64,000 nucleotides of DNA, taken from the NCBI GenBank assembly GCA_017938725.1, contig JAGBAW010000003.1, positions 2,980 through 66,979 of the forward strand, in the 5' to 3' direction. Each line of letters begins with the position of its first letter. The first letter of the stretch is position 1. Source of the stretch: Bacilli bacterium. Lineage in GTDB: Bacteria > Bacillota_I > Bacilli_A > RF39 > UBA660. This document shows positions 1 through 64,000 of this stretch, in pieces. The position numbers and the translations under genes were made by a program. The notes under the pieces are model-generated. The model was not told the DNA's origin and did not search any database. It worked only from the letters and a program-made list of their open reading frames with translations.

Positions 1-28
1 AAAATCTAGATATGATAATAGTATAAAG

Positions 29-535
29 GTGCTTGCAATAAGTGCTGCAAAAATGTATGTGAATAATAATACAGATGAAATTAATAATTATTTTGAAATA
101 AATAAGGAAAAAGCCTATTGTTTGCCTTTGGCTAAGCTTGCTGCATATGATTATATTGATTCAGATTTAAAAGATTCATCTGACAATATAGTTGATATGA
201 AAACCTGTGTAAATGTTACTAAAGAAAATATCAATGAAAAAGTAAAATATAAATATGAGTTAGGTAGTGGAAAGGTAGCAGGTGGTGTTGATTATCTGCC
301 TCCTATATTAACTATTTCTAATAAAGCAGGTGGTTCTTTAGAATGCATGGAATCAATGAATGTTTCTAAATATGAATTTGATTTAAACTGTGAAGTGGTT
401 GCAAAAGATGATACTGATGAAAATGTATTTATTAAGGAAACACAAAATAATACTAATACTATTATTACTTATACAGCAGTAGATTCAAGTGGAAACAAAT
501 CAAAACCATTAAAAGTAAAATTAATAACTAGATAG
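29..535 (+). CDS. hypothetical protein (ORF probably begins upstream of window)
   Basis: 168-aa ORF starting near the window edge. No recognisable catalytic motifs. Confidence 0.35.
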   Translation: MLAISAAKMYVNNNTDEINNYFEINKEKAYCLPLAKLAAYDYIDSDLKDSSDNIVDMKTCVNVTKENINEKVKYKYELGSGKVAGGVDYLPPILTISNKAGGSLECMESMNVSKYEFDLNCEVVAKDDTDENVFIKETQNNTNTIITYTAVDSSGNKSKPLKVKLITR

Positions 536-559
536 TGATATTTAATCACTATTTTTATT
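533..559 (+). terminator. rho-independent terminator
   Basis: Stem AGTGAT / ATCACT with a 5-nt loop, followed by ATTTTTATT. Confidence 0.5.
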
Positions 560-622
560 ATGATTAATCCCTCACCTAAATAATAATCTTTGAATATAAT
601 GTTTATGAGAAAGGGAGGAATT

Positions 623-1225
623 ATGAAAAAGATAATTATAGGTGTAATCTTAGGCGTTATTGCTATACTATCAGTTATATTTGTAATTGTTAGCAATAAT
701 GATAAAGATAAAGATACCTTAACAAAGGTAAAAGTTGCAGAAGTGGCACATACTATATTTTATGCACCACAATATGTTGCTTTAGAAAAGGGGTATTTTA
801 AAGATGAGGGTTTAGATATAGAACTTTTATTAACACCAGGTGCTGATAAAGTAACTAGTGCAGTTTTATCAAAGGATGTTGATATTGGTTTTTGTGGTAG
901 TGAAGCATCAATATATGTATATAACTCAGGTAATGAAGATTATGTAGTTAATTTTGCTGGTCTAACAAAAAGAGATGGAGCATTCTTGGTATCAAGAAAA
1001 AAAATAGATAATTTTAAATTAGAAGATTTAAAGGGTAAGTATGTAATAGGAGGAAGAAAGGGCGGTATGCCCGAAATGACTTTTGAATACACATTAAAAG
1101 AAAATGGTATCAATTTGGATGAATTAACAATTGATACTAGTGTTGATTTTGCATCAATGGGAGGTACATTTATAAGTGGAGTTGGAGATTTTGTAACTTT
1201 ATTTGAACTTAGTGTAAGAGAATGA
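623..1225 (+). pseudogene. ABC transporter substrate-binding protein, NitT/TauT (NMT1/THI5, ThiY-like) family: N-terminal ~200 aa, truncated by an inserted element
   Basis: GGGAGG RBS 6 nt upstream of ATG at 623. Signal/TM segment, then NMT1-like periplasmic-binding-protein sequence. The ORF ends ...FELSVRE-stop right at the insertion junction, and the remainder of the gene resumes in frame at 6300. Confidence 0.8.
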
Positions 1226-1254
1226 AGTCGCCAAGTGAAAAATTATATGTCTTT

Positions 1255-2964
1255 TTATAGACAGAAATAACAATTCACAAGGTATGCGACTTTATATCTT
1301 TTAGTTCCCTGTGTATCATATCCTCGAAAAAACTCATAACTACTTCTTAAAATTTGTTGTAGTTTTTTATTTTCATCATTTTCTTTATAAGATAAAAATA
1401 TATTTAACTCCATATTATTTTTATCATTACTTATTTTAGATACGACGATATGGTCAAGTAGTGAACTAATTATTTTAGTTATAGTAGATTTTAAATTAAC
1501 TTTTGAATTCAAGATATTCTCTAGCTCTTTAGTTTTATCAGTATTTCCTTTTATTTTTTTCTTATCTTGTTTTAATTGGTTTAATTCTTTAGTGAGTTCA
1601 TTTATTTTATCATTAAATGAATTATTTCTTTCATAAAATTCTTCATTAGATAAACCACCTTGAATGCTTAATTCTAATATCTTATCTTTCCTAGCATAAA
1701 TATTATTTATCTCTTTTTCTAAAGATTTAATTTCCTCATCAATACCAGTATCTATTTCTAAGTGTTTATAATAATTCATAAGAATATCAATAATACTCCC
1801 TGAATCTATTTGTAATTTAGATATTAGATCTTTAAAAATGGCATCTAATTCTGATTCTCTTATATTAGGTGAATCACAAGTGGTTTTACCTTTTTTTAAA
1901 TATTCTGAACAAACCCAAGTAATGTCTTTTTTATTTTTTCTAAACTCTCTTCTGTGGAAAACAGTACCATGCTCTCCACAATAAATTTTAGCACTATACA
2001 AGTATCTATTTTTATAAATACTTTTATCTTTTTTTCTCTCACTAAATGCTTTTTTTCTTGTTATTAAACGAGTGTTAGCTCTTTCCCACAGTTCTTCATC
2101 AACAATTGGTGGAATTCTAGATTTATCTTCATAGATAACCCAATCATCCTTTTCAAAATATTTTATCTTTTTATTCATATAGTCTACTATTTCTGATTTT
2201 TTAGCACAATAATATCCTTTATATTTAGGATTTTCAATCATTCGTGAAATTGTAGATATGCACCATTTTTTACCTTGACATGTTTTTAATCCTTCACTAT
2301 TTAATGACTTAGCAATTTTAGAAAGAGATAATTCTTCAACTACATAAAGTTCATAAATTCTTCTGACAACTTTAGCCTCATCATCAATGATATTTAATAC
2401 TCCAGTATCCTTATCTTTTTTATAACCATAGAGCATATCATTTCCAAGTATTTCCCCTCGTTCTATAGCACGATTCATACCGAATTTAACACGCTCTGAT
2501 AATCTTCTTATTTCATCTTGTGCCATAGAAGCCATTATTGTTAATCTTAATTCAGAATCAGGTAAGGCAGTATTAATATTATCATTTACAAATAAAACAG
2601 CTACTCCGAAAGACAAAAGTTCTCTTGTATATTTTATACTATCAAGAGTATTTCTTGAAAATCTAGAAATTTCTTTGGTAACAATTAAATCAAATTTACC
2701 ACTTCTAGCATCTTCAATCATCTTCATAAAGTTATCTCTTTTAATATCACTTGTACCAGTTATTCCATCATCTACATAACCTGATATATAAGTCCAATTT
2801 GGATTTCCTTTTATATATTGTTCAAAATGTTCCACTTGATTTTGAAGAGATTTCTTTTGCTCTAGATGATCTGTTGATACTCTTGCATAATCTGTTACTC
2901 TAAGTTTTATACTTGTAAGTGGCATTCCCATATTTAACTGCTTTCGAACAGTATATAAATCCAA
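1255..2964 (-). CDS. large serine recombinase (resolvase/invertase-type N-terminal catalytic domain + recombinase and zinc-ribbon/coiled-coil C-terminal region)
   Basis: N-terminal YARVSTDHLEQ (catalytic Ser) and resolvase-like motifs (GYVDDGITG, RFSRN). Length of 569 aa and a C-terminal Cys cluster are typical of large serine recombinases. Possible TTG start with an AAAGGAG RBS. Confidence 0.85.
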   Translation of the reverse strand: MDLYTVRKQLNMGMPLTSIKLRVTDYARVSTDHLEQKKSLQNQVEHFEQYIKGNPNWTYISGYVDDGITGTSDIKRDNFMKMIEDARSGKFDLIVTKEISRFSRNTLDSIKYTRELLSFGVAVLFVNDNINTALPDSELRLTIMASMAQDEIRRLSERVKFGMNRAIERGEILGNDMLYGYKKDKDTGVLNIIDDEAKVVRRIYELYVVEELSLSKIAKSLNSEGLKTCQGKKWCISTISRMIENPKYKGYYCAKKSEIVDYMNKKIKYFEKDDWVIYEDKSRIPPIVDEELWERANTRLITRKKAFSERKKDKSIYKNRYLYSAKIYCGEHGTVFHRREFRKNKKDITWVCSEYLKKGKTTCDSPNIRESELDAIFKDLISKLQIDSGSIIDILMNYYKHLEIDTGIDEEIKSLEKEINNIYARKDKILELSIQGGLSNEEFYERNNSFNDKINELTKELNQLKQDKKKIKGNTDKTKELENILNSKVNLKSTITKIISSLLDHIVVSKISNDKNNMELNIFLSYKENDENKKLQQILRSSYEFFRGYDTQGTKRYKVAYLVNCYFCL

Positions 2965-3004
2965 TTTTTCTTCTCCTTTCTACTGTCATTATAACATATT
3001 ATTG

Positions 3005-3202
3005 TTAGTAACAAGCATTAGCACCACTTACACTCACAATTTTTAATTCCTTTAAAATATTTTCTTCTGTATATTTAAACATCTTATAAGATATTTTATT
3101 TTCATCAAACAACTCTTTATTTAAGGAAAGAGCCACTTCTAAAAGTATTTCTCTATTTTTATATTTTACTTCTTTACTTCCCATAATATCGTTAAAATTC
3201 AT
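3005..3202 (-). CDS. hypothetical small protein
   Basis: 65-aa ORF inside the element. No motifs. Confidence 0.3.
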   Translation of the reverse strand: MNFNDIMGSKEVKYKNREILLEVALSLNKELFDENKISYKMFKYTEENILKELKIVSVSGANACY

Positions 3203-3268
3203 AACTCATCTCCTTTATTTAAAACTATGAGAAAAATTGTAAAATAATACTTTAAGAAAAAGCAGAAA

Positions 3269-3478
3269 CTATTTAGTATCTAGTTTCTGCTTAGTCTCTT
3301 TTACACGTTTAACCATTAATATGTTTTGAATTGTTTTAATTAGTTTTCTTATTTCATTATGAAGAAGATTATTGTTATCTTTAATCATTTGTATATCTCC
3401 TTTACTTAATATAATCTTTTTAGTTAACTGTGACTGCTCATATTGAATTCTGTTAACAACACTAATATAATCACTCAT
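3269..3478 (-). CDS. hypothetical small protein (possibly remnant of a longer, disrupted gene)
   Basis: 69-aa ORF. The frame stays open ~45 codons upstream of its ATG without a start, which suggests decay. Confidence 0.3.
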   Translation of the reverse strand: MSDYISVVNRIQYEQSQLTKKIILSKGDIQMIKDNNNLLHNEIRKLIKTIQNILMVKRVKETKQKLDTK

Positions 3479-3752
3479 TATTTTAGTTATTTCATTTTTA
3501 CATTCAATATCTTCTTTATATAAGGATTCATAAATACAAGCACTTCTAACATACGAAGCAAAATGTGGTCCAAATCCATACTCTATTGCTTTTTCTGTAA
3601 TTATTCTTATTTCTTAGTCATTTAACATAATATTAATTTTCTTTCTACATCATCTATATCCATCCATTTATTTTTCAGATTATCATCTCCATCTTATGAC
3701 ATATAGTATAATTTTAATCTATCAAGCATGGTGTTATCACACCCTTTTCTTG

Positions 3753-3770
3753 TTAGGGATGAATCCCTAA
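3753..3770. repeat. perfect 8-bp inverted repeat TTAGGGAT-ga-ATCCCTAA in a non-coding stretch of the element
   Basis: Seen directly in the sequence. It is not followed by a T-run. Confidence 0.4.
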
Positions 3771-4004
3771 GACCTATAGTCTCCGACAGTTTAGATATAT
3801 TTTACTCATATAATCACACTCCTTTCTTGTAAGATAATTAAAAAAGGGCACAAAAAAAGAGATAAAGTCTCTCAAAATTAGTCTTTCTTCTAATTACTCT
3901 ATATTATCATTTTAACACATTTTTTTAGGACATGCAACGGACATATTTTTAAAAATATACTCACTATTGTTATTTTATCTTTATAAATAAATAGAAAAAT
4001 CATT

Positions 4005-4553
4005 TTAATTTTTTTTGATTTCTTGCAAAGTTAACTGTTTATTTTTTTCTTTTCGCTTTTCATTTTTATATGCTTTATTTAAATTATCTAATAGTTTTAT
4101 CCATCCACTACCAATTACTTCTTCTGCAAAGGCAATGCCATCTGTGGAATAGTGAAGCATTGTTTGACCTAATAGTGAAATACTCATTTCGCTATGACCT
4201 TGTTGATGAGTAAGCTTACTAATTTCTTCCCAAGATTCACCATTAGCAATATGTTCCATTATTTCTCCAGCTTCTTCATAAGCATGTAATTCTGATTCTA
4301 TTGAATAATCATCAACTTCTCCAGCTAGATATATAAGTTTTTGTATTGTTTTTGTCCAATTAACCTTCTCTTCTTCTTTACAATAAACAGAATATTTTGA
4401 CATCTTTTGTATATAGTCATTAGCTATATAGCTTAAAAATTTTCCATCTTTAGTTATAAAGAGAAGTTTTGACATTTTCATATCTCTGACAGCATTTTCT
4501 GCTGTTACTTCAAACATTTTATCTACAAATTCTTTTGATTCTTCTTTTGACAT
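4005..4553 (-). CDS. hypothetical protein (182 aa), element cargo
   Basis: Compact ORF co-oriented with and immediately downstream of the RhuM-like gene. No motifs recognised. Confidence 0.5.
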   Translation of the reverse strand: MSKEESKEFVDKMFEVTAENAVRDMKMSKLLFITKDGKFLSYIANDYIQKMSKYSVYCKEEEKVNWTKTIQKLIYLAGEVDDYSIESELHAYEEAGEIMEHIANGESWEEISKLTHQQGHSEMSISLLGQTMLHYSTDGIAFAEEVIGSGWIKLLDNLNKAYKNEKRKEKNKQLTLQEIKKN

Positions 4554-4612
4554 CTAAAATCCCCCAGTCAATTGTTTTATATTGTATACTTTAAAATAAT
4601 TATTAGCAATAC

Positions 4613-5599
4613 TTATTTATCAATTTCTTCTATTTCTTTATTTAAGGCTTCTAGGTAATCTTGTTCAGCAGTAGTTAAATGTTCTTGCATATATTTATCA
4701 TATTCTTCATGTGCTTTTTTTAATGCTTGTTCATGAGATATTTTTCCACTACCTTTTAATATATCTTTTCTAGTCATTTTTAAAAATGAGTCTAATTCAT
4801 TCACCCAATCTTGCATTGTCATTGAATGTCTATCTAGTGCATTAATTTCAGCAACATCTAAATAAGCGGATACCATTCTATTTAAAGTATTAAGTTCCTC
4901 TTCAGTTAAATAGTTTTTAGCAATTTCAGTTTCACTTTTTGTTGGATAATTACCTTTAAAATTAGTAAGTCCTAAATTTTCTTTATTAGAATCAATCCTA
5001 TAAAATATTACCTCAGCAGCAGTATTGCCATGGGTAGCGTAGTGCATTTTATTTTGAACTGTTTTAAAGAAATCTATTGATAATTTATCTTTAGGATTAT
5101 AGTCAATTGAAGTTGCATAAATATCTAATACTTTTCTCCAGAATATTTTCTCTGAAGATCTAATATCACGAATTCTGGCAAGTAATTCTTCAAAGTATGG
5201 ACTTTCACCGTTATTTTTTAATCTTTCATCATTTAAAGCAAAACCTTTAATCATATATTCTTTTAAAACTTTGGTTGCCCATATTCTAAATTCGGTTGCT
5301 TTTTTAGAATTAATTCTATATCCAACAGCTATAATAGAATCCAAATTATAGTGTTCTATATTTCTTTTAACTTTTCTTTTGCCTTCGTTTTGAACTGTCA
5401 AGAAATTCTTGACAGTTAAATTTTTATCAAGTTCTTCTTCTTTAAATATATTATTTAGATGATAACTAATATTTTGTTTAGTAGTATCATAAAGATTAGC
5501 CATTACATCTTGGCTCATCCAGATATCTTCATTTTGTATATTAACATCAACTTTTACATTACCATCTTTTGATACATATATAAGCATATTGTTTTTCAT
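4613..5599 (-). CDS. RhuM-family (virulence-protein RhuM-like) cytoplasmic protein
   Basis: Sequence pattern typical of the RhuM family (N-terminal ...NIQNEDIWMSQ..MA.LYD......I..HL.NIF.E.EL...., RINSKKATEFRIWATKVLKEY, EELLARIRDIR). Confidence 0.75.
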   Translation of the reverse strand: MKNNMLIYVSKDGNVKVDVNIQNEDIWMSQDVMANLYDTTKQNISYHLNNIFKEEELDKNLTVKNFLTVQNEGKRKVKRNIEHYNLDSIIAVGYRINSKKATEFRIWATKVLKEYMIKGFALNDERLKNNGESPYFEELLARIRDIRSSEKIFWRKVLDIYATSIDYNPKDKLSIDFFKTVQNKMHYATHGNTAAEVIFYRIDSNKENLGLTNFKGNYPTKSETEIAKNYLTEEELNTLNRMVSAYLDVAEINALDRHSMTMQDWVNELDSFLKMTRKDILKGSGKISHEQALKKAHEEYDKYMQEHLTTAEQDYLEALNKEIEEIDK

Positions 5600-5618
5600 A
5601 AGCTAATCTCCTTTCTAT

Positions 5619-6203
5619 TTATTTATTTTTATTTTTATTTCCAACTTCTTTTGCGTTTTCTAAAATATCATTAATGAATTCATTCATTGTACAACCATAT
5701 ATAGGTTTGTCATATTCATAAATATGTAAACAATTTAATATTTCCTCATTTATAGGATTTCTTTGTTTATTGTGTTCAATATGTTTTTCTTTTTGATAAT
5801 TAATAGCATCTTGATAAGTTTCAAATTCATATATTCCTCTATTATTGAAATCAGAGTGTTCAAAATAATAATACTTTCCATTATTTTCAAATACTAAATA
5901 TGTATGAGTTAAATAGGAATTATCATAAGGAAGTTCAAACCATATAAAAAATGTTTTAAAATTATAATTATGAGTTTTGAACCAATCTCTTTCTAATTCA
6001 ACCTGATCCCAGCAATGTCCATATCCTACTTTGATTAATCTTTCTGGACTAGATAAATGCCATTTTGTTTGACAGCCCTCTTGAAATTCTCGGTTATTCC
6101 ATGGTACATATTCTTTTTCACTATCATCTACAAATCCATACTTTATATTATCATCCATATATTTTAATAATTGTTCTGGTGTTTTAACATCATTATATTT
6201 CAT
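5619..6203 (-). CDS. hypothetical protein (194 aa) with conserved His/Cys pair (GYGHCWDQ), element cargo
   Basis: ORF with ATG and short spacing to the RhuM gene. A possible Cys/His hydrolase, but the fold is not assignable by eye. Confidence 0.5.
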   Translation of the reverse strand: MKYNDVKTPEQLLKYMDDNIKYGFVDDSEKEYVPWNNREFQEGCQTKWHLSSPERLIKVGYGHCWDQVELERDWFKTHNYNFKTFFIWFELPYDNSYLTHTYLVFENNGKYYYFEHSDFNNRGIYEFETYQDAINYQKEKHIEHNKQRNPINEEILNCLHIYEYDKPIYGCTMNEFINDILENAKEVGNKNKNK

Positions 6204-6299
6204 TTGCCCACCTCTATATAAATTATACTAAAAAAGTTCTAGTTTTCCTAGAACTTAGCAGTACTTTATATGGAAATTTATTTTGAACAATATTAGTGA

Positions 6300-6737
6300 T
6301 TTCTTATTCTTGCACTAAGAGAACCAAGTGCAACACAAGTTGAAAATGAGGGCTATGGTTATGTAGTCGCATACATAGGTGAGTATGGTGGATCAGTTCC
6401 ATATACAGCATATAATGCTAGAAAAAGTTATATAGATAAAAATCCAGATACTATTCAAAAATTTACAAACGCAATTAATAAAGGATTAGATTTTGTATGG
6501 AATAATGACGAAGAGGCGATTGCTAAAGTAATAGTTAATCAATTTCCTGATTTAACAATTAATGAACTTGCTACTATGATTAAAAGATATAAGGATAATG
6601 ATGCATGGATGAAGGATACATATTTTACTGAAGAATCATTTAATCATCTTCAAGATATTATGATAGAAGCTAAAGAACTTGAAAATAGGGTTCCGTATGA
6701 AGATTTAGTAAATACTACTTTCTCTAAATCAAAATAA
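6300..6737 (+). pseudogene. ABC transporter substrate-binding protein (NitT/TauT family): C-terminal ~145 aa, separated from its 5' half by the inserted element
   Basis: Open frame with no start codon (FLILALREPSATQVENEGYGYVVAYIGEYGG...). The frame is continuous with 623..1225 once the element is removed. It ends 1 bp before the ATPase gene. Confidence 0.8.
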
Positions 6738-6738
6738 T

Positions 6739-7488
6739 ATGAATAAAGTATTAGAAATAAAAAATCTCTATAAAACATATTATACAAAAGACTCAGAGAT
6801 TGAGGCATTAAAAGACATCAATTTAAAAATAGAAGAGAAAGATTTTGTAGGAGTAGTAGGTCCCTCTGGTTGTGGTAAATCAACTTTGCTATCAATAATT
6901 GGGGGACTTGAAAATCAAACTTCTGGAGAAATAAAGAAAGATGATAATTTAAAAATAGGGTATATGCTTCAGGACGATTGCTTGTTTCCATGGCTTACTA
7001 TTTATGAAAATTGTCTAATTGGACTTAAAATAACAAAAACATGTACTAAAGAAAATACGGATAATGTAAAAAAATTACTTGAAACTTATGGATTAAAAGA
7101 TTTTATAAATAATTATCCAAAAGATTTATCAGGGGGTATGAGACAAAGAGTTGCACTTATAAGAACTCTTGCCTTAAAACCAGATTTACTTTTACTTGAT
7201 GAACCATTTTCAGCACTTGATTATCAAACAAGGCTTTCTGTATCAAATGATGTTTTGAATATAATAAAAAAAGAAAATAAGACATTAATAATTGTTACAC
7301 ATGATATATCAGAGGCGATAAGTATGTGTAATAAAATAATAGTTTTATCAAAAAGACCATCTACAATAAAGAAGGTTTATAATATTAATTATAATTTTGA
7401 TAGGGAAAATCCTGTAAAAAGTAGAAGTAGCAAACAATTTATGGAATATTATGAGAAAATTTGGGAAGATCTTAATAATGAAAAGTAA
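6739..7488 (+). CDS. ABC transporter ATP-binding protein (NitT/TauT family)
   Basis: Walker A GPSGCGKST, signature LSGGMRQR, Walker B LLLLDEP, H-loop THD. Confidence 0.9.
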   Translation: MNKVLEIKNLYKTYYTKDSEIEALKDINLKIEEKDFVGVVGPSGCGKSTLLSIIGGLENQTSGEIKKDDNLKIGYMLQDDCLFPWLTIYENCLIGLKITKTCTKENTDNVKKLLETYGLKDFINNYPKDLSGGMRQRVALIRTLALKPDLLLLDEPFSALDYQTRLSVSNDVLNIIKKENKTLIIVTHDISEAISMCNKIIVLSKRPSTIKKVYNINYNFDRENPVKSRSSKQFMEYYEKIWEDLNNEK

Positions 7489-8263
7489 TGGGTATAAAAA
7501 ATATCTAAAAAGAATAAAAAGGGATAATATTCTTGTATTTGCTACTCAAATTATTATAGTTATATCATTTATTGTTATATGGCAAATTTTAGCTGACAAA
7601 CGAATAATAGACACATTTTTAACATCAAGCCCAGCTAAAGTATATTCAACTATTATTGATTTAATCAAAGCAGGTAACTTTTGGAATCATATATTTACTA
7701 CAGTGTATGAAATTATTATAAGCTTTATATTAGGTAATTTTATAGGTATATTTGTAGCTAGTATATTATGGTTTAATAAATTTTTGGCAAGAGTATTTGA
7801 ACCATTTTTAACAATACTTAATAGTTTACCGAAAGTAGCACTTGGACCACTTATAATAATATGGGCTGGTGCGAATATTAAATCTATTATATTAATGTCA
7901 CTTTTAATATCTGCGATTATTAGTATTATTAATATATATAATAGTTTTAAAAGTACAGATATAAATAAAATCAAGATAATTAAATCAATGGGTGGAAATA
8001 AGTTTCAAATTTATAAAAATGTAATTTTAAGAGATAATTATATAAAGATAATAGAATCTTTTAAAATAAATGTAAGTATGTGTTTTGTTGGTGTAATAAT
8101 GGGTGAGTTATTAGTATCAAAAGAAGGAATAGGTTATTTAATAATGTATGGATCACAAGTATTTAATATGAATTTTGTAATTACAGGTGTAGTACTTTTA
8201 GTAATTCTAACAGTTATATTATATTATGTGATTAACTATATAGAAAAGGTCTCTAGAAAATAG
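7478..8263 (+). CDS. ABC transporter permease (NitT/TauT family)
   Basis: Multi-TM hydrophobic protein overlapping the ATPase stop. Completes the SBP-ATPase-permease operon. Confidence 0.85.
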   Translation: MKSNGYKKYLKRIKRDNILVFATQIIIVISFIVIWQILADKRIIDTFLTSSPAKVYSTIIDLIKAGNFWNHIFTTVYEIIISFILGNFIGIFVASILWFNKFLARVFEPFLTILNSLPKVALGPLIIIWAGANIKSIILMSLLISAIISIINIYNSFKSTDINKIKIIKSMGGNKFQIYKNVILRDNYIKIIESFKINVSMCFVGVIMGELLVSKEGIGYLIMYGSQVFNMNFVITGVVLLVILTVILYYVINYIEKVSRK

Positions 8264-8335
8264 AGATCTTTATATATATAAATTTAAAAATAACATTTTT
8301 TTATTATACTCATATACTAAGGATGGGAGGTATAT

Positions 8336-9256
8336 ATGAATTTTGACTATAAGTTTGGGAATCAGTATTATAATTATTTTTATCCAAAAGGTATTCAAAG
8401 TACTGAATATCTAATTATGGCTCCGGAGCAATCACAGAATAGTCAGCCAGGTATGGAATATTTAATGAATCCAAGACCAATATTTGATAATCCTAGTTAT
8501 AAAGGAAGTGGTAAATTAAAAGGAAAAGTTGCAATTATAACAGGGGGAGATAGTGGACTTGGAAGGGCATGTGCAGTTGCCTTTACTAAAGAGGGTGCAA
8601 AAGTGGTAATACCTTATTATAATGAACATGAAGATGCAAGTGAGACCAAAAATTACATAGAAAGATTAGGTGGAGAATGTTTATTAATATCAGGGGATAT
8701 TACAGATAAAAGCTTTTGTAAATTAATTGTTAAAAAAACATTGCAAAGATTTGGGAAAATAGATATACTTGTAAATAATGCAGGTGTTCAATACGAGCAG
8801 GACAGTTTAGAATGTATTAGTGATGAACAATTTGACTGGACAATGAAAGTGAATGTATATGGAATGTTTTATTTAACTAAAGAGGTTTTACCTTATTTAA
8901 AAGAAGGTTCATCTATAATAAACTTAACTTCAGTTACTACTTTTTATGGAGATCCACAATTAATTGATTATGTTACAACTAAGGGCGCTATTGTAGGATT
9001 TACAAGAGCACTTGCAAGAAATTTAGCACTAAAAAAAATAAGAGTTAATGCAATTGCACCAGGATTTTTTTGGACACCACTTCAGCCAGCCTGCTGGGTA
9101 AAAGAAAAAATTCCCTCATTAGGTGCCGATGCTGCAATGAGAAGAGGTGCTATGCCATATGAACTTGCCCCTACATTTGTTTTTTTAGCCTCAGATGATT
9201 CAAGCTATATGACAGGGCAAGTTATACATAATAATGGTGGTCAAGTAATGGGGTAA
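8336..9256 (+). CDS. SDR-family oxidoreductase (YhdF/YghA-like)
   Basis: GKVAIITGGDSGLGRA Rossmann motif, NNAG, catalytic YxxxK. GGAGG RBS. Confidence 0.85.
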   Translation: MNFDYKFGNQYYNYFYPKGIQSTEYLIMAPEQSQNSQPGMEYLMNPRPIFDNPSYKGSGKLKGKVAIITGGDSGLGRACAVAFTKEGAKVVIPYYNEHEDASETKNYIERLGGECLLISGDITDKSFCKLIVKKTLQRFGKIDILVNNAGVQYEQDSLECISDEQFDWTMKVNVYGMFYLTKEVLPYLKEGSSIINLTSVTTFYGDPQLIDYVTTKGAIVGFTRALARNLALKKIRVNAIAPGFFWTPLQPACWVKEKIPSLGADAAMRRGAMPYELAPTFVFLASDDSSYMTGQVIHNNGGQVMG

Positions 9257-9735
9257 AGGAATCTTAATACAGGTTTCTTTTTTTGCAATTAAAAGTCTCC
9301 TTTGAAATATTTCATAGTGAAAGTAGTTGGCAATCTGTTTATTCAGTTTTTGGGACAATTATATCTTCGACAAGTGTAAGTAAATTTACTAAACATTTTA
9401 CATATTTAAAAAGATTAATATGTAATTTTAGCTATTTTATAATATTTATATTACTATTGATGTTGATAGATTATATAGGAGTTATCAATATTAATCAAGC
9501 ACCTAGATTTTTATTAGTTAAAGTATCAGGAGATGATACTATTTACTATGATACACCATTTATGATGTTATTAGGTGTAATGTAAATAATGATAAGGAGG
9601 TTTTTACAGTAATAAGAAATCAAAAATATGATAGAGATAATATAGATGAGCTTTGTAAATAATAAAGTATTAGAATATGAAAATAGTAACGTACTTGATA
9701 ATATTATTTATAATTATTTAAATATTTGTCAGAAG

Positions 9736-9764
9736 TTGACATTAATTATTAATTGAAGTATAAT
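9736..9764 (+). promoter_or_regulatory. near-consensus sigma-70-type promoter (TTGACA-17 nt-TATAAT) for the RiPP precursor gene
   Basis: TTGACA at 9736-9741, TATAAT at 9759-9764, 17-nt spacer. AAAGGAGG RBS at 9771-9778, ATG at 9786. Confidence 0.6.
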
Positions 9765-9785
9765 TTTTTTAAAGGAGGAACTATA

Positions 9786-10010
9786 ATGGATAAAAAAATT
9801 ATTGAATTTAAAAATAATAAAAACAAAATATTTGTTGATGGTAATTTAGCATTAAAATCACATAAAGAAGATTTTAATAAAAAGAATCCAGATGAAGAGA
9901 AATATACTGCACCAAAAGTAAAGAAAATGGTTTTTGAAAAAACTAATTCAAAAATTGTTATGGGATGTTGGCAACAAAGTTATACATCAAATGGTGGAGA
10001 CGGTTGTTAA
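9786..10010 (+). CDS. putative RiPP precursor peptide (74 aa; charged leader, C-terminal core ...KIVMGCWQQSYTSNGGDGC)
   Basis: Strong promoter and RBS. Lys/Glu/Asp-rich leader-like region with a short Cys/Trp/Tyr/Gly-rich C-terminus. Lies immediately upstream of an RRE-radical SAM-SPASM-type enzyme. Confidence 0.6.
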   Translation: MDKKIIEFKNNKNKIFVDGNLALKSHKEDFNKKNPDEEKYTAPKVKKMVFEKTNSKIVMGCWQQSYTSNGGDGC

Positions 10011-10016
10011 ATTAAT

Positions 10017-10055
10017 AAGCTTTTATGAATTGCATTTCATAAAAGCTTTATTATT
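10017..10055 (+). terminator. 13-bp perfect hairpin (AAGCTTTTATGAA-ttgcat-TTCATAAAAGCTT) followed by TATTATT: putative attenuator between precursor and maturase
   Basis: Seen directly. Placement after a precursor gene is typical for setting precursor-to-enzyme stoichiometry in RiPP operons. Confidence 0.55.
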
Positions 10056-10067
10056 AGAAAGGAAATT

Positions 10068-11318
10068 ATGAAAGATTTTGTAATTAGGCAAGGAGAGGAA
10101 ATAACCTTTGCGATTAATATAAAAGAATCAGAAACAATATATGAATTTGATGGTGTTTCTAAGATTATTTTCGATAATATGGATAAAGATTGGAAATATA
10201 TATCAAATATATTAAAAGATAAGTATAACAATGTATCCGAAAAAGAAATGGAAGATGATTATATTAATTTTATTAATGAATTAAAACTATTAAGAATAAC
10301 AAGTGATAATATTGAAAACATAATTATTAATATTGAAAATTGTGATATAAAAAATGCTTCTGTTGAAATTATAAATAGTTGTCCATTTAAATGTGATCAT
10401 TGTTATGTATCAAATAAAAAACAACAAATTAATATAAATGATTATAGAAAAATAATAGATCAATTATCAAGTTTAAATTGTGTGGAACTATTGATAACCG
10501 GTGGAGAACCATTTCTTCATCCAAATTTTATTGAAATGTATTTATATGCAAAGAGTAAAGGAATATTAGTAAGCATCAATTCTAACATTTTTTTATTAAA
10601 TGATAAAATATTAAATGTTATATGTGAGTATAAGCCGAAAGTAATAGAAGTAAGTTTATATGGATTTGATAATGATAGTTATTTTAAATTTACTCATGTA
10701 AAAAATGCATATTCAATAATAAATAAAAATATTACTAGTTTAATTAATAATAATATAAATATAAGTTTAAAGTCTGTCTTGACTAAAAAAAGCATGGATT
10801 ACATTTATATATTAAAAAAATATGCTGACAATTATAAAATACCATTTAGATATGATTATATAATTTTTCCTAATCAAGATGGATTAAAAGATAATCCTGA
10901 AAGATGTTCTCCAGAAGAAATTGTTAGTGTATTGAAAAAAGATGAAGACACTGTAAACTTTTTTAGAAGTAAGGTAAAAAATATTCCCACAAATATAGAA
11001 GATAATTGTTATATATTTCAATGTAGTATTGGGAAAGATAGAATATTTATTAGTTCAAATTTAGATATAAGACCATGTCTTGTTGTACCTTTCAAATATA
11101 ATTTGTCAAAATATACCATTAAAGAAGCATACTATAAATTTAAGAATATTTCTAAAATATATAAAAATAATAAAGATAATAAGTGTATAAATTGTAATAA
11201 AAAATCAATATGTAGATATTGCCCTGGCAAATTTTATATGGAAACTGGAAGTTTTGAAACTATACCGGATTTTTATTGTGACTTAGCAAATAAAATAATA
11301 AAGGAGTTTAGTTTGTGA
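10068..11318 (+). CDS. radical SAM peptide-maturase-like protein (N-terminal PqqD-like RRE region, Cx3Cx2C core, Cys-rich SPASM/twitch-type C-terminal domain)
   Basis: CPFKCDHC motif at ~aa 105-112. The N-terminal ~95 aa resemble a PqqD-like peptide-binding domain. C-terminal cysteines: CYIFQC...C...CINCNKKSICRYCPG. Confidence 0.9.
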   Translation: MKDFVIRQGEEITFAINIKESETIYEFDGVSKIIFDNMDKDWKYISNILKDKYNNVSEKEMEDDYINFINELKLLRITSDNIENIIINIENCDIKNASVEIINSCPFKCDHCYVSNKKQQININDYRKIIDQLSSLNCVELLITGGEPFLHPNFIEMYLYAKSKGILVSINSNIFLLNDKILNVICEYKPKVIEVSLYGFDNDSYFKFTHVKNAYSIINKNITSLINNNINISLKSVLTKKSMDYIYILKKYADNYKIPFRYDYIIFPNQDGLKDNPERCSPEEIVSVLKKDEDTVNFFRSKVKNIPTNIEDNCYIFQCSIGKDRIFISSNLDIRPCLVVPFKYNLSKYTIKEAYYKFKNISKIYKNNKDNKCINCNKKSICRYCPGKFYMETGSFETIPDFYCDLANKIIKEFSL

Positions 11319-11319
11319 T

Positions 11320-11802
11320 ATGATAAAAGTATATGACGGAAATAAAATTAATGATACTATATTAGATCAAATGTATAAAATTTTAATTGAAAATTTATTT
11401 ATCACGTATCCCTCTTTTTTAGATAATAGAGATAAACATGATAATGAAAAAAATTATAACATATGGACTAATATGATAAAAACAACAGAAAATTATAATG
11501 TAATTATATATAAGGAAAATAATAAAGTTTTTGGATTTTTAAATTATTGTATTATAGATTCGAATTTATGGATTTCAGAAGTTCAAATAAAAGATGAATA
11601 TAAAAACAAAAGAATATTAAAAAAATTAATAAATAAATTTGTTTTAATAGAAAAAAATAGAAAATATTCTACTGTTACAATACATATAAACGATGAAAAT
11701 ATATTATCTAAAACAGTTTTTGAACATATTGGGTTCAAATCTGTCGGGGACACATTATATAAAATAAATATAAAAGATTTAATTGATTGGAGTATTTGTT
11801 AA
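11320..11802 (+). CDS. GNAT-fold acetyltransferase-like protein (tentative)
   Basis: Translationally coupled to the rSAM gene (TGA-a-ATG). Central and C-terminal pattern is reminiscent of GNAT motif A/B (KNKRILKKLINKF...VFEHIGFK), but the signature is weak. Confidence 0.5.
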   Translation: MIKVYDGNKINDTILDQMYKILIENLFITYPSFLDNRDKHDNEKNYNIWTNMIKTTENYNVIIYKENNKVFGFLNYCIIDSNLWISEVQIKDEYKNKRILKKLINKFVLIEKNRKYSTVTIHINDENILSKTVFEHIGFKSVGDTLYKINIKDLIDWSIC

Positions 11803-11840
11803 TTATAAATATATACAATTAAATAATATTTTAGGACATG

Positions 11841-11960
11841 AAATGGATAAAAATTCAGTATGTAAGGATTTTAGATTAATTAAATTAATAAATGGAAGTG
11901 ATAATTCTTATGAAGATTTAATTTATAAGTATAATATATCCCTTTGTGTTCCCAAAAAAT
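11841..11960 (+). pseudogene. N-terminal fragment of a sigma-70-family (ECF/TcdR-like region 2) factor
   Basis: 39-aa ORF MDKNSVCKDFRLIKLINGSDNSYEDLIYKYNISLCVPKK-stop resembles the start of sigma region 2. It is followed by further short broken ORFs up to ~12100. Confidence 0.4.
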
Positions 11961-12186
11961 AAAAATGATAAATTTAAGTATTCAATTAAGAGAAATGAGC
12001 ATAGAAAAATTAAATTTAGATATAGATAAACTAAGCAAGCTTCCTATATTAGAAATAGAAAGATAACAAGTTAAAAAATTACATATTTGAAGTAATTTTT
12101 TTTTGCCAAATAATTAAAAAATAATGCAAAGAATATACCATAAAAAGACAATATATGATAAAATATTTGTCAGAAAGGTATTAATT

Positions 12187-14280
12187 ATGAATTTAGACAG
12201 TTTAAATGAAAGACAGAAAGAGGCAGTGATAAATACAGATGGTCCAATGTTAATACTTGCGGGCGCAGGATCAGGTAAAACTAAAGTTTTAACAACAAAA
12301 GTTGCATACCTTATAAATGAAAAAGGTGTATATCCTGAAAATATACTTGCTATTACATTTACAAATAAGGCTGCTAAGGAAATGAAATCAAGAATATATC
12401 CCATTGTAGGTAATGGCGCATTTAAGTTACAAATATCAACATTTCATTCATTTGGTCTTAAAATAGTTAAGGAAAATTCAAGATTACTTGGGTATGATAG
12501 TAATTTTACAATACTTGATGCGGATGATTCTTTATCTGTTATAAAGAAGATATTAAAAGATTTAAATATAGATTCTAATAAGTATAATCCAAAAGCAATA
12601 AGAAATGTAATTAGTAATAATAAGAATGAAATGATAGATTCTAAGGATTATGAAAAATTTGTTCATACTGATTTTGATGAAGTAGCAAAGGAAGTATATC
12701 AAAAATATGAGAGAAACTTAAAATTAAGTAATGCGATGGATTTTGATGATTTATTAGTTCTCCCTTTAAAATTATTTAAAGAATATCCTAGAGTATTAGA
12801 AGAATATCAAGAAAGATATAAATATGTATTTATAGATGAATATCAGGATACTAATGAGCCACAATATATATTGTCTAAGATGATAGCAGCTAAATATAGA
12901 AATATAACTGTAGTTGGAGATGCTGATCAAGCAATATTTACTTGGAGGGGAGCAAATTATAAAAATATATTAAATTTTGAAAAAGATTACCCTGATGCTA
13001 AGGTAGTATTACTTGAGGAGAATTATAGATCTACTAAGACAATACTAAATGCTGCAAACAATGTTATTAAAAATAATAAGATAAGAAAAGAAAAAAATTT
13101 ATGGACTGAGAATGAAGATGGATGTAAAATTGTATATTATAAGGCATTTGATGAAAAAGATGAATCTAATTATGTTGTTCATGAAATTAAGAGATTAATT
13201 GAAGGTGGAGTTAGCCCAAATGATATATGTGTTTTATATAGGGCAAATGCTCAGTCTAGAACAGTTGAAGAATCATTCTTAACTAGTAATATTTCCTATA
13301 ATATAGTTGGGGCTTATGCATTTTATAATAGAAAAGAAATAAAGGATTTAATTGCTTATTTAAAACTATTATATAATAGCAAGGATGATGTATCACTTCT
13401 TAGAATTATTAATTATCCAAAAAGAGGAATAGGAAGTAAAGCAATAGAAAATTTAAGTATAAAGAAAGATGTTTTAGAAAAATCTTTATATGAGGTTATT
13501 GATTCTGGGAAGGAATTACAATTTAAAAATCTAATTGAGGATATTAGAAAAGATATCGATAAGTTATCTTTAACGGAACTTATAGACTTAGTGCTTGATA
13601 AATCAGGTATTAGAAATGAACTTGAGAGTGAAAAAACTATTGAAGCTGACATAAGACTTGAGAATCTTGAAGAATTTAAGTCCATAACAAAATCATTTGA
13701 AGAAAAAGAAGGAATAGTATCATTGGGAGAGTTTTTAGACGAATTATCTTTAGTAAGCGATGTTAGTGAGCAAAAAGATGATACAAAAGAAAAGGTAACT
13801 CTTATGACAATGCATGCTGTTAAAGGATTAGAATTTGACTATGTATTTGTAGTTGGATTTGAGGAAGGACTTTTTCCACATATAAACTGTATGGAGTCAA
13901 ATGATGAACTAGAGGAAGAGAGAAGACTTTGTTATGTTGCAATAACAAGAGCAAAGAAGAAATTGTATTTAATAAATGCAAGAAGTAGAATTCTATATGG
14001 ACAAGTTTCTTCTAATATTCCTAGTAGATTTATAAAGGAAATAGGGGAAAATTTACTAGAAACAATTGGTAAAAAGGAAGAGTTTGTATATAAAGAAAAA
14101 ATAGATAAAAGTAAAATGTTTAATGATGATAATGACTTACATCCTGGAGATGTAGTTAATCATGATAAATATGGAATGGGAGTTGTAATATCTATAGATG
14201 GATCTATTGCAACAATATCATTCAAAAAAGATGGAATGAAAAAATTAATGAAAAATCATAAAAGCATAAGGAAGGTATAA
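12187..14280 (+). CDS. pcrA: ATP-dependent DNA helicase PcrA (UvrD family)
   Basis: AGAGSGKT Walker A, UvrD helicase motifs throughout, C-terminal Tudor-like tail. Start chosen at MNLDSLNERQKEAV. Confidence 0.9.
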   Translation: MNLDSLNERQKEAVINTDGPMLILAGAGSGKTKVLTTKVAYLINEKGVYPENILAITFTNKAAKEMKSRIYPIVGNGAFKLQISTFHSFGLKIVKENSRLLGYDSNFTILDADDSLSVIKKILKDLNIDSNKYNPKAIRNVISNNKNEMIDSKDYEKFVHTDFDEVAKEVYQKYERNLKLSNAMDFDDLLVLPLKLFKEYPRVLEEYQERYKYVFIDEYQDTNEPQYILSKMIAAKYRNITVVGDADQAIFTWRGANYKNILNFEKDYPDAKVVLLEENYRSTKTILNAANNVIKNNKIRKEKNLWTENEDGCKIVYYKAFDEKDESNYVVHEIKRLIEGGVSPNDICVLYRANAQSRTVEESFLTSNISYNIVGAYAFYNRKEIKDLIAYLKLLYNSKDDVSLLRIINYPKRGIGSKAIENLSIKKDVLEKSLYEVIDSGKELQFKNLIEDIRKDIDKLSLTELIDLVLDKSGIRNELESEKTIEADIRLENLEEFKSITKSFEEKEGIVSLGEFLDELSLVSDVSEQKDDTKEKVTLMTMHAVKGLEFDYVFVVGFEEGLFPHINCMESNDELEEERRLCYVAITRAKKKLYLINARSRILYGQVSSNIPSRFIKEIGENLLETIGKKEEFVYKEKIDKSKMFNDDNDLHPGDVVNHDKYGMGVVISIDGSIATISFKKDGMKKLMKNHKSIRKV

Positions 14281-14283
14281 AAT

Positions 14284-15195
14284 ATGAAAAAGAAAGATTT
14301 AACATTATTAATAATGGCTGCGGGGATGGGAAGCAGATTTGGAGGATTAAAACAAATAGAGCCGATGGGCCCAAACGGGGAGTTTTTAATAGATTACTCT
14401 GTATATGATGCAATAAATGCAGGATTTAATAAAGTTGTATTTATAATAAAAGAGGAAAATTATGGTGTATTTAAAGATACAATTGGAAAAAGAGTGGAGG
14501 ACAAGGTAAAAACAGAATATGTTTTTCAAGATATAAATGATCTACCAAATGGTTATACTAAACCTGAGGGAAGAGAAAAACCATGGGGTACTGCACATGC
14601 AATTCTTTGTGCAAAAGATAATATACATGAACCATTTGTTATCATAAATGCGGATGATTTTTATGGTAAAGATGCATACATAGTTGCTAGTAACTTCTTA
14701 AAAAGTGTAAAAGATGGAAATAATTATTGTTTAGTTGGATACAAAGTTGCTAATACTTTAACAGAAAATGGTGCTGTAAAAAGAGGAGTATGTAAACTAG
14801 AAAATGGTAACTTGACAGAATTAATAGAAAGTAATGTAGAAAAAATAGATGGTAAAATAATCGCTAAACCATTAGATGGAAGGAAAGCATTTGAGGTTAC
14901 AGAAGATACTTATGTTTCAATGAATATGCTTTGTTTTACACCTACCATATTTAAATATATTGAAAAGAGGTTTCCTAAATTTTTAGAGGATAATAAAGAT
15001 AATATATTACAGGCAGAATATTTAATTCCAGATCTTTTAGAAAGATTAACATTAGAAGGTATTTCTCAAACAATAGTTTTACCAACTGATGCTAAATGGG
15101 AAGGTATAACATATAAGGAAGATAAAGATTCAGTAGTAAAATCTCTTAAATTACGTACGGAAGATGGGGAATACCCACATAAATTATGGAATTAA
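14284..15195 (+). CDS. nucleotidyltransferase-family protein (sugar-phosphate nucleotidyltransferase-like)
   Basis: LIMAAGMGSRFGGLKQ N-terminal nucleotide-binding motif. Positioned between pcrA and ligA. Confidence 0.7.
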   Translation: MKKKDLTLLIMAAGMGSRFGGLKQIEPMGPNGEFLIDYSVYDAINAGFNKVVFIIKEENYGVFKDTIGKRVEDKVKTEYVFQDINDLPNGYTKPEGREKPWGTAHAILCAKDNIHEPFVIINADDFYGKDAYIVASNFLKSVKDGNNYCLVGYKVANTLTENGAVKRGVCKLENGNLTELIESNVEKIDGKIIAKPLDGRKAFEVTEDTYVSMNMLCFTPTIFKYIEKRFPKFLEDNKDNILQAEYLIPDLLERLTLEGISQTIVLPTDAKWEGITYKEDKDSVVKSLKLRTEDGEYPHKLWN

Positions 15196-15229
15196 AAATA
15201 AATTGTAATTAATCTAATATAATAAATAA

Positions 15230-17254
<2,025 letters not shown>

Positions 17255-17294
17255 GTAAAAATATGGTAATATTAATGTAAAGTGTGGTGAGATT

Positions 17295-18344
17295 ATGAAG
17301 GTGTCAGTTATTATTCCAGCATATAATGTTGAACAATATATATCGAGGTGCTTAGATAGTGTTATTAATCAAGTATATAGAAATTTAGAGATAATAGTTA
17401 TTGATGATGCAAGTACAGATAATACAAGTCGAATCATAAAAGAGTACGCAGAAAAAGATAATAGAATAATACCTTTTTATTCAAGTGTTAATAAAGGCGT
17501 GAGTGCTACTAGAAATATTGGCTTAGAGGCATGTACAGGTGATTATATAGTATTTGTAGACTCAGATGATGAGTTAACAAAAGAAGCAATAAGAAGGATG
17601 ATAGATATAGCAGTTAAATACAATTCAGATTTTGTTGATAGTTATCACTTATTGTACTATACAAAAGCAAATAAGAAACAATTATCTTTTACAGAGCATA
17701 AAATTCCTAAAAAATTATTAGTATTAGGAGCAGTTAATGAAAATAAAAAAATATTGAGTATGTATACATATATAACAGGTAAATTATATAGAAGAGACTT
17801 AATAGATAATTTAAGGTTTGATGAATCCTTAAACATATATGAAGATTTAGTTTTTGATAATGAATTAAAATCTAGAGTAAAAAACTATGTATTCTTGAAT
17901 AAAGTTTTATATTTATATTATCAAAGGGAGGATTCTCTTATTAATACCTTTGGTAAAAAACATTTAATGTTTTTAGATGCTGCAAGAAAAGTAAAGGAAA
18001 TATATCTTAACTATAATAAAGATATTAAAGATAAAGTCTCAGCAATATTATTTCAAAATATAGTACTAACCTTGTTTACCAAAGTTATTAAAAATGATGA
18101 CAATCTTGGCGACAATGTTGAAACTACTAAAAAATGTTTAAATGATTTGATAAATATATTTCCTGATTATCAGGATAATAAATATTTAAATAAATTAATA
18201 AAGAAATTTGTTATTAAATATATAAATGATGATGAAAAATTAAAGAAACTTATTAAAAAACTTCAGAAGAAGAATCTAATAAGACTATATTTTAATTATT
18301 TATCTATATTTAATAAATATGAAATAAAAAATCCATTACTTTAG
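17295..18344 (+). CDS. family-2 glycosyltransferase
   Basis: N-terminal VSVIIPAYN...DDASTD...VDSDD GT-A fold motifs. Confidence 0.8.
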   Translation: MKVSVIIPAYNVEQYISRCLDSVINQVYRNLEIIVIDDASTDNTSRIIKEYAEKDNRIIPFYSSVNKGVSATRNIGLEACTGDYIVFVDSDDELTKEAIRRMIDIAVKYNSDFVDSYHLLYYTKANKKQLSFTEHKIPKKLLVLGAVNENKKILSMYTYITGKLYRRDLIDNLRFDESLNIYEDLVFDNELKSRVKNYVFLNKVLYLYYQREDSLINTFGKKHLMFLDAARKVKEIYLNYNKDIKDKVSAILFQNIVLTLFTKVIKNDDNLGDNVETTKKCLNDLINIFPDYQDNKYLNKLIKKFVIKYINDDEKLKKLIKKLQKKNLIRLYFNYLSIFNKYEIKNPLL

Positions 18345-18408
18345 AATTTAAAGTAATTTTTTCATTTATCTAATCTTATTAGAATAAACTTTAATAGGGA
18401 ATGATAAT

Positions 18409-18987
18409 ATGAATTATATAAATAATAGTATTTTACATAACTACATGATTGATGCAAATTATGATGTTACTGGATATATTGCGCTTGATAAAAAAGTTAA
18501 TGGTATAATAAATAAATACATAAACGATTTTGTATATAATTTACCTCCATATAGTGTCGAGCCTAATGTTATATATTACTTTAACTTAAATAATGAAAAA
18601 TATGAGTATAAAAAATATTTATCATATGTATATAAAATTGAAGAATATACTGGTGGAGCACATCCTAGTCATTATATATTTACAGTTATATATGATAAGA
18701 AAAATAATAAAATAATATCAATAATTGATTTTATAAAATATGATAAGATGTTACTAAAAAAATTATCAAAATTAAGTAGAGTAGAATTAATAAATAACTA
18801 TGATTTTGACTTACCTGATGATAATTTAAAATCAATTTTTTATGATGGAACAGAAGGCATATTAAAAAATTATAAAAATATTCTGCCTACAGAGAGTGGT
18901 TTATTGATTATATTTGAAAGATATCAAATTGCGCCATATTATATGGGAGAATTTAGTATTATTTTACCATATGATAAACTTAAGTAA
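18409..18987 (+). CDS. DUF3298/DUF4163 (RsiV/PdaC C-terminal-like) domain protein
   Basis: Characteristic YTGGAHP motif. Confidence 0.6.
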   Translation: MNYINNSILHNYMIDANYDVTGYIALDKKVNGIINKYINDFVYNLPPYSVEPNVIYYFNLNNEKYEYKKYLSYVYKIEEYTGGAHPSHYIFTVIYDKKNNKIISIIDFIKYDKMLLKKLSKLSRVELINNYDFDLPDDNLKSIFYDGTEGILKNYKNILPTESGLLIIFERYQIAPYYMGEFSIILPYDKLK

Positions 18988-19091
18988 AATTACTTGCATT
19001 TTTCCTTTTGATATGTTAAAATTGTTATTGCATGAAAGCAATCCGCTATTTATTTGTAATATGATTGCTGGGTAGAAAGGAAGACATACGT

Positions 19092-19433
19092 ATGAGTAAT
19101 ATTATTGAAAAGATTACTGCTAAACAAATTAATCCTAATATTCCAGAATTTAGAGTTGGTGATACTTTAAGAGTGGATGTTAGAATTATAGAGGGTAAAA
19201 GAGAACGTATTCAAGCATTTGAAGGTGTTTGTGTTGCCAAAAGAAGTGGTGGTATATCTGAAACCTTTACTGTTAGAAAAATGTCATCAGGAATTGGTGT
19301 AGAAAGAATTTTTCCTGTTAATTCACCAAAAATCGATAAAATAACAGTTGTAAGAAAAGGTAGAGTCAGAAGAGCTAAACTAACTTTCTTAAGAGGATTA
19401 GTTGGTACATACAGAATAAAAGAAAGAAAATAA
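19092..19433 (+). CDS. rplS: 50S ribosomal protein L19
   Basis: Highly conserved L19 sequence ([11 protein letters not shown]...GVERIFP...). Confidence 0.95.
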
Positions 19434-19457
19434 GGCTTTGTTTGCCTTATTTTTGTT

Positions 19458-20003
19458 ATGGAGGATAAAATGGAGAAAAATGAAAATAAGAAAAAAGAAA
19501 CAATTAAAACAATATTAACCTATGTATTTATTATTATTGCAGTTATAATTATTAGAGTATTTTTTATAGATCCAGTTAGGGTTGATGGTGAGTCTATGAA
19601 TACTACACTTTCTGATGGCGAAATAATGCTTTTAAATAAAATAGTGTATAGGAAAAATGATATTCAAAGATTTGATATAGTTGTTATTGATGAGGGAGAT
19701 AAATATATTATAAAAAGGGTAATAGCTCTTCCAGGAGAAACTATAGAATATAAGAATAATGTACTTTATATAAATGGTAAAGAAATGAAAGATCCATATC
19801 CATCAACTGAAACAGATGATTTTAATATTACCGATATAGGGCATATAAAAGTGCCAGGTGATACTTATTTTGTAATGGGAGATAATAGAAGTGATTCGCT
19901 AGATAGTAGATATCCATCTGTTGGGGTCATTAAGAAAGATCAAATACTAGGGAGGGCAAAATTTGTAATATGGCCTTTTAATAAATTTGGTAAAGTAGAA
20001 TAG
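19458..20003 (+). CDS. lepB: signal peptidase I
   Basis: GESMNTTL (catalytic Ser box), IKRVIALPGE, GDNRSDSLDSR boxes. Confidence 0.85.
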   Translation: MEDKMEKNENKKKETIKTILTYVFIIIAVIIIRVFFIDPVRVDGESMNTTLSDGEIMLLNKIVYRKNDIQRFDIVVIDEGDKYIIKRVIALPGETIEYKNNVLYINGKEMKDPYPSTETDDFNITDIGHIKVPGDTYFVMGDNRSDSLDSRYPSVGVIKKDQILGRAKFVIWPFNKFGKVE

Positions 20004-20005
20004 AT

Positions 20006-20190
20006 GAAATAAGTTCTATAAAAATAGATAGAAGAAAGTCTAGTAATGAACGAATTTTAGATTTTATTATGAAAGTAAAGAATCCATATATATTTAAAGT
20101 GAATGGTAAATTAGTTAGAATTAGATTTTCAGATACAGATAAAACTGCAGAAGATTGCTTAACTAGAGTTTTAGAAAATTTATATAGATA
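20006..20190 (+). repeat. L-repeat copy 1: ~185-bp, ~85% identical copy of the 3' end of the 96-aa ORF at 25563..25748 (no start codon; gene fragment)
   Basis: Translates EISSIKIDRRKSSNERILDFIMKVKNPYIFKVNGKLVRIRFSDTDKTAEDCLTRVLENLYR-stop, against the full gene's ...ELTSIKIDRRKSSEERILDFIMKVKNPYIFKINGRLVRIRFSDTDKTAEDCLTRVLENLYR. Confidence 0.7.
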
Positions 20191-20202
20191 GGTGATGATT
20201 AT

Positions 20203-20709
20203 ATGATAGTATATCATTTTGATATTAATGATTGTTTAAAAAAGAATTCACAAAAACAAGTATTTAAAAAATTGCAATCTAATTTATTTAATACATTTAA
20301 TTATGATAAAGGTAAAGAATATATTCACTTTTTTAGATATAAAAGTTTTATACAACAATTTTTTGATGATGATAATGGTGAAAGTATAATTTTAAGTGCC
20401 GATATTCCAGATGAGTTATTAGAAAAATGTAAAGGATTTGGGTTTTATATTATAGAAAATCAAGAGATGCCTATTCCAGAATATGCTGTACCTTTAGAAG
20501 AATTTAATGAGAATTGTGTTATTGGAGTAGAAAAAATACAAGAAGCAAATATTGAATTTGAAGATCTTAATCAATATAAAAAATATTTAGAGACAATAAA
20601 AAAATTAAAATCAAACGGTATGGATGTTCCATCCATTACAGTAAACTTATTGAATAGCAGTGTCTGTTCTCTAATAGAAAATGTTCAAACAGAAAATAAA
20701 AGAAAGTGA
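20203..20709 (+). CDS. hypothetical protein (168 aa), variable gene of cassette unit 1
   Basis: ORF with AGGTGATGA RBS. No motifs. Bounded by L- and R-repeat copies. Confidence 0.5.
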   Translation: MIVYHFDINDCLKKNSQKQVFKKLQSNLFNTFNYDKGKEYIHFFRYKSFIQQFFDDDNGESIILSADIPDELLEKCKGFGFYIIENQEMPIPEYAVPLEEFNENCVIGVEKIQEANIEFEDLNQYKKYLETIKKLKSNGMDVPSITVNLLNSSVCSLIENVQTENKRK

Positions 20710-20751
20710 TAAAAATGGACAATCGACAAAATTCTACGAATATAAACTCGG
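20705..20751 (+). repeat. R-repeat copy 1: ~47-bp imperfect copy of the rbgA start region (encodes decayed MDNRQNSTNIN... 26-aa stub)
   Basis: AAGTGATAA.AATG...AATCGACAAAATTC.AC.AATATAAACT matches 26298..26351 with a few mismatches. Confidence 0.55.
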
Positions 20752-20843
20752 ATATCGGCAAATATGTAAAACTACTAGGAAACCTTTATAAATAAATTAA
20801 AAAGTATTATATGACTTAATAATATGAATAGGAGATTATAACA

Positions 20844-21449
20844 ATGAAAATAATTTTAGCTTCATCCTCAAAACAAAGACAAGATATTTTAAAAATGATT
20901 GGATTAAAATATGAAATTATAACAAGTAATGTAGATGAATGTAGTATTGAATCAGAACCAGATAAATATGTAGAAGAACTTTCATTAAACAAAGCAAAAT
21001 CAGTTAGTAATCAAATTGATTATGATGCAATTATTATTGCAGCTGATACAATTGTTTATAGTAATAATAAAAAATATGAAAAACCAAAAACTAAAGAAGA
21101 TGCTTATAGTAATTTAAAGGAATTATCAGGAACTAAAAATTCAGCATATACAGGAATAACGATAATAGATTTATATAAAAATAAAACTATAACATTTTCC
21201 TCAAAAGTAGATGTTTATTTTAAAAATATATTAGATAATGAAATAGATTGGTATATTAATAATGAGGATAAACTATTTAAAAATTGTGGATATGTTCCTT
21301 TAGGTAAGGCATCTTTATTTATAGATAGAATAGACGGTGATTACAATACTCTATTAGGTATTTCGCCTAGTATAGTATTTGAAAAACTAAAAGGACTTGG
21401 ATATAGTATAACTGATTTTGATTTTGAAAAAGGAAATGAAACAAAATGA
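20844..21449 (+). CDS. Maf-family nucleoside-triphosphate pyrophosphatase-like protein
   Basis: N-terminal IILASSS..R..IL and overall Maf-like pattern. AGGAG RBS. Confidence 0.65.
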   Translation: MKIILASSSKQRQDILKMIGLKYEIITSNVDECSIESEPDKYVEELSLNKAKSVSNQIDYDAIIIAADTIVYSNNKKYEKPKTKEDAYSNLKELSGTKNSAYTGITIIDLYKNKTITFSSKVDVYFKNILDNEIDWYINNEDKLFKNCGYVPLGKASLFIDRIDGDYNTLLGISPSIVFEKLKGLGYSITDFDFEKGNETK

Positions 21450-21584
21450 AGAAAGTAAAAGTTTTACATCTACGTCGATTAACTGGTATAGTACGAATTA
21501 TCTAAACACTTATCAAGAGCATTGAAAAATCAATATTTTTGGAATTTTTAACTTTCGTATTTTGATAAAAATGCAGATGAATAT

Positions 21585-22200
21585 ATGTCAAATAATATTA
21601 TTGAAGTTCAAAATATTAAAGTAAATGTAACAAATATAAATGAAAAAGATTATATTTGTATTTCTGATATAGCAAAAGCTAAAAGTGATAAGTCACGTGC
21701 AGCTGATGTTATAAGAAATTAGTTACGTAATAGAAGTACGTTAGATTTTTTAACTGCTTGGGAACAATTATATAATCCAAATTTTAAAGTGTTCGAATCT
21801 GAACACTTTAGAAAACAAGTAGGATTATTAACATTTACACCAAGTGTTACTGACTGGTGTGAAAAAACAAATGCTATTGGAATATATGCCAAAATTGGGC
21901 AAATATGGTGGAACATATGCTCATAAAGACATTGCCTTTGAATTTGCATCAGCAATTAGTCCTGTTTTTAAATTATATTTAATAAAAGAATTTGAAAGAT
22001 TAAAAGATATAGAAAACCAAAATAGAGAATGGGATGTAAAAAGAATTTTAACAAAAAATAATTATTTAATACATACAGATGCTATTAAAAATTATATATT
22101 GCCTGATAATGATTATTATAAGAATAAAGAATGGTTAAAGTATGCAGAAGAAGCTGATATTTTGAATGTTGCGTTATTTAATACAACTGCTAAAAAAGTA
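21585..22200 (+). pseudogene. KilA-N domain protein, disrupted (in-frame TAG at 21718 where W is expected, +1 frameshift near 21897)
   Basis: NIKVNV..DYICISDIAKAK...AADVIRN-stop-LRNRSTLDFLTAWEQLYNPNFK then, after the frameshift, KYGGTYAHKDIAFEFASAISPVFKLYLIKEFERLK. This is the canonical KilA-N signature. Confidence 0.65.
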
Positions 22201-22203
22201 TCA

Positions 22204-22863
22204 AAAAATAATAAAGTTATCATTGCCGATTGTAAAAATATTGATAACAATTTTATTAAAAATAACTTTGATAACTATGAAAATGTATATTTTTTCAAAT
22301 GCGATATATCTAAAAAAGAAGATATTTTAACTTTAAAACAATATGTTTTAAATAATTTTAAAAAATTAGATTGTTTAGTTTGTTGTGCGGGGATAATGCC
22401 TTTGTCATGCAGCATTGATGATATAATAGCTAAAAATGTAGACAGAACAATAGATGTTAATTTAAAAGGTACCTTTAAAAGTTTAGATATACTTGGTAAC
22501 TTTATAAAAGAAACGTCCAAAATTGGTAGTATAGTAACCATATCTTCTGTTGATGGATTAATCGGAGAGCCGTATGGTGTTATTTATTCAACTACAAAAG
22601 CAGGAATTATTTCATTAACTAAATCATTTGCTAGATACTTTAAAGGTGACATTAGAGTAAATTGTGTTGCACCAGAACTTATAGATAAACCACTAACAGA
22701 CAGTACAGGATAAGACCCAAATTGGATAATTGACTATTCTATTATTAAAAGAATTGGTAAACCAGAAGAAATAGCGGATAGTATAATATTTTTATTATCT
22801 GATCAAGAATCATATATAACAGGTCAAGTATTAGTAGTAGATGGTGGTTTTATTTTAAAATAA
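22204..22863 (+). pseudogene. SDR-family dehydrogenase fragment (N-terminally truncated, frameshift near 22713)
   Basis: LVCCAGI...NLKGTF...ISSVDGLIGEPYGVIYSTTKAGIISLTKSFA (YxxxK) followed, in another frame, by [34 protein letters not shown]. Confidence 0.6.
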
Positions 22864-22954
22864 AAAATCAAGAGCAACCAAAATTAAGATAAAATTTAAG
22901 TGTTGTTTTGTATATAATTAGTATTTAATAATAAAATAAAAATGGAGGGATAAA

Positions 22955-23308
22955 ATGAATAATAATGAATATAAAAAGACTTTATCTGAAATTAGAACAA
23001 CATTAACAGAAACTACCAAACCTATTGATTATATAGATACTAGGAAGATGTCAAAAAAAGAAAAAGATAATTTAATAATAGAATTACAAAACAAAATTCA
23101 TAGTTTGCAAAGCCAGTTATTAATTAGAAAATCAGTTGATGAAAGATACATTAATGGATTAATTCAAAGTAAATATGATGAAACAATGAAATTAATTCAT
23201 AATCCAGTATTAACATTACCAAGTGGTACACAAATACAATTTAGTTCATTATCCTCTGAACAACTTGAATATTTAGAAAGTTTAGCCGAAAAGAAAAAGA
23301 AAATATAA
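22955..23308 (+). CDS. hypothetical protein (117 aa)
   Basis: ORF with GGAGG RBS. Coiled-coil-like. No motifs. Confidence 0.45.
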   Translation: MNNNEYKKTLSEIRTTLTETTKPIDYIDTRKMSKKEKDNLIIELQNKIHSLQSQLLIRKSVDERYINGLIQSKYDETMKLIHNPVLTLPSGTQIQFSSLSSEQLEYLESLAEKKKKI

Positions 23309-23417
23309 AATTTGTAAAAAAGTTGAGAAAAAACTCAACTTTTTAAGTTGATATAATAAAAACTTTATATTTTTTGATGCATTTGATGTATAATAGTCAA
23401 TACAAATGAGGTGGATT

Positions 23418-23711
23418 ATGATTGATAATGCACAAAAATATACAAAATTACCTTTGAATCCATCTGAAGTAATAAGAGCAAATGATTTATTTAACTCTAT
23501 AATTTTATATGATAAAACCGGTGAATATTCAAAGATAAAAGAAGAGACACAAAAATATTTAAATATAGCAAATAGTGGAGTATTTGAATATGAAAATTTG
23601 GCAGAAGTATATCCACCTATGGGAGAATTAATAAAAATGGAATTAGAAACACAAGATGTAAAAGAATTTACTAAAACAAAAACTTTTGAATTCATTAAAA
23701 ATATGTTGTAA
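23418..23711 (+). CDS. hypothetical protein (~97 aa)
   Basis: ORF with GAGGTGG RBS. Confidence 0.45.
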   Translation: MIDNAQKYTKLPLNPSEVIRANDLFNSIILYDKTGEYSKIKEETQKYLNIANSGVFEYENLAEVYPPMGELIKMELETQDVKEFTKTKTFEFIKNML

Positions 23712-23836
23712 TTTTTTGAATAACTTTGATTATTATTGAAATTTAGATTTTAATAATAATTTTTTTGTTTTGTAAAAATATCACCATATTAATATGGGTA
23801 TAATTATATTAATTAAGATTACTTGGAGGTTTGTAA

Positions 23837-24240
23837 TGAGAATAGGAATAGATATTGATGGCGTATTAACCGATATAGAACAATGGAAATTATATTATGG
23901 TATTAAGTTTTATTTTGAAAAATATAATAAATAAATATTAGATAATGAAGAGTATGAAACAACTGATATATTTAAAATTGATAGTAAATTAGATGAAGAA
24001 TTTTGGGAAAAATATTTTATAGAATACTCTATAAATGTTGATGTTAGAAAGTTTGCTAGTAAGGTTATAAAAAAAATAAAACAAAAAAAAGAAATAGAAG
24101 TAATTGATAGAAATATTATAATGGAATTTATTGATAATATATTTGTCTATGAAGATAGTAACATAAAAATAGTATTTAAAAATAATAATGAATTCTTAGA
24201 AGCATTAAAGTTTCTAAAATCACATAATTGTGTGATATAA
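23837..24240 (+). pseudogene. HAD-type 5'(3')-deoxyribonucleotidase-like gene remnant
   Basis: MRIGIDIDGVLTD start typical of the family, then a premature stop after 32 codons and further out-of-frame fragments. Confidence 0.4.
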
Positions 24241-24566
24241 TAGATTAGAAATTCGTCTTTATAAAAGATTTTTAATGAAGAATAATCTAAGGAGTGATTA
24301 ACATGGGTAAATGGGACAAATATAAAAAATAAAGATAAAGTAGAAAAAAATCAAAATAATGATGGTATCGCATCTAGTAATATCAACTCGTAAATGGAGA
24401 AATAAAGAAAACACCTTATAAATAAAGAAAAAGATATTAAATTCTTTTTATATATTTAAGGTTATTTCTGCTAAGAATTATTAAAAATATGGGGTAATGG
24501 AGACATAAGAAAAACTTTATATAAGACACTATATAAAATAAATAGTTAACAGAGGATGAGGTAATA

Positions 24567-25421
24567 ATGAAGAAAATAGGAGATAAATATACTAACAGTA
24601 CTTTTGAAAATATAAAGCATATTGATGATTATGGAAATGAATATTGGCTTGCACGTGAATTGCAAAAAGTGTTGGAATACAAAGAATGGAGAAATTTTAA
24701 AGTTGTAATAGATAAAGCCATAACGTCTTGTGAAAATAGCAAATTTAATGTTTTGGATCATTTTGTTGAGTTCAACAAAATGATAGAATTAGGTAAAACA
24801 GCAAAAAGAAAAATCATTGAATATAAACTTTCTAGATATGCTTGTTATTTAATAGTACAAAATGCGGATCCTAATAAAGAAGTTATTGCCTTGGGACAAA
24901 CATATTTTGCTATTCAAACAAGGAAACAAGAAATAACAGAACAAGAATATGATTCTTTATCAGATGATGAAAAAAGATTCTACCAAAGAAAATTAACAAA
25001 ACAAGGAAATTATACGCTCCAAAAAGTTGCATCATCTGCTGGCGTTAAAAATATGGCTGAATTTCATAATGCAGGATATAGAGGATTATATAATGGTGAA
25101 ACTGCTAATGATATTTTTAAAAGAAAAAAATTGCGCTATAGAGAAGATATTTTAGATAATATGAATGAAGATGAATTAGTTGCTAATTTATTTAGAATAA
25201 ACCAAACTAAGCAAAGACTTTTGAAAGATAATGTACAAGGTGAAAAAGAAGCAAAGGATGTGCATTATGAAGTTGGTAAAAAAGTTAGAAAAGCGATTGC
25301 GGATATTGGTGGAATGATGCCTGAAGAAATGCCAACACCCAAAAAGAGTCTGAAAGATCTTGAAAGAGAAAAGAAACAATTAGAAAATAAGGAAAAAAAG
25401 AAACTTGAAGTAACAAAATGA
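24567..25421 (+). CDS. DNA-damage-inducible protein D (DinD)-like / Bro-N-like protein
   Basis: GNEYWLARELQKVLEYKEWRNF...AKRKIIEYKLSRYACYLIVQNADP pattern typical of DinD-like phage-associated proteins. Confidence 0.6.
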   Translation: MKKIGDKYTNSTFENIKHIDDYGNEYWLARELQKVLEYKEWRNFKVVIDKAITSCENSKFNVLDHFVEFNKMIELGKTAKRKIIEYKLSRYACYLIVQNADPNKEVIALGQTYFAIQTRKQEITEQEYDSLSDDEKRFYQRKLTKQGNYTLQKVASSAGVKNMAEFHNAGYRGLYNGETANDIFKRKKLRYREDILDNMNEDELVANLFRINQTKQRLLKDNVQGEKEAKDVHYEVGKKVRKAIADIGGMMPEEMPTPKKSLKDLEREKKQLENKEKKKLEVTK

Positions 25422-25457
25422 GAAAAACAATTATATGAGTTATGACAGAAAACGAAT

Positions 25458-25748
25458 GTGAGATTTAATAATATGAAAAAATATAATATAAAAAAATTAA
25501 GAGAAAAATTAGAACATTGTAGAAATGTAAATCTTGATGATGTAAAATTAGAAGATGTTGATGAATTAACTTCTATAAAAATAGATAGAAGAAAATCTAG
25601 TGAGGAAAGAATATTAGATTTTATTATGAAAGTAAAAAATCCTTATATATTTAAGATAAATGGGAGGTTAGTTAGAATTAGATTCTCAGATACTGATAAA
25701 ACAGCAGAAGATTGTCTTACCAGAGTTTTAGAAAATTTATATAGATGA
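25458..25748 (+). CDS. hypothetical protein (96 aa); its 3' ~185 bp constitute L-repeat copy 2
   Basis: Intact ORF. Its C-terminal 60 aa are duplicated as a start-less fragment at 20006..20190. Confidence 0.55.
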   Translation: MRFNNMKKYNIKKLREKLEHCRNVNLDDVKLEDVDELTSIKIDRRKSSEERILDFIMKVKNPYIFKINGRLVRIRFSDTDKTAEDCLTRVLENLYR

Positions 25749-25837
25749 AGAGCAGTTAAGTTCTGGTTGTTTAGGTTGGTTTAAAAAAAATTATGTATGC
25801 TCTATGTCAAGAGGAAAAATGAAAGGAGTTTATTTAA

Positions 25838-26293
25838 ATGGATGTTAATAAAATTATTAACGAATTGAATTTAAGAGTTCCTAGTATTGTAAAAGGAATA
25901 AAATTAGTTAAGTTTCAATATTGTGCTAGCCAAGATTTTGTTGCTTTATTTTATATAGATACTATATTTTATACAGATAGACTATTCTTAGAGTTTAATC
26001 ATGAAGAACAATTATTTATAGTGGCACACGAGGCTATGCATTTTATGATAAGAGAACAAAAACGAGATTTAAAAAATAATAATAAAAATGAAGAATTGTT
26101 AAATTATGTTGAAGATGCATGGATTAATCAATTATTAATAAAATTGGGGTTAACTCCTCCTAAAGATGTTGTATTGATAGAAGATGCATTAAATTATAGT
26201 ATTGATGAACTTTATAAAATGTATTTACTTAGAATAAATGAGGTAAAAAGTTATTTTTGTCCAGTGGATATTGATAGTATTATAAAGAAATAA
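25838..26293 (+). CDS. hypothetical protein with HExxH motif (putative small metallopeptidase-like), variable gene of cassette unit 2
   Basis: IVAHEAMHFM motif. AAAGGAG RBS. Confidence 0.5.
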   Translation: MDVNKIINELNLRVPSIVKGIKLVKFQYCASQDFVALFYIDTIFYTDRLFLEFNHEEQLFIVAHEAMHFMIREQKRDLKNNNKNEELLNYVEDAWINQLLIKLGLTPPKDVVLIEDALNYSIDELYKMYLLRINEVKSYFCPVDIDSIIKK

Positions 26294-26297
26294 AGGA

Positions 26298-26351
26298 AGT
26301 GATAATAATGAATAATAGTAATCGACAAAATTCGACAAATATAAACTGGTA
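26298..26351 (+). repeat. R-repeat copy 2 (native rbgA ribosome-binding/start region)
   Basis: Matches 20705..20751. Confidence 0.55.
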
Positions 26352-27177
26352 TCCCGGCCACATGGCTAAAACCAAAAGGCAAATAAAAGAAAAAATAGAA
26401 TTAATAGATATAATTTATGAGGTAATTGATGCTAGAATACCTATTTCATCAAAAATAAAGGATATAGATGATATAGTTAAAAATAAACCAAGAATTATAA
26501 TAATGACTAAAGGTGATCTATGTGATTTAAATAAAACAAATAAACATATTAGATATTATGAAGATTTGGGTTATAAAGTAGTACTTGTAGATTTAGTAAA
26601 TAATAAAAATTTAGATAAAATTAAAACTGTTACTGATGAGGTTCTAAGAGAAATAAATAAAAAAAGAGAAGAAAAGGGGTTAAAAACAAGAACAGCAAGA
26701 GCTCTTATAATAGGAATACCTAACGTAGGTAAATCAACATTAATAAATAGACTTGCAGGTAAAAAGGTAGTAAATGTTGGAGATAGACCAGGTGTAACAA
26801 AACAACTATCTTGGATAAGAATTAGTAAAGATGTAGATTTAATGGATTCACCAGGTATTTTATGGCCTAAAATTGATAATGAAACTCAGGCACTTAAACT
26901 TGCATGTTTTTCAGCAATAAAAGAAGAAATACTTCCTATTGATGAAGTTGCATGTTATATACTTAAATATATGTTTAATAATTATAAAGATAATTTAAAT
27001 GAAAGATATGGAAAAATTACCTTAGAAGAGGATGATTATTCTCTAGCATATGATGCGATAGGAAGAAAAAGAGGATGTATTCTAAGAGGTAATGAAGTAG
27101 ATTATGATAAAGTATCTAATTTAATAATTAGAGATTTAAATGAAGGCTATTTAGGCAAGGTGACATTTGATGATTAA
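26299..27177 (+). CDS. rbgA: ribosome biogenesis GTPase A (YlqF/RbgA)
   Basis: NWYPGHMAK N-terminus; circularly permuted GTPase motifs GIPNVGKST and DSPG. Confidence 0.9.
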   Translation: MIIMNNSNRQNSTNINWYPGHMAKTKRQIKEKIELIDIIYEVIDARIPISSKIKDIDDIVKNKPRIIIMTKGDLCDLNKTNKHIRYYEDLGYKVVLVDLVNNKNLDKIKTVTDEVLREINKKREEKGLKTRTARALIIGIPNVGKSTLINRLAGKKVVNVGDRPGVTKQLSWIRISKDVDLMDSPGILWPKIDNETQALKLACFSAIKEEILPIDEVACYILKYMFNNYKDNLNERYGKITLEEDDYSLAYDAIGRKRGCILRGNEVDYDKVSNLIIRDLNEGYLGKVTFDD

Positions 27178-27808
27178 TATGACAGAATATGAAGAAAAAT
27201 TATATAATGAAGGATATAGTTTTATTGGTGGATGTGATGAAGCTGGTAGAGGTCCACTTGTTGGTCCTGTTGTCGCAGGCTGTGTAGTATTTCCTAAAGG
27301 ATATAAAAATGAATTAATAAATGACTCTAAAAAATTAACTGAGAAGAAAAGAGAACAATTATATGATATAATAATTAATGATGCCTTGGCATATGGAATT
27401 GGTATTGTATCTTCTAAGGAAATAGATGAAATAAATATCCTTGAGGCATCAAGAAAAGCAATGATACTTGCATATAATGAAGCAAATAAAAAAATTAATA
27501 TTGACTATTTATTGACAGATGCGATGAAAATTAGTACACTAAATATTCCTGTATTGGATATAATTAAAGGAGATGCAAAAAGTGTAACTATTGCGGCTGC
27601 ATCTATAATAGCTAAAGTAACAAGAGATAGGATTCTTTATGATTTAGATTCTAAATATCCTGAATACGAATTTAGAAAGCATAAAGGCTATCCAACAAAA
27701 AGACATTTAGAATTAATTGAAAAATATGGAGTATTTGAAGAGTATAGAACAACATATAAACCTGTAAAAAATATAATTGATAGAGGAATATTTAAAAAAA
27801 AGGGCTAA
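27167..27808 (+). CDS. rnhB: ribonuclease HII
   Basis: GCDEAGRGPLVGPVV catalytic motif. Confidence 0.9.
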   Translation: MMINMTEYEEKLYNEGYSFIGGCDEAGRGPLVGPVVAGCVVFPKGYKNELINDSKKLTEKKREQLYDIIINDALAYGIGIVSSKEIDEINILEASRKAMILAYNEANKKINIDYLLTDAMKISTLNIPVLDIIKGDAKSVTIAAASIIAKVTRDRILYDLDSKYPEYEFRKHKGYPTKRHLELIEKYGVFEEYRTTYKPVKNIIDRGIFKKKG

Positions 27809-27833
27809 TAATATATTAGGAAGGAATGATTAA

Positions 27834-29864
27834 ATGGGAAAAAATTTAGTTATAGTTGAATCACCAGCTAAAAGTAAAACTATTGAAAAATATTTAGGTG
27901 ATGGGTACAAAGTATTATCATCTAAAGGACACATTAGAGATTTAGCTACTTCTGGTAAATATGGTTTTGGTGTAGATATAGAAAATGGATTTAAACCAAC
28001 ATATGAACCAATTAAGGGAAAGAAAAAAGATATAACAGCACTAAAAAAAGAAGTAAAAGCATCTGATAAAGTATATTTAGCAACCGACCCTGATCGTGAA
28101 GGAGAAGCAATTTCTTGGCATTTAAAAGATGCCCTTGATATTGATGATAATAATTATGAAAGAATAGTATTTAATGAAATAACTAAAGATGCAGTAGTAA
28201 ATTCATTTAAAAATGCAAGAAAAATAGATGAATTAATGGTTAGAAGTCAGGAAACTAGAAGAATATTAGATAGAATTATTGGTTTTAGATTAAGCAAACT
28301 TATGCAATCTAAAACTGGTGGTAAAAGTGCTGGTAGAGTTCAATCAGTTGCACTTAAGTTAATAGTGGACAGGGAAAGAGAAATTGAAAAATTTATTCCT
28401 GAAGAGTATTGGACTATTAAAGCAATATTTCCTGATTTTGAAGCAAACTTATTTGGATATATTGATGATAAAAAATTAGAGATAAAAAATGAATTGGAAT
28501 CAAAGAAAATAATTAATAAACTTTCCAATAGTTATAAGATAGAATCTACAGAAAAGAAAAATAAGAATAAATCAAGTAAACCACCATTTATAACAAGTAC
28601 AATGCAGCAAGAAGCTGCAAATAAATTAAATTTTTCATCTAAGAAAACAATGAGTGTAGCTCAAAAATTATATGAAGGTATTAATATTGGAAGTGAAACA
28701 GTAGGTTTAATTACATATATGAGAACTGATTCTATTCGTTTATCAAATGATTTTATTTCTAGTACTCTTAAGTATATTGAAGTAAATTATGGTAAAGAAT
28801 ATGTTGGAAAAGTAAAAACACAAAAAAAGAGTGAAAATGTTCAAGATGCCCATGAAGCAATTAGACCAACTAGTATACTTAGAACTCCAGATAGTATAAA
28901 GGAGTATTTAACTACTGATGAATATAAACTTTATAAACTAATATATTATAGAGCACTTGCATCCTTAATGAAAGAAGCAAAACAAGCTACAACTACAGTA
29001 GTTCTTGATAATAATGATTATAAATTTAAAGCTACAGGAACAGTTACAACATTTGATGGTTATATGAAAGTATATAAAGAGTATGAAAAAACTGAGGATA
29101 GTATATTACCTGATTTTGCAAAATATAATTCAGATGTAATAATTACAGATAAAGTAGAAGAAAAGCAACACTTTACGGAAGCTCCAGCAAGATACTCTGA
29201 ATCATCTTTAATTAAGGAAATGGAAAAATTAGGTATTGGCAGACCATCTACATATGCTACTACAATATCTACAATAGTGGATAGAGGATATGTAAATATT
29301 GTAGATAAAAGATTTAATCCAACTAAAATAGGGGTAGAAACAACAGATAAACTACAAGAATTTTTTAGTAATTTAATAAATGTTAAATATACTGCTAAAA
29401 TGGAAGAGGATTTAGATAATATCGCATCAGGAGAAATAATTTGGAATGAATTATTAGAAGAATTTTATAAGGAGTTTGAACCAATGGTAAAAGATGCATT
29501 TGATAATATGGAGAAAAAAGAACCAGAAAAAACTGGAGATATATGTCCAGAATGTGGAAAAGAACTAGTAAAAAGAAATGGAAGATATGGGGAATTTATC
29601 GCATGTTCTAACTACCCAGAATGTAAATATATTAAAAAGGAAGAGAAAAAACAAGTAGAAGTATGTGACTGCATAAAATGCGGAAGTAAAATAGTAGAGA
29701 GAAAAACAAAAAAGGGTAAGGTATTTTATGGATGTTCAAATTTTCCAAAATGTAAAGAAGCATATTGGGATAAACCAATAGGAAAATTATGCCCAGAATG
29801 TAATAATATGCTTGTTGAAAAAAATGATATTATAAAATGCTCAGCATGTGATTATAAGGAATAG
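27834..29864 (+). CDS. topA: DNA topoisomerase I
   Basis: TOPRIM N-terminus (LVIVESPAKSKTI), catalytic Tyr region, C-terminal C4 zinc ribbons. Confidence 0.95.
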   Translation: MGKNLVIVESPAKSKTIEKYLGDGYKVLSSKGHIRDLATSGKYGFGVDIENGFKPTYEPIKGKKKDITALKKEVKASDKVYLATDPDREGEAISWHLKDALDIDDNNYERIVFNEITKDAVVNSFKNARKIDELMVRSQETRRILDRIIGFRLSKLMQSKTGGKSAGRVQSVALKLIVDREREIEKFIPEEYWTIKAIFPDFEANLFGYIDDKKLEIKNELESKKIINKLSNSYKIESTEKKNKNKSSKPPFITSTMQQEAANKLNFSSKKTMSVAQKLYEGINIGSETVGLITYMRTDSIRLSNDFISSTLKYIEVNYGKEYVGKVKTQKKSENVQDAHEAIRPTSILRTPDSIKEYLTTDEYKLYKLIYYRALASLMKEAKQATTTVVLDNNDYKFKATGTVTTFDGYMKVYKEYEKTEDSILPDFAKYNSDVIITDKVEEKQHFTEAPARYSESSLIKEMEKLGIGRPSTYATTISTIVDRGYVNIVDKRFNPTKIGVETTDKLQEFFSNLINVKYTAKMEEDLDNIASGEIIWNELLEEFYKEFEPMVKDAFDNMEKKEPEKTGDICPECGKELVKRNGRYGEFIACSNYPECKYIKKEEKKQVEVCDCIKCGSKIVERKTKKGKVFYGCSNFPKCKEAYWDKPIGKLCPECNNMLVEKNDIIKCSACDYKE

Positions 29865-29960
29865 AAAGCTATTTCTTTTTTTGTATGATAATTACTATAG
29901 TCACTATATTTTGACAAATTAGGATGCATATGTTAATATATTGCGGTAAAAAAAGGAGTT

Positions 29961-30587
29961 ATGTTTATGTGTATAGAAAATTTCCATTTTGGGTCATTAG
30001 AATATGAACTTTATGATAATGATTTTATAGATTCTTTAAGAGATAAAACTTGTAATGGAATACCACTTCATATACTTGCTCTTTCTTATTATTTATGTAG
30101 AAAAAATTGTCATTTTGTCACGGTACAATTAACAACAGGTATGGATAAGTTCAATCTTGTTAGAGGAAATGTATCTAGTTGGGCTTATGATATAGATGGA
30201 AATCATAGCTGGATAGAAAAAGATGGCTTTGTATATGATACGACGAAGGGAGTTAAATTTAAAAAAGAATATTATTATGAAATATTTAATCCCCAAATAA
30301 TAAGGGCATTAAACGAGGATAATTATATTGATGATAATATTTATATGTATTTTTTAATTTCTGGTATGCAGGATGTTGAAAATGAAAGAAGAAATTTGGA
30401 ATTAACATTCAAAATGTTAGAGTATTTAGAAAAATTAAAACCAACTATTAATGGAAAGAGATTATTAAATGAAATAGAAAAATATAGAATAGAAAATCCA
30501 TATAATGAAAAATTACCTGAGGAAATAGTAAAAAAATATATAAATGATATGGCACCTAGTTGCTTAGAGGGAGTAATGTTATATTAA
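29961..30587 (+). CDS. transglutaminase-like (papain-fold) domain protein, tentative
   Basis: Cys...HSWIEKDGFVYD arrangement resembles the Cys-His-Asp core (H-x-W-x-E...G-x-x-Y-D) of transglutaminase-like cysteine peptidases. Confidence 0.45.
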   Translation: MFMCIENFHFGSLEYELYDNDFIDSLRDKTCNGIPLHILALSYYLCRKNCHFVTVQLTTGMDKFNLVRGNVSSWAYDIDGNHSWIEKDGFVYDTTKGVKFKKEYYYEIFNPQIIRALNEDNYIDDNIYMYFLISGMQDVENERRNLELTFKMLEYLEKLKPTINGKRLLNEIEKYRIENPYNEKLPEEIVKKYINDMAPSCLEGVMLY

Positions 30588-30639
30588 ATAGTAATGTGAA
30601 ATAAAAACATATTGACATAAACTCTTAAAAAAAGTACAA

Positions 30640-30849
30640 TATATTTATAAAAGCATTGATGAAAGATTAGTAATAAGAAATATTTATTTTATAGAGAATC
30701 AGTATTTGGTGAAAACTGATAATAAATAACTTATGAATCTACTTTCTAGTGAAGTTAATAGCTTCCGGTTAAAGCCGTTATCTAAATTAAGTTAAATAAA
30801 GGATGGTACCGCCGTTTAGGCTCCTTATAAGTATCATCCTTTTTGTTTT
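30640..30849 (+). promoter_or_regulatory. T-box riboswitch leader (Ser) upstream of DUF1653-serS
   Basis: AGAGA-type stem I elements. T-box sequence AAAGGATGGTACCGCC, overlapping a terminator hairpin (AGGATG...CATCCT) plus TTTTGTTTT. Confidence 0.65.
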
Positions 30850-30861
30850 ATAGGAGGGAAA

Positions 30862-31110
30862 ATGAGAGAGGTAAGACCAAATACAATATATAGACATTTT
30901 AAGGGATCAAAAGCTTTTGTAATTACAATAGCAAAACATAGTGAAACAGGTGAAGACTTAGTGATTTATTGTTGCGTTGATAATGAAAATACAAATCACA
31001 AGGATGGAATTTATGCAAGACCACTTAGCATGTTTTTATCAGAAGTTGATCATAAAAAATATCCAGAAGTTAAACAAAAATATAGGTTTGAATTAATAGA
31101 GGAGGAATAA
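30862..31110 (+). CDS. DUF1653-like small protein
   Basis: 82-aa ORF with strong RBS, co-transcribed with serS. The TIYRHFKG...YVVI..A..SETGE..VIY pattern is typical of DUF1653. Confidence 0.5.
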
Positions 31111-31112
31111 AA

Positions 31113-32405
31113 ATGTTAGATATTAAATTTGTAAGAGAAAATCCTGAAAAGGTAAAGGAAAATATTAAAAAGAAGTTCCAAAATAATAAGTTAGAATTTG
31201 TTGATAAAGTTATTACTTTAGATAAAGAGTATAGAGAAATAAAAGTAAAAGCAGATACACTTAGAAATGAGAGAAATACTATTTCTGATAATATTGGTTC
31301 TCTTATGAGAGAGGGGAAAAAAGAAGAAGGCTTGGCTTTAAAAGAAAAAGTAATAAAAATAAATGATGAATTAAGTACTTTAGAAACAGAAGAAGAAAAT
31401 TATGAAAATCAAATAAGAGAAATTATGTATTTAATTCCAAATATGGTTGCGGATGATGTACCAGTTGGGGAAGATGATTCTAAGAATGTTGAAATAGAAA
31501 AGATTGGTGATCCAATAATCCCTGAATATGAAATCCCTTATCATGCAGATATAATGGCTAGTTTTAATGGTATTGATAAAGAATCAGCAGCAAAAGTATC
31601 AGGTAATGGTTTTTATTATCTGATGGGTGATATAGCAAGACTTCATTCAGCAGTACTTAGTTATGCTAGAGACTTTATGATTGATAAAGGATTTACATAT
31701 TGTATTCCACCATATATGATAAGAAGTGATGCGGTTAATGGTGTTATGAGCTTTGAAGAAAAAGAAGCAATGATGTATAAGATAGAGGGAGAAGACTTAT
31801 ATTTAATAGGTACTTCAGAGCACTCTATGATTGCTAAGTTTAAAAATCAAATGTTAAAAGAATGTGAACTTCCTATAACTATGACAAGTTATTCTCCATG
31901 CTTTAGAAAAGAAGTTGGAGCACACGGAATAGAAGAAAGAGGAGTATATAGGGTTCATCAATTTGAAAAACAAGAAATGATAGTTATATGTAAACCTGAA
32001 GATAGCGAATCTTGGTATGAAAGAATGTTAAATTATACAGTAGAATTATTTAGAAGTTTGGATATTCCTGTTAGAAAGCTTGTATGTTGTACAGGGGATC
32101 TTGCAGATTTAAAATATAGATCATGTGATGTAGAAGCATGGAGTCCAAGACAAAAAACATATTTTGAAGTAGGATCATGTTCTAATCTAACAGATGCACA
32201 AGCTAGAAGATTAGGAATTAGATATAAAGATGAAAATGGTAATAGGGTATTTGCTCATACATTAAATAATACTGTACTTACTCCACCTAGGATGCTTATT
32301 GCTTTCTTAGAAAATAACTATAATGAGGATGGTTCAGTAAATATACCAGAAGTATTAAGACCTTATATGGGTGGAAAAGAAAAAATAGAAAAAAAAGTTT
32401 GTTAA
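31113..32405 (+). CDS. serS: serine--tRNA ligase
   Basis: N-terminal coiled-coil arm and class II aaRS motifs. Conserved SerRS sequence throughout. Confidence 0.95.
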   Translation: MLDIKFVRENPEKVKENIKKKFQNNKLEFVDKVITLDKEYREIKVKADTLRNERNTISDNIGSLMREGKKEEGLALKEKVIKINDELSTLETEEENYENQIREIMYLIPNMVADDVPVGEDDSKNVEIEKIGDPIIPEYEIPYHADIMASFNGIDKESAAKVSGNGFYYLMGDIARLHSAVLSYARDFMIDKGFTYCIPPYMIRSDAVNGVMSFEEKEAMMYKIEGEDLYLIGTSEHSMIAKFKNQMLKECELPITMTSYSPCFRKEVGAHGIEERGVYRVHQFEKQEMIVICKPEDSESWYERMLNYTVELFRSLDIPVRKLVCCTGDLADLKYRSCDVEAWSPRQKTYFEVGSCSNLTDAQARRLGIRYKDENGNRVFAHTLNNTVLTPPRMLIAFLENNYNEDGSVNIPEVLRPYMGGKEKIEKKVC

Positions 32406-32453
32406 AACGAACTTTTTCTTTTATTGTGATATAATTAATTTATAGGTTGTGAA

Positions 32454-33038
32454 ATGATGAATGTAAATAATAGAAGTATTGTTATTGAAATATTTAATAA
32501 AAATGTAGATAAAATCATAAAAAAATCCAAGAGATTATTAAAATTATGTGATGAAAAAAATTATAAATTAAAGTTTAATTATTTAGATGATAACATTTCA
32601 AAACAAAAACTATTTTGGATTAAAAATATAGAAAAAGCAATCAATATAAAGAATATTAAAGAAAGATATAGTTTTATATATGATACTGTTTGTGAATATA
32701 TTGATAAAAAATATATGGAATGTAATTATTGTGATTTTAAGGATGACGTTTGTATTTATTTTAGAAATAATCCAAAGATAATGCATAAAAATGGATGCTG
32801 CTATAGCGATGCAAGGGGTGGACTTTGTAAAAATTTAGTAAATAACTCTTGCAGTATAAAATCGATATCTTGTAAATTATACTCCTGTGAATATTTAAGG
32901 AAAAATAAAATTAATTTTAGAATGAAAGCTATTCCATTAATAAAGTACTTTTTCAATATAAAGCAAAAGTATTATATTAAATATAGTTTCTTTAAGGATA
33001 AAGATTATATGATTAATAAATTAATTGAAAATAAGTAG
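32454..33038 (+). CDS. Cys-rich hypothetical protein (paralog A)
   Basis: 194 aa. C-terminal half has ~11 Cys (IYDTVCEY...CNYC...C...NGCC...GLC...NSC...ISC...YSC). Paralogous to the next ORF. Confidence 0.5.
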   Translation: MMNVNNRSIVIEIFNKNVDKIIKKSKRLLKLCDEKNYKLKFNYLDDNISKQKLFWIKNIEKAINIKNIKERYSFIYDTVCEYIDKKYMECNYCDFKDDVCIYFRNNPKIMHKNGCCYSDARGGLCKNLVNNSCSIKSISCKLYSCEYLRKNKINFRMKAIPLIKYFFNIKQKYYIKYSFFKDKDYMINKLIENK

Positions 33039-33674
33039 GTGTATGAAATGAGTTTAAAAAGAATGGTATTTGATAATAAATTAATATTACAGGTAAGTGA
33101 TGAAAATATAGAATATATAATATCAAAAACAAGATCTATTATTAAATTTTGTGATAATCATAATTTAGTTGTTGAAATCATATACAATAGTAAAAAAATA
33201 GATGAAAAATATTTAAAGAAAGATATATCAAAAAATATAAGAGACATAATTACTATTATGCATGCCATAAATATAAAAAATATACCTGAAAGGTATGACT
33301 ATATATATGATACAGTATGTGCTTATTTAGATGAAAGAATAAAAACTAATTATTGTGAATTTAAAGATAATATATGTGTTAAATATAGGAAAAAAGGATC
33401 TAATCATGAAAATGGGTGCTGCGAATGTAAAGGAAGAGGAAGATGCAAATATTTAATTGATGGGGTATGTACAATGAAAAGTTGTATGGCATGTAAACTA
33501 TTTACTTGTTATACTTTAAAAAGGATGGGTATTACTCAAAATATAAATGATTTTGCATTAACTAAATATTTCTTTACTACTAAACAAAAGGATATACTAC
33601 AGTTTAGTTACTGGACACCAAAAGAAATTGTTATGGAAAAATTATTAAAAGAAAGTAAAATGTTAATAAGATAA
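33039..33674 (+). CDS. Cys-rich hypothetical protein (paralog B)
   Basis: 211 aa. Shares AINIKNI.ERY..IYDTVC.Y.D....C.FKD..C......NGCC....G.C..L....C..KS..CKL..C with the preceding ORF. Confidence 0.5.
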   Translation: MYEMSLKRMVFDNKLILQVSDENIEYIISKTRSIIKFCDNHNLVVEIIYNSKKIDEKYLKKDISKNIRDIITIMHAINIKNIPERYDYIYDTVCAYLDERIKTNYCEFKDNICVKYRKKGSNHENGCCECKGRGRCKYLIDGVCTMKSCMACKLFTCYTLKRMGITQNINDFALTKYFFTTKQKDILQFSYWTPKEIVMEKLLKESKMLIR

Positions 33675-33723
33675 TAAAAATATATGTTATAATTTATTTA
33701 TATATTATTAAAGAGATGAAATA

Positions 33724-34449
33724 ATGAGTAATTATGTAAAAGGAATAATAGGAGCTTTAATTGGTGGAGTAATAGGAGTTATTCCATGGATACTTGTTTA
33801 TGTTTATGGAGAATATATGTTTTCTTTAATTGCAATTTTTATAGGACTTGGTGCAAGTTTTGGCTATAAAAAATTAGGCGGTGTTATGAATAAAAAAACA
33901 CCAATAATAATTGGGGCAATATCAGTAGTTGTAGTAGTTGTCGCAACTTTACTTGTAATTCCTTGTATGTTAATACTAAAAGAAGGTTATTCGCTAAATG
34001 GTTATACATTTGAGCTTTTATATAGTAATAGTAATTTTACAAAAGCTATAACTCATGATTTATTAGTATCTATATTCTTTGTAATACTTGGTATAATTCC
34101 AGTAATAAATAATATAAAAAGAGAAGTTGGAATAGAGGTAAAGTCAGAAGTAGATGCTGCTAAAAGAAATGAAAATATTTCTAAAATGAAAGAGATATTT
34201 AAAAAATATAATGCATTTAATAAAGAAAGTGCAGTAAGTTATGATGAAATAAAAGAAAACTTTAATGATGAAGATGAAAAAATATTTAAGCAAGTAAAAA
34301 GTATGTTGATAATAAAAAAATATAAAGATAAATATTATTTTTCAGAAAAAAATGAAAAGACTCCAGGATTAGGTTCACTAATATTATCATTCAAAATTAT
34401 ATTAATAGTTATTGTAGTAATGACATTAATTACTATAATATTTTCATAA
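33724..34449 (+). CDS. hypothetical membrane protein
   Basis: Several predicted TM segments (Gly/Ile-rich N-terminus, C-terminal TM). No motifs. Confidence 0.5.
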   Translation: MSNYVKGIIGALIGGVIGVIPWILVYVYGEYMFSLIAIFIGLGASFGYKKLGGVMNKKTPIIIGAISVVVVVVATLLVIPCMLILKEGYSLNGYTFELLYSNSNFTKAITHDLLVSIFFVILGIIPVINNIKREVGIEVKSEVDAAKRNENISKMKEIFKKYNAFNKESAVSYDEIKENFNDEDEKIFKQVKSMLIIKKYKDKYYFSEKNEKTPGLGSLILSFKIILIVIVVMTLITIIFS

Positions 34450-34585
34450 AAGATTAACCATTATTGATTAATTTTTTATTTTAACTTTGTTTAAAAATTT
34501 TAACTTCATATTAACTATTTAGTTTCAAATCAATTTACATTTTTAACTATAGATGCTATAATTATCTAAGTTTAGAGGTGTAACT

Positions 34586-36025
34586 ATGATAAAACATACA
34601 AATATTAAACCTTCTTATTTAGAAGCAAAAAAAAGAAGTAAAGAAAAGGTAAAAATATTAACTGATGAATATATAATGACTAATGAATTAAGTAAGATAG
34701 GAATAGGTAAAAAGTATCATGTTATTACATATGGTTGTCAAGCAAATGAGAGAGATTCTGAAACTATAAGCGCTATACTTGAAGATATGTCATTTACAAA
34801 AGTAGATAACATGGAAGATGCTGATTTAATTCTTTTAAATACATGTGCGATTAGAGAAAATGCTCATAATAAGGTATTTGGAATGCTTGGTAGAATTAAA
34901 CACTTAAAAGAATCCAAACCAAATATAATTACATGTTTATGTGGATGCATGGCTCAGGAAGAATCAGTTGTTAATGAAATAGAATCAAAATATAAATGGA
35001 TGGATGTAGTATTTGGTACACATAATATTCATAATTTACCTCTTCTTATAAGTAATGCAATAAATGATAATGAACTTATTATCGAAGTATTTAGTAAAGA
35101 GGGTGATGTAGTTGAAAACCTTCCTGTTAAAAGAGATAATAAATATAAAGCATATGTTAATATAATGTATGGTTGTGATAAATTTTGTACATATTGTATA
35201 GTTCCTTATACTAGGGGAAAACAAAGAAGTAGAAAAATAGAAGATATACTATGCGAAGTTAATAAACTTATTAAAGATGGGTATAAAGAAGTAACACTTT
35301 TAGGTCAAAATGTAAATGCATATGGAAAAGATTTAGATGAAAACATAACATTTGATTTATTATTAGAAGAAGTTGCTAAAACAGGTATTGAAAGGGTAAG
35401 ATTTGTAACATCACATCCATGGGATTTTACAGATGAAATGATTAAAATTATAAAAGATTATAAAAACGTAATGCCATATGTTCATTTGCCAGTACAATCA
35501 GGTAGTGATAGAATATTAAAGTTGATGGGTAGACGTTATTCAAAAGAAAGTTACCTAGAATTAGCACTAAAAATAAAAAAAGAAATACAAAATGTTTCAC
35601 TTACAACAGATATTATTGTAGGTTTTCCAGGTGAAACTGAAGAGGATTTTAAACAGACTCTTGATATAGTTGAAAAATGTAAATATGACAGTGCATTCAC
35701 ATTTATCTATTCTCCTAGAGAAAATACCCCAGCTTCTAAAATGGAAGATAATGTACCATTTGAGGAAAAACAAGAAAGACTTCAAAGATTAAATGAACTT
35801 GTAAATAAATATGCGCTTATTAATAATCAAAAATTAGTAGGAGATACTCTTTTAGTATTAATTGAAGGAAAATCAGAAAAAGGTAATGGCTTATATGCAG
35901 GATATACTGATACTATGAAACTTGTTAATGTAAAATGTGATGAAGAAGATATAGGAAAGATAATAAATGTAAAGGTTACTGAAGCTAAGACTTGGAGCTT
36001 AAATGGAGAAAAAGTAAATGGATGA
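34586..36025 (+). CDS. miaB: tRNA-2-methylthio-N6-dimethylallyladenosine synthase (MiaB-family methylthiotransferase)
   Basis: UPF0004 N-terminal Cys triad, radical SAM CxxxCxxC (CDKFCTYC), TRAM C-terminus. Confidence 0.9.
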   Translation: MIKHTNIKPSYLEAKKRSKEKVKILTDEYIMTNELSKIGIGKKYHVITYGCQANERDSETISAILEDMSFTKVDNMEDADLILLNTCAIRENAHNKVFGMLGRIKHLKESKPNIITCLCGCMAQEESVVNEIESKYKWMDVVFGTHNIHNLPLLISNAINDNELIIEVFSKEGDVVENLPVKRDNKYKAYVNIMYGCDKFCTYCIVPYTRGKQRSRKIEDILCEVNKLIKDGYKEVTLLGQNVNAYGKDLDENITFDLLLEEVAKTGIERVRFVTSHPWDFTDEMIKIIKDYKNVMPYVHLPVQSGSDRILKLMGRRYSKESYLELALKIKKEIQNVSLTTDIIVGFPGETEEDFKQTLDIVEKCKYDSAFTFIYSPRENTPASKMEDNVPFEEKQERLQRLNELVNKYALINNQKLVGDTLLVLIEGKSEKGNGLYAGYTDTMKLVNVKCDEEDIGKIINVKVTEAKTWSLNGEKVNG

Positions 36026-36353
36026 TATTATAAAAGAAACATTAGAATTAAAGCAAATTATATTATCATCAAATGAGTACAAAGAGTACAAAAAAAGTGA
36101 AAGGGTTTTAAACTCAAATAAAGAGATAAATGATTTAATAGAAAGAATAAAAAAACTTCAAAAAGAAATAATAAATAAGGAAGATAAAAAAGAAGAAACG
36201 GATAAAGAAGAAATAGAAGTTCAAAGTCTATACAAAAAATTAAATTCCTATAAAGAGTATAGAAACTATATAGATGCTTCAAAAAAGTTTAATGAATCTT
36301 TAACATATATCCAAAAAGAATTTGAAGATTATTTTAATCAGTTTATTATTTAA
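36018..36353 (+). CDS. YlbF/YmcA-family regulatory protein
   Basis: Small helical protein immediately downstream of and overlapping miaB, as ymcA is in Bacillus. Confidence 0.55.
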   Translation: MDDIIKETLELKQIILSSNEYKEYKKSERVLNSNKEINDLIERIKKLQKEIINKEDKKEETDKEEIEVQSLYKKLNSYKEYRNYIDASKKFNESLTYIQKEFEDYFNQFII

Positions 36354-36433
36354 GAAACTAAAATGTTTCTTTTCTTTGACAAAATTTTATGTTTATATAT
36401 AATATAATATTAGTTTGAAACGGAGAAAAAATA

Positions 36434-36754
36434 ATGGAAGAAGAAATTTTAAAGTTAAAATCATTTTTATCACTTGTAAATTTATATTTAGAAAGGTTTT
36501 TAAATGGCCATAACTTAAGTAATTTAGTAAGTCAATTAGATTCTGAAACCTTTCTATACGAATATTATAAAGATATGGGTTCTGAGGAAGATATTGAATA
36601 CTTAAAAAACTATATGGGATTTATAGAAAGTGATGAAGATGTTGAAGAAAATTGGTATGCATTAGCGTATGCAGCATCTATATTTTTAAATACTAGAAAA
36701 ACAGGTAATAAGCTTATAGATAGTTATATATTAAAGATGACTAAAAGGGATTAA
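36434..36754 (+). CDS. hypothetical protein (106 aa)
   Basis: ORF only. Confidence 0.4.
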   Translation: MEEEILKLKSFLSLVNLYLERFLNGHNLSNLVSQLDSETFLYEYYKDMGSEEDIEYLKNYMGFIESDEDVEENWYALAYAASIFLNTRKTGNKLIDSYILKMTKRD

Positions 36755-36783
36755 ATATGTTAAAATATATATGGTGAAGTAAT

Positions 36784-37416
36784 ATGTATTTTGATTATAA
36801 TGGAAATAAATATGAGATTATTATAGAAAAAAAGAATAATAAAAATACTTATATAAGAGTTAAAGACGATTTAAAAATATATATATCAACATCTTATTTA
36901 ATACCTAAATTTATGATTAAGTCATTAATAGAAAATAATAGAAAACAAATTAATAAAATGATTGATACAGTTTTAAAAAGGTTAAATAAAAAAGATGGAT
37001 ACTATTATTTAGGTATGAAAATTAATATAGTTATTAAAAATGTAAAAAAGCCTTATTTAGATTATGATACCTTATATGTAAATTCTAAAGAAGATATAGA
37101 TAAATGGTATAGTAAAATGGCTAAAAAAGTGTTTAAGGAAAGACTTGATGTTATTTATAATAATTTTACTAAAGAGGTTCCTTATCCAAAACTAGTGATT
37201 AGAAAAATGACTACTCGCTGGGGTGTATGTAACAAGAATTTAGAAAAAGTAACATTAAATTATAATTTAATATATATGGATAAAAAATACTTAGATTATG
37301 TTATAGTTCATGAACTATCTCATTTTATTCATTTTAATCATAGTAAAAATTTTTGGAAATTAGTAGAAGAAAATGAACCTAATTATAAGCAGATAAGAAA
37401 AGAGATGAGAAATTAA
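36784..37416 (+). CDS. YgjP-like (DUF45, M48-type HExxH) metal-dependent hydrolase
   Basis: HELSHFIHFNHSKNFW motif. Confidence 0.65.
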   Translation: MYFDYNGNKYEIIIEKKNNKNTYIRVKDDLKIYISTSYLIPKFMIKSLIENNRKQINKMIDTVLKRLNKKDGYYYLGMKINIVIKNVKKPYLDYDTLYVNSKEDIDKWYSKMAKKVFKERLDVIYNNFTKEVPYPKLVIRKMTTRWGVCNKNLEKVTLNYNLIYMDKKYLDYVIVHELSHFIHFNHSKNFWKLVEENEPNYKQIRKEMRN

Positions 37417-38141
37417 TGGTTATAGAGTCAACAGATAACAAAAAAATCAAAGATTTTAGAAAATTAAAACAAAAAAAATATAGAGATAAAGAAAAAATGT
37501 TTTTAGTTGAAGGAATACATTTAGTAGTAGAAGCTTATAAAAGTGGTAACTTAATAGAAGTAATACTAGAGGAAAATGAAAAAGTAGATATAAATATAAA
37601 AACTACTTATGTAACTAAACAGGTACTTAAATCTTTATCAGAACTTGAAACACCATATAATATAATTGGAGTATGTAAGTTTAGTGAAGAAAAAGATATA
37701 GGAAATAAAGTGTTAATACTAGATGATATTCAAGATCCTGGTAACCTTGGAACAATAATTAGGAGTGCACTAGCTTTTAATATTGATACAATAATACTGA
37801 GTGACAATACTGTTGATTTATATAATTCAAAAGTATTAAGATCATCCCAAGGAATGAATTTTCATGTTAATATTTTAAGAGGTAATATAAAAGAATATAT
37901 ATTAAAACTAAAAGATGATAACTTTAAAATATATACAACTGATGTAAATAATGGCAAAGATATAAAAAGTGTTACTAATACTAAAAAATATGCTATAATA
38001 ATGGGTAATGAAGGAAGAGGCGTTTTCAAAGGTATAAGTGATTTATCAGATGATAAAATATACATAAAAATGAATAGAGAGTGCGAAAGCCTTAATGTAG
38101 CGGTTGCTACTTCAATAATACTATATGAATTAAATAAGTAG
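37416..38141 (+). CDS. TrmH/SpoU-family RNA 2'-O-methyltransferase
   Basis: SPOUT motifs (GNLGTIIRSA, IIMGNEGRG, LNVAVATSI). Confidence 0.8.
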   Translation: MVIESTDNKKIKDFRKLKQKKYRDKEKMFLVEGIHLVVEAYKSGNLIEVILEENEKVDINIKTTYVTKQVLKSLSELETPYNIIGVCKFSEEKDIGNKVLILDDIQDPGNLGTIIRSALAFNIDTIILSDNTVDLYNSKVLRSSQGMNFHVNILRGNIKEYILKLKDDNFKIYTTDVNNGKDIKSVTNTKKYAIIMGNEGRGVFKGISDLSDDKIYIKMNRECESLNVAVATSIILYELNK

Positions 38142-38633
38142 GTGAATAATATGAAGTTTATAAAAATTGGTAAGATAGTTAATACTCATGGAATAAAAGG
38201 TGAACTTAGAATATTATCTGACTTTAGACATAAGGATAAAGTATTTGTTAAGAATATGAAAGTTTATGTTGGAAAGAAAAAACAGGAATTTATTATAAAC
38301 TCATATAGATTTCATAAGATATTTGATATGGTTACTTTTAACGGCTTTAATAATATAAATGATGTAGAATATTTAAAAGGTGATTTTGTTTACATAAATG
38401 AGGATGATTTAAACCTAGATGGCGGGGAAATATATTCAGAAAAGTTAATAGGGTTTAAAGCTGTAATTGGTAAAACGCAAGTTGGAACTGTAACTGAAAT
38501 ACTAGATACTCCTGCGAACGAAGTAATAAGAGTTAATGAAAATATATTAATTCCTTATGTAAAAGAATTTATTAATAAAATAGATATGGAAAATAATACT
38601 ATTTACATTAATGATATAGGAGGTTTAGTATAA
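38142..38633 (+). CDS. rimM: 16S rRNA processing protein RimM
   Basis: GKIVNTHGIKGELRI N-terminus, PRC barrel C-terminus. Confidence 0.85.
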   Translation: MNNMKFIKIGKIVNTHGIKGELRILSDFRHKDKVFVKNMKVYVGKKKQEFIINSYRFHKIFDMVTFNGFNNINDVEYLKGDFVYINEDDLNLDGGEIYSEKLIGFKAVIGKTQVGTVTEILDTPANEVIRVNENILIPYVKEFINKIDMENNTIYINDIGGLV

Positions 38634-39757
38634 TGAAATTCAAAGTTTTAACACTATTTCCTAATATGTTTAATGGATTTTTAACTGAATCAATAATTAA
38701 AAGAGCAATAGATGAAAAATTGGTTAATATATCGATTAATAATATAAGGGATTATAGCAAAGATAAACATCAAAAGGTTGATGATACTCCATATGGTGGA
38801 GGAAGTGGTATGCTTTTAATGTGCCAGCCTGTTATGGATGCAGTTAAAGCATTGAAGACTAAAAAAACAAAAGTCATTATGCTTAGTCCAGATGGAGAAA
38901 AATTTAACCAAGATAAGGCATATGATTTGTCAAATGAAGAAGATATAATTTTAATATGCGGACATTATGAAGGATTTGATGAGAGAATAAGTTCAGTAGT
39001 TGATGAAAAAATAAGTATAGGTGATTATGTTCTAACGGGTGGAGAACTTCCATCTATGGTAGTAATGGACTCTGTTATAAGACTAATTCCAGGAGTAATA
39101 AAAGAAGATTCTCACTTAAATGATTCATTTAATGACAATTTGCTTGATTATCCACAGTATACTAAACCAAGTGATTATAAAGGTATGAAAGTACCAGATG
39201 TGCTTTTATCTGGAGACCATAAAAAAATAGATGAGTGGAGAAAAGAAGAGGCAATAAAGAAAACAAAAAAAGTAAGGCCAGATCTTTTGAAAGAAAAAAA
39301 TGAAACCAAAAGGAAACAAATAGGAAACTATACTTTGATGGAAGATAATACTGCCAAAAAAATAGATTCAATTAATTTAAATGATACTTATAATTTTAAA
39401 CCTAAAAATAATATTAAAAAAGAAGACTTAGCATCTATAAGTAAAATAGTACTTGTCGAACCAACGTTTATTGAGACAATAGCAAAGAAAAATATTAATA
39501 AAAAATTAAATGTCTTATTAAAACAAGTATCTATAGTATTAAATGATGAAACAGACCAAGAAGGCTCTAGTTATGTTTTAGGTGAGATAGATAGATTAGA
39601 GAATATGATTTTAAGTAATTATGAGAAATATTTATCTAGTGATTATATTAAATTAATAAGAAATAAGTTATCAATGTTAAAAGATGAAATAAAATATAAA
39701 CAAATGATGATAGTCCAAACTATAGATTATGAAAAAGAAAAGGGGAGAAGTTTATAA
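38633..39757 (+). CDS. trmD: tRNA (guanine37-N1)-methyltransferase TrmD with ~140-aa C-terminal extension
   Basis: Canonical TrmD core to ~aa 235 (...VRPDLLKEK), then an uninterrupted Lys/Asn-rich extension of unknown nature. Confidence 0.85.
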   Translation: MKFKVLTLFPNMFNGFLTESIIKRAIDEKLVNISINNIRDYSKDKHQKVDDTPYGGGSGMLLMCQPVMDAVKALKTKKTKVIMLSPDGEKFNQDKAYDLSNEEDIILICGHYEGFDERISSVVDEKISIGDYVLTGGELPSMVVMDSVIRLIPGVIKEDSHLNDSFNDNLLDYPQYTKPSDYKGMKVPDVLLSGDHKKIDEWRKEEAIKKTKKVRPDLLKEKNETKRKQIGNYTLMEDNTAKKIDSINLNDTYNFKPKNNIKKEDLASISKIVLVEPTFIETIAKKNINKKLNVLLKQVSIVLNDETDQEGSSYVLGEIDRLENMILSNYEKYLSSDYIKLIRNKLSMLKDEIKYKQMMIVQTIDYEKEKGRSL

Positions 39758-40794
39758 TGAACATAATATTAACTGGCGATAGACCAACAGGTAAGTTACA
39801 TTTAGGACATTATGTAGGTTCTCTAAAACAAAGAATAGAACTTCAAAATAATAGCAATTATGATGAAATGTATGTTATGATTGCGGATGCACAAGCGCTA
39901 ACAGATAACTTCGACAATCCAAAAAAAATAAGAGATAATATTAATGAAGTTATACTAGATTATTTATCAGTAGGTATTGATCCAGAAAAAGTAAATATAT
40001 TTATTCAATCGGAAATATCGGAACTAACTGAACTTACATTTTACTATATGAACCTAGTTACAGTATCAAGGCTTGGAAGAAATCCAACAGTTAAAACAGA
40101 AATAAAACAAAAAAACTTTGATAAAAGTATTCCTGTAGGTTTCTTTTGCTACCCAATTTCACAAGCAGCAGATATAACTGCATTTAAGGCAAATATAGTT
40201 CCAGTGGGTGATGATCAACTTCCAATGATTGAACAAACTAATGAGATAGTTAATTCATTTAATAGAATATATGGTAAAACTTTAGTGCCATGTAAGGCAA
40301 TTCTTGCTTCTAATGAATTAGCTAGGAGACTTCCTGGACTTGATGGTAATGCCAAAATGAGTAAAAGCATAGGGAACTGTATTTATTTATCAGATTCATC
40401 TGAAGATGTATATAAAAAGGTAATGAGTATGTATACTGATCCAGATCATATAAAAATAGAAGATCCTGGCAAAGTAGAAGGTAATATGGTGTTTACATAT
40501 TTAGATGTATTTTCAAGTAATGAACAAATAAGTAAATATTCTGAGTTTAGTTCACTAGATGAGATGAAAGAAAAATACAAAAAAGGTGGACTTGGTGATG
40601 TTAAAATTAAGAAAGTATTATATAATGTTTTAGAAGAAATACTTACTCCAATTAGAGAAAAGAGAAAATATTATGAAGAAAATATGGATGAAGTATATAA
40701 AATATTAAAAAATGGTACAAATAAAGCAAGAGAAAAAGCAAGTAAAACTTTAAAAGAAGTAAAAAAGGCAATAATGATTGATTATTTTGAATAA
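39757..40794 (+). CDS. trpS: tryptophan--tRNA ligase
   Basis: HLGHY (HIGH) and KMSKS motifs. Start overlaps trmD stop. Confidence 0.95.
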   Translation: MNIILTGDRPTGKLHLGHYVGSLKQRIELQNNSNYDEMYVMIADAQALTDNFDNPKKIRDNINEVILDYLSVGIDPEKVNIFIQSEISELTELTFYYMNLVTVSRLGRNPTVKTEIKQKNFDKSIPVGFFCYPISQAADITAFKANIVPVGDDQLPMIEQTNEIVNSFNRIYGKTLVPCKAILASNELARRLPGLDGNAKMSKSIGNCIYLSDSSEDVYKKVMSMYTDPDHIKIEDPGKVEGNMVFTYLDVFSSNEQISKYSEFSSLDEMKEKYKKGGLGDVKIKKVLYNVLEEILTPIREKRKYYEENMDEVYKILKNGTNKAREKASKTLKEVKKAIMIDYFE

Positions 40795-40927
40795 TAGGTA
40801 CAAAGAGTTAATGATATTGTTTATAAATTAAAACTAGAATATTTGAATTAATATTCTTTTTTTCTTGCTTTTATTATAAGTATAAAGTAAAATGGAAGTG
40901 TTGTTAAAAAAGTTAGGAAGTGATTAT

Positions 40928-42511
40928 ATGTTACAAGTAAATAACTTAAGTTTAAAATTTAATACAAGAGTATTATTTGAAAATGTAAATTTAAAATTTG
41001 AAAAAGGAAATTGTTATGGTGTAATTGGCGCTAATGGCGCAGGTAAATCCACATTCTTAAAGGTATTAAGTGGTGAAATAGATTCAACTACAGGTGATGT
41101 AATTATATCTAAGGGAGAAAGATTATCTGTACTTAAACAAAACCATAATGCATATGATGATTACAACGTAATAGATACAGTTATAATGGGGAATACTAAG
41201 CTTTATAGTATTATGAAGGAAAAAGAGGAATTATATTCAAAAACAGATTTTACTGAAGAGGACGGAATAAAAGCAGGCGAACTTGAAGCAGAATTTGCAG
41301 ATTTAAATGGTTGGAATGCAGAAAGTGATGCTGCTATACTTTTAAGCGGTCTTGGAATTGATGTAAGTTATCATGATAAATTAATGAGTGAATTATCTGG
41401 ACCTGAAAAAGTAAAGGTATTACTCGCAGGTGCTTTATTTGGTGATCCAGATATTTTAATACTTGATGAACCAACTAACTATTTAGATATAGATGCAAAA
41501 ATGTGGCTTGAAGAATTTTTAATTAATTTTGATAATACAGTAATAGTAGTTTCTCATGATAGACATTTTTTAAACAAGGTATGTACTCATATGCTTGATA
41601 TAGATTATGGAAAAATAACTTTATTTATAGGTAACTATGATTTTTGGTATGAATCAAGTCAGTTAATATTAAAACAAATGAAAGATCAAAATAAGAAAAA
41701 AGAAGAAAAAATAAAAGAATTAAAGGATTTTATTGCTAGATTTTCAGCAAATGCATCAAAAAGTAAACAAGCAACAAGTAGGAAGAAATCCTTAGAAAAA
41801 ATAGAACTTGAGGAGATGAAGGCATCTTCTAGAAAATATCCATATATTAATTTTGAAATAGAAAGAACATTAGGTAAGGATGTAGTTGAACTTAAAGGAG
41901 TTAGTAAAACTATTGATGGTGAAGTAGTTTTAAAAAATATGAACTTAACTATTAATACTAATGATAAAGTAGGTTTTGTTGGAACTAATGAACTTGCAAT
42001 AACAACTTTATTTAAAATAATAACAGGTGAGCTTAATCCTGATGAAGGAGAAATAAGATGGGGGACAACTGCTAAGTATGATTATTTTCCAAAAAATCAT
42101 GATAAGTATTTTGAAAATGATTTAGATTTAATAGACTGGCTTAGACAATATTCAAAAGAGCAAGAAGAACCATTTATTAGAGGTTTCTTAGGTAGAATGT
42201 TATTTTCTGGAGATGAAGCACTTAAAAAAGTAAAAGTATTATCTGGTGGAGAAAAAGTAAGATGTATGATGAGCAAGTTAATGCTTAGTGGAGCAAATGT
42301 ACTTATTATGGATGATCCAACTAACCATTTAGATATTGAATCAATCACATCACTTAATAAGGGTATGAAAGAATATAAAGGTGCACTTCTATTTTCATCA
42401 CATGATCATGAACTTTTATCAACTGTTGCAAATAGAATAATAGAATTCAATGAAGATGGAAAATATGTTGATAAAATGATGAATTATGATGAATACCTGG
42501 AGATTAAATAA
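40928..42511 (+). CDS. ABC-F family ATPase (tandem ABC domains, no TM; translation-factor-type)
   Basis: Two Walker A/signature/Walker B sets (GANGAGKST...LSGPEKV...ILILDEP; second domain LSGGEKVR...LIMDDPTNHLD). Confidence 0.85.
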   Translation: MLQVNNLSLKFNTRVLFENVNLKFEKGNCYGVIGANGAGKSTFLKVLSGEIDSTTGDVIISKGERLSVLKQNHNAYDDYNVIDTVIMGNTKLYSIMKEKEELYSKTDFTEEDGIKAGELEAEFADLNGWNAESDAAILLSGLGIDVSYHDKLMSELSGPEKVKVLLAGALFGDPDILILDEPTNYLDIDAKMWLEEFLINFDNTVIVVSHDRHFLNKVCTHMLDIDYGKITLFIGNYDFWYESSQLILKQMKDQNKKKEEKIKELKDFIARFSANASKSKQATSRKKSLEKIELEEMKASSRKYPYINFEIERTLGKDVVELKGVSKTIDGEVVLKNMNLTINTNDKVGFVGTNELAITTLFKIITGELNPDEGEIRWGTTAKYDYFPKNHDKYFENDLDLIDWLRQYSKEQEEPFIRGFLGRMLFSGDEALKKVKVLSGGEKVRCMMSKLMLSGANVLIMDDPTNHLDIESITSLNKGMKEYKGALLFSSHDHELLSTVANRIIEFNEDGKYVDKMMNYDEYLEIK

Positions 42512-42810
42512 TGAGTATTATAGATCAATATAGATGTTTAGTTGAAGCATACTATGGAATAATTGAAATGGATGAATACGATTTAAAAATATATGTATTA
42601 AAAGAAATAGAAGAACGTATTAGAAATTTCGTAAATGAATATAAGAATTCAAATTTTGATTATAAAATAGAAGCAGAATATATAAAAGATAATATTTCAG
42701 TAATAACTAAATTACAATCAAGTTTAATTATACTAAATAAAATGGATACACCAATGGAGTTAATTTTACTTATAAAAGAAAAAATAAAAAGATTAAAAGA
42801 AGAAAAATAG
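42511..42810 (+). CDS. hypothetical protein (99 aa)
   Basis: ORF coupled to the ABC-F gene. No motifs. Confidence 0.4.
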   Translation: MSIIDQYRCLVEAYYGIIEMDEYDLKIYVLKEIEERIRNFVNEYKNSNFDYKIEAEYIKDNISVITKLQSSLIILNKMDTPMELILLIKEKIKRLKEEK

Positions 42811-42858
42811 TGGAAAAACCTTCTAAAATGGAGAATATACATTTTAGGAGTTTTTTTT

Positions 42859-43146
42859 ATGAAAGACTTAATTGCATCTGAAAAACTAAATATAGAAAAT
42901 ATGATATATGAAATAAGGGGAAAACAAGTAATGCTGGCAAATGATGTTGCAAAATTATATAATTCAGAAACTAAGATTATAAATCAAGTAGTTAAGAGAA
43001 ATATAAATAGATTCCCAGAAGAATTTTGTTTTCAACTTACAAGTGACGAATATATGAAATTAAAGGAAAAAAATAATGAACCTTTAAGGTCACAAATTGT
43101 GACCTTAAACAAATCAGATAATTTAATAGGTATGTATGCAAGATAG
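42859..43146 (+). pseudogene. ORF6N-domain (phage antirepressor-like) protein, C-terminally truncated remnant
   Basis: IRGKQVMLANDVAKLYNSETKIINQVVKRNINRFPEEFCFQLT...LRSQIVTL is the ORF6N signature. It stops after 95 aa, and the following 200 bp hold only short broken ORFs. Confidence 0.5.
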
Positions 43147-43451
43147 CAGTTAATATAGATGTACTAGTAAATAGAGGTATAGAAGAACAATTAAAGTTAA
43201 TTGATAAACATATTGAAAAAGATAAATTTATAGATATAATTAAGAATATATAAGATATAGTGAAATTAAAAGAATATTTGGAATATCTAAAAACGATATA
43301 CTCAAGTCTTGATATAACTAAAGATACAATGGTTCCTATATATAAACCAGTTGACAACAAAAAGGGAGAAAATTAAAGTTTTTTCTTCCTTTTTCTTTAT
43401 TACTTTATAAATAATTGATATAATTAATTATACAGGATGGGTGGTAGTAAT

Positions 43452-46400
43452 ATGGATAATAAATTAGAACTTTTACTTAATAAGATAAATATAAATAATG
43501 AAGATTATATTAATTTTAAAGATGGTAAAATATTGAAGATAATATCTTCTAAAGATAAATTAAATTGGAACTTTATAATTGAAATTAAAAATTTACTACC
43601 AACTAATATCTTAGAAATTTTTGATAATAATTTAAAGGATGCTTTTCCCAATTTAAATACAGTAACTTATACTATTAAGCCAATAAATATTAGTAAATCT
43701 AGGATTAATGAGTATTATCCATATGTTATAAATTCATTAAATTTAGGTAAAGCAATATCTATGATATTTTTAAGTAAAAGTATAAAATTTACTACCAATG
43801 GATTAGTACTTGAAGCTTTTAATAAAGCAGAAGAAAATGTAATATCAAATAGATTAAAAGATATAAACAATAAATTTAAACAAATAGGTTTTAGTGATAT
43901 TAATTTAAGAATTGAGTTAATTAATGAGGATATAAAGGTTAATAATGAAATAGAAAATGAGATAAAGGAAGAAGCAAAGCAGACAATAAAAAAATTCGAG
44001 TCTAAAATAGTTGTTTCATCTGATAGACCAAAGCAAAGAATGCAGATAGTTTCAACAAAAAAGGATCCTGAAAGTAATGCAATACTTGGATTTGATATAA
44101 AAGATGATGCATCTAAAATAAGTAATGTGCAAAATGAAATGGAAGATGTAACAATTGAAGGGTATATATTTGGTAAAGAATTATTTGAAAGTACAAAAAG
44201 TGTATTTAAGATAATAACTCTAAAAGTATCCGATTTAACTGATAGTTTGCTTGTAAAAATATTTTTTAGAAATGAAGAAGATTTTAAAAGGGTAGACTCT
44301 GAAATAAAAGAGGGTTCTTGGTATAAAATTAATGGTAGAGTGTCTTTTGATAATTTTGCAAATGATTTAGTATTAAGTGCAAAAAATATTATTCCAATTG
44401 AAAGTAAATTTGTTGATATAAAAGATGAAGCAGAAGAAAAAAGAGTAGAACTTCATGCACATACACTTATGAGTCAAATGGATGGTGTAAGTTCAGTTGA
44501 AGATTTAATAAAACAAGCTAAAAAATGGGGACATAGAGGAATTGCAGTTACTGATCATGATGGTGCCCAAAGCTTTCCTAATGCATTTAATTTGGTTAGA
44601 GGCATGAATAAAGATTTAAAAGAGGGAGAAGAACCATTTAAAGTTATATATGGATGTGAACTTGTAATGGTTGATGACAATATAGATATTGTAATTAGAC
44701 CAAATGATGATGATATATTAGATAGTACATATGTTGTATTTGACCTTGAAACAACAGGTTTTAATGCAGGTGGAGCAGATTCTATTATTGAAATAGGTGC
44801 AGTTAAAATAAAAGGTGGAGAGATAATAGATCAGTTTGATGAACTTATTGATCCAAAAAGAAAATTACCAGAAAAAATAATAGAACTTACACATATTACT
44901 GATGAAATGCTTGTTGGAAAAATGAATGAAGAAGAGGGGGTACGTAAATTCATTGATTGGATTGGTGGAGAAAACGTTCCGATGGTTGCGCATAATGCAA
45001 AATTCGATGTTTCATTCATTGAAATGGCATATCAAAAATATAATCTAGGAGAATTTATTAATCCAGTAATAGATACACTTGAACTATCTAGAGCACTTGA
45101 TAATGGTGAAGCAAGACATAGTTTATCAGCAATAACAAAAAGATATGGAGTAGTATTTGAAGAAGATGCTCACCATAGAGCAAATTATGATGCTGAAGGT
45201 ACTGCTTTAGTACTACATAAAATGCTAAAAAAAATGTATGATCAAAACTTTAGAAAAATAAATGAACTTAATAACTTAGTACCAAAAGATGAAATACATA
45301 AATATGGTAAAACTCATGATATAAATATACTAACATTAAATAGAGAAGGACTTAAAAATTTATTTACGATTATTTCATATGCAAATACAAAATATTTATA
45401 TAAGACACCAAGAATACTAAGAAGTGAGATTGAAAAATATAGAAAAGGTCTTTTAATTGGTAGTGGTTGTTACCAAAGTGAAGTATTTACATCTGCTTCA
45501 ACAAAATCAGATGAAGAACTTGCAAATATTATTAAATTTTATGATTATGTTGAAGTTCAACCAGTTGATGAATATTGTCATTTAGTACCATCTGTATTTG
45601 AAAATGAAGCACAGTTGTTAAAGAATATAGAAAAAATAGTTAGAGTTACTGAAGAAACTGGTAAAATAATAGTTGCAACAGGAGACGTACATCATTTAAA
45701 GAAAGAAGATAAAATTTATAGAGAAATAATTATAAATCAGAATGTTCCAGGTAGAGGACGTCATCCACTTATTAGAAACAGTAAGGGTGGACAAATACCA
45801 TCACAACATTTTAGAACAACGACAGAAATGCTTGAATCATTTGAATTTTTAGGAAAGGATAAAGCAAAGGAAATAGTTGTAACTAATACAAATAAAATAC
45901 TTGATATGGTAGATGTATTTGATGTAATTATTCAAACAGGTGGCGTACCATTTTCACCTAGAGTAAAAGCAGATGATGGTAAAACTTATCTTGATTGTCC
46001 AAGAGTAGTAACAGATCTTGTATATGAAAGAGCAAATGATTGGTATGGAAATCCACTTCCATATAATATTGAAGAAAGACTTGGTACTGAACTTTATGGT
46101 GACATTGTTTTAACAAGTGTTAAATATTATTTAGATAAAAATTTATCTGAGGAAGAAAAGATAGTAGAGGGGTTTAAAGGATTACATGATGTAATACAAG
46201 AAGGTTCTGATGCAGTAAAGGACCTAGTTAGAAAATATTTAAAAGATACATCAGAAGAACCTTTAGAGGAAGATGAACTTGAGAAAAAACTTAAGAAAAG
46301 TTTAGGTGGAGTAATAGGTGCGGGATTTGATCCTATTTACTTAATAGCGCAGAGACTTGTTAAAAAATCAAATAATGATGGATACTTAGTTGGCTCAAGA

Positions 46401-48095
46401 GGATCTGTTGGATCTTCGTTTGTTGCAACTATGATGGGAATAACTGAAGTAAATCCTTTATCTGCACATTACAGATGTCCAAATTGTAAACATAGTGTAT
46501 TTGAAGAAAATGGGAAGTCACTTGGAGCAACATACTCTTCAGGATTTGATTTGCCTAATAAAGCATGTCCAAAATGTAATACTAATATGATAAAAGATGG
46601 ACAAGATATACCGTTTGCTACATTCCTTGGATTTAATGCAGATAAAGTACCAGATATAGATCTTAATTTCTCTGATTTAAACCAAGCAGCAATACATGAA
46701 TATACTAAAGTATTATTTGGTGTTGATAATGTTTATAGAGCAGGTACAATAGGTACAGTCGCAGAAAAGACAGCATATGGTTATACAAAAGGTTATTTTG
46801 AAGATAGAGGAATAGAAAAAAGAAGTATTGAAATAGAAAGACTATCAAAAGGATGTGTAGGTGTTAAAAGAACAACAGGACAACATCCAGGTGGAATAGT
46901 AGTTATTCCTGATTATATGGATGTATTTGATTTTACACCATTCCAATTTCCAGCAGATGACCCTAATTCTGCATGGAGAACTACACACTTTGATTATCAT
47001 AAAATAGAAGATGACGTATTAAAATTAGATATTTTAGGTCATTCTGATCCAACACAACTTCGTATGATTCAAGATATGACAAAAACTGATGTATCTAAAG
47101 TACCCCTTGATGATAAAAAAACTATGGGAATATTTTTATCACCAGAACCTCTTGGGGTTACTGTAGAACAAATTATGTGTAATACAGGTACACTTGGAAT
47201 ACCTGAGTTTGGTACTAAATTCACTGTCCAAATGGTTGAAGATACAAAACCAACTACATTTGGTGAACTAATAAAAATATCAGGGCTTTCCCATGGTACG
47301 GATGTTTGGCTTGGTAATGCACAAGAATTAATTAGAAATAATGTAGTCCCATTTAGTGAAGTTATTGGATGTCGTGATGATATAATGGTTTACCTAATGT
47401 ATAATGGACTTAAACCAATTACAGCATTTAAAATAATGGAATTTGTAAGAAAAGGTAGACCAAGTAAACCTAAAGATCATGATCAGTGGGTTGAATATGA
47501 AAATATACTTAAAGAAGCAGGAATTGCAGATTGGTATATTGAATCATGTCATAAAATAAAATACATGTTCCCTAAAGCACATGCCGCAGCTTATGTAACA
47601 AGTGCATTTAGAATTGCTTGGTATAAAGTTCATATGCCAGTATATTATTATGCATCTTGGCTTTCTTGTAAAGCAACAGATGTAGATATTATCGTAATGA
47701 TAAAGGGTTATGATGCGATTAAAGAAAAAATAATTGAGATAGATAATAAAGGAAGAGATGCGACTAATAAAGATATAGGTACTCGTGAATCACTTCATTT
47801 ATGTTTAGAAGCAACTGCAAGAGGAATTAAGTTCTTAAATGTAGATTTATATAAAAGTGAAGCAACAACATATGGTGCAGAAAATGATACTGATATAATA
47901 CCACCATTTAATTCAATTGAAGGACTAGGTGATACAGTTGCGCATAACATAGTTGAAGAAAGAGAAAAAGGACCATTTATTTCGATAGAGGAGTTCCAGA
48001 TAAGATGTAAAGTCTCAGGAACTCTAATTGATAAAATGCGTATGATGGGTATATTTGAAGGTATGCCTGAAACAAGTCAATTAAGTTTATTTTAA
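43452..48095 (+). CDS. polC: DNA polymerase III PolC-type
   Basis: PHP domain (HAHTLMSQMDG), DEDDh exonuclease (VVFDLETTGF...HNAKFD), Zn-finger CPNC...CPKC, polymerase core. Confidence 0.95.
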   Translation: MDNKLELLLNKININNEDYINFKDGKILKIISSKDKLNWNFIIEIKNLLPTNILEIFDNNLKDAFPNLNTVTYTIKPINISKSRINEYYPYVINSLNLGKAISMIFLSKSIKFTTNGLVLEAFNKAEENVISNRLKDINNKFKQIGFSDINLRIELINEDIKVNNEIENEIKEEAKQTIKKFESKIVVSSDRPKQRMQIVSTKKDPESNAILGFDIKDDASKISNVQNEMEDVTIEGYIFGKELFESTKSVFKIITLKVSDLTDSLLVKIFFRNEEDFKRVDSEIKEGSWYKINGRVSFDNFANDLVLSAKNIIPIESKFVDIKDEAEEKRVELHAHTLMSQMDGVSSVEDLIKQAKKWGHRGIAVTDHDGAQSFPNAFNLVRGMNKDLKEGEEPFKVIYGCELVMVDDNIDIVIRPNDDDILDSTYVVFDLETTGFNAGGADSIIEIGAVKIKGGEIIDQFDELIDPKRKLPEKIIELTHITDEMLVGKMNEEEGVRKFIDWIGGENVPMVAHNAKFDVSFIEMAYQKYNLGEFINPVIDTLELSRALDNGEARHSLSAITKRYGVVFEEDAHHRANYDAEGTALVLHKMLKKMYDQNFRKINELNNLVPKDEIHKYGKTHDINILTLNREGLKNLFTIISYANTKYLYKTPRILRSEIEKYRKGLLIGSGCYQSEVFTSASTKSDEELANIIKFYDYVEVQPVDEYCHLVPSVFENEAQLLKNIEKIVRVTEETGKIIVATGDVHHLKKEDKIYREIIINQNVPGRGRHPLIRNSKGGQIPSQHFRTTTEMLESFEFLGKDKAKEIVVTNTNKILDMVDVFDVIIQTGGVPFSPRVKADDGKTYLDCPRVVTDLVYERANDWYGNPLPYNIEERLGTELYGDIVLTSVKYYLDKNLSEEEKIVEGFKGLHDVIQEGSDAVKDLVRKYLKDTSEEPLEEDELEKKLKKSLGGVIGAGFDPIYLIAQRLVKKSNNDGYLVGSRGSVGSSFVATMMGITEVNPLSAHYRCPNCKHSVFEENGKSLGATYSSGFDLPNKACPKCNTNMIKDGQDIPFATFLGFNADKVPDIDLNFSDLNQAAIHEYTKVLFGVDNVYRAGTIGTVAEKTAYGYTKGYFEDRGIEKRSIEIERLSKGCVGVKRTTGQHPGGIVVIPDYMDVFDFTPFQFPADDPNSAWRTTHFDYHKIEDDVLKLDILGHSDPTQLRMIQDMTKTDVSKVPLDDKKTMGIFLSPEPLGVTVEQIMCNTGTLGIPEFGTKFTVQMVEDTKPTTFGELIKISGLSHGTDVWLGNAQELIRNNVVPFSEVIGCRDDIMVYLMYNGLKPITAFKIMEFVRKGRPSKPKDHDQWVEYENILKEAGIADWYIESCHKIKYMFPKAHAAAYVTSAFRIAWYKVHMPVYYYASWLSCKATDVDIIVMIKGYDAIKEKIIEIDNKGRDATNKDIGTRESLHLCLEATARGIKFLNVDLYKSEATTYGAENDTDIIPPFNSIEGLGDTVAHNIVEEREKGPFISIEEFQIRCKVSGTLIDKMRMMGIFEGMPETSQLSLF

Positions 48096-48122
48096 AGAAA
48101 TAGAAAAACTATTTCTTTTTTT
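48096..48122 (+). terminator. rho-independent terminator after polC
   Basis: AGAAATAG-aaaaa-CTATTTCT followed by TTTTTT. Confidence 0.7.
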
Positions 48123-48173
48123 GACATTAATAATAAAATGATATATAATACAAGTCGAAAGAGGGGATATTAT

Positions 48174-49217
48174 ATGCCAAAAATAAGTGTTATAGTACCA
48201 GTATATAATAGTAGTAAATATTTAAGACAATGCTTAGATAGTATATTCAATCAAACATATAAAGATTTTGAATTAATAACTATTAATGATTGTTCTACAG
48301 ATGATAGTTTAAAGATTTTATTAGAATATAGTAGACTGTATAGTAATATGAAAATTATAAATAATGAGATTAATTTAGGTGCGGGGGTATCTAGAAATAG
48401 AGGCATTGAAATATCAAATGGGGAATATATTATGTTTGTAGATTCTGATGATTATATCGAACTTAATACATTAGAAGATGCTATTAAATGTGCAGTTAAT
48501 AACTCATCAGATATTGTAAGATATGATTTTAATAGAGTAATAGGTAGAAAAGAATTTGATTATAGAATATTTGATCCTTCATTTGAAGGAAAAGAAAAAT
48601 CTATTAATATAGAAAAAGATGATTATTTGTTTAAGGAAAATTCAGGTGCATGTAATAAACTCTTTTCTAGAAAATTAATTGGTGATACTAGATTTGCGGA
48701 AGGTATTTTATTTGAGGATACACCATTTACAATTTCAAACTTATTCAATGCGGAAAATATAGTTTATTTAAAAAAAACTTTATATAAATATAGGTTTAAC
48801 CCAAAAAGTACAATGGGATCTAATTTATTTCATGTAAATAAAAGAATATTAGATATATTATCATCAATGGATAAAATTGATGAGTTTGTTAAAGATGATA
48901 GGGGATTAGGTGAACAATTAAATTCGTTAAAATCTATTAATTGTGTCCATATTTTTAATGATTTAATTTTATGGAAAGAGTTTTCAATAAAAGAAAAGCA
49001 AATGCTATATAGTTATTTAATAAGACTAATTGAATTAAAGTATGGTCCTTTAGATAGTGATTATGCGTTTAATTTAACTAGGGATCATGACTCATTTTTT
49101 AGAAATAGAATGAAATTTATGAGAAGGTATTTTGTAAAAGATGAGTATTCACAAAGTAATAATATAAATGAATTAAAAGAAAGGGCACTAAGACTAATAA
49201 ATCAAGAAAAGAATTAA
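48174..49217 (+). CDS. family-2 glycosyltransferase
   Basis: ISVIVPVYN...NDCSTDDS...VDSDD. Confidence 0.8.
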   Translation: MPKISVIVPVYNSSKYLRQCLDSIFNQTYKDFELITINDCSTDDSLKILLEYSRLYSNMKIINNEINLGAGVSRNRGIEISNGEYIMFVDSDDYIELNTLEDAIKCAVNNSSDIVRYDFNRVIGRKEFDYRIFDPSFEGKEKSINIEKDDYLFKENSGACNKLFSRKLIGDTRFAEGILFEDTPFTISNLFNAENIVYLKKTLYKYRFNPKSTMGSNLFHVNKRILDILSSMDKIDEFVKDDRGLGEQLNSLKSINCVHIFNDLILWKEFSIKEKQMLYSYLIRLIELKYGPLDSDYAFNLTRDHDSFFRNRMKFMRRYFVKDEYSQSNNINELKERALRLINQEKN

Positions 49218-49389
49218 ATTCAAAAAATAGTATACATTTTTTTCTTAAATTAGTTTATATGGCTAACAAGATATCAAGTCAAAAGTTTAAATGAATAAAA
49301 TAATATAAAATTCGTAAAATAGTAAAATCATAAATAAAAGAGGAAAATACCTTACTTATGGATAATAAATCTATAGGGAGGTATTTTTT

Positions 49390-50298
49390 ATGGATGAAAA
49401 TTTAAAAAATATAAAACAGTTAATAGAAAAAAGTATTGTATATGGAAGAAAAGTAAATATACAAAAAGAAAGAAATAGATTAGAAACTTATTTTAATATA
49501 GGAAAAGAAATAACAGAAGCTATAGGTAAAAAAAGTGAATATGGAGAAGGATTACTCAAGAAATATTCTACTATACTTACTAAGTTATATGGGAAAGGCT
49601 ATGATTATTCAAATTTAAGAAGAATGAGGCAATTTTATTTAACTTTTGAAAAATGTGGCACAGTGTGCCACAAATTGAGTTGGAGTCATTATAGGTATAT
49701 TTTATCAATAAAGGAAGAATCTAAAAGAAACTATTATATAAATCTATGTATTCAAAATACTTTAACAGTAAGAGAGCTTATCAATGAAATAAAAAATAAA
49801 TCTTATGAAAGATTAACAAATGAAGAAAAAGAAAATATAAAACTAATAAATAATAGTTATGAGTCAAATATACTAGATATGATAAAAGATCCAATAATAG
49901 TAAATTGTAATAAGATGATAATAGATAAATTAGATGAAAAACTATTAAAGGAACTATTAATAGAAGATATAGAGAAAACACTTTTAGAATTAGGAATAGG
50001 ATTTAGCTATGTAGGAAAAGAAAAAAGAATAAAAGTAGGGGAATATTATAGATATGTGGATTTAGTATTTTTTAATATTGAACTAAATTGTTATATATTA
50101 ATAGAGTTAAAGATAAATAAACTAGATATAAAAGATATAGGACAAATAGAATTTTATATAAATTACTATGATGATGAAATAAAAAAAGAATATCATAATA
50201 AAACAATAGGAATAATAATATGCAAGAAAAAAGATAGAGATATAACTAAATATAATAAAAATGATAATATTTATGTTACTAGTTATAAATTTAAGTAA
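49390..50298 (+). CDS. DUF1016 (YhcG-like) PDDEXK-nuclease-domain protein
   Basis: Overall YhcG-like pattern with a C-terminal restriction-endonuclease-like core (VDLVFFN...ELK). Confidence 0.6.
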   Translation: MDENLKNIKQLIEKSIVYGRKVNIQKERNRLETYFNIGKEITEAIGKKSEYGEGLLKKYSTILTKLYGKGYDYSNLRRMRQFYLTFEKCGTVCHKLSWSHYRYILSIKEESKRNYYINLCIQNTLTVRELINEIKNKSYERLTNEEKENIKLINNSYESNILDMIKDPIIVNCNKMIIDKLDEKLLKELLIEDIEKTLLELGIGFSYVGKEKRIKVGEYYRYVDLVFFNIELNCYILIELKINKLDIKDIGQIEFYINYYDDEIKKEYHNKTIGIIICKKKDRDITKYNKNDNIYVTSYKFK

Positions 50299-50303
50299 TA
50301 AAT

Positions 50304-50338
50304 ATAAAAAAATGCTCAATTAAGCATTTTCTTTTTTT
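50304..50338. terminator. bidirectional rho-independent terminator between convergent genes
   Basis: AATGCT-caatta-AGCATT flanked by A-run and T-run. Confidence 0.55.
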
Positions 50339-51219
50339 GTTTGTAATCTGTTTATATAGTAAATAATTATTCCACCAAATATAAAACTAATTATTATTGA
50401 ACAAATTTTTAATGTATTATATTCTATTTGTCCTTCTATATTAAATGGTAGTATTAATGCACTTGCTATTATAAATCCAAGTATTACACTAACTGTTTTA
50501 CCTTTATATTTTTTTAGTAAGAAACTAGTAAGTTTAGCACTTAATACAATTCCTAATATAACTCCAATACCAAAGAAACATAGTGATATAAATGCTTCCA
50601 TATCTAGTGAAGTAAGTTTATCTATATAACTTCTAATCATTTCATACTTTCCAAGTACTAAAAGTACCATTGATCCTGATACTCCAGGAAATATCATAGT
50701 TGCTCCACCAATTATCCCATATAATATTAGACTTATAAAGTGAATAACATTCATTGTGGCATTAATATCATTACTAGGATTCTTACTTTGTAAATATTGA
50801 AGTATAATAATAAATGAAAATCCTATAACAAATGCAAATATATTAAAATTTTCACCTTTCATTTCTTGTTTTATAATAATTGGTACACTAAATATTATTA
50901 ATCCCATAAACCAGAATATTGTCTCTGCTTCTATATATTTTAGTGTAATACCAAGTAATTTAGCAAACAATATAATTCCAATTGCTGCGCTAATTAACAC
51001 TTTAATAAGAAGTATAATGCTTTCTTTTCTAGTAGTAGTTTCTTTTTTAAATATATCACTAATTGCGTACATTAATCTATCAAACAAATTAAATATAACG
51101 AGCATAGTACCACCAGATACACCAGGTATTATATTTGCAATACCTACAAACATACCACCAAATACTGAATTAAAGTCAAACTTAATATTCTTTTTTCCTT
51201 TTCTTTCTTTCTTTTTCAT
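50320..51219 (-). CDS. DUF368-family membrane protein (putative undecaprenyl-phosphate translocase family)
   Basis: Repeated PGVSGGT / PGVSGS motifs in a polytopic membrane protein. Confidence 0.7.
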   Translation of the reverse strand: MKKKERKGKKNIKFDFNSVFGGMFVGIANIIPGVSGGTMLVIFNLFDRLMYAISDIFKKETTTRKESIILLIKVLISAAIGIILFAKLLGITLKYIEAETIFWFMGLIIFSVPIIIKQEMKGENFNIFAFVIGFSFIIILQYLQSKNPSNDINATMNVIHFISLILYGIIGGATMIFPGVSGSMVLLVLGKYEMIRSYIDKLTSLDMEAFISLCFFGIGVILGIVLSAKLTSFLLKKYKGKTVSVILGFIIASALILPFNIEGQIEYNTLKICSIIISFIFGGIIIYYINRLQTKKENA

Positions 51220-51339
51220 GTTGCCTCCTATAACATGATTATATCATAATTTTAATATAATAAATAAAATATCTTTTTAAATATTGATAAAAATAAAAAA
51301 TATGGTATAATAAATTTGTCTAAAGCAATTATAAAGGAG

Positions 51340-51537
51340 TAGTAATATAATTAATATTTTAAAGAGAGTTAGCGTTTGGTGCAAGCTAATAATGTTGTTA
51401 TATGAATTCACCTTTTAGCAGTATAATGAAAGTTATAACGTTTATCTAGCGTTAATAGATTAAAGAGCATAGAAAGTCTATGAAGTAAGGTGGTACCGCT
51501 CCTAATATAGGAGTCCTTACATCTAGACTTTTTTATT
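51340..51537 (+). promoter_or_regulatory. T-box riboswitch leader (Phe) upstream of HAD-pheS-pheT
   Basis: T-box sequence AAGGTGGTACCGCTCC, overlapping terminator GTAAGG...CCTTAC plus T-run. Confidence 0.6.
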
Positions 51538-51551
51538 TTAGGGAGGTTAAT

Positions 51552-52187
51552 ATGAAAAGGAGATTTATATTTGATTTAGATGGAACCTTATTACACGGGG
51601 ATTTTTCTAAAGAAAGAGAGTATTTTAGGAGCGTCTTATCAACTGAAGAACAAGAATTATTCCTGCCTAAATATTTTGATGTTTTAATGGAATATGAAAA
51701 CATATTTGATAGATATGATGTAGAGAAATTAAGTGATTTTCTAAGTAAGAAAACAAGAACTAATATTACTCCAAATATGATTAATGAATGGATAACAATA
51801 AATTGTAATATTAATGACATATTATTGCCTGAAACCATTGATATGCTTGAATATCTAAAATCTAGAAAAAAGAGTTTAGTTATATTAACGAATTGGTTTA
51901 GAAAAGGTCAAGAAACAAGATTATATAATGCAGATATACGTAAGTATTTTGATGAAATATATGCAGGGGACTTTTATATTAAACCTACAAAGGAAAGTTA
52001 TCTAAATGCATGTGGAGATTATGATAAAAATGAATGCATTGTAATAGGTGATAATTTACAGAAGGATGTCTATGGACCAAACAAATATGGAATCGATTCT
52101 ATTTATTATAATCCAAATAATAAGGAATGCGATAAAACAATGGTGTTAAGTATAGATAGTTTTGAGAGAATAAAGGAGATGTTTTAA
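51552..52187 (+). CDS. HAD-superfamily hydrolase
   Basis: FDLDGTL motif I and downstream HAD motifs. Confidence 0.7.
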
Positions 52188-52188
52188 T

Positions 52189-53229
52189 ATGAAATATGAA
52201 GAAATAAAAAAATTATTAGAAATGGATTTAAAAAATATAAATTCAATCGGCGAATTGAATAAATTAAAAGTTAAATATTTAGGAAAAAAGGGAGTAATTA
52301 CAGAATTAAGTTTAGAGATAAAGAATATTCCAAATGAGGAAAAAAGAGAATTTGGTCAAAAGGTTAATGAACTTAAAACATTATTTAATAATGAATATAA
52401 CTCGAAAAATGAGATATTTAAATTAGAAGAATTAAATAAAAAGTTAGAAAGTGAAAAAATAGATGTAACTTTACCTAGTACAAAAATTAGAAGAGGAAGC
52501 ATTCATCCACTTAATAGAACAATTGAAGAAATAGAAGACTTATTTGTATCGATGGGATATGAAGTAATAGATGGTCCTGAACTTGAAACTGATGAATTTT
52601 GTTTTGAAAGATTAAATTTACCAGATGGACATCCTGCTAGAGATATGCAAGATAGTTTCTATATTACTGATAAATATTTACTTAGAACTCAAACATCTGC
52701 AGTTCAAGCACGTACAATGTTAAATTATGAAGGTAAAAAACCAATTAGAATGATTTGTATTGGAAAAACATATAGAAGGGAAGATGATGCAACTCATTCA
52801 CATCAATTTAACCAAGTAGAAGGTTTAGTTATTGATAGAAAAGAAAATAATGTTTCACTTGCAGATTTAAAAGGAACTCTTGAGGTATTTATGAAAAAAA
52901 TGCTAGGTGAAAATACTAAACTTCGTTTTAGGCCAAGTTATTTCCCATTTACAGAACCATCATATGAAGTAGATTGCTCATGCTTCAAGTGTGGAGGAAA
53001 AGGATGTAATTTATGTAAACAAACAGGATGGATTGAAGTGTTAGGTTCAGGAATTGTTCATCCAAATGTTTTAAAAATGAATGGATATGATCCAGATGAA
53101 TGGGGTGGATTTGCATTTGGAACAGGTATTGATAGACTTGCTATGTTCAAATATGGAATACCAGATATGAGATATTTATATCAAAATGATGTTAGATTCT
53201 TAGAGCAATTTGATAGAAAGGATGTTTAA
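52189..53229 (+). CDS. pheS: phenylalanine--tRNA ligase alpha subunit
   Basis: Class II motifs. Conserved PheS sequence. Confidence 0.95.
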
Positions 53230-53231
53230 TT

Positions 53232-55595
53232 ATGATATTAAGTAGAAATTTTGTAAAAGATTATATTGATTTACCAGAAAAATTAGATATTAAAACAATT
53301 GGCGAAGATATGACTAGAATAGGTAATGAATATGATTATGCAGGAAAATTTGTGGATTGTACTAAACTAGTTATTGGTGAAATTATTTCATGTGAAATGC
53401 ATCCTGATTCTGATCATTTACATGTATGTAAGGTTAATGTAGGTAGTGAAGTACTTCAAATTGTTTGTGGAGCACCAAATGCAAGAGAAGGAATTAAAGT
53501 AATAGTCGCACTTGATGGCGCTATTTTACCTGGTGGAACTATAAAAAAAGGACAAATTAGAGGAGCTTTATCAAATGGTATGATTTGTTCAATTGCAGAA
53601 CTTGGACTTGATAATAAATTTTTAAAGAAAGAAGATAAAGAAGGAATTGCAGAACTAGAGAGTAGCGCTAAAGTAGGAGAAGATGCACTTAAATATTTAG
53701 GATTAGATGATGAAATAGTTGATTTTGATCTAACTCCAGATAGAGGTGATTTACTTAGTATACTTGGTATGGCTTATGAACTAGGTGCACTTTATGATTT
53801 AAAAGTTAAAGATATGGATTTAAAATATAATGAAATATCTGAAAATATAAATGATAGTTTTAAAATAGATATTAAAACTGACAATTGTAAATTATTCTTA
53901 GCTAAAAAGCTAGTTAATGTAGAAATAAAAGAAAGTCCAAAGTTTATTAAAAATAGATTAATGGCATGCGGAATAAGACCTATAAATAATGTAGTAGATA
54001 TTTCTAATTATGTAATGCTTGAAACAGGACAACCACTTCATTTTTACGATGCAGATAGACTTGGAGATGAATTAATAGTCAGAATGGCAAATAATGATGA
54101 AAAATTAACAACACTTGATACATTAGAAAGAAATCTAGATGAAAATGATATTGTAATTGCGACTAAAAAAGAAGCAGTAGGACTCGCAGGCGTTATGGGT
54201 GGGCTTACTACTGAAGTAGAAAGCGATACTAAAAATATAGTTATTGAGTCTGCAATATTTGATGGTGTTAGAGTAAGAAAAACATCTAAAAAAATAGTAA
54301 GAAGTGAAGCAAGTAATAGATTTGAAAAAGGACTTGATCCAAAAAGAACATATATGGCAATTGAAAGAGCATGCGCACTTTTGGAAAAATATGCAAATGC
54401 TAAAATTTTAAAGGGTATGTGTAAATATGATAAAACTATATCAGATGATAAATTAATTGATATTGAATATAAAAATATTAATGATGTATTAGGATCAAAT
54501 ATATCAAAAGAAGAAATAATAAATGTATTTAATAAATTAGGATTTAATTGTGATGCAAAAAAAGAATATGTAACTGTTCATGTTCCAAGTAGAAGACTTG
54601 ATATTACAATAAAAGAAGATTTAATTGAAGAAGTAAGTAGAATATATGGTGTTGATAATATAGAGGGTAGACTACCAGTTATAGGAGAAATTAATAATTA
54701 TTATGATAATACTATTAGATCTATAAGACATAAAATGTACAATTTAGGTTTAAATGAGACACTATCATATATATTAGTAAATGATAAAGATGTACATAAA
54801 TTTACCTCAGATGAATTTAAAGAACTTCGTCTGCTTGATCCAATAACTGAAGAAAGAAATACACTTAGATATAGTGTATTACAATCATTATTTAAAGTTT
54901 ATGAATATAATAAAGCACATAATAATAAAAATATTTCTATATTTGAAATTGGTAAGGGATTCTTTGAAATGTCAGAAAATCAAAAGATTGCGGCATTGAT
55001 GACAGGGAAATATAGTTTAGGACTAAATAATGAATGTTCTGTTGATTTTTATATTATAAAGGGAGTAGTAGAAGAACTTCTTGATTATTTAGGATATGAA
55101 AATAGATATAGTTTTGTTATACCAAATAATATTCCAAAAGAATTTCATCCATTTCAAGTATCTGAAATAAATGTAAATGGTACTGTTGTGGGTATTGTAG
55201 GTAAACTACATCCAAATACAGTTAAAGATGATGTATATGTATTTGAAATAAATTTAGATAAATTATTTGAGAAAAAAGTTGGAAATATGAAGTATAAAGA
55301 AATAAGTAAATATCCTAGTATAGAAAAAGATTTAGCATTTATAGTTGATAAGGATATGACTTCTGATACAATAATAAAAGAAATAAAAAAATCAGGAGGT
55401 AAACTACTTAAAGAAATTAAAATATTTGATGTATATACTGGTGAAAATATAGATAATAATAAGAAGTCAATCGCATTTAATTTGGTATTTGAAGATAATA
55501 CTAAAACATTAACAGATGAAGAAGTAACTAATGTGTTCAATAGGATAATAAATGATGTAGAAAAAAAACTTTCTGCAAAACTTAGAAATATGTAG
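53232..55595 (+). CDS. pheT: phenylalanine--tRNA ligase beta subunit
   Basis: tRNA-binding N-terminus, B3/4, B5, FDX-ACB domains. Confidence 0.95.
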   Translation: MILSRNFVKDYIDLPEKLDIKTIGEDMTRIGNEYDYAGKFVDCTKLVIGEIISCEMHPDSDHLHVCKVNVGSEVLQIVCGAPNAREGIKVIVALDGAILPGGTIKKGQIRGALSNGMICSIAELGLDNKFLKKEDKEGIAELESSAKVGEDALKYLGLDDEIVDFDLTPDRGDLLSILGMAYELGALYDLKVKDMDLKYNEISENINDSFKIDIKTDNCKLFLAKKLVNVEIKESPKFIKNRLMACGIRPINNVVDISNYVMLETGQPLHFYDADRLGDELIVRMANNDEKLTTLDTLERNLDENDIVIATKKEAVGLAGVMGGLTTEVESDTKNIVIESAIFDGVRVRKTSKKIVRSEASNRFEKGLDPKRTYMAIERACALLEKYANAKILKGMCKYDKTISDDKLIDIEYKNINDVLGSNISKEEIINVFNKLGFNCDAKKEYVTVHVPSRRLDITIKEDLIEEVSRIYGVDNIEGRLPVIGEINNYYDNTIRSIRHKMYNLGLNETLSYILVNDKDVHKFTSDEFKELRLLDPITEERNTLRYSVLQSLFKVYEYNKAHNNKNISIFEIGKGFFEMSENQKIAALMTGKYSLGLNNECSVDFYIIKGVVEELLDYLGYENRYSFVIPNNIPKEFHPFQVSEINVNGTVVGIVGKLHPNTVKDDVYVFEINLDKLFEKKVGNMKYKEISKYPSIEKDLAFIVDKDMTSDTIIKEIKKSGGKLLKEIKIFDVYTGENIDNNKKSIAFNLVFEDNTKTLTDEEVTNVFNRIINDVEKKLSAKLRNM

Positions 55596-55692
55596 TTGAC
55601 AATAAATACTATTATAAATATAATATTAATGCAACAAAGGAAGGAAGTAAAAAAAGCAAGAAGAAAATTTCAATGAATTATTATATTCTAAT

Positions 55693-55962
55693 ATGGAAAG
55701 AGTTCTAAGAATTTATAATGATATATTAAAAGCATATAGAGATCATGGAATTACTATAGAACAATTACAGGATATGTATTTATTAGATCTTAGTTTATAT
55801 CAGAAAGCTCAATTAGCTAAGGTAAGTTCAGAATTATATAATACTCCAGAGGGTCAACTACAAATAGATACAGATTATCAGACAGTAATAAAAAGTGAGG
55901 ATGATATTAAATCATTTAACTTAGCTTTTAAAATGTTAAAAGATGAATTTGAATCATATTAA
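55693..55962 (+). CDS. hypothetical protein (89 aa)
   Basis: ORF only. Confidence 0.4.
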   Translation: MERVLRIYNDILKAYRDHGITIEQLQDMYLLDLSLYQKAQLAKVSSELYNTPEGQLQIDTDYQTVIKSEDDIKSFNLAFKMLKDEFESY

Positions 55963-55967
55963 AAATA

Positions 55968-56219
55968 CTACTTTAGATTAGATTTAATCTTTTCTAAAAT
56001 AGTATTTTTTTCATTATCATCTGAATTTTCCCATACTAACATAAAAAATATTCCAAGTCCAGGTAAACTATCCTCATTATATTCTTTTACACTTTCTTCA
56101 ATTGCATTTTTTATTGTTTCTTCAGTATCATTTTTAAAATTTTGTACTATATAATCTTTAATATTCATATAATCAGTCCTTTCACTGATATTATTTACAA
56201 AAAAAATAATTATATGCAA
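55968..56219 (-). CDS. hypothetical small protein (likely starts at internal Met, ~67 aa)
   Basis: ORF downstream of and co-oriented with the kinase-like gene. Confidence 0.4.
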   Translation of the reverse strand: MHIIIFFVNNISERTDYMNIKDYIVQNFKNDTEETIKNAIEESVKEYNEDSLPGLGIFFMLVWENSDDNEKNTILEKIKSNLK

Positions 56220-56226
56220 AATATAA

Positions 56227-56973
56227 TTATTTCATATAATCAATTAGATATCTCTTTTTATAAGTATCGTCTAAATGCATCATACTATCTATTATTTCTC
56301 TATTTTCTTTAGTATCAAGACATTTTGGAACACCTTCTACCCTTATATATTTCTTTATATATGGTAAATAAATTCCTTCTATATAGGCTATTGTAAATAA
56401 ATTAAAGCAATAATTATCAAGATTTTCATCACTAGAGACCCTTTGTCTATATTCTTTTACAAATATTGAAGGTAAATCAATATCTAGGTTACCTATTTTA
56501 TAATTATCAAGATCGCCTAATTTTATACTTCCATCTTTTGCTAATAAAATATTACTTTCTTTAATATCTCCTATATGCACACCATTACTATTAAATATTT
56601 CAATTTTATTTTTCAATTGTTTTAATACTTCAATTTTAATTTTTCTTTTGTCATAGTAACTTGCGGTTTTTAAATATCTTTCATCTATTTCCATTGCGTA
56701 TCCAATAAATTCATTATTATAGATAACGGGACCTAATATAGAAACTTCATTGGATAAACAATTTGTTTTTGGTATAATTTCTATCTTTTTTTGTTTATTT
56801 AGTAAGAAATCCTTATCAACTATTTTTATTGTTTCTTTTTCTGAACCTATTTCCTTTTTAAATATTTTTAAGAAAATAATTTTACTTCCATATTTATATT
56901 TATAAATTATTGATTCTATGCCCGTAGAATATATAGAAATAACACTATTCTTATCAAAACTTATTACACTCAT
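56227..56973 (-). CDS. small protein-kinase-like fold protein (atypical; RIO/Kdo/CotS-like)
   Basis: HIGDIKESNILLAKDGSIKLGDLD matches the catalytic loop (HxDxKxxNxL) and a DFG-like Mg-binding motif. No classical Gly-rich loop. Confidence 0.5.
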   Translation of the reverse strand: MSVISFDKNSVISIYSTGIESIIYKYKYGSKIIFLKIFKKEIGSEKETIKIVDKDFLLNKQKKIEIIPKTNCLSNEVSILGPVIYNNEFIGYAMEIDERYLKTASYYDKRKIKIEVLKQLKNKIEIFNSNGVHIGDIKESNILLAKDGSIKLGDLDNYKIGNLDIDLPSIFVKEYRQRVSSDENLDNYCFNLFTIAYIEGIYLPYIKKYIRVEGVPKCLDTKENREIIDSMMHLDDTYKKRYLIDYMK

Positions 56974-57082
56974 AGAATATCTCCTTTTTAATTATTTTAT
57001 TTAATATTATACATCAAAAATTAATTTATTCAAACCATTTTTTAAAATAAATGATATAATGGATTTAAGTAGGTGGTAATAA

Positions 57083-59662
57083 ATGAAAAAAGTAATATTA
57101 GTAGATGGTAATAATTTACTTTTTAGAAGTTACTATGCAACAGCATACACAGGTAATGTAATGAAAAATAGTAAGGGATTTCCAACAAATGGCCTTTATG
57201 GACTTGTTAATATGCTTAATAAAATAATTAAAGAAGAAAATCCAGAATATATGATTGTAGCTTTTGATAAAGGTAAAACATTTAGACATGATAAATATAA
57301 GGAATACAAAAATGGTAGAGTAGAAACACCTGAGGATTTAAAAAAGCAATTTAAAATAGCCAAAGAACTAGTACCTTTGATGGGAATTAAATGTTTTGAA
57401 ATAGATAATTACGAAGCTGATGATATAATTGGTACATATGCAAGATTAATTGAAGAAGATGATGACTTTATTGGTACTATTGTAAGTAGTGATAAAGATT
57501 TACTACAGTTAATAACAGATCAAATTGATGTAAAATTATTAAAGCAAAAAGATTATATTAGAATGGATAAGAATGTATTTAAGGAAAATTATGGGATAGA
57601 ACCTATTAAAATGATAGATTTAAAGGGTCTTATGGGAGATTCATCTGATAATATACCTGGTGTTAAAGGAATAGGTGAAAAAACCGCACTAAAGCTTTTG
57701 CATGAATATTCTTCACTTGAAAATATATATGAAAATATTGATAAAATAAAAGGAAGCGTAAAACAAAAATTAATAGATGGTAAGGACTCTGCATTTATGA
57801 GTAAGTCATTAGCAACTATATATAAAGAAGTTCCCTTAGAATATTCTTTGGATGAGTTAAAATATAGTGGACCAAATTATGAAAAATTAAGAGATATATA
57901 CGCTGAGTTAGAATTTTATAGTTTCTTAAAAGATGAAAAATTTGAAAAAAATAGTAAAACTGATATAGATTATGAGGTACTCCAGAATATTGATGATATA
58001 AAATTAAATGATACAATATCTATTTATATTGAAACTGATATATCTAATTATCATGATGCGAACATACTTGGGGCTGCTATTTATGATGGGGAAAATTTAT
58101 ATTATTTATCAAAGGAACTATTAATAAATAATATTAATTTGTTAGATAAATATGAAAAATACACTTATGATTTAAAAAAGAATATTGTTTTATTAAATAA
58201 GTATGGTATTAGATTTGATAACTGCTTATTTGACGTTATGCTTGCAGGTTATATATTAAATTATAATGTAAAAGATGATATTGCATATCTTGCAAATGAT
58301 TTTGATTATGATATAACGCTGTTTGATAATTTTATGAAGGGAAAAAATAAATCTGATAAATCTATGCAAGATCTAATATGCAAAAAGGCAGTATTTATAT
58401 ATGAAATAAGAGAAAAATTAATAGAAGAAATGAAAAAGGAAGAACAACTAGATTTATTTTATAATATAGAAATGAAACTTTCTTATGTACTTGCCGATAT
58501 GGAGATAACAGGTGTTAGAGTAGATAAAGAAGTACTTTCATCAATGGGTGAAAACATAGATAAAAAAATTAAAGATTTGACAAAAGATATATATAATTAT
58601 GCAGGATATGAATTTAATATCCAATCACCTAAACAACTAGGGGAGGTACTATTTAATAACTTAGAAATTCCATATCCAAAAAAGAAGAAAGATTCATATT
58701 CAACTGCTAGAGAAATACTTGATAAAATTGTAGACTATCATCCAATTGTAGAAAAGATAATAGAATATAGAACACTTACAAAAATATATAATACATATAT
58801 AATAGGTATTAAAAATTCTATAAAAGAAGATGGCAAGCTTCATACAATATATACGCAAACCCTAACAAGAACAGGTAGACTTTCTTCAATAGAGCCAAAC
58901 TTACAAAATATTCCTATAAGATATAAAGAAGGAAAAGAAATTAGAAAGGCTTTTATTCCAGAAGATAATTCTATATTTTTATCAAGTGATTATTCTCAAA
59001 TAGAGCTTAGAATGTTCGCACACATGTCTGGGGAAAAGAACTTAATAGATGCATTTAATAATAATTTTGATATACATACTAAAACTGCTATGGATATTTA
59101 TCATGTATCTAAAGAAGAGGTAACAAGTAATATGAGAAGGGATGCCAAAGCTGTTAATTTTGGAATAATATATGGTATTAGTAGCTTTGGACTTGCAGAG
59201 GATTTAAATGTAGATATAAAATCCGCAAAGAAATTTATGGATAATTATTTAGAAACCTTTCCAGGCATAAAAAATTATATGGATAATGTAATAAAAGATG
59301 CTTATGAAAAAGGATATGTAAAAACTATAATGAATAGAAAAAGGAAAATAGATGAACTTTATAATACAAATTATATGATTAAGGTACAAGGGGAAAGAAT
59401 GGCTTTAAATACTCCAGTTCAAGGTTCCAGTGCTGATATACTTAAAAAGGCCATGATTGATATATATAATGAATTTAATAGATTAAATTTAAAAAGTAAA
59501 ATGATACTTCAGGTACATGATGAACTTATATTTAATGTAATAAAAGATGAAGAAGAAAAAGTTAAAAATATAGTAATAGATTATATGGAAAATGCATATA
59601 AATTAAATGTACCGCTTAAAGTAGATATATCTACAGGTAAAAACTGGTTTGATGCAAAATAA
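57083..59662 (+). CDS. polA: DNA polymerase I
   Basis: 5'-3' exonuclease N-terminus, polymerase motifs A/B/C (DYSQIELR, KTAMDIYHV...RRDAKAVNFGIIYG, QVHDEL). Confidence 0.95.
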   Translation: MKKVILVDGNNLLFRSYYATAYTGNVMKNSKGFPTNGLYGLVNMLNKIIKEENPEYMIVAFDKGKTFRHDKYKEYKNGRVETPEDLKKQFKIAKELVPLMGIKCFEIDNYEADDIIGTYARLIEEDDDFIGTIVSSDKDLLQLITDQIDVKLLKQKDYIRMDKNVFKENYGIEPIKMIDLKGLMGDSSDNIPGVKGIGEKTALKLLHEYSSLENIYENIDKIKGSVKQKLIDGKDSAFMSKSLATIYKEVPLEYSLDELKYSGPNYEKLRDIYAELEFYSFLKDEKFEKNSKTDIDYEVLQNIDDIKLNDTISIYIETDISNYHDANILGAAIYDGENLYYLSKELLINNINLLDKYEKYTYDLKKNIVLLNKYGIRFDNCLFDVMLAGYILNYNVKDDIAYLANDFDYDITLFDNFMKGKNKSDKSMQDLICKKAVFIYEIREKLIEEMKKEEQLDLFYNIEMKLSYVLADMEITGVRVDKEVLSSMGENIDKKIKDLTKDIYNYAGYEFNIQSPKQLGEVLFNNLEIPYPKKKKDSYSTAREILDKIVDYHPIVEKIIEYRTLTKIYNTYIIGIKNSIKEDGKLHTIYTQTLTRTGRLSSIEPNLQNIPIRYKEGKEIRKAFIPEDNSIFLSSDYSQIELRMFAHMSGEKNLIDAFNNNFDIHTKTAMDIYHVSKEEVTSNMRRDAKAVNFGIIYGISSFGLAEDLNVDIKSAKKFMDNYLETFPGIKNYMDNVIKDAYEKGYVKTIMNRKRKIDELYNTNYMIKVQGERMALNTPVQGSSADILKKAMIDIYNEFNRLNLKSKMILQVHDELIFNVIKDEEEKVKNIVIDYMENAYKLNVPLKVDISTGKNWFDAK

Positions 59663-59770
59663 TATGTAAAATGATGGTAAATAGCATATATTTAATGTAT
59701 TTTTTACATTTTATAATGATATAATAGTAATGTAAAAGAAGGATAAAATATCTAGAAACCCTTATTTTAT

Positions 59771-59799
59771 TTGACATTTCTGATTTGTTGTGTTACAAT
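59771..59799 (+). promoter_or_regulatory. sigma-70-type promoter TTGACA-17-TACAAT
   Basis: Seen directly upstream of the 59844 ORF. Confidence 0.45.
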
Positions 59800-59843
59800 T
59801 TCAAAGCCAAATGAGATAATACTAGTTTAAAGGGGGGATAAAA

Positions 59844-60263
59844 ATGAGAGAAAATTATATTTTTGAATATTTAGATGAACAAAAATTTAAAAAGTGTGAA
59901 CGCTCTGTAAAAAAATACAATATGTTTGCATTTAAAAAACTTGTTTTTGATTTTTATCCAAAGATGAAAGAAGGAAAATTTTTAGGAGAAAAGGTATCAG
60001 AAAATCCTGATAAAAATACTATCTCTTATGAACTAACCTTACCTGCGGATGATTTATTTACTAAAGTTCATGGTGAAATTGTACTTCATTACGATGTATA
60101 TACAAATAAGAATATTATTTTACTTAAGACAATTGAACCAGAAGATTTATTCTTAGAAGGACATGCAACAGAACTTGGTGCATATAAGGGTGTAATGATA
60201 AGTAAAGAAAATGCTGATAAAGATATGTTTAAGATAAATTTATTAGATTTATTAAATAAGTAG
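59844..60263 (+). CDS. hypothetical protein (139 aa)
   Basis: ORF with GGGGGG/AAAGGGGGG RBS. Confidence 0.45.
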   Translation: MRENYIFEYLDEQKFKKCERSVKKYNMFAFKKLVFDFYPKMKEGKFLGEKVSENPDKNTISYELTLPADDLFTKVHGEIVLHYDVYTNKNIILLKTIEPEDLFLEGHATELGAYKGVMISKENADKDMFKINLLDLLNK

Positions 60264-60332
60264 ACTTTTGTCTATTTTTTTATTGCTTTTTATATGTGTT
60301 TCGTCATATAATTATCTAAAGGAGGTACTATA

Positions 60333-60746
60333 ATGATTTGGCTTTTACTAATAGCTATGTTTTTGATAATTGAATCATTAACACTTAATTTAGTTACGAT
60401 ATGGTTTGCATTTGGTAGTTTATGTGCTTTTATAACAACATATTTTACGGATAATATTCTCTTGCAAAGTATAGTCTTCGTAGGAACTACAGCATTGTCT
60501 TTAATATTTACTAAGCCTTTATTTGATAAATATATAAAGAAAAACATAGAAAAAACTAATATAGATATGATAATCGGCAAAACAGGAGTTGTTACAAAGA
60601 ATATAAAACCAAATGAGAATGGTAGAGTAAAAGTGGCTGGGAAAAGTTGGATGGCTACTGCTAAAGAAGAGATAAAAGAGGGAGAAGAGGTTGAAATATT
60701 AAAAATTGAAGGCGTTAAAATAATTGTAAAAAGGAAGGAGAGTTAA
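60333..60746 (+). CDS. NfeD-family membrane protein
   Basis: N-terminal TM helices plus C-terminal OB-fold-like region (GKTGVV...GRVKV.G..W.A). Immediately upstream of the SPFH gene. Confidence 0.7.
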   Translation: MIWLLLIAMFLIIESLTLNLVTIWFAFGSLCAFITTYFTDNILLQSIVFVGTTALSLIFTKPLFDKYIKKNIEKTNIDMIIGKTGVVTKNIKPNENGRVKVAGKSWMATAKEEIKEGEEVEILKIEGVKIIVKRKES

Positions 60747-60748
60747 TT

Positions 60749-61633
60749 ATGCCATTAATAATAATATTAATAATATTAATTTTGCTTATTATAATAGCAA
60801 ATATCAAGATTGTTCCACAATCAAAAAACTATGTAATTGAAAGACTAGGTAGTTATAATACTACTTGGCAAACAGGATTACATTTAAAAATACCATTTAT
60901 AGAAAGAATTGCGAATAATGTTTCATTAAAGGAAAAGGTACGTGATTTTGCACCGCAACCAGTTATTACAAAAGATAATGTTACAATGCAAATAGATACA
61001 GTAGTTTATTTTCAAATAACTGATCCAAAGTTATATACGTATGGTGTTGAAAATCCAATAAATGCAATTGAAAATTTAACAGCAACTACACTTCGTAATA
61101 TAATTGGAGATCTTGAACTTGATGAAACACTAACTTCAAGGGATTTAATAAATAGTAAGATGTGTATGATTTTAGATGAAGCAACTGATCCATGGGGAAT
61201 AAAAATTAATCGTGTAGAAGTTAAAAATATTATTCCACCAAGAGATATACAAGAAGCAATGGAAAAACAAATGAGAGCTGAAAGAGAAAGAAGAGAAAAA
61301 ATTCTTCAAGCAGAGGGTGAAAAAAAATCAAGTATTCTTATTGCAGAGGGTGAAAAAGAAAGTGCAATTTTAAGAGCAGAGGCTCAAAAAGAATCTCAAA
61401 TTAAACTTGCTGAAGGTGAGGCTGAGGCTATTCTTAAAGTTCAAGAAGCAACAGCATCAGGTATTAAACTTCTAAAAGAAGCAGGTGCAGATAATGCTGT
61501 TTTAACATTAAAACAATTTGAGGCATTAGAAAAGGTTGCTGATGGTAAATCAACTAAAATCATTATTCCATCAGATATGCAAAATATGGCAGGAATACTT
61601 ACAACTGCTAGTGAATTACTAAAGAAGGACTAA
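60749..61633 (+). CDS. SPFH/band-7 (stomatin-like) protein
   Basis: N-terminal TM, SPFH core, C-terminal Glu/Ala-rich coiled coil (AEGEKKSSILIAEGEKESAILRAEAQKE). Confidence 0.85.
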   Translation: MPLIIILIILILLIIIANIKIVPQSKNYVIERLGSYNTTWQTGLHLKIPFIERIANNVSLKEKVRDFAPQPVITKDNVTMQIDTVVYFQITDPKLYTYGVENPINAIENLTATTLRNIIGDLELDETLTSRDLINSKMCMILDEATDPWGIKINRVEVKNIIPPRDIQEAMEKQMRAERERREKILQAEGEKKSSILIAEGEKESAILRAEAQKESQIKLAEGEAEAILKVQEATASGIKLLKEAGADNAVLTLKQFEALEKVADGKSTKIIIPSDMQNMAGILTTASELLKKD

Positions 61634-61665
61634 AAGTATCAAAAGTATACTTTTTTTTCTTTTTT
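61633..61665 (+). terminator. rho-independent terminator
   Basis: AAGTAT-caaaagt-ATACTT followed by TTTTTTCTTTTTTTT. Confidence 0.5.
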
Positions 61666-61704
61666 TTATGTGATATAATAAAAGTCATAAAGGCAGGTAT
61701 TATT

Positions 61705-62802
61705 ATGGAATTTATAAGAGAAAATATTTTAAAAATTATAACGATAATAGTTGTATTTATTGTGGTTATTGTGTTATTTACTATTTTTTCTGGTGCAAAA
61801 GGTGGTAGCAAAATAAAAACATATTCACAACTAGAAGAAAGGTTAGTATCTAGTGCAAAGAAGTATTTAAATGATAATCCTAAATTAGTTCCAAGTAGGG
61901 ATGGAGAAACAATAAAAGTTAATTTAGATACACTTGTAAATGCTGAATATATTGATAAAATATATTCTATTGAAGATGAGAATATAGAATGTAGTGGATA
62001 TGTTCAGGTAGTTTATAATAATGAAAGTAATGATTATATTCCTTATATTAAGTGTGGAAAATATTATGAAACTAAAACAATAGCGGATTATATAAAAGGT
62101 AATGAACAGATATCTACTACAGATGATGGTTTATATCAAAATGGAGATAAATATGTATTTAAAGGGGAAAATCCAAATAATTATTTAAAATTAGGAGAAA
62201 GAATTTACAGGATAATTGAAATAAATAATAAGAATGAATTAAGACTTATATCAACAGAAAAATATAGTAATTATATTGTTTGGGATGATAGATATAATAT
62301 TGAAAGAGATAGAAATGATGGTATAAATGATTATTCAAAAAGCAGATTAAAAGATAGTTTAGAGAATATATATACTGATTCAGAATTTTTTTCAAAGCAA
62401 GAAAAAGAAAAAATAATAGAGCATAATGTATGCATTGGAAAGAAAAGTATAAATGATTATAGTATTGATGGAAGTGTTGAGTGTTCGGCAGAGTATCCTA
62501 ATCAAAGGGTGAGTTTACTACAACTAAATGAATATGCAAGGGCAAGCATAGATCCAAATTGTAAAGATACCAATAGCAAATCTTGTTCAAATTATAATTA
62601 TTTTGAAAGTATAAATTCAGTTCATAGAACAATAACAGCAGTATTAGATAATACTTATCAGGTATATTATATTAGTGATGGAATTGTGTCTGTTACAAGA
62701 GCAGCATCTTCATTTTCAATTTATCCTGTAGTATATATTGATAGCTCATCTATATATAATTCAGGTAATGGAACATTAGAAAAACCTTATGTAGTAAGGT
62801 AG
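61705..62802 (+). CDS. hypothetical membrane-anchored protein (365 aa, Cys-containing extracellular region)
   Basis: Single N-terminal TM helix, then a Tyr/Asn-rich region with paired cysteines. Confidence 0.5.
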   Translation: MEFIRENILKIITIIVVFIVVIVLFTIFSGAKGGSKIKTYSQLEERLVSSAKKYLNDNPKLVPSRDGETIKVNLDTLVNAEYIDKIYSIEDENIECSGYVQVVYNNESNDYIPYIKCGKYYETKTIADYIKGNEQISTTDDGLYQNGDKYVFKGENPNNYLKLGERIYRIIEINNKNELRLISTEKYSNYIVWDDRYNIERDRNDGINDYSKSRLKDSLENIYTDSEFFSKQEKEKIIEHNVCIGKKSINDYSIDGSVECSAEYPNQRVSLLQLNEYARASIDPNCKDTNSKSCSNYNYFESINSVHRTITAVLDNTYQVYYISDGIVSVTRAASSFSIYPVVYIDSSSIYNSGNGTLEKPYVVR

Positions 62803-62811
62803 GAGAGATAT

Positions 62812-63468
62812 ATGAAGTTAGTATTATTTATATCAAATAAAGAAATAAATTCATCTAATAAACAAGTTGAAATAATGCATGGTAAATTAGAAGATATTGA
62901 TAATTTTACTACATTATTTGCTGATGAAAAACATTTGCTAAATTCAATAATAAAATCGTCCTCTAATAATATAGATACTAGTAAAATTAAGTATAGATTT
63001 AGTATAGTAACAAAAGATAATATTTATCCAGTTTTATATTCAAACTACAGATTTTTTACAAACAGGGAATTTAGAAGAAGGACATTAGTAAAATTAGGAT
63101 GTATGGATCCAAGCAGAATATATGAGTATATTGAACATAAATATTATTATCTTTTATATAATGAATTAGAAGATGATGCATTTAAATCTAATTTATTTTA
63201 TAGGCTAGCAATTCTAATTGAAAAAAATAATTATGAGTCAAATGAGTTATATAGATCAGAATTTATAAAAGAGTTAAAAAACAAATATAATTTAATAAGA
63301 AATATGGCGATAAATATATTATCACAGGAAGAAATTAATGAAATTACAGGGAATAATAGATTTAATAATAATCCTATTAATAATGAACCTTCTGTAAATA
63401 TAGATATTACTGATGAAATAATTTCTATATGTAAATGTATAGATAATGAAAAGAAGCGAATAATATAA
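62812..63468 (+). CDS. hypothetical protein (218 aa)
   Basis: ORF tightly following the previous one. Confidence 0.45.
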   Translation: MKLVLFISNKEINSSNKQVEIMHGKLEDIDNFTTLFADEKHLLNSIIKSSSNNIDTSKIKYRFSIVTKDNIYPVLYSNYRFFTNREFRRRTLVKLGCMDPSRIYEYIEHKYYYLLYNELEDDAFKSNLFYRLAILIEKNNYESNELYRSEFIKELKNKYNLIRNMAINILSQEEINEITGNNRFNNNPINNEPSVNIDITDEIISICKCIDNEKKRII

Positions 63469-63469
63469 T

Positions 63470-64000
63470 GCATAAATATGTTGATGATTTTATTAATTAT
63501 TTGAAATATCAAAAAAATTATTCTGATTATACTATCATAAATTATAAAAAGGATATCGATGAATATTTGTTGTTTTTGGATAATATTAAACTAAAATATA
63601 ATGAAATGGATTATAGTAAGTGCATTTTATATTTAAACTATTTAAATGTTAATAAAAATGCTAAATCAACTATATCCAGAAAACTAAGTTCTCTTAGAAC
63701 ATTATATAAATATTTGGTGTTAAATAATAAGGTGAGTTCTAATCCATTTTTATTAATTTCTTCTCCGAAAAAGGAAAAGAAAATTCCAAAATTTATTAAT
63801 TATAATAATATAGAGGAAATATTTAGTATTCCAAAGTTAGATACAAAAGAAGGAATAAGAGAAAGATTAATTCTAGAAATATTGTATGGATGTGGCATAA
63901 GAGTATCAGAACTTGTTAATATAAAAATCAAGGATATTGATTTTGATAACAAAACCATATTAATATTTGGTAAGGGAAGTAAAGAGAGAATCGTATCTTT
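63470..64000 (+). CDS. tyrosine recombinase XerC/XerD-like (5' portion; continues beyond window)
   Basis: N-terminal core-binding domain (FINYLKYQKNYSDYTI..Y..DI..YL), then the start of the catalytic domain (RERLILEILYGCGIRVSEL...). The frame is open to the window end. Confidence 0.75.

What the first reader, a model, noticed from the sequence alone, without database searches (positions are those of the whole stretch)
1215..6323. 5.1-kb serine-recombinase element inserted inside an ABC substrate-binding-protein gene, with exact 8-bp flanking repeats
TAAGAGAA is present at 1215-1222 and 6316-6323. The upstream gene half (623..1225, ends ...LFELSVRE-stop) and the downstream half (6300..6737, begins ...LREPSATQVENEGYGYVV) share the R-E codons of the repeat. 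Removing 1223..6323 gives a single uninterrupted NitT/TauT-family substrate-binding-protein ORF, directly followed by its ATPase and permease genes.

The element has a 569-aa large serine recombinase 30 bp inside its left end, reading outward. That architecture is reminiscent of clostridial Tn4451/TnpX- or TndX-type elements and of developmentally excised elements such as skin (SpoIVCA), although no resistance or mobilisation genes are present.

Extra shared short motifs near both ends may be recombinase half-sites: GAACTTAG at 1204 and 6251, and CCAAGTG at 1231 and 6324.
Basis: seen in the sequence. Interest (0 to 1): 0.8.

Follow-up and report, generated by a model that had tools for sequence, protein, structure and literature searches.

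The report
Serine-integrase element splitting a transporter gene

Summary
The split gene and the inserted element are real. The proposed ends are not. Intact homologues and empty-site DNA read ...TTATTTGAACCAAGTGC... (F-E-P-S), so the element is 5,116 bp long and is bounded by a 2-bp core, GA, at 1205-1206 and 6321-6322. His rejoined ORF carries five residues (LSVRE-derived) that no intact homologue has.

The rebuilt attP is a canonical serine-integrase site: 23-nt imperfect inverted arms (17/23 match) around GA. Its distal GACTTC motif lies 5 bp closer to the core in attB.

About 50 species-representative gut MAGs carry a related integrase (51-91% identity). In 50 of 51 loci it sits at this same codon. 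Cargo varies from 0.2 to more than 9 kb.

Integrase and host divergence are uncorrelated, which indicates horizontal spread. Empty and occupied alleles coexist within species.

A 40-65-aa helical-hairpin ORF always precedes the integrase and is a candidate directionality factor.

The window's copy keeps its recombination module but has lost about 500 bp and carries a nonsense mutation in a NikA-like gene. No excised circle was found.

Verdict: a new member of a known kind, of moderate interest.

The parts
623..1206 (+). Host SBP gene, N-terminal part (codons 1-194 plus the first two bases, GA, of codon 195)
   Evidence: Pfam NMT1 positions 5-145. Aligns to intact homologues up to ...DFVTLFE. 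Empty-site DNA.
1177..1204 (.). attB left arm (B) retained in attL. It holds a GAyTTT motif at -18..-13 from the core.
   Evidence: Consensus of 27 loci. The motif lies 5 bp nearer the core than GACTTC of the P arm. This fits the zinc-ribbon-domain motif shift of Rutherford et al. 2013.
1205..1206 (.). Crossover dinucleotide GA of attL
   Evidence: It is the only sequence shared by all attL and attR junctions of the family, and it lies at the centre of the attP palindrome.
1207..1234 (.). P' arm of attP (element left end).
   Evidence: The reverse complement, GACTTCATTCTCTTACACTAAGT, matches the P arm at 17/23 positions. Only 5 of 200,000 random pairs from the window do as well. Conserved in relatives.
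1255..2964 (-). Large serine recombinase, 569 aa, reading outward towards attL
   Evidence: Pfam Resolvase, Recombinase and Zn_ribbon_recom. PHROG 95 integrase, E 2e-116. Motifs YARVS(30)T and SRFSR present. Full-length matches at 51-91% identity in about 50 genomes.
3005..3202 (-). o65: small conserved ORF directly upstream of the integrase. Candidate directionality factor or regulator.
   Evidence: A homologous 40-65-aa ORF precedes the integrase in every subfamily inspected. Core nearly invariant in 35 sequences. AlphaFold model is a two-helix hairpin, pLDDT 83. No Pfam, PHROG, PADLOC, NCBIfam or PDB match.
3269..3646 (-). Remnant of a 137-aa NikA/MobC-like ribbon-helix-helix gene. It lacks its start and has an in-frame TAA at 3614-3616. 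The 69-aa ORF 3269..3478 is its tail.
   Evidence: Translation. The intact L005 homologue hits Pfam NikA-like at E 4e-4, below the curated cut-off. About 500 bp (L005 8817-9318) are missing at window 3634-3646.
3647..4004 (.). Non-coding stretch conserved at 82-88% in many relatives. It holds 21-nt direct repeats at 3736-3756 and 3813-3833.
   Evidence: blastn against loci. Repeats. No Rfam match.
4005..4553 (-). Cargo ORF of 182 aa, function unknown
   Evidence: No hit in Pfam, PHROGs, PADLOC or NCBIfam. Found in only one other locus, L007.
4613..5599 (-). Cargo: RhuM-family protein, 328 aa (candidate anti-phage defence or toxin)
   Evidence: Pfam PF13310, E 9e-110. PADLOC candidate system PDC-S05, E 6e-143. 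Present in 15 of 32 related elements.
5619..6203 (-). Cargo: transglutaminase-like cysteine-peptidase-fold protein, 194 aa
   Evidence: Pfam DUF553 at threshold. AlphaFold model pLDDT 94.5. Best PDB matches are the CPR-C4 cysteine protease and vasohibins. C64 is nearly invariant; H100 and E115 are invariant.
6234..6256 (-). Terminator-like hairpin followed by a T run, 65 nt inside attR.
   Evidence: It occupies the same position in 12 of 32 relatives, with compensatory stem changes.
6293..6320 (.). P arm of attP (element right end). GATTTC here versus the family consensus GACTTC.
6321..6322 (.). Crossover dinucleotide GA of attR
6321..6737 (+). Host SBP gene, C-terminal part (E-P-S-A-T-Q... 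to the stop). The B' arm is 6323-6350.
   Evidence: Pfam NMT1 positions 150-216. Alignment to intact homologues.
6739..8263 (+). Intact ATPase (6739..7488) and permease (7451..8263) genes of the same operon (context)
   Evidence: Same lengths as in the uninterrupted locus L001.

Best explanation
Window 1207..6322 (5,116 bp between two GA cores) is a site-specific integrative element. It belongs to a large family that lives in uncultured, low-G+C, small-genome gut Bacilli.

Integration (mechanism inferred from the family):
- The element's large serine recombinase binds an attP site of about 50 bp on the circular element. In the window this reads TTAGTGATTTCTTATTCTTGCACTAAGA-GA-ACTTAGTGTAAGAGAATGAAGTCGCCAA.
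- It also binds attB inside codons 186-204 of the NitT/TauT-family substrate-binding-protein gene: TGGAGTTGGAGATTTTGTAACTTTATTT-GA-ACCAAGTGCAACACAAGTTGAAAATGAG.
- It cuts both sites at the central GA, rotates the half-sites and religates.

Consequences:
- Integration splits the gene after the second base of codon 195.
- The N-terminal part gains five element-encoded codons and a stop.
- The C-terminal part loses its start codon and membrane anchor.
- The transporter is therefore most likely switched off (inferred).

Content:
- The core module is the integrase plus a small helical-hairpin protein (o65) just upstream.
- Everything else is exchangeable cargo. Here it is a RhuM-family defence candidate, a transglutaminase-like cysteine peptidase and a 182-aa unknown.

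Spread and state of this copy:
- The family moves horizontally between species and is polymorphic within species.
- The window's copy keeps the integrase, o65 and both att arms.
- It has lost about 500 bp and carries a nonsense codon in a NikA-like accessory gene.
- It is fixed in every sampled contig of its own strain, so it may be on its way to immobility.
- The route of cell-to-cell transfer is unknown.
For: Boundaries:
- Intact homologues lack ELSVR.
- Empty-site DNA is available.
- 50 of 51 related loci have a junction at the same codon, with only GA in common.
- SBPs rebuilt by joining at GA in L008, L010 and L012 exist residue for residue as intact natural proteins.
- Empty-site contig L102 and occupied locus L010 have flanks 98.8-99.3% identical.

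Integrase:
- Three LSR domains, the catalytic serine motif and full length.

att architecture:
- The arms match at 17/23 positions. Only 5 of 200,000 random pairs do as well.
- Family consensus of the four half-sites, with a 5-bp motif shift (model from PMC3783163).

Mobility:
- Integrase and host identities are uncorrelated (Mantel r 0.14, p 0.16).
- Integrases 95-99% identical sit in hosts whose SBPs are 46-68% identical.
- For such pairs, integrase dS is about 0.2 while host dS exceeds 1.

Cargo and decay:
- Variable cargo and a conserved o65.
- Decay of the window's copy.
Against: - No excised (attP) junction was found in IMG/VR, in the metagenome contig collection or among the fetched loci.
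- All six P-arm hits in metagenome contigs are integrated copies. With only six copies present, this absence is weak evidence.
- The window strain's own restored SBP is absent from the 15-billion-protein collection, and all 13 contigs read that carry its o65 hold integrated or partial copies. Activity of this particular copy is therefore unproven.
- The window's P arm reads GATTTC where the family consensus is GACTTC.
- The role of o65 rests only on position and conservation.
- Inactivation of the transporter is inferred, not measured.
Confidence: 0.85

Rival explanations
1. Regulated gene integrity. The element, and the other integrase elements in the same operon, act as a reversible switch. 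Conditional excision rebuilds the transporter genes, as with comK, sigK, spsM and gerE, but in a bacterium with no known terminal differentiation.
For: - The family meets the operational criterion of Mageeney et al. 2020: a tight integrase clade disrupts the same Pfam domain at the same position in many independent elements, and many uninterrupted alleles exist.
- In 30 of 31 loci that hold both halves, the halves contain no stop codon.
- L045 and L046 share a colinear 11.6-kb locus with two nested elements at 75.6% nucleotide identity.
- In that pair, integrase dS (0.63) equals host dS (0.62-0.63), and the split fragments have dN/dS 0.07-0.09.
- A neutral simulation leaves 546 codons stop-free in only 2e-4 of runs at 5% substitutions per lineage.
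- L048 and L054 show the same pattern (dS 0.16-0.43, dN/dS 0.04-0.06).
- o65 is strongly conserved.
Against: - No attP junction was seen.
- Horizontal spread and within-species polymorphism alone explain young, undecayed halves.
- One near-identical strain (L091) has a TGA nonsense codon in the N-terminal half and a second insertion in the ATPase gene.
- Cargo is as variable as in selfish elements.
- Only two unsaturated pairs support co-divergence.
- No regulatory signal was identified.
Confidence: 0.15
2. In this strain the element is an immobile relic and the operon is simply dying. The insertion is a fixed pseudogenising lesion with no further dynamics.
For: - An accessory gene is deleted and another carries a nonsense codon.
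- No empty allele of this exact strain is on record.
- Every contig read that carries the strain's o65 holds an integrated or partial copy.
- L091 has a nonsense mutation in SBPn, and L091 and L093 have a second element in the ATPase gene.
- The window's P arm deviates from the consensus.
Against: - The integrase ORF is full length and 91% identical to its relatives. o65 and both att arms are intact.
- The SBP halves, ATPase and permease in the window are all open and of normal length.
- The strain sample is small.
Confidence: 0.3
3. The element spans 1223..6323 and is flanked by an 8-bp direct repeat, TAAGAGAA, that marks the target or crossover, as in a transposon with a target-site duplication.
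For: The 8-mers are at the stated positions, and deleting 1223..6323 keeps the frame open.
Against: - The rejoined protein has five residues absent from all aligned intact homologues.
- Empty-site DNA lacks the 16 bases CTTAGTGTAAGAGAAC....
- Only 8 of 24 relatives have the repeat on both sides.
- The 8-mer occurs 12 times on the plus strand of the window.
Confidence: 0.02
4. The element is a degraded prophage or a phage satellite.
For: The integrase matches the PHROG integrase family. RhuM-like genes occur in prophages.
Against: - No capsid, terminase, lysis, replication or primase gene is present in the window or in 32 related elements of 2.8-17 kb.
- No close relative exists in IMG/VR (best 35% identity) or in GenBank phages (best 40%, on what looks like a host DNA fragment).
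Confidence: 0.05

Closest known systems
gin element of Bacillus cereus (integrase GirC plus 6.5-kDa directionality factor GirX) inserted in gerE (PMC5595907)
   Same: It is a small, non-phage, non-conjugative element that splits a protein-coding gene. A large serine recombinase rejoins the gene precisely. A very small accessory protein is encoded in the element. Its route of transfer is unknown.
   Different: gin sits in a sporulation gene and excises in the mother cell, and it carries three recombinases. Here the target is a transporter gene in bacteria with no known sporulation programme, there is one recombinase, excision is not shown, and o65 has no detectable similarity to any known directionality factor.
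Integrative mobilizable elements of streptococci with site-specific serine integrases (Guedon et al. 2017, PMC5704250)
   Same: They use site-specific serine integrases, and integration disrupts a dispensable conserved gene. They are small and carry variable cargo. Some carry only an oriT and a relaxosome accessory factor.
   Different: No relaxase or coupling protein was found here. The only mobilisation-like gene is a sub-threshold NikA-like match in relatives, and it is a pseudogene in the window.
Tn5397 (TndX) and Tn4451/Tn4453 (TnpX) of clostridia
   Same: They use a large serine recombinase with a central GA dinucleotide at the crossover (for TndX: PMC4430133; for TnpX: from my own knowledge). 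The closest solved catalytic domain is a C. difficile 'conjugative transposon recombinase', 3G13.
   Different: The match to TnpX covers the N-terminal domain only, at E 9e-8. There are no conjugation, mobilisation (MobV-type) or resistance genes. Targeting is strict to one codon. According to the literature, TndX and TnpX need no directionality factor.
skin (SpoIVCA), SPbeta (SprA/SprB) and cyanobacterial fdxN (XisF) intervening elements
   Same: A gene is interrupted by an element with a large serine recombinase, and precise excision restores the reading frame.
   Different: Those are tied to terminal differentiation. The XisF NCBIfam score is 98 bits against a cut-off of 375. SprA aligns only at E 1e-14.
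SCCmec cassettes (CcrAB, CcrC)
   Same: A serine-recombinase core module carries highly variable cargo, inserts at one conserved chromosomal site and forms tandem or composite arrays.
   Different: Ccr NCBIfam scores are 63-121 bits against cut-offs of 700-900. SCC inserts at the 3' end of rlmH without inactivating it.

Membership tests
Large serine recombinase (serine integrase) | N-terminal resolvase-type catalytic domain with the serine nucleophile and conserved arginines | tested here: met
   PF00239, E 9e-32. YARVS30T and S100-R-F-S-R104 are present. Roughly 46% identity by eye over 155 aa to 3G13.
Large serine recombinase (serine integrase) | Recombinase domain plus zinc-ribbon domain C-terminal to the catalytic domain | tested here: met
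   PF07508, E 1e-24, and PF13408, E 1.5e-11. The coiled-coil insert is inferred from sequence only.
Large serine recombinase (serine integrase) | Short (about 40-50 bp) imperfectly palindromic attP and attB sites with a 2-bp asymmetric core | tested here: met
   GA core. Arms match at 17/23 positions, empirical p about 2.5e-5. Family consensus.
Large serine recombinase (serine integrase) | Distal (zinc-ribbon-domain) motif 5 bp closer to the core in attB than in attP | tested here: met
   GACTTC lies at -23..-18 in P and P'. GAyTTT lies at -18..-13 in B. The B' arm shows no clear motif. Model from PMC3783163.
Large serine recombinase (serine integrase) | Catalyses attP x attB integration; excision needs a directionality factor | not testable with these tools
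   Needs an in vitro or in vivo assay. o65 is only a candidate.
Tn4451/Tn4453 (TnpX) and Tn5397 (TndX) elements | Recombinase orthologous to TnpX or TndX | tested here: not met
   TnpX (2MHC) matches the N-terminal domain only, at E 8.7e-8. TndX itself was not compared.
Tn4451/Tn4453 (TnpX) and Tn5397 (TndX) elements | Mobilisation or conjugation genes and a resistance determinant | tested here: not met
   None in the window and none among 30 cargo proteins of relatives.
Tn4451/Tn4453 (TnpX) and Tn5397 (TndX) elements | GA dinucleotide at the crossover | tested here: met
   Literature.
SCC cassette recombinases (CcrA, CcrB, CcrC) | Score above the NCBIfam equivalog cut-off | tested here: not met
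   121, 112 and 63 bits against cut-offs of 900, 900 and 700.
XisF (fdxN element) | Score above the NCBIfam equivalog cut-off | tested here: not met
   97.6 bits against 375.
Integrative mobilizable element (IME) | Own integration/excision module | tested here: met
   Integrase and att sites.
Integrative mobilizable element (IME) | oriT with a relaxase or a relaxosome accessory factor | tested here: inconclusive
   The 137-aa protein of relatives hits NikA-like at E 4e-4, 20.8 bits against a cut-off of 27. It is a pseudogene in the window. No relaxase was found, and oriT was not identifiable.
Regulated gene integrity (criterion of Mageeney et al. 2020) | A tight integrase clade with several independent elements disrupting the same Pfam domain at the same position, and uninterrupted alleles also present | tested here: met
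   Criterion quoted.
Regulated gene integrity (criterion of Mageeney et al. 2020) | Excision actually restores gene function under some condition | not testable with these tools
   No attP junction found. Indirect support from dN/dS.
Prophage or phage satellite | Virion, packaging, lysis or replication genes, or relatives on phage genomes | tested here: not met

The most novel reading that the evidence does not exclude
This ABC-transporter operon is a shared landing pad for at least five integrase lineages, each with its own codon-precise site:
- SBP at about residues 95, 145 and 195
- the ATPase signature motif at about residue 139
- the permease at about residue 214

In some lineages (L045/L046, L048/L054) the split state looks vertically inherited, yet the fragments stay under strong purifying selection.

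The most novel reading is therefore that these elements form a multi-element, reversible genetic switch on a nutrient transporter in reduced-genome, non-sporulating gut bacteria. That would be regulated gene integrity outside any terminal-differentiation programme.
Probability: 0.15. Interest if true: 0.75.

Novelty: new member of a known kind. Interest (0 to 1): 0.42.

Why it matters
Mechanistically this is a conventional serine-integrase element, so the single finding is not surprising. The value lies in three by-products.

1. It yields a precisely defined new integrase with attP, attB, a GA core and natural variation from about 50 species. This is the kind of data used to mine integrases as genome-engineering tools, and here it comes from uncultured hosts for which no genetic tools exist.

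2. It gives a conserved two-gene core: the integrase plus a 40-65-aa hairpin protein. That pairing offers a directly testable candidate for a new type of recombination directionality factor.

3. One small operon in genomes of about 1.3 Mb is hit at codon precision by at least five integrase lineages, and its fragments remain under purifying selection. This makes the question 'safe harbour or reversible switch?' testable with read-level metagenomics.

Tried and rejected
- **Excised circle.** An attP pattern found nothing in IMG/VR or in metagenome contigs. A P-arm-only pattern found six hits, all attR. A loose P-arm regular expression over all loci found 49 attR sites and 13 chance hits, with no attP.
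- **Phage or plasmid origin.** IMG/VR gave at best 35% identity, GenBank phages at best 40% and plasmids at best 35%. The best 'phage' record, MT837325.1, looks like a high-G+C host DNA fragment and was dropped.
- **o65 function.** There is no sequence match to PDB. The fold search of the hairpin model gave nothing below E 0.5. Known directionality factors share no common fold, so this says nothing either way.
- **Substrate of the transporter.** I first suspected a thiY-like HMP transporter. No TPP riboswitch or any other Rfam family lies upstream, and matches to SsuA, ThiY and THI5 are only distant. The substrate is left open.
- **dN/dS across all pairs.** Most host pairs are saturated (dS above 0.6 with NG86 in this AT-rich DNA), and their omega values are unreliable. 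Only L019/L020, L048/L054, L036/L037 and L045/L046 were used.
- **An apparent stop in the L045 permease fragment.** It lies in the overlap with the ATPase 3' end, upstream of the likely start, and is not a real internal stop.
- **Literature.** No paper links RF39 with serine recombinases. NMT1 and transporter genes are not mentioned in the main text of the regulated-gene-integrity survey; its Table 2 body was not readable.

Full report
**1. Checking the observation**

The word is common in this 25.5% G+C window: there are 12 copies on the plus strand.

The split gene is real. ORF 623..1225 matches Pfam NMT1 positions 5-145, and the frame ending at 6737 matches positions 150-216. An ABC ATPase gene (6739..7488) and a permease gene (7451..8263) follow.

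The only large ORF at the left end is a 569-aa protein at 1255..2964 on the minus strand. It has Resolvase, Recombinase and Zn_ribbon_recom domains and matches the PHROG integrase family at E 2e-116.

**2.

Joining 1222 to 6324 does give an open frame of 337 aa. A search with this protein returned thousands of intact homologues of 329-334 aa, up to 92% identical. Seven of them were aligned.

Contigs that encode the closest intact homologue have the same gene neighbourhood: tsaE-tsaB-rimI-tsaD, a pilin-like gene, then SBP-ATPase-permease. At the site they read GTTACACTATTTGAACCAAGTGCAACAC.

In the window, host sequence therefore runs to ...TTATTTGA (1206) and resumes at GAACCAAGTG (6321). The element measures 5,116 bp between the two cores.

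**3. A large family at the same codon**

A scan of one genome per species found 48 loci with an integrase 51-91% identical to the window's. All are metagenome-assembled genomes from mouse, human (Hadza), rabbit, goat and other guts. They are labelled uncultured Bacilli, Mollicutes or Tenericutes. One is a closed 1.31-Mb chromosome, OZ006981.1.

In 50 of 51 loci examined, at least one junction lies at codon 195 of the homologous SBP gene. The exception is a contig that ends inside the integrase gene. The host SBPs are only 43-85% identical to the window's.

Aligning the junctions shows two patterns:
- attL is ...TTYGA followed by variable bases.
- attR is ...CAYTAAGWGA followed by RCC.

GA is the only sequence common to all half-sites. 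I take GA to be the crossover dinucleotide.

As an independent check, I joined the halves of ten related loci at GA. Three of the resulting proteins (L008, L010, L012) exist residue for residue as intact proteins in the 15-billion-protein collection. One of them appears in 2,868 index blocks.

**4. Architecture of the att sites**

The reconstructed attP has the following arms:
- P arm: GATTTCTTATTCTTGCACTAAGA
- P' arm, reverse complement: GACTTCATTCTCTTACACTAAGT

These match at 17 of 23 positions around GA. Only 5 of 200,000 random pairs from the window do as well.

Consensus half-sites from loci whose integrase is at least 80% identical are:
- P: TTAG.GACTTCTTATtCTTGCACTAAGA
- P' (reverse complement): TTGGtGACTTCATTcTCTTaCACTaaGT
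- B: tGGaa..GG.GAcTTTGTaAc.tTATTT
- B' (reverse complement): ...tGCAtTaGGT

The distal GACTTC lies at -23..-18 in both attP arms. GAyTTT lies at -18..-13 in the B arm, which is 5 bp closer to the core. This is the shift of the zinc-ribbon-domain motif described for the Listeria integrase and other LSRs (PMC3783163). The proximal GCAYTARG motif is shared by P, P' and B'.

These are canonical features of a serine-integrase site. A GA core is also reported for TndX (PMC4430133).

**5.

GAACTTAG at 6251 is one side of a hairpin, AAGTTCTAGGAAAACTAGAACTT, followed by a T run on the minus strand. In 12 of 32 relatives a hairpin sits at the same distance, 61-71 nt inside attR. Its stem sequences differ but remain complementary, for example AAAGTTGAG/CTCAACTTT and AAAGATGGC/GCTGTCTTT.

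In the circular form this hairpin would lie just downstream of the outward-reading integrase gene, so I infer that it is the integrase terminator.

TAAGAGAA is present on both sides in only 8 of 24 relatives.

**6. Content of the element**

All genes lie on the minus strand, opposite to the host operon.

- *Integrase.* It has the motifs YARVS(30)T and SRFSR. Its closest solved relative is the catalytic domain 3G13, a 'putative conjugative transposon recombinase' (E 3e-38). Next comes SPbeta SprA over the full length (E 1e-14). It falls far below the NCBIfam cut-offs for CcrA, CcrB, CcrC and XisF.
- *o65 (3005..3202).* It has no match in any library. A homologous ORF of 40-65 aa with the core ...LALxLNKELFDENKISYKMFKYTEENILKEL... 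sits directly upstream of the integrase in every subfamily inspected. This includes elements in which only about 200 bp separate attR from the integrase. The model is a two-helix hairpin with pLDDT 83 and has no significant structural neighbour. Small directionality factors are known: GirX is 6.5 kDa, and such factors share no common fold. I therefore regard o65 as a candidate directionality factor or regulator. That is inference.
- *o69 (3269..3478).* This is only the tail of a 137-aa gene that is intact in relatives. The intact form gives a weak NikA-like match at E 4e-4. In the window the gene lacks its start and has an in-frame TAA at 3614-3616. About 500 bp present in L005 (8817-9318) are missing. 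That stretch covers most of a 173-aa gene with weak HTH matches.
- *Cargo.* There is a RhuM-family protein (Pfam E 9e-110; PADLOC candidate PDC-S05). RhuM has been proposed as a toxin domain in defence loci (PMC3710099). There is also a 194-aa protein whose confident model (pLDDT 94.5) resembles the CPR-C4 cysteine protease and the vasohibins. Its Cys64 is nearly invariant, and His100 and Glu115 are invariant. The 182-aa ORF has no matches.
- *Cargo in relatives.* Thirty-two related elements range from 2.8 to 17 kb. Their cargo includes a KAP NTPase, an OLD-type ATPase-TOPRIM protein, hydrolases, an SDR, nucleotide-metabolism enzymes, ABC exporters, an MMPL protein and large glycan-binding proteins.
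- *What was not found.* No phage-structural, replication, relaxase or conjugation gene was found.

**7. Mobility**

Integrase identity and host SBP identity are uncorrelated over 23 taxa (Mantel r 0.14, p 0.16). Integrases 95-99% identical occur in hosts whose SBPs are 46-68% identical. For such pairs, integrase dS is about 0.2 while host dS exceeds 1. This shows recent horizontal spread.

Empty and occupied alleles coexist within species. L102 (empty) and L010 (occupied) have flanks 98.8-99.3% identical, and the two alignments overlap by 10 bp at the junction.

No excised circle was seen. The collections hold few copies, so this is weak evidence.

**8. State of the window's copy**

The window is the same sequence as MAG contig JAGAPS010000035.1, with one mismatch in 8,091 bp. 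The strain's restored SBP is not on record; the closest intact allele is about 93% identical.

A near-identical contig, L091, differs at 4 positions in 7,153 bp. One of these is a TTA-to-TGA nonsense change at window position 783. L091 and L093 also carry a second element immediately after window position 7153, inside the ATPase signature motif, which the window lacks.

In this lineage the operon may therefore be decaying.

**9. The wider pattern**

Related loci show at least four other integrase lineages, 22-42% identical to this one. Each has its own site in the same operon:
- SBP at about residue 95
- SBP at about residue 145
- ATPase at about residue 139
- permease at about residue 214

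In 30 of 31 loci that hold both halves, the SBP halves contain no stop codon.

Two unsaturated species pairs look like vertical co-inheritance of the split state.
- *L045/L046.* They are colinear over 11.6 kb at 75.6% identity, including two nested elements. Integrase dS is 0.63 and host dS is 0.62-0.63. The split fragments have dN/dS 0.07-0.09.
- *L048/L054.* Integrase dS is 0.19, host dS is 0.16-0.43, and the SBP has dN/dS 0.04-0.06.

Under neutrality, 546 codons stay stop-free in only 2e-4 of simulations at 5% substitutions per lineage.

Two readings remain open. Either the fragments are still exposed to selection, through excision or through exchange with empty alleles, or related elements were gained separately in each lineage. 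This is the basis for the 'regulated gene integrity' rival. The family meets the operational criterion of Mageeney et al. 2020, but regulation itself is untested.

**10. Comparison and verdict**

The element works like the small gene-intervening and integrative elements that are driven by large serine recombinases:
- gin/GirC-GirX
- streptococcal serine-integrase mobilizable elements that disrupt dispensable genes
- TndX-type elements with a GA core
- SCC-like cassettes with variable cargo

It is not a member of the TnpX, Ccr or XisF families by sequence, and it is not a prophage. I found no description of this family in the literature.

It is a new member of a known kind.

Noticed in passing
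Related loci L004-L054 (for example L020 = OZ006981.1 560059-581765; L016, L019, L025, L026, L034, L037, L045-L048): The same SBP-ATPase-permease operon is cut at other codon-precise sites by at least four further integrase lineages, 22-42% identical to the window's. The sites are SBP at about residues 95 and 145, ATPase at about residue 139 (inside LSGGMRQRV|A) and permease at about residue 214. The closed 1.31-Mb genome has the operon cut in three places.
   Followed up: partly
L091 and L093 (same strain as the window), just after window 7153: These contigs are 99.94-100% identical to the window over 7,153 bp. They then diverge into ...CAAAGAGTTG|TATGAAGTTAGTATAGACACAAGTG..., which is the end of an ATPase-targeting element like those in L004 and L038. 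The window and L092 have the ATPase intact, so this second element is polymorphic between near-identical strains.
   Followed up: partly
window 783 (in L091): L091 has T783G, turning TTA into TGA in the N-terminal SBP half. It also has a second substitution at 804. Two of its four differences from the window thus lie in the 585-bp gene fragment.
   Followed up: yes
window 8272-12106: This 3.8-kb insertion, relative to the uninterrupted locus L001, lies just after the permease gene. It carries a 306-aa SDR (8336..9256) that is 84-86% identical to SDR cargo genes inside integrase elements of L035, L037, L038 and L049. It also carries an 85-aa Cys-rich peptide ORF, a 416-aa protein that by eye looks like a radical-SAM/SPASM enzyme (10068..11318; not scanned against any library) and a 160-aa protein that looks GNAT-like (also not scanned). 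The group resembles a RiPP cluster. No integrase is present.
   Followed up: partly
L015, L031, L035, L037, L038, L048, L049, L051, L054: In these loci 0.9-8 kb lie between the integrase 3' end and the SBP N-terminal half, and attL carries a different P' arm (for example GGATAGTGCAAGGATAATGACTC). They look like composite or tandem arrays of elements at the same site. L038 holds extra integrase-less copies of the RhuM and peptidase-fold genes.
   Followed up: partly
L034 13144-13734: The SBP N-terminal half lies in the opposite orientation to that expected relative to the integrase. This suggests an inversion between integrase sites.
   Followed up: no
window 6298-6303: The window's P arm reads GATTTC where at least 80% of relatives have GACTTC, the presumed zinc-ribbon-domain contact. 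This might weaken binding at attR.
   Followed up: no
window 3736-3756 and 3813-3833: Two 21-nt direct repeats, ATCACAC(C/T)C(T/C)TTTCTTGT(T/A)AG, lie 77 nt apart in a non-coding stretch that is 82-88% conserved across many related elements. They could be a regulatory site or an origin of transfer. No Rfam match.
   Followed up: no
window 51319-51521 (+): T-box leader (Rfam RF00230, 119 bits). Unrelated to the finding.
   Followed up: no
L029 and L033, attL: In these two elements the P' arm begins ACCTAATGC, identical to the host B' arm. attP and attB therefore share about 11 bp, and the truncated SBP keeps E-P-N-A before its stop.
   Followed up: no

What the first reader, a model, noticed from the sequence alone, without database searches (positions are those of the whole stretch)
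4005..6203. Three-gene cargo module: unknown 194-aa (H/C motif) - RhuM-family - unknown 182-aa, co-directional inside the mobile element
The three ORFs are tightly spaced on the same strand (gaps of 19 and 59 bp), so they probably form an operon whose promoter lies next to the right end of the element. RhuM-family proteins recur in mobile and defence islands but have no established mechanism. The 194-aa protein carries a conserved-looking GYGHCWDQ His-Cys pair suggestive of a small hydrolase. The 182-aa protein is acidic with no motifs. The arrangement is compatible with a toxin/antitoxin or anti-phage module, but nothing here proves it.
Basis: partly seen in the sequence, partly recalled or inferred. 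Interest (0 to 1): 0.6.

Follow-up and report, generated by a model that had tools for sequence, protein, structure and literature searches.

The report
RhuM defence gene plus two unlinked passengers
The three genes are real and sit together on a small mobile element. However, they are three separately inherited passenger genes (a cysteine-protease-like protein, a RhuM candidate anti-phage protein and an orphan helical protein), not one three-part system, so the locus is fairly ordinary.

Summary
Three co-directional minus-strand ORFs (194, 328 and 182 aa; gaps of 19 and 59 bp) lie inside a 5.1-kb large-serine-recombinase element. The element splits an NMT1/SsuA-type binding-protein gene of an uncultured gut Bacilli genome.

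- **Middle gene:** a textbook RhuM protein (Pfam 366 bits) and matches PADLOC candidate PDC-S05. One preprint reports that PDC-S05 protects E. coli from T7, T5 and T4.
- **194-aa protein:** a confidently modelled transglutaminase-like cysteine-protease fold. Its closest solved structures are CPR-C4 and the vasohibins. Cys64, His100 and Glu115/Asp118 are conserved.
- **182-aa protein:** an all-helical orphan with no family or fold match.

The "three-gene module" reading fails on comparative evidence.
- Of 60 genomes with a 194-aa homologue, only the 7 closest have RhuM next to it, and none has the 182-aa gene.
- 52 viral contigs with RhuM homologues have neither neighbour.
- Close relatives show an intact protease gene beside a decayed RhuM, an intact RhuM beside a decayed protease gene, and RhuM alone.
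- The slot after RhuM holds different genes in sister elements: Fic, an HTH-WYL regulator, a HAD-like gene or other unknowns.
- All three genes stay under purifying selection without their partners.

Verdict: a mosaic cargo region, whose only gene with a defence link is a new member of a known kind.

The parts
590..1207 (+). N-terminal part of the host NMT1/SsuA-type ABC substrate-binding-protein gene, cut by the element
   Evidence: Pfam NMT1 3e-16. tblastn with the intact homologue from L003 stops at ...LFE.
1208..1234 (.). Left end of the element: terminal inverted repeat beside the GAAC junction (1207-1210)
   Evidence: Inverted-repeat pair I8, 27 nt, 74% complementary to 6293-6319. Junction sequence read.
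1255..2964 (-). Large serine recombinase (569 aa), the element's integrase
   Evidence: Pfam Resolvase, Recombinase and Zn_ribbon_recom. PHROG 95 integrase 2e-116. Only distant from CcrB/CcrC.
3005..3202 (-). 65-aa backbone ORF ('c52'), conserved just upstream of the recombinase in sister elements
   Evidence: 75-84% identical copies in L002, L007 and L168. 62-65-aa ORFs sit at the same position in L074, L075 and L139.
3269..3478 (-). 69-aa ORF: the C-terminal remnant of a 131-137-aa NikA/MobC-like mobilisation protein ('c51')
   Evidence: Matches the C-terminal half of the L002 137-aa protein. That full-length protein gives a weak NikA-like hit of 4e-4.
3480..3900 (-). Decayed backbone region: frameshifted remains of c51 (N-terminal half) and of the 173-aa 'c50' gene
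   Evidence: The sequence reads ...EKAIEYGFGPHFASYVRSACIYE... out of frame with the 69-aa ORF, and the c50 start is truncated. Intact versions are in L002, L074, L075 and L139.
4005..4553 (-). U182: 182-aa all-helical orphan protein, a swappable cargo cassette
   Evidence: Model pLDDT 92.9. No PDB or BFVD fold match and no family match. DNA homology with L143 breaks exactly around it.
4581..4609 (-). Promoter-like site TTGCTA-17-TACAAT in the RhuM-U182 gap, followed by a GGGGG ribosome-binding site
   Evidence: Consensus scan and sequence. Promoter-like sites are not enriched over shuffles, so this is only a lead.
4613..5599 (-). RhuM-family protein (328 aa), matching PADLOC phage-defence candidate PDC-S05
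   Evidence: Pfam Virulence_RhuM 8.9e-110 and a weak Bro-N hit at residues 18-111. PADLOC PDC-S05 6e-143, with the N-terminal 148 aa shared with PDC-S23.
5619..6203 (-). TG194: 194-aa transglutaminase-like (CPR-C4/vasohibin-like) cysteine-protease-fold protein
   Evidence: Pfam DUF553 at 20.8 bits against a cut-off of 20.5. Model pLDDT 94.8. Foldseek top hits are CPR-C4 7OB6/7PJO, prob 1.0, TM 0.57-0.60. C64, H100, E115 and D118 are conserved.
6207..6256 (-). Upstream control region of TG194: 9-bp-arm palindrome (6256..6234), T-run, TATAAT (6227..6222) and GAGGTGGG ribosome-binding site (6214..6207)
   Evidence: Terminator-like hairpin from the scan. Sequence. Conserved in the window, L002 and L007.
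6293..6320 (.). Right end of the element: terminal inverted repeat plus the GAAC junction
   Evidence: The same end sequence is present in L002.
6318..6737 (+). C-terminal part of the split binding-protein gene, followed by the ABC ATPase and permease genes
   Evidence: tblastn resumes at EPSATQVE.... ORFs.

Best explanation
The region is the cargo end of a 5.1-kb integrative element. A large serine recombinase inserted the element site-specifically into an NMT1/SsuA-type binding-protein gene of a gut Bacilli bacterium. The three ORFs are three independent passenger genes that happen to be adjacent.

1. **RhuM (PDC-S05).** This is most likely a stand-alone anti-phage or abortive-infection protein. 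Its N-terminal ~125-150 residues form a Bro-N/KilA-N-like nucleic-acid-binding module that is shared with another candidate family. Its C-terminal helical domain, rich in invariant polar residues, would be the effector. That split is an inference.
2. **TG194.** This is a cytoplasmic Cys-His cysteine protease or amidase of the transglutaminase-like CPR-C4/vasohibin fold. It is probably co-transcribed with RhuM from a promoter at the element's right end. It belongs to a family that otherwise sits in ordinary chromosomal contexts, and RhuM does not need it.
3. **U182.** This orphan helical protein occupies a cassette slot between RhuM and the element backbone. Sister elements fill the slot with Fic, an HTH-WYL regulator plus a 164-aa gene, a HAD-like gene, or another unknown.

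Shown here: gene identities, folds, element borders and independent assortment. Inferred: defence activity of this RhuM copy, protease activity of TG194, and the transcription units.
For: **Element**
- Split host gene, GAAC at both junctions, terminal inverted repeats and a recombinase.
- The identical element sits at the same site in several samples.

**RhuM**
- Pfam 366 bits; PADLOC PDC-S05 474 bits, with PDC-S23 models matching only residues 1-148.
- A PDC-S05 gene lowered plating of T7 and T5 about 1,000-fold and of T4 about 10-fold in E. coli (bioRxiv 10.1101/2024.09.26.614923).
- Anantharaman et al. proposed RhuM as a toxin domain found in restriction-modification (R-M) loci (PMC3710099).
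- RhuM homologues at 45-52% identity lie inside type III and type I R-M operons, or next to integrases, in the viral contigs.

**Independence of the three genes**
- Of 60 genome loci with a TG194 homologue, RhuM follows only in the 7 closest (78% or more), and none has U182.
- 52 viral-contig loci with RhuM have neither neighbour.
- U182 homologues sit alone near polC or in unrelated islands.
- L147-152 keep an intact TG194 (85%) beside about 57 codons of RhuM debris.
- L168-171 keep an intact RhuM (88%) beside about 33 codons of TG194 debris.
- L158-167 have RhuM (88%) alone.
- dN/dS stays at about 0.1 for RhuM and about 0.25 for TG194 in copies that lack their partner.

**Cassette slot**
- The L143/window DNA match ends at the RhuM stop codon and resumes just after the U182 stop codon. 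In between, L143 carries an HTH+WYL gene and a 164-aa gene.
- Other sister elements fill the slot with Fic, an unrelated 200-aa protein (L002), or a HAD-like gene plus U182 (L074/L139).

**TG194 fold**
-. The CPR-C4 triad C61/H93/L115 (PMC9108980) parallels C64/H100/E115.
Against: - TG194 and RhuM are tightly spaced (19 bp here, overlapping stop/start in L005). The pair survives in two sets of flanks: the recombinase element, and the island with Fic in L001 and L003-6. This would also fit a functional pair.
- RhuM followed by U182 recurs in four diverged element variants (window, L075, L074, L139).
- No experiment exists for this RhuM clade or host. The one PDC-S05 test used an unrelated representative in E. 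coli, and the RhuM mechanism is unknown.
- Promoter and terminator calls are consensus matches only.
Confidence: 0.72

Rival explanations
1. TG194 and RhuM form a two-gene unit. The cysteine protease either keeps RhuM in check (antitoxin-like) or processes and activates it on infection. U182 is unrelated.
For: The genes are spaced by 19 bp here, and the stop and start codons overlap in L005. The pair is kept in 9 close loci: L001-L007, L143 and the window. It occurs with two different downstream regions. Both genes share one upstream control region.
Against: - The pairing is limited to one recent lineage (TG194 at 78% or more, RhuM at 81% or more).
- The L001-type upstream region looks like a degenerate copy of the same element end. 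The two contexts may therefore share ancestry rather than show independent transfer.
- Intact RhuM at 88% identity is abundant without TG194 (the index lists it in 187 and 52 blocks of the collection) and keeps dN/dS at about 0.1.
- Intact TG194 persists beside degraded RhuM.
- 53 of 60 TG194 loci lack RhuM, and some of these sit among housekeeping genes such as frr, pheS and rsgA.
- PDC-S05 worked as a single gene.
Confidence: 0.1
2. One reading: all three genes make up one operon-encoded toxin/antitoxin or anti-phage system.
For: The genes are co-directional and tightly spaced, with no strong terminator between them. The same three-gene arrangement is found on all contigs that carry the identical element.
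Against: - No locus outside near-identical copies has all three genes.
- The third position is replaced by unrelated genes in sister elements.
- A HAD-like gene is inserted between RhuM and U182 in L074/L139.
- A promoter-like site lies in the 59-bp gap.
- PADLOC has no multi-gene model that matches the locus.
Confidence: 0.04
3. RhuM is not a defence protein in this element. It is an element-serving DNA-binding factor (Bro-N/antirepressor-like) that helps regulation, excision or exclusion of competing elements. The other genes are hitch-hikers.
For: There is a weak Bro-N hit and a PHROG match in the N-terminal 120 residues. RhuM often lies directly beside serine or tyrosine recombinase genes at element ends.
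Against: RhuM also sits inside type I and type III R-M operons and alone in chromosomes, away from recombinases. The PDC-S05 phage assay also argues against this reading. The large conserved C-terminal domain has many invariant polar residues, which suggests an enzyme or effector rather than a simple regulator.
Confidence: 0.12

Closest known systems
RhuM family (Pfam PF13310) / PADLOC phage-defence candidate PDC-S05
   Same: Full-length match (366 and 474 bits). It has the same two-part layout. It sits in the same kind of place: mobile-element ends and defence islands, and homologues lie inside type I and type III R-M operons.
   Different: This copy sits on a 5-kb serine-recombinase element in a low-GC gut Bacilli genome, behind a protease-like gene. 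No activity data exist for this clade, and the family mechanism is unknown.
CPR-C4 (PDB 7OB6/7PJO) and vasohibins: transglutaminase-like cysteine proteases; Pfam DUF553
   Same: Same core fold by Foldseek (prob 1.0, TM about 0.6). The Cys sits at a helix N-terminus and the His on the following strand, with similar spacing (C64/H100 against C61/H93).
   Different: Sequence identity is only 11-13%. The third triad position is an invariant Glu115 or Asp118 rather than a Leu backbone carbonyl. The host range is gut Bacilli, not Candidate Phyla Radiation (CPR) bacteria. The substrate is unknown. The DUF553 score is barely above threshold.
Small large-serine-recombinase integrative/mobilisable elements (Tn4451-type transposons, SCC-like cassettes)
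   Same: One large serine recombinase at one end, site-specific insertion with a short shared core and imperfect terminal inverted repeats. Sister copies carry a small NikA/MobC-like ribbon-helix-helix gene. There is a variable cargo region.
   Different: The recombinase is only distantly related to CcrB/CcrC (121 bits against a cut-off of 900). No relaxase gene is present. The mobilisation-like genes are decayed in this copy. The comparison with Tn4451 rests on my recollection of that element and was not tested here.
RhuM-Fic/DOC and RhuM-R-M associations described by Anantharaman et al. 2013 (PMC3710099)
   Same: Sister loci L001 and L003-6 carry a Fic gene directly after the same RhuM (Pfam Fic 1.7e-11). 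More distant homologues are embedded in R-M operons.
   Different: In the window the position after RhuM is taken by an orphan helical protein, not Fic. hhalign finds no relation between RhuM and the neighbouring Fic protein.

Membership tests
RhuM family (PF13310) | Match to the family profile above the gathering score over most of its length | tested here: met
   366.3 bits against a cut-off of 33.7; profile positions 2-248 of 252
PADLOC PDC-S05 (single-gene phage-defence candidate) | Full-length match to PDC-S05 models | tested here: met
   474 bits, residues 2-321 on model positions 5-321 of 330
PADLOC PDC-S05 (single-gene phage-defence candidate) | Protects cells against phage when expressed | not testable with these tools
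   Only literature on another representative is available
Transglutaminase-like cysteine protease superfamily (DUF553 / CPR-C4 / vasohibin) | Core alpha/beta fold shared with solved members | tested here: met
   Model pLDDT 94.8. Foldseek finds CPR-C4, VASH1/2, SseI, PNGase and NAT, prob 0.9-1.0. DUF553 scores 20.8 against 20.5 bits.
Transglutaminase-like cysteine protease superfamily (DUF553 / CPR-C4 / vasohibin) | Conserved Cys nucleophile at a helix N-terminus, plus His (and an acidic or carbonyl third member) on the following strands | tested here: met
   C64 is nearly invariant and starts helix 64-77. H100 is invariant and starts strand 100-107. E115 is invariant and D118 nearly invariant.
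Transglutaminase-like cysteine protease superfamily (DUF553 / CPR-C4 / vasohibin) | Proteolytic or amidase activity | not testable with these tools
Type II toxin-antitoxin pair (TG194/RhuM or RhuM/U182) | The two genes are co-conserved as neighbours, and the toxin gene does not persist intact without its antitoxin | tested here: not met
   Intact RhuM occurs without TG194 or U182 (L158-171). Intact TG194 occurs without RhuM (L147-152 and 53 of 60 loci). U182 homologues occur alone.
Multi-gene anti-phage system (three-gene) | The gene set recurs together across diverged genomes | tested here: not met
   All three genes occur together only in near-identical copies of this element
Large-serine-recombinase integrative element | Recombinase with Resolvase, Recombinase and Zn-ribbon domains | tested here: met
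   9e-32, 1e-24 and 1.5e-11
Large-serine-recombinase integrative element | Discrete insertion that interrupts a target gene, with a short common core and inverted-repeat ends | tested here: met
   Binding-protein gene split, GAAC at both junctions, 27-nt inverted repeats. An intact target gene is present in L003, L010 and L037.
Large-serine-recombinase integrative element | Excision and circularisation activity | not testable with these tools
   The backbone genes c50 and c51 are decayed in this copy, so mobility may be impaired

The most novel reading that the evidence does not exclude
The position between RhuM and the element backbone is a cassette-exchange hotspot for defence-related genes; its other occupants include Fic and an HTH-WYL regulator. 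On this reading, U182 is a new stand-alone defence or anti-defence protein with a previously unseen all-helical fold. Alternatively, RhuM is a common sensor that works with interchangeable downstream effectors, U182 being one of them.
Probability: 0.15. Interest if true: 0.6.

Novelty: new member of a known kind. Interest (0 to 1): 0.3.

Why it matters
RhuM (PDC-S05) is one of the commonest candidate defence genes, and its mechanism is still unknown. This locus adds a compact, well-delimited natural context with a clear promoter region. It also comes with a set of natural "deletion variants": RhuM with or without the protease gene, and with different downstream cassettes. Together these variants argue that RhuM works alone. 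The analysis also does three smaller things:

- It places an uncharacterised ~190-aa protein family of small-genome gut Bacilli in the CPR-C4/vasohibin protease fold.
- It flags a 182-aa orphan fold.
- It describes a serine-recombinase element family that repeatedly targets one ABC-transporter binding-protein gene.

None of this overturns current views.

Tried and rejected
- **U182.** No PDB or BFVD fold match. No PDB sequence match with a profile. No Pfam family in 37 distant relatives. No relation to the 200-aa protein that replaces it in L002 (hhalign). No relatives in the viral contigs.
- **A Tad3 lead.** Weak hits to Pfam Tad3 (a Thoeris inhibitor) occur only in a short repeated motif of an N-terminal domain that the window protein lacks. 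I rejected this as evidence about U182.
- **RhuM.** No solved homologue by sequence or profile. No detectable relation to the neighbouring Fic protein. Literature searches returned no mechanism.
- **Metagenome scan with TG194.** It gave only 4 loci.
- **Antitoxin idea.** I considered TG194 as an antitoxin of RhuM and rejected it, because abundant intact RhuM copies have the TG194 gene deleted.
- **Promoter scan.** Promoter-like matches are not enriched over shuffled sequence (36 found against 43.5 expected). The transcription units remain inferred.
Full report
**1. Observation**

The ORF list shows three minus-strand ORFs exactly as described:
- 6203..5619, 194 aa, here called TG194;
- 5599..4613, 328 aa, RhuM;
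- 4553..4005, 182 aa, here called U182.

The gaps are 19 and 59 bp. All three are genuine genes. TG194 has more than 150 homologous clusters. U182 has 18 by word-seeded search and 644 with a profile search of 1.8 billion representatives. RhuM has more than 7,900. Pairwise dN/dS is about 0.25 for TG194, about 0.1 for RhuM and mostly 0.2-0.45 for U182.

**2. Setting**

The genes lie in a 5.1-kb insertion. An NMT1/SsuA-type substrate-binding-protein gene (Pfam NMT1) is split at ...DFVTLFE|PSATQVE... when compared with the intact homologue in L003.
- GAAC is present at both junctions (1207-1210 and 6317-6320).
- The ends are 27-nt imperfect inverted repeats.
- The far end encodes a 569-aa large serine recombinase with Resolvase, Recombinase and Zn-ribbon domains. 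It is only distantly related to CcrB/CcrC.

Sister elements (L002, L074, L075, L139) show the backbone order: a 173-aa HTH-like gene, a 131-137-aa NikA/MobC-like gene, a 62-65-aa gene, then the recombinase. In the window the first two backbone genes are decayed. The 69-aa ORF at 3478..3269 is only the C-terminal half of the NikA-like protein.

The identical element occupies the same site in several samples, including NCBI MAG assembly GCA_017623135.1; NCBI labels the encoded proteins as from a 'Bacilli bacterium' MAG. Relatives of the element turn up again and again at this ABC-transporter locus in other genomes.

**3. The three proteins**

*RhuM.*
- Pfam Virulence_RhuM scores 366 bits, with a weak Bro-N hit at residues 18-111.
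- PADLOC PDC-S05 scores 474 bits. PDC-S23 models match only residues 1-148. This suggests an N-terminal module shared between candidate families and a distinct C-terminal domain.
- An alignment of 32 homologues has about 40 invariant positions, many of them polar and in the C-terminal half.
- No solved homologue exists by sequence or profile.
- hhalign shows no relation to the Fic protein encoded next to it in sister loci.

*TG194.*
- DUF553 ("transglutaminase-like") scores just above threshold, 20.8 against 20.5 bits.
- The AlphaFold model is very confident (pLDDT 94.8, pTM 0.90).
- Foldseek against the PDB gives the CPR-C4 cysteine protease (7OB6/7PJO; prob 1.0, TM 0.57-0.60). The next hits are the vasohibins, SseI, PNGase and arylamine N-acetyltransferases. 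These hits include several transglutaminase/papain-like Cys-His enzymes.
- In 43 homologues C64 is nearly invariant and sits at the N-terminus of helix 64-77. H100 is invariant at the start of strand 100-107. E115 is invariant and D118 nearly so.
- CPR-C4 uses C61/H93/L115 (PMC9108980), which is similar spacing.
The Cys is the likely nucleophile, but the partner His is H100, not H63, which is not fully conserved.

*U182.*
- The model is all-helical (pLDDT 92.9).
- It has no fold match in the PDB or BFVD and no family in Pfam, NCBIfam, PADLOC or PHROGs.
- It is mildly acidic, with a basic tail.
- Longer relatives (about 250 aa) carry an extra N-terminal domain that the window copy lacks.

**4. 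Do the genes belong together?**

*Starting from TG194.* A scan of 185,579 species-representative genomes gave 60 loci.
- RhuM follows TG194 only in the seven closest (TG194 identity 78% or more). None has U182.
- Some of the other TG194 genes sit among ordinary chromosomal genes such as frr, pheS, rsgA and an MBL-fold hydrolase.

*Starting from RhuM.*
- 52 IMG/VR loci with homologues at 42-62% identity have neither TG194 nor U182.
- In those loci RhuM lies inside type III (Mod-RhuM-Res) or type I (HsdM-RhuM-HsdS...HsdR) restriction-modification (R-M) operons, or beside tyrosine or serine recombinases.
- The close RhuM clade (87% or more) has more than 120 clusters, far more than close TG194.
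- P0406 (88% identical; the index lists it in 187 blocks of the collection) stands alone beside an intact binding-protein gene.
- P0341 (88%; listed in 52 blocks) sits in a sister element where only the last ~33 codons of TG194 remain.
- Conversely, L147-152 keep an intact TG194 (85%) followed by only ~57 broken codons of RhuM.
- Copies without partners keep the same low dN/dS.

*Starting from U182.*
- Relatives at 52-57% identity lie in unrelated islands.
- A 68% relative sits alone next to polC.
- Within the element lineage U182 does recur after RhuM: directly in L075, and with a HAD-like gene or its fragments between them in L074 and L139.
- The same position holds other genes in sister elements:
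  - an unrelated 200-aa protein in L002;
  - an HTH-WYL regulator plus a 164-aa gene in L143 and L007;
  - a Fic protein plus a 598-aa protein in L001 and L003-6, with a Shedu-like gene and a second RhuM further on in L004 and L005.
- DNA homology between L143 and the window stops at the RhuM stop codon and resumes just after the U182 stop codon. U182 is therefore a discrete, replaceable cassette.

**5. Expression signals (inferred)**

Upstream of TG194 lies a 9-bp-arm palindrome (6256..6234), followed by a T-run, a perfect TATAAT (6227..6222), GAGGTGGG and then ATG.
- This block is conserved in the window, L002 and L007.
- The palindrome could be an operator that overlaps the -35 region. It could instead be a terminator that insulates the cargo, for example from recombinase read-through after circularisation.
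- RhuM has its own ribbon-binding site (AAAGGAG) in the 19-bp gap.
- The 59-bp gap before U182 contains TTGCTA-17-TACAAT and a GGGGG ribosome-binding site.
- Promoter-like matches are not enriched over shuffles, so these signals are leads only.

**6. Mechanism proposed**

The element carries RhuM as a stand-alone defence gene. By analogy with its family, the N-terminal Bro-N/KilA-N-like module would recognise a phage nucleic acid or protein cue. The conserved C-terminal domain would then act as a toxic effector. Three lines of literature and context support this:
- Anantharaman et al. proposed a toxin role.
- One PDC-S05 representative gave 10- to 1,000-fold protection in E. coli.
- The R-M and integrase contexts seen here are typical for such genes.

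TG194 most likely acts as a cytoplasmic Cys-His hydrolase on an unknown substrate. Its presence here looks like co-transfer, not partnership. U182's role is unknown. The defence-flavoured occupants of its slot (Fic, WYL regulator) make a defence or counter-defence role possible but unproven.

**7. Comparison and novelty**

RhuM here is a new member of a known candidate family. TG194 is a remote, previously unplaced relative of the CPR-C4/vasohibin proteases. U182 is an orphan. The carrier is an ordinary small serine-recombinase element with an unusual, recurrent target. The three-gene "module" is not a system.

Interest is modest (0.3). The locus does not open the RhuM mechanism, but the natural variants argue that RhuM acts alone, and the slot after RhuM is a small source of candidate genes.

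Noticed in passing
window 590-1207 and 6318-8263; also L002, L009, L147-152, L158-171: The element, or remnants of its cargo, is found again and again at the same NMT1/SsuA-type binding-protein/ABC-transporter operon in different genomes. In the window the binding-protein gene is split, so the transporter has probably lost its binding protein. L148 has the same gene cut at a different point (residue ~154) by another serine recombinase.
   Followed up: partly
window 3480-3900 (minus strand): The element's backbone genes (a 173-aa HTH-like gene and the N-terminal half of a NikA/MobC-like gene) are frameshifted or truncated compared with L002, L074, L075 and L139. This copy may no longer be mobilisable.
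   Followed up: partly
window 9753-11802: An 85-aa ORF ending in a Cys-rich tail is followed by a radical-SAM enzyme (PF04055, 1e-14) and a GNAT acetyltransferase. This may be a small ribosomally synthesised, modified-peptide (RiPP) cluster.
   Followed up: no
L076 5281-8937; L077 and L078 4525-7335 (IMG/VR contigs): A TG194-like domain (33-35% identity) is embedded in open frames of roughly 940-1,220 codons on large viral contigs. The protease fold is therefore also used by phages as part of giant proteins.
   Followed up: no
P0141, P0162, P0180 and other long relatives of U182: The N-terminal ~70-aa domain of long U182 relatives (absent from the window copy) is a repeat, occurring up to 7 times per protein. 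It gives weak summed hits to Pfam Tad3 (a Thoeris inhibitor), but only over a ~23-residue motif.
   Followed up: partly
L004 and L005, about 7000-14000: A sister locus forms a small defence island: TG194, RhuM, Fic, a 598-aa unknown, a Shedu-like gene (SduA_C 3e-12), and a second RhuM paralogue at 47% identity.
   Followed up: partly
L002 1977-4951: A second copy of the 173-aa backbone gene, plus a truncated serine recombinase, abuts a shortened ABC permease gene. An extra TG194 paralogue (64% identity) lies between the ATPase gene and the split binding-protein gene. This looks like repeated insertions at one locus.
   Followed up: no
P0100, and P0047/P0063/P0072/P0075: Some TG194 homologues are about 325 aa long. 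One is fused to an N-terminal NUDIX domain (1e-15). Of the others only P0072 was scanned, and it has no Pfam domain outside the TG194-like region.
   Followed up: partly

What the first reader, a model, noticed from the sequence alone, without database searches (positions are those of the whole stretch)
9736..11802. Compact radical-SAM/SPASM RiPP-like operon: precursor + RRE-rSAM maturase + GNAT-like partner, with no exporter or protease
The operon sits in the non-coding gap between an SDR gene and pcrA and has four tightly arranged parts.
- A near-consensus promoter (TTGACA-17-TATAAT) and AAAGGAGG RBS drive a 74-aa ORF. It has a charged K/E/D-rich leader and the C-terminal core KIVMGCWQQSYTSNGGDGC.
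- A 13-bp perfect hairpin follows the precursor.
- Next is a 416-aa enzyme with an N-terminal PqqD-like peptide-recognition region, a CPFKCDHC radical SAM cluster motif and a Cys-rich C-terminal auxiliary-cluster (SPASM/twitch-like) region.
- A 160-aa GNAT-like ORF is translationally coupled to it.

The core has only two Cys plus Trp/Tyr/Gln/Asn. That does not fit the 6-Cys SCIFF/ranthipeptide pattern. It is more suggestive of a single thioether or an aromatic C-C/C-N crosslink (streptide/cyclophane-type chemistry), so the class is unassigned and possibly new. No ABC exporter or leader peptidase is present, which hints at an intracellular or signalling role, or reliance on a generic protease.
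Basis: partly seen in the sequence, partly recalled or inferred. Interest (0 to 1): 0.85.

Follow-up and report, generated by a model that had tools for sequence, protein, structure and literature searches.

The report
Uncharacterised radical-SAM plus acetyltransferase peptide cassette
This is a real three-gene cassette (a small, probably strongly expressed peptide, a radical-SAM enzyme that should cross-link its tail, and an acetyltransferase-like partner) that recurs as a unit in a few dozen uncultured low-GC gut-type bacteria. It belongs to the well-known family of enzyme-modified peptides, but to a branch that has not been described or curated.

Summary
Window 9736-11802 holds a 12/12 consensus promoter, a consensus RBS, a 74-aa ORF, a perfect 13-bp hairpin, a 416-aa RRE/radical-SAM/SPASM enzyme and a 160-aa GNAT one base after its stop.

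Comparative data make this a conserved system.
- All 24 related loci with the relevant DNA encode a small ORF beside the rSAM.
- 63 distinct precursors all end in Cys and carry C-[W/Y]. 51 of 63 end N-x-x-D-x-C.
- A hairpin follows the precursor stop in every locus checked, with unrelated sequences.
- The PqqD-like domain is fused or encoded separately.
- The GNAT is separate or fused to the rSAM C-terminus.
- No exporter, protease or other neighbour recurs.

No curated NCBIfam model reaches its cut-off, and the literature searches found no description. The closest solved structures are the peptide maturases CteB, SuiB and SkfB.

Best reading: a RiPP-type cassette in which the leader-docked rSAM installs a cross-link in the C-terminal 10-16 residues, most likely a Cys thioether, and the GNAT acylates the peptide. 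The chemistry, the GNAT target and the biological role are inferred, not shown.

Verdict: a new variant of a known kind, of moderate interest.

The parts
9736..9764 (+). Sigma-70-type promoter, TTGACA-17-TATAAT
   Evidence: The only 12/12 match in 9200-12300. Related loci carry 11-12/12 matches 12-47 nt upstream of their precursor start codons: L001, L007, L010, L016, L022, L026 and L030.
9771..9778 (+). Shine-Dalgarno sequence AAAGGAGG, 7 nt before the ATG
   Evidence: Read directly from the sequence. Most related precursors also have an AAGGAGG-type site.
9786..10010 (+). Precursor peptide, 74 aa. The leader carries the motifs GNLALK and Y-x-x-P-K-V-K-K.
   Evidence: All database entries are named 'hypothetical protein'.
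9960..10007 (+). Conserved core MGCWQQSYTSNGGDGC. It holds the invariant C-W and C-terminal Cys, and the motif N-x-x-D-x-C at the end.
   Evidence: Among 63 distinct family members, 63 end in Cys, 58 have CW, 5 have CY and 51 end N-x-x-D-x-C. Codon changes at the invariant positions are synonymous.
10017..10048 (+). Perfect 13-bp hairpin with a T-rich tail: a leaky terminator or attenuator between the precursor and the enzyme genes
   Evidence: A hairpin in the same position, with unrelated sequence, follows the precursor stop codon in all the related loci examined. Only 19 nt separate it from the rSAM start, which leaves no room for a second promoter.
10068..11318 (+). RRE / radical SAM / SPASM enzyme, 416 aa. 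The RRE is about aa 1-75. The CX3CX2C motif is C105/C109/C112. The seven C-terminal Cys are C319, C337, C373, C376, C382, C385 and C404.
   Evidence: Pfam, alignment A1, AlphaFold2 model with pLDDT 91.3, Foldseek top hits CteB, SuiB and SkfB. The SPASM model TIGR04085 aligns end to end at 22.7 bits.
11320..11802 (+). GNAT-fold acyltransferase-like protein, 160 aa. Its start codon lies one base after the rSAM stop.
   Evidence: Pfam, AlphaFold2 model with pLDDT 90.3, Foldseek matches to GNATs including NatD, RimI, PaiA and GCN5. It is fused to the rSAM C-terminus in P0009-11, P0018, P0023-25 and P0027.

Best explanation
This is a self-contained RiPP-type maturation cassette.

Shown or directly read from sequence: a consensus promoter and RBS sit in front of the 74-aa precursor. 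A hairpin with a weak U-tract follows its stop codon, and the enzyme genes have no room for a promoter of their own.

Inferred steps:
1. The hairpin terminates most transcripts, so the enzyme genes are transcribed by read-through at a lower level than the precursor.
2. The N-terminal PqqD-like RRE of the rSAM docks the leader, probably on the widely conserved Y-x-x-P-K-hydrophobic segment.
3. The radical SAM/SPASM domains abstract a hydrogen atom and install an intramolecular cross-link in the C-terminal 10-16 residues. These residues are bracketed by the invariant C-[W/Y] and the invariant terminal Cys.
4. The most likely cross-link is one or two Cys-derived thioethers (sactionine or ranthionine type), with the conserved Asn or Asp of N-x-x-D-x-C as candidate acceptors.
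5. The GNAT, tethered to the same enzyme in many relatives, acylates the peptide. Cores almost never contain Lys, so the likeliest target is an alpha-amine exposed after leader removal.
6. Processing and export, if any, depend on generic host factors.

My sub-probabilities:
- The rSAM modifies this peptide: about 0.85.
- The modification is a thioether: about 0.4.
- The GNAT transfers an acyl group to the peptide: about 0.5.
For: Conservation of the unit:
- The precursor lies beside the rSAM in 24 of 24 informative loci, in unrelated genomic neighbourhoods and even in a permuted gene order in L007.
- Core invariants hold across 63 precursors, with synonymous codon changes at the invariant positions.
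- The PqqD/RRE is universal. It is either fused or a discrete protein above the Pfam cut-off, at 27-48 bits.
- The GNAT is fused to the rSAM in at least 8 database proteins and many loci, a Rosetta-stone type of link.

Expression layout:
- The hairpin after the precursor is conserved in position but not in sequence.
- Consensus promoters recur upstream of the precursors.

Enzyme identity:
- The AlphaFold2 model matches CteB, SuiB and SkfB over its full length.
- The best PDB sequence hit is the sactisynthase SkfB, at 1.4e-19.
- The best full-length RiPP models in NCBIfam are AlbA and StsB. In the distant L020 clade PapB also matches.
- Exactly seven invariant C-terminal Cys are present. That count led to the proposal of a substrate-binding open site on Aux I in AlbA, and CteB shows such a site (PMC6231123).
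- The core shares x-M-G-C-W with SkfA, whose Cys4 is the thioether donor (PMC8172795). The SkfA sequence itself is from my memory, and hhalign aligned only these 6 columns.
Against: - No chemistry was observed.
- The enzyme is about equally distant from thioether-, C-C- and ether-forming SPASM maturases. Every NCBIfam score lies far below its cut-off.
- The invariant aromatic residue (W, or Y in 5 of 63) would fit an aromatic cross-link as well as a thioether.
- The strictly terminal Cys suggests chemistry that needs the free C-terminus, which ordinary sacti- and ranthipeptides do not.
- The resemblance to SkfA is a 6-column motif at 22% hhalign probability, not homology.
- The window GNAT lacks the usual Q/R-x-x-G-x-G/A signature (it has K-N-K-R-I-L). 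An invariant Phe sits where many GNATs have the catalytic Tyr (the motif assignment is from my own knowledge). It may therefore be non-canonical or non-catalytic.
- Many cores have no obvious acyl acceptor.
Confidence: 0.75

Rival explanations
1. The cross-link is centred on the aromatic residue. The rSAM would link the invariant Trp/Tyr ring to a nearby side chain. The link could be C-C, as in streptide or cyclophane (triceptide) peptides, or C-O-C, as in daropeptides. The two Cys would then form a disulfide or serve another purpose.
For: The aromatic residue after the first Cys is invariant as W or Y in 63 of 63 precursors. SuiB, which forms a Lys-Trp bond, is as good a structural match as CteB. 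WgkB and DynA models give hits in NCBIfam. A class IV daropeptide cluster has the same precursor + rSAM + N-acetyltransferase layout without a transporter (PMC9055067).
Against: Only 1 of 63 cores contains Lys, so there is no K-x-x-x-W. There is no W-x-W motif. The residues two and three positions after the Trp vary widely. Two invariant Cys are better explained as reaction partners. All these HMM scores lie far below their cut-offs.
Confidence: 0.2
2. The chemistry acts on the C-terminal Cys. The rSAM would oxidatively decarboxylate or heterocyclise it, as MftC does on a terminal Tyr or SbtM does on Cys/Sec. The product would be a small reactive or redox-active end group, possibly released as a small molecule or cofactor.
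For: Cys is the last residue in 63 of 63 precursors, and N-x-x-D-x-C has fixed spacing to the terminus. The MftC and SbtM models are among the NCBIfam hits, at 46.7-72 and 47-53 bits. No exporter is present, which would suit an intracellular product.
Against: The cluster has no peptidase, flavoenzyme or other tailoring gene of the kind found in cofactor pathways. This reading does not explain the invariant C-[W/Y] at a variable distance from the terminus. All scores lie far below their cut-offs.
Confidence: 0.12
3. The rSAM and GNAT act together in an Elp3-like way. Acetyl-CoA bound by the GNAT would be the radical substrate, and an acetyl or carboxymethyl unit would be added at carbon, for example on the aromatic ring. 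It might then be captured by a Cys.
For: Recurrent rSAM-GNAT fusions have the same domain order as Elp3 (the Elp3 architecture is from my own knowledge). Most 11-residue cores have no conventional N- or O-acyl acceptor. The GNAT motifs are non-canonical.
Against: The enzyme carries an RRE and a two-cluster SPASM domain typical of peptide cross-linkers. It shows no Elp3-specific domain hit. The distant L020 clade modifies a C-W...C precursor without any GNAT. A GNAT beside RiPP enzymes usually performs simple N-acylation.
Confidence: 0.06
4. The small ORF is not the substrate. The rSAM/GNAT pair would modify another molecule, such as a cofactor, a lipid or RNA, and the ORF would be a regulatory leader peptide.
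For: No product has been observed. The hairpin after the ORF could be read as an attenuator.
Against: A PqqD/RRE peptide-binding module is universal in the family. The ORF tail is conserved at the protein level with synonymous changes. The ORF stays with the enzyme when the gene order is permuted in L007, where it has its own promoter.
Confidence: 0.04

Closest known systems
Sactipeptide and ranthipeptide systems with RRE-rSAM-SPASM/twitch maturases (AlbA/subtilosin, SkfB/SKF, CteB/thermocellin, PapB/freyrasin)
   Same: The enzyme has the same three modules: an RRE, a radical SAM core and a Cys-rich C-terminal cluster domain. Its best structural and sequence matches are in this group. Cys-containing cores are a shared feature. 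The seven-Cys SPASM count matches AlbA and CteB (PMC6231123). Asp and Asn acceptors are known in ranthipeptides (my own knowledge).
   Different: No family HMM cut-off is reached. The core motif C-[W/Y]...N-x-x-D-x-C with an obligatory terminal Cys is not that of any described member. The fourth SPASM spacing is CX2C rather than CX3C. The cluster has an obligate GNAT partner and no protease or ABC transporter.
Sporulation killing factor (skfABCEFGH) of Bacillus subtilis
   Same: SkfB is the best PDB sequence hit, at 1.4e-19. SkfA carries C-M-G-C-W, with Cys4 as the thioether donor and a Cys1-Cys16 disulfide (PMC8172795; sequence from memory). The 11-residue subtype here has the similar C-G-C-W...C.
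   Different: Only 6 columns align, at 22% hhalign probability. The SkfB equivalog model scores 28.5 bits against a cut-off of 300. SkfB has a one-cluster twitch domain. The partner genes skfC, skfE, skfF, skfG and skfH are absent. Here the peptide ends at the second Cys.
Class IV daropeptide cluster of Photorhabdus asymbiotica (precursor + DarE-like rSAM + putative N-acetyltransferase, no DarBCD)
   Same: It has the same minimal three-gene logic: precursor, rSAM/SPASM enzyme and N-acetyltransferase, with no dedicated transporter (PMC9055067). Its core contains Trp. The role of its acetyltransferase is also unknown.
   Different: It is proteobacterial. Its core is W-based without Cys. The DynA/DarE models score far below their cut-offs here. 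Whether it has an RRE or a fusion to the acetyltransferase was not examined here.
SCIFF (six Cys in forty-five) cassettes of Clostridia
   Same: A compact precursor + rSAM/SPASM pair without exporter or protease, found in anaerobic Firmicutes (my own knowledge).
   Different: SCIFF cores have six Cys and a different conserved sequence, and carry no GNAT. The precursor here matched no NCBIfam model at E <= 1.
GNAT-tailored RiPPs (selidamides; microviridin MdnD and goadsporin GodH N-acetylation)
   Same: A GNAT encoded beside RiPP maturases acylates the peptide (PMC10849128; MdnD and GodH from my own knowledge).
   Different: Those GNATs act on Lys or Orn side chains or on a freed N-terminus, in clusters with other enzyme classes. 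None is reported fused to an rSAM/SPASM maturase. Cores here lack Lys.

Membership tests
RiPP biosynthetic cluster (operational definition) | A short precursor with a leader and a conserved core, co-localised and co-conserved with a maturase | tested here: met
   The precursor lies beside the rSAM in 24 of 24 informative loci. The core invariants hold in 63 sequences. Codon changes at the invariant positions are synonymous.
RiPP biosynthetic cluster (operational definition) | The peptide is actually modified after translation | not testable with these tools
   This needs co-expression and mass spectrometry.
Radical SAM superfamily | A CX3CX2C cluster motif within a Radical_SAM domain | tested here: met
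   C105, C109 and C112 are invariant in 21 sequences. PF04055 scores 55.3 bits against a cut-off of 29.5.
SPASM subfamily | A seven-Cys motif C..C-gap-CX2CX5CX3C-gap-C that binds two auxiliary clusters | tested here: met
   Seven invariant Cys are present: C319, C337, C373, C376, C382, C385 and C404. The spacing is CX17C ... CX2CX5CX2C ... C, so the last spacing and the Gly position deviate from the canonical motif. The model overlays CteB and SuiB over its full length.
SPASM subfamily | The curated HMM threshold is reached (TIGR04085 or PF13186) | tested here: not met
   TIGR04085 aligns over 1-93 of 93 positions but scores 22.7 bits against a cut-off of 27. PF13186 gave no hit at E <= 1.
PqqD-like RiPP recognition element | A winged-helix domain of three strands and three helices, homologous to PqqD | tested here: met
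   The window domain alone is sub-threshold, at 20.1 bits against 23.4. It is homologous to the discrete 83-aa protein of L014 (4.9e-7). That protein and its counterparts in L017, L020, L026 and L031 pass the PqqD cut-off at 27-48 bits. The AlphaFold2 model shows strands 4-8, 12-17 and 24-28 followed by helices 29-36, 42-52 and 58-74.
GNAT superfamily | The GNAT fold and a Pfam hit above the gathering score | tested here: met
   Acetyltransf_10 scores 29.3 bits (cut-off 23.6) and Acetyltransf_1 24.5 bits (cut-off 20.7). Foldseek gives 594 PDB matches at E <= 0.001, and the 50 listed are GNAT-type acetyltransferases.
GNAT superfamily | The canonical acyl-CoA pyrophosphate-binding signature Q/R-x-x-G-x-G/A, and catalytic competence | tested here: inconclusive
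   The window protein has K-N-K-R-I-L at this position, and the fused relatives have Q-G-x-x-x-I/L. An invariant Phe134 sits where many GNATs have Tyr. Activity cannot be judged from sequence.
Sactipeptides | A thioether from Cys sulfur to an acceptor alpha-carbon | not testable with these tools
   This needs MS/MS and NMR.
Sactipeptides | The maturase belongs to a characterised sactisynthase family (AlbA, SkfB or StsB equivalog cut-offs) | tested here: not met
   AlbA scores 57.6 bits against 850, StsB 38.6 against 625 and SkfB 28.5 against 300.
SKF system | Partner genes skfC (protease/cyclase), skfEF (ABC transporter) and skfH (thioredoxin-like) | tested here: not met
   No such genes flank the cluster in the window. 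None recurs across 26 loci.
SCIFF / ranthipeptides | A six-Cys SCIFF core, or a PapB/CteB-type maturase above its cut-off | tested here: not met
   Family tails have 2-4 Cys. The precursor hits no NCBIfam model. PapB scores 56 bits against 340, and only in the distant L020 clade.
Streptide-type (Lys-Trp) | A K-x-x-x-W motif in the core | tested here: not met
   Only 1 of 63 cores contains any Lys.
Daropeptides | A W-x-W-type core and a DarE/DynA-family maturase | tested here: not met
   The core has a single aromatic residue next to Cys. DynA scores 38.6-43 bits against 450 in relatives.
Mycofactocin / PQQ type peptide-derived cofactors | An MftC or PqqE equivalog plus the pathway genes (peptidase, flavoenzyme or PqqB/C) | tested here: not met
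   MftC scores 46.7 bits against 265 and PqqE 33.9 against 381. No such neighbours are present.
Elp3-like rSAM-GNAT enzymes | An Elp3-specific domain architecture: an rSAM with the Radical_SAM_C domain fused to a KAT domain, and no SPASM or RRE | tested here: not met
   Pfam gave only Radical_SAM, Fer4_12 and PqqD on the rSAM. A SPASM domain and an RRE are present.

The most novel reading that the evidence does not exclude
The cassette makes a new kind of modified peptide in which the radical SAM/SPASM enzyme and its tethered GNAT cooperate. One possibility is radical, Elp3-like C-acylation of the invariant Trp/Tyr. Another is acyl capture of a radical-generated intermediate together with the obligatory C-terminal Cys. 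Either would give a cross-link or end group not seen in any RiPP class. With no exporter or protease, the product could act inside these small-genome, low-GC bacteria as a signal or redox factor rather than as a bacteriocin.
Probability: 0.1. Interest if true: 0.85.

Novelty: new variant of a known kind. Interest (0 to 1): 0.55.

Why it matters
If confirmed, this would add a defined and experimentally tractable rSAM-RiPP family. It has only three genes, a 10-16 residue core and clear invariant residues to mutate.

It would also give a natural series of rSAM-GNAT fusions in which to ask why an acyltransferase is physically coupled to a radical peptide cross-linker. The same unanswered question has been noted for the acetyltransferase of a daropeptide cluster (PMC9055067).

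The strictly C-terminal Cys and the fixed N-x-x-D-x-C spacing point to chemistry or recognition that depends on the peptide terminus, which is unusual among thioether peptides.

The family sits in uncultured, very AT-rich Bacilli (25.6% GC in this window), whose specialised metabolism is, to my knowledge, little studied.

It is not a conceptual surprise. Genome mining has already shown that large numbers of uncharacterised rSAM-RiPP families exist.

Tried and rejected
- **Single-sequence precursor search.** It returned only the identical protein. A profile built from locus-derived ORFs was needed.
- **Literature.** Searches for the motif strings GCWQ and GCWASK, and for combinations of radical SAM, SPASM, GNAT and RiPP, found nothing describing this family.
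- **Homology to SkfA.** hhalign aligned only 6 columns at 22% probability. I kept this as a motif resemblance only.
- **Named rSAM families.** NCBIfam assignment of the rSAM, of a fused relative and of a distant-clade relative reached no cut-off.
- **Phage origin.** IMG/VR gave only one relative, at 22% identity.
- **Conserved accessory genes.** All-against-all clustering of neighbours in 26 loci found none. The ABC genes upstream in the window are an importer-type pair, ABC_tran plus BPD_transp_1.
- **Extra small genes in the flanking spacers.** Regions 9257-9735 and 11803-12186 show no similarity to any related locus by blastn or tblastx. The 100-aa, 36-aa and 59-aa ORFs there are probably not genes.
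- **GNAT against PDB by sequence.** This was uninformative, with a best E-value of 0.016. Fold search was needed.
- **Leader motif versus RRE form.** I looked for a simple correlation between the GNLALK motif and a fused versus discrete RRE and found none. Short-leader precursors occur with both forms.


Full report
**1. Observation**

- A TTGACA-17-TATAAT promoter lies at 9736-9764. It is the only 12/12 match in 9200-12300.
- AAAGGAGG lies 7 nt before the ATG at 9786.
- A 74-aa ORF (9786-10010) ends in MGCWQQSYTSNGGDGC.
- A perfect 13-bp hairpin with a 6-nt loop and a T-rich tail lies at 10017-10048. Its RNA fold is -15.9 kcal/mol, z = -3.5.
- A 416-aa ORF runs from 10068 to 11318.
- A 160-aa ORF (11320-11802) starts one base after the preceding TGA.

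The flanking genes are an importer-type ABC pair, an SDR, PcrA, a nucleotidyl transferase and LigA. The rest of the window is core chromosome: PolC, PolA, TopA, SerRS, PheST and MiaB. GC content is 25.6% for the window and 20.8% for the cluster. The identical rSAM protein is annotated 'MAG: Bacilli bacterium'.

**2. The proteins**

*The rSAM.*
- It has a Radical_SAM domain at 55.3 bits and a sub-threshold PqqD match over aa 21-73.
- In an alignment of 21 homologues, C105/C109/C112 are invariant. So are seven C-terminal Cys: C319, C337, C373, C376, C382, C385 and C404. These form a SPASM-like pattern with CX2CX5CX2C.
- The SPASM domain model TIGR04085 aligns end to end, but at 22.7 bits it is just under its cut-off of 27.
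- An AlphaFold2 model (pLDDT 91.3) shows an N-terminal domain of three strands and three helices, a partial TIM barrel and a C-terminal cluster domain.
- Its best PDB fold matches are the three solved RRE-bearing peptide maturases CteB, SuiB and SkfB. anSME and PqqE follow.
- By sequence profile the best PDB hit is SkfB, at 1.4e-19.
- No NCBIfam equivalog comes near its cut-off, for the window protein, a fused relative or a distant relative.

*The 160-aa protein.* It passes two Pfam GNAT models. It folds as a GNAT (pLDDT 90.3) and matches acetyltransferases including NatD, RimI, PaiA and GCN5. Its CoA-binding signature is non-canonical in the window copy.

**3. Comparative evidence**

*Enzyme homologues.* The rSAM has about 40 clear homologues (E <= 1e-14) among 5.8 billion proteins. 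They come in four architectures:
- RRE-rSAM with a separate GNAT, as in the window;
- an RRE-rSAM-GNAT fusion of 585-600 aa;
- an rSAM-GNAT fusion without the RRE;
- an rSAM alone of about 350 aa.

One genome locus and 70 metagenome loci were retrieved.

*The precursor.*
- In every locus that includes the relevant DNA (24 of 24), a small ORF beside the enzyme ends in a related tail. In L007 the ORF follows the GNAT instead of preceding the rSAM, and it has its own promoter.
- A profile search found 25 annotated precursors, all named 'hypothetical'.
- An exhaustive HMM search of 1.84 billion representatives found 39 clusters.
- Among 63 distinct precursors, 63 end in Cys, 58 have C-W and 5 have C-Y. 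51 end in N-x-x-D-x-C with fixed spacing to the terminus. Only one has a Lys in the core.
- The distance from C-W to the terminal motif falls into discrete classes: cores of 10, 11 and 12-15 residues.
- Codon comparison shows synonymous changes at the invariant Gly, Cys and Asp positions.

*The RRE.* Where the rSAM lacks the N-terminal domain, a discrete 83-101-aa protein lies between the precursor and the rSAM. These proteins pass the Pfam PqqD cut-off at 27-48 bits. The one in L014 is homologous to the window N-terminus.

*Expression signals.* A hairpin follows the precursor stop codon in every locus examined, with unrelated sequences. Consensus or near-consensus promoters and strong RBSs precede the precursors.

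*Neighbours.* Clustering neighbours across 26 loci shows nothing recurrent except the rSAM/GNAT. Synteny appears only among close relatives.

*The distant clade.* L020, L021 and L023 have the core LGCWNCGGSSGGSC. They lack the GNAT but add a HemN-like rSAM, an HPr-kinase-like protein and a B12-rSAM.

**4. Mechanism**

Shown: the unit precursor + RRE + rSAM/SPASM (+ GNAT) is conserved, and the small ORF is under protein-level selection.

Inferred from the anatomy:
- The precursor is made in excess, from a consensus promoter and RBS followed by a leaky terminator. Only 19 nt separate the hairpin from the rSAM start.
- The leader docks on the RRE. The most widely conserved leader segment is Y-x-x-P-K-hydrophobic.
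- The rSAM cross-links the C-terminal tail.

I favour thioether formation, at about 0.4, for four reasons:
- The nearest sequence and HMM relatives are sactisynthases: SkfB, AlbA and StsB, plus PapB in the distant clade.
- Two Cys are invariant in the core.
- Conserved Asn and Asp are known ranthionine acceptors (my own knowledge).
- Seven SPASM Cys leave one Aux I site open for a substrate thiolate, as proposed for AlbA and seen in CteB (PMC6231123).

The core also shares x-M-G-C-W with SkfA, whose Cys4 is the thioether donor (PMC8172795). This is only a motif resemblance, and the SkfA sequence is from my memory.

Three rival chemistries remain open:
- a Trp/Tyr-centred cross-link;
- chemistry that requires the terminal Cys, such as MftC- or SbtM-like reactions;
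- an Elp3-like cooperation of the rSAM and the GNAT.

The GNAT target is unknown. Cores lack Lys, and the 11-residue cores lack Ser, Thr and Tyr. An alpha-amine freed by a host protease is therefore the simplest acceptor.

**5. Comparison with known systems, and novelty**

The cassette works like an RRE-dependent rSAM/SPASM RiPP system. It is not a member of any curated family:
- the sactisynthase, ranthipeptide, streptide, daropeptide, mycofactocin and PQQ tests all failed on HMM cut-offs, core motifs or partner genes;
- the precursor matches no NCBIfam or Pfam model;
- no paper in the held library describes it.

The closest architectural precedent is a class IV daropeptide cluster with an rSAM, an N-acetyltransferase and no transporter (PMC9055067).

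I rate it a new variant of a known kind. The distinguishing traits are the C-[W/Y]...N-x-x-D-x-C-COOH precursor family and the obligate, often fused, GNAT.

**6. Verdict**

The chemistry and the role are open. Interest is moderate (0.55): the family is clean, compact and testable, and it carries one unusual feature, the rSAM-GNAT coupling. It lies within a class already known to be very diverse.

Noticed in passing
window 1255-6203 (- strand): A large serine recombinase (1255-2964; Resolvase, Recombinase and Zn_ribbon_recom domains) and a RhuM-family protein (4613-5599) lie with two ORFs that have no Pfam hit. This looks like a small integrated mobile element about 3.5 kb to the left of the cassette. 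I found no evidence that the cassette belongs to it.
   Followed up: partly
window 51319-51521 (+): A T-box leader (Rfam RF00230, 119 bits) lies upstream of a HAD-family hydrolase (51552-52187). The hydrolase is followed by pheS and pheT.
   Followed up: no
window 9736-11802 compared with the whole window: The cassette has 20.8% GC against 25.6% for the window. Together with its different neighbourhood in every lineage, this hints at horizontal spread as a unit.
   Followed up: partly
window 9257-9735 and 11803-12186: Two long spacers flank the cassette. They hold small ORFs of 100, 36 and 59 aa. Neither spacer is similar to any related locus, and no terminator-like site follows the GNAT, so transcription may read through towards pcrA.
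   Followed up: partly
L027 3813-4866 and L028 944-1997: These are decayed copies of the cassette. The precursor ORF is truncated to 28 aa (KKVFKNENITIVMGCWQQRYVANDGDGC). Only the last 115 aa of the rSAM remain. The GNAT is intact.
   Followed up: no
L016 3962-5247: The rSAM is split into two ORFs (3962-4768 and 4807-5247). This is either a frameshift or pseudogene, or an assembly error, in an otherwise complete cassette.
   Followed up: no
L007 4001-6021: The gene order is permuted to rSAM-GNAT-precursor, directly downstream of EF-Tu. The precursor has a GTG start and its own TTGACA-17-TAAAAT promoter.
   Followed up: partly
L020 2270-7726, L023 2-4964, L021: This distant clade has the core LGCWNCGGSSGGSC, a discrete PqqD protein and no GNAT. 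It carries extra enzymes: a HemN-like rSAM, an HPr-kinase-like P-loop protein and a B12-binding rSAM. This suggests a more heavily tailored relative of the family.
   Followed up: partly
P0086, P0091, P0102, P0107, P0117: Five precursors have C-Y in place of C-W (for example MGCYQFSWPANDGDGC). The requirement is therefore for an aromatic residue, not for indole specifically.
   Followed up: no
window rSAM residue C281 (about 10908-10910): A Cys in the linker between the rSAM core and the SPASM domain (PERCSPEE) is conserved only in the closest clade (the window protein, P0002-P0004, P0006 and P0007) and is Leu in the other aligned relatives. In SuiB a linker Cys supplies the eighth ligand to Aux I, so cluster ligation may differ between subclades.
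   Followed up: no

Follow-up and report, generated by a model that had tools for sequence, protein, structure and literature searches.

The window, a 64,000-nt stretch of a Bacilli genome, carries 6.3 kb of repeated and partly decayed genes between lepB and rbgA, and the question was how such a patch came to lie there. In four relatives (L015, L016, L017 and L055) lepB abuts rbgA, as the initial annotation had expected. The patch is probably a four-unit tandem array of decayed integrative elements, similar to cis-mobilizable elements (CIMEs), that were serially inserted at one att site in the 5' codons of rbgA, with a large serine recombinase (LSR) as the most likely catalyst.

Organization of the interval and its repeats

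The units are U0, a truncated cassette (DUF6870'-p168-stub); U1, a single-gene unit of maf alone; U2, running from KilA-N to an LSR relic; and U3 (Bro-N-DUF6870-mp151), whose right end now supplies the start of rbgA. They are separated by three internal junctions at 20748, 21484 and 24388, and the live junction lies at 26347-26348. The whole arrangement was 100% identical across more than 10 independent same-strain contigs. The features are as follows.

19470..20003, +, lepB (signal peptidase I; Pfam Peptidase_S26), conserved left neighbour
20004..20191, +, U0: start-less DUF6870 3' relic (L copy 1), matching 25560-25746
20203..20709, +, U0: cargo p168, intact ORF, no Pfam match
20699..20749, +, junction J1 (R copy 1): rbgA RBS, ATG and type-A leader stub, by alignment to 26292-26358
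20750..20800, +, U1 left end: P'-type arm GGATATCGGCAAATATGTAAAA and short palindrome CCTTTATAAATAAA (20783-20796), by nhmmer and local alignment
20844..21449, +, U1: cargo maf (nucleotide pyrophosphatase), intact; Pfam Maf, E=4e-44
21429..21485, +, junction J1b: RBS, ATG and type-F leader stub MKQNEESKSFTSTSIN, read from sequence
21585..22197, +, U2: KilA-N gene, frameshifted (Pfam KilA-N)
22198..22713, +, U2: short-chain dehydrogenase fragment, N-terminally truncated; Pfam adh_short, E=2e-28
22955..23711, +, U2: cargo p117 (22955-23308) and p101/p97 (23406-23711), ORFs called as genes in same-strain contigs, no Pfam match
24103..24240, +, U2: LSR C-terminus relic ending …FVYEDSNIKIVFKNNNEFLEALKFLKSHNCVI*, by tblastn
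24289..24389, +, junction J2: RBS AAGGAGTGA, ATG and decayed leader, read from sequence
24390..24470, +, U3 left end, partly deleted, with palindrome CACCTTATAAATAAAG at 24412-24427, by local alignment to L009
24567..25421, +, U3: Bro-N domain protein, 284 aa; Pfam Bro-N, E=3e-11
25473..25748, +, U3: intact DUF6870 gene (L copy 2), 91/96-aa protein; PF21757, E=4.4e-19
25838..26293, +, U3: cargo mp151, HExxH protein; Pfam DUF2201_N (putative metallopeptidase family), E=5e-8
26292..26348, +, live right junction attR (R copy 2), by comparison with L093
26308..27177, +, rbgA (ribosome biogenesis GTPase A), target gene; Pfam MMR_HSR1 and RsgA_GTPase

The initial annotation had described two repeats, L and R, with each L...R pair bracketing a different gene, and both were recovered. 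L spans 187 nt (20003-20189 versus 25560-25746) at 88% identity, ungapped with 22 mismatches, and its translations agree at 58 of 62 residues. R spans about 60 nt (20699-20759 versus 26292-26358); its alignment has 68 columns, of which 51 match, and a single 6-nt indel, and its core at 20721-20759 is 85% identical. The bracketed genes do differ (a 168-aa ORF at 20203-20709 versus a 151-aa ORF at 25838-26293). The R copies are attachment-site relics at the rbgA 5' end, whereas the L copies are two copies of DUF6870, a conserved element gene adjoining the right end, and not a site. The recombination flank is rbgA only; lepB is not a flank, and U0, which is truncated, follows its stop codon without a gap.

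One of the two histories offered earlier, two alleles of a single slot placed in tandem, is not sustained, there being four units rather than two, no flank at lepB and no site in L. The other, site-specific integration by an element carrying a copy of the flank, was essentially right for R. The proposal of a recombination hotspot is strongly supported, and single-slot versions (DUF6870-geneX-rbgA, with other geneX) do exist in L006, L012, L013, L054, L098 and L109. The description of the genes between the outer units as phage-type or decayed holds at sequence level, except that maf (20844-21449) is intact. Two further rbgA-leader stubs within the patch (21429-21485 and 24289-24389) had gone unremarked, as had a 45-residue LSR C-terminus relic at 24103-24237.

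DUF6870 has 1030 homologs at E≤0.001, at least 77% identical among the 120 matches listed, and its homology ran as far as the stop codon and no further in each of the 15 copies examined. The U0 relic has 77-88% nucleotide identity to full-length copies in L009, L054, L006, L012 and L067, and 71% to the copy at 9383 of L054. In full elements DUF6870 immediately precedes the recombinase genes, and it is followed by LSR genes in L048, L051, L067, L069, Vescimonas pMM35_01 and Subdoligranulum plasmid 6. Among the other genes, p168 has 36% amino acid identity to L012 5281-5904, and a maf homolog in L002 (71% amino acid identity) is followed by a leader stub, as in the window. The U2 KilA-N gene has 87.8% nucleotide identity to L030 and 87.4% to L068 (about 85% at the amino acid level), and the U3 Bro-N gene 78-84% to L077, L047, L068 and L034. 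KilA-N homology to an intact 280-aa gene stops at 22197, where the dehydrogenase fragment (adh_short match to residues 116-286 only) is joined in frame to form a chimeric ORF (21844-22713). The cargo is horizontally mobile: KilA-N, Bro-N and DUF6870 have 84-88% nucleotide identity to genomes in which RbgA is only 53-60% identical in amino acids.

Junctions at the rbgA 5' end

The internal junctions follow one plan, in which the rbgA RBS, start codon and leader codons run to AAC|TG and the conserved left end of an element comes next; they resemble the family-wide pattern RBS-ATG-leader...AAC|TG|P' arm-CCTTATAAATAAAGG. At J1 the stub MDNRQNSTNIN ends at 20747 and the centre dinucleotide is TC (20748-20749), an architecture also present in L007, L009, L054, L093 and L108. 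The U1 left end that follows was detected with the nhmmer left-end profile (E=6.6e-4), and its P' arm has a near-identical counterpart at L108 1713. At J1b the centre is TG (21484-21485), followed by P' arm GTATAGTACGAATTATCTAAAC, and the nhmmer match is weak (E=0.56). The J2 leader contains an in-frame stop and ends ...AATATCAAC at 24387 with centre TC at 24388-24389, so that J1 and J2 both carry TC and, of the three internal junctions, J1b alone has TG; the J2/U3 left end was not detected by nhmmer at E≤1. Local alignment to the family junction gave z=6.0 for the first (U1 left end), 4.5 for J1b against the L062 8417 junction and 4.8 for the U3 left end against that of L009, versus at most 2.2 for five control segments. 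At attR an element-borne RBS precedes the ATG at 26308 and type-A leader MNNSNRQNSTNIN, and the crossover TG at 26347-26348 falls within the Asn-Trp codons of INWYPGHM; the first 13 codons of rbgA derive from the element.

In relatives, junctions were found on the + strand only and upstream of rbgA only. When stubs were located by leader similarity alone, TG directly followed the leader in 22 of 26, making this dinucleotide near-invariant. Leaders fall into types A-F, whose distribution does not track RbgA phylogeny. The string AAY-TG-GTTGATTACGATTTAT occurred in at least 120 metagenome contigs, and in nearly all of the ~70 longer ones that were read it was preceded by a leader stub. Genome contigs also tended to break here, 24 of 80 ending within 400 nt upstream of TG versus 3 of 80 within 400 nt past rbgA.

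Recombinases, site occupancy and proposed mechanism

Because no intact recombinase lies within the window's patch, we infer from relatives that LSRs catalysed integration, and the order in which the units arrived and any role of DUF6870 are likewise put forward conditionally. What the patch retains is the relic of a recombinase C-terminus and, after it, RBS, leader and junction, the layout also seen at L004 6560-6680. This relic matches residues 484-528 of LSR528 of L048 (tblastn, E=9e-7) and seven more LSR-cluster ORFs, with 70% nucleotide identity to L051 9798-9956. Intact LSR genes, encoding proteins with Resolvase, Recombinase and Zn_ribbon_recom domains, lie immediately upstream of rbgA in L023, L035, L048, L051, L059, L067 and L069, and in L030 one gene separates the two. 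In L035 the element is complete (3.9 kb, attL-BroN-u417-LSR402-attR), and its reconstructed attP is symmetric (GTTTTCC-16 nt-TG-16 nt-GGAAAAC), as is that of L030 (GGGTTGCA-16-TG-16-TGCAACCC). An exact-match scan of JGI metagenomes for one predicted attP palindrome found nothing. No contig carried both a ParA/ParB left end and an LSR right end, and the two are joined only via arm symmetry.

Empty sites in L016, L017 and L055 encode an RbgA N-terminus of M-x-INWYPGHM. In three species, same-species contigs that are otherwise identical differ by a ParB- or ParA/ParB-type element exactly at TG. The first pair comes from the window's own strain: L093 matches the window at 100% to 26348, beyond which it has the left end of an element and then a ParB_N gene. 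The others are L098-L104 versus L105, and L109/L110 versus L108 (ParA/ParB, adhesin, sortase). The rbgA TG is still in use as a site in related gut bacteria.

Under the proposed mechanism a circular element would bear an attP composed of right arm P, a central TG and left arm P'; arm P would supply an RBS and an ATG and encode a short leader peptide with ...I-N at its end. Crossover would take place at TG within AAC-TGG, the Asn-Trp codons opening the RbgA motif INWYPGHM, after which rbgA would be translated from the RBS and leader of the incoming element. The older RBS and leader would stay upstream as a dead stub joined to the new P' arm, each new round would shift older units toward lepB, and later deletions would strip the recombinase and transfer genes.

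Comparable systems and alternative readings

The closest parallels are SCCmec islands, Dehalococcoides ssrA islands and CIME accretion. In SCCmec/SCC, the CcrAB or CcrC LSRs act on an attB in the 3' end of rlmH/orfX (PMC3146451). As there, serine-recombinase elements occupy one site in a conserved housekeeping gene that is not inactivated, serial integration yields tandem arrays delimited by site copies, many units are devoid of recombinase genes, pairs of such genes are frequent and cargo is diverse. The target differs, being the 5' end of rbgA rather than the 3' end of rlmH, in uncultured gut Bacilli; because it is the 5' end, the element must supply an essential gene with an RBS, start codon and N-terminal peptide. 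The Dehalococcoides islands are inserted by the serine recombinases DsiB/DsiA at the tmRNA 3' end with a 20-bp repeat, their integration module comprises a large and a small serine recombinase and a ParB-domain gene, and many islands without it are interpreted as cis-mobilizable elements (PMC3146451). Both systems place tandem units beside a single-copy essential gene, with a short gene-end repeat plus extra conserved sequence, and both have such a module, absent from many units; here, in contrast, the site is in protein-coding 5' codons, the repeat is about 50-60 bp and the units are much smaller (0.7-3 kb). CIME accretion (the ICESt1/ICESt3 model) proceeds from integration, through decay in which a unit loses its recombination and transfer genes and retains its att sites, to entry of the next element at the target-adjacent att (PMC5704250). 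The same three-step history is proposed here, although the model cases involve tyrosine integrases and 3' gene ends. The genes that serine-recombinase IMEs usually disrupt are dispensable ones (PMC5704250); the target here is an essential gene, and it is repaired.

In a less likely reading, which nonetheless deserves some weight, the [RhuM, YhcG, KilA-N or Bro-N]-DUF6870-X units, which all possess a left end and a leader-A right end of their own, would be dedicated cassettes that are non-autonomous, and LSRs brought in by conjugative elements would capture and release them in trans. DUF6870 would then be an accessory or directionality factor, and the locus an integron-like platform built on a serine recombinase rather than a graveyard. 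Such a plan is shared by U3 and units in L054, L098 and L012; in L108-L111 four regular cassettes of three genes stand in a row, with stub|TG|left end bounding each one; every gene is co-oriented with rbgA; cargo genes are small and of many kinds (GNAT acetyltransferases, HAD phosphatases, a beta-lactamase-family protein, Fic, SUFU, MBL); and in distant Clostridia DUF6870 lies directly upstream of LSR genes. Integron arrays similarly stack small, co-oriented, unrelated genes at one site, newest nearest the site, with conserved recombination sequences between units, but there is no IntI tyrosine recombinase, attI or attC here, the sites are rbgA-leader/P' hybrids, and complete elements bring their own recombinase. 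Against cassettes of this kind, no circular cassette or attP was observed, decay with homologous shuffling could give the same pattern, and the structure model of DUF6870 (pLDDT 67) is of too low a quality to point to a function. Type-A leader units, U0 and U3 among them, had no LSR in the sample examined, and the leader of such a unit does not mirror its P' arm, which makes recognition by a single LSR doubtful; they may move by action in trans, by cis-mobilisation with a neighbouring element or by homologous recombination.

Homologous recombination as the sole process, with unequal or Campbell-type exchange between the flanks of a polymorphic slot (DUF6870 3' end and rbgA 5' end) placing two alleles in tandem and no dedicated recombinase, is improbable. 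DUF6870 and the leader are long enough and 85-90% identical in nucleotides, the break of homology at the DUF6870 stop before a variable geneX is the pattern of flank-anchored exchange, and L001 has an rbgA 5' duplication of about 125 nt that reaches codon ~30, beyond TG, resembling a Campbell insertion and not fitting TG crossover. Yet the stub TG is followed by a conserved non-rbgA element end, and the occupied and empty members of pairs differ by entire ParB- or ParA/ParB-type elements at one base. There are, moreover, four units, of which those of maf and KilA-N...LSR relic have no DUF6870 and have stubs of leader types F and E, so DUF6870/leader-A flanks cannot explain them.

It is most improbable that tyrosine integrases of conjugative elements targeted the rbgA 5' end and left direct repeats, the nearby serine recombinases belonging to cargo or other elements. 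In its favour, streptococcal Tn1549/Tn5252-family ICEs do insert at this end by such integrases, with direct repeats overlapping the upstream intergenic region (PMC4701971). Against it, a Pfam scan of ~40 array proteins found none, in seven loci the gene that immediately precedes rbgA encodes an LSR, the site is built of a 2-bp invariant centre and inverted arms and not of a long core identical on both sides, and L035, bounded by both junctions, has an LSR as its sole recombinase. The streptococcal ICEs share with the serial LSR-mediated array favoured here the same gene and end, repeats that overlap upstream sequence and decayed derivatives at the site (PMC4701971, PMC7168690); they differ in their tyrosine integrases and in a RbgA N-terminus that is reportedly unchanged, whereas here the associated recombinases are LSRs and the leader peptide varies by element.

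Repeats and gene content between lepB and rbgA

The host of the window is an uncultured gut bacterium of the Bacilli with a low GC content (~25%), and its nearest genome records were 'Clostridium sp. CAG:433' and a Hadza-gut MAG (RbgA 82% identical). The initial annotation had described an accessory patch between lepB and rbgA; the end of lepB (stop at 20003) is indeed parted from the start of rbgA by ~6.3 kb, the two genes being adjacent instead in four relatives (L015, L016, L017 and L055). The two repeat pairs reported there were recovered by alignment. The L pair, two copies of the 3' end of a DUF6870 gene, covers 20003-20189 and 25560-25746 (187 nt, 88% identity, gapless; translation 58/62 residues identical), and the R pair, two copies of the rbgA RBS and leader, covers 20699-20759 and 26292-26358 (51 of 68 aligned columns identical, one 6-nt indel). 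Each L...R bracket encloses a different gene, as had been stated: a 168-aa ORF (p168) without a Pfam match and a 151-aa DUF2201_N/HExxH protein (mp151). The patch also carries an intact maf gene, two ORFs of unknown function, a Bro-N protein and a KilA-N gene that carries a frameshift and is fused to a truncated short-chain dehydrogenase. This last is visible as a 289-aa chimeric ORF (21844-22713), called as one gene in public contigs, in which the KilA-N C-terminal part is joined in frame to the N-terminally truncated dehydrogenase.

Base composition of the patch was not distinct (GC 0.19-0.28 vs 0.18-0.32 in the flanks), and promoter-like sites were fewer than in shuffled sequence, with one weak terminator, so neither the composition profile nor the promoter/terminator scan was informative. 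A search of 18.5-27.5 kb against Rfam gave no match.

Leader types, element ends and recombinases at rbgA

Eighty loci around rbgA homologs were fetched, the window's proteins were mapped onto them, and the 90-nt stretches leading up to the conserved codons for WYPGHM were aligned. The RbgA N-terminus was found to carry discrete leader types, short peptides leading into WYPGHM, and the distribution of these types is at odds with RbgA phylogeny: type A (M-N-N-S-N-R-Q-N-S-T-N-I-N) is found in the window and type B (M-N-E-N-K-T-N-I-N) in L001 and L002, the relatives closest to it. In L016, L017 and L055, whose lepB and rbgA abut directly, RbgA begins M-x-I-N-W-Y-P-G-H-M. Extra, dead leader copies (stubs) are present in many loci, and the leader ends in ...AA(C/T) followed by TG in 22 of 26 cases. 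Downstream of a stub TG lies not rbgA but a conserved element end, comprising an arm such as (A/G)TTGATTACGATTTAT or TGCGATACGGATTTATGGAAAC, a short palindrome (CCCTTATAAATAAAGG) ~15 nt past the arm, and then ...TTTTTACA...; a profile of this left end matched on the + strand only and upstream of rbgA only. In the window the crossover was placed at 26347-26348, in the 5' end of rbgA, where the Asn-Trp codons of the INWYPGHM motif lie. Leaders of types A and B were both at first taken for the P arm of the element site (attP); this was rejected for type B, which is probably native, being found in L015 as well, where the site is empty.

Elsewhere the lepB-rbgA gap ranges from 0.9 to ~9 kb, and its genes are almost all co-oriented and mostly unique to one genome. 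DUF6870, Bro-N and KilA-N proteins recur just upstream of rbgA across loci, and their genes are 84-88% identical in nucleotide sequence to those of genomes whose RbgA proteins are only 53-60% identical, which argues that these cargo genes move horizontally. In 24 of the 80 loci the contig ended no more than 400 nt before the att TG, and in 3 of 80 no more than 400 nt beyond rbgA; their clustering upstream of rbgA is a signature of strain heterogeneity or of repeats breaking assemblies. At 2790-3830 of L001, the rbgA 5' end is duplicated for ~125 nt, past the TG to about codon 30, with a class A beta-lactamase-family gene (PF13354, E=6e-49) between the duplicate and the real rbgA; this junction looks like a homologous insertion rather than a TG crossover.

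Large serine recombinases (LSRs) formed one recurrent protein cluster; their Resolvase, Recombinase and Zn_ribbon_recom domains were present in L035, L068 and two L048 proteins. The gene immediately preceding rbgA encodes an LSR in L023, L035, L048, L051, L059, L067 and L069, and in L030 the LSR gene stands one gene off. No tyrosine integrase or other tyrosine recombinase was detected among ~40 array proteins scanned against Pfam. LSR att sites have a 2-bp invariant centre flanked by inverted arms. L035 contains a complete small element in the order leader stub/TG/left end, Bro-N, a gene of unknown function, LSR (402 aa), RBS and leader/TG/rbgA; when its ends were joined, the reconstructed attP had symmetric arms (GTTTTCC-16 nt-TG-16 nt-GGAAAAC). 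The attP of L030 reads GGGTTGCA-16-TG-16-TGCAACCC, and the arms in L062 and L050 are likewise symmetric, so that these four loci show the symmetry for leader types C, E and F. Units with type-A leaders lack arm symmetry and, in the loci sampled, never carry an LSR. Left ends with ParA/ParB and right ends with an LSR are linked as one element only by arm symmetry. An exact scan of JGI metagenome contigs for a circular form, using the predicted attP palindrome GTAATCAACTGGTTGATTACG, gave no match.

Units of the patch and occupancy of the site

When read against the family-wide junction template, the patch resolved into four units.

Units and junctions of the lepB-rbgA patch (window coordinates; J1, J1b and J2 are internal junctions)
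20004-20747: U0; last 187 nt of DUF6870, p168, type-A leader stub
20748-20749: J1 centre dinucleotide, TC
20750-21483: U1; left end (palindrome 20783-20796), maf, type-F leader stub (MKQNEESKSFTSTSIN)
21484-21485: J1b centre dinucleotide, TG
21486-24387: U2; decayed KilA-N/dehydrogenase chimera, ORFs p117 and p101, LSR C-terminal relic, RBS, decayed leader
24103-24237: LSR C-terminal relic within U2; 45 residues, E=9e-7
24388-24389: J2 centre dinucleotide, TC
24390-26346: U3; partly deleted left end (palindrome 24412-24427), Bro-N, DUF6870, mp151, RBS and type-A leader
26347-26348: live junction (attR) centre dinucleotide, TG

The RBS and type-A leader at the right end of U3 are those that rbgA now uses. 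Deletion has removed the native stub together with the left part of U0, flush with the lepB stop. Compared with family left ends, J1, J1b and J2 gave z=6.0, 4.5 and 4.8, against at most 2.2 for five control segments; the nhmmer left-end profile found J1 (E=6.6e-4), J1b weakly (E=0.56) and J2 not at all. No intact recombinase was present in any of the four units, the C-terminal relic being the sole LSR trace. A short ORF in U2 (23794-23934; MRIGIDIDGVLTDIEQW...) resembles by eye the N-terminal motif of HAD-type phosphatases/nucleotidases and is probably another gene fragment. Of the three internal junctions, J1 and J2 have TC in place of the family's TG; should the crossover dinucleotide be TG, neither of these older junctions would still be able to recombine with the live site, and the array would be locked.

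Occupied and empty versions of the site were compared within three species. Contigs of the window's strain from one project were 100% identical across the patch and thus offered no single-unit variants, with the exception of L093, a contig of the same strain from another study. L093 is 100% identical to the window from 18265 to 26348 and then continues as TG/TTCGATAGG...CTCCCATAAAATAAGGGT into a ParB_N gene, its new left end being matched by the profile at E=1e-13. In a second species the same array was found in at least seven assemblies (L098-L104), and L105 is occupied by an element (ParA, ParB, an LPXTG-type adhesin and sortase) that begins exactly after ...CAAATATAAAC/TG. In a third, L108 carries an element at the site, which is empty in L109 and L110. 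All three comparisons differ exactly at the crossover, and lepB-rbgA sites are empty in L015-L017 and L055; the rbgA site is in current use. The single-unit variants proposed as a check came from other species, and within the window's strain L093 is the one departure from a uniform array. A metagenome scan for the pattern AAY-TG-GTTGATTACGATTTAT returned at least 120 contigs; in nearly all of the ~70 longer ones read, an RBS-ATG-leader stub precedes the TG, and downstream on the same strand lie rbgA, ParA/ParB, KilA-N, RhuM or YhcG genes.

From these sequence comparisons, the patch probably arose by tandem accretion, LSRs having integrated one element after another at the TG within the Asn-Trp codons. 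Each arriving element would bring a replacement RBS, start codon and leader for rbgA, and deletional decay would then cut elements down to units without recombinases. Its units, bounded by J1, J1b, J2 and attR and standing in tandem beside rbgA, correspond to those expected of CIMEs formed by accretion. Of the two origins first proposed, site-specific integration at the conserved flank by an element carrying its own copy of that flank is supported by the succession of stubs, TG and element left ends; two alleles of one slot placed in tandem do not account for four units, and the L repeat is not a recombination site. The maf gene was considered as a trapped chromosomal gene, which was set aside in favour of its being probable cargo, because a left end lies upstream and its own leader stub downstream, the same stub following maf in L002.

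LSR elements appear to target the coding 5' end of the essential rbgA gene and to repair it with their own RBS and leader peptide, in which case mobile DNA would repeatedly rewrite the RbgA start. Accretion at rbgA would explain why ~30% of contigs break just upstream of this gene, and would account for the high variability of this locus across a large group of gut Bacilli that are uncultured and have small genomes. Because all centre on a single conserved site, the dozens of natural recombinase/attP/attB combinations might be turned into integration tools for bacteria now without genetics.

DUF6870 units and related systems

The protein of the intact L copy was assigned to DUF6870 (PF21757; 68.7 bits against a gathering cut-off of 24.4, E=4.4e-19), and the truncated copy (20069-20191) is likewise annotated PF21757 on contig L095. 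An exact-protein look-up matched the version with an ATG start and not that with a GTG start. In 15 of 15 copies examined, homology ends at the stop codon and a different gene follows 10-25 nt on. Most copies in these gut Bacilli belong to a unit of the form [RhuM, YhcG/DUF1016, KilA-N or Bro-N] - DUF6870 - X - leader A, four of which stand in tandem in L108-L111, separated by stub/TG/left end. U3 follows this three-gene plan exactly and U0 is a truncated version, so the L repeat marks two related cassettes. Lacking arm symmetry and an LSR, such type-A cassettes, U0 and U3 included, could move by action in trans, by cis-mobilisation together with an adjacent element that later excises, or by homologous exchange through DUF6870 and the leader.

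DUF6870 also accompanies LSRs directly. The recombinase-bearing elements of L048, L051 and L069 have the order small resolvase - DUF6870 - LSR - LSR - leader - rbgA, and L067 has DUF6870 - LSR - LSR. A search of plasmid records gave two distant matches, both in Clostridia (L106, Vescimonas fastidiosa pMM35_01, 9001-16235; L107, Subdoligranulum variabile plasmid 6, 9001-11071), in which DUF6870 immediately precedes a run of one to five 'recombinase family' (LSR) genes; phage records gave no match, and a literature search for DUF6870 found no paper. The AlphaFold model was of low confidence (mean pLDDT 67, pTM 0.44) and was judged too poor for a fold search. From where it lies among these genes, DUF6870 may play an accessory part in recombination. 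As a conserved partner of LSR genes in two bacterial classes, DUF6870 is a testable candidate accessory or directionality factor; to our knowledge, such factors of these elements are a poorly known protein class. A further, doubtful reading is that the three-gene units, each having a left end of its own and an rbgA leader at the right, form a dedicated integron-like cassette system run on LSRs from incoming conjugative elements, with DUF6870 as the accessory/directionality factor borne by the cassettes; if so, RbgA, an essential GTPase of ribosome assembly, would have its translation start and N-terminal peptide rewritten with each capture. Unlike integrons, the array did not fit the IntI/attI/attC definition, its inter-unit sequences being rbgA leader stubs and element left ends.

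Accretion of decayed units lacking recombinases has been described as 'tandem accretion' of cis-mobilizable elements (PMC5704250). The closest parallels are the SCCmec-type islands at rlmH and the Dehalococcoides ssrA islands, which, like the rbgA array, consist of serine-recombinase elements in tandem at an essential gene, many units being without recombinases (PMC3146451). In Streptococcus the rbgA 5' end is already a known target of ICEs, which use tyrosine integrases and leave the RbgA N-terminus unchanged (PMC4701971); the same 5' end is targeted here, but the recombinases present are of the serine type and the leader peptide differs between closest relatives. Serine-recombinase mobilizable elements have been described as disrupting dispensable genes (PMC5704250), from which the present system differs in its LSR site within the coding start of an essential gene and in-frame leader replacement, and further in its very small units and DUF6870 cassettes. 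No paper describing this rbgA LSR system was found among open-access texts, and a literature search combining large serine recombinase with ribosome biogenesis GTPase found nothing.

A second LSR region was observed in the window at 1255-6203 (- strand), where small ORFs and a RhuM-family gene (4613-5599) accompany an intact 569-aa LSR that has Resolvase, Recombinase and Zn ribbon domains. On its two sides (590-1225; 6739-8263) lie a gene for an NMT1-like binding protein, which may be truncated, and ABC-transporter genes. This LSR is only ~25% identical to the rbgA-associated LSRs of L035 and L048 and 31% identical to the L068 3783 LSR, and the region has the look of a serine-recombinase element in its own right, at a site other than rbgA. 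The rbgA-rnhB gap is likewise variable among relatives, and rnhB and topA, adjacent in the window (27808 to 27834), are separated by ~2 kb in many of them (L047, L048, L052, L054, L063, L069, L071, L074-L076 and L079). Finally, a ~165-nt segment (32637-32801 and 33264-33422, 71% identity) is common to two neighbouring genes of unknown function, of 194 and 208 aa in public gene calls, which are probably tandem paralogs.
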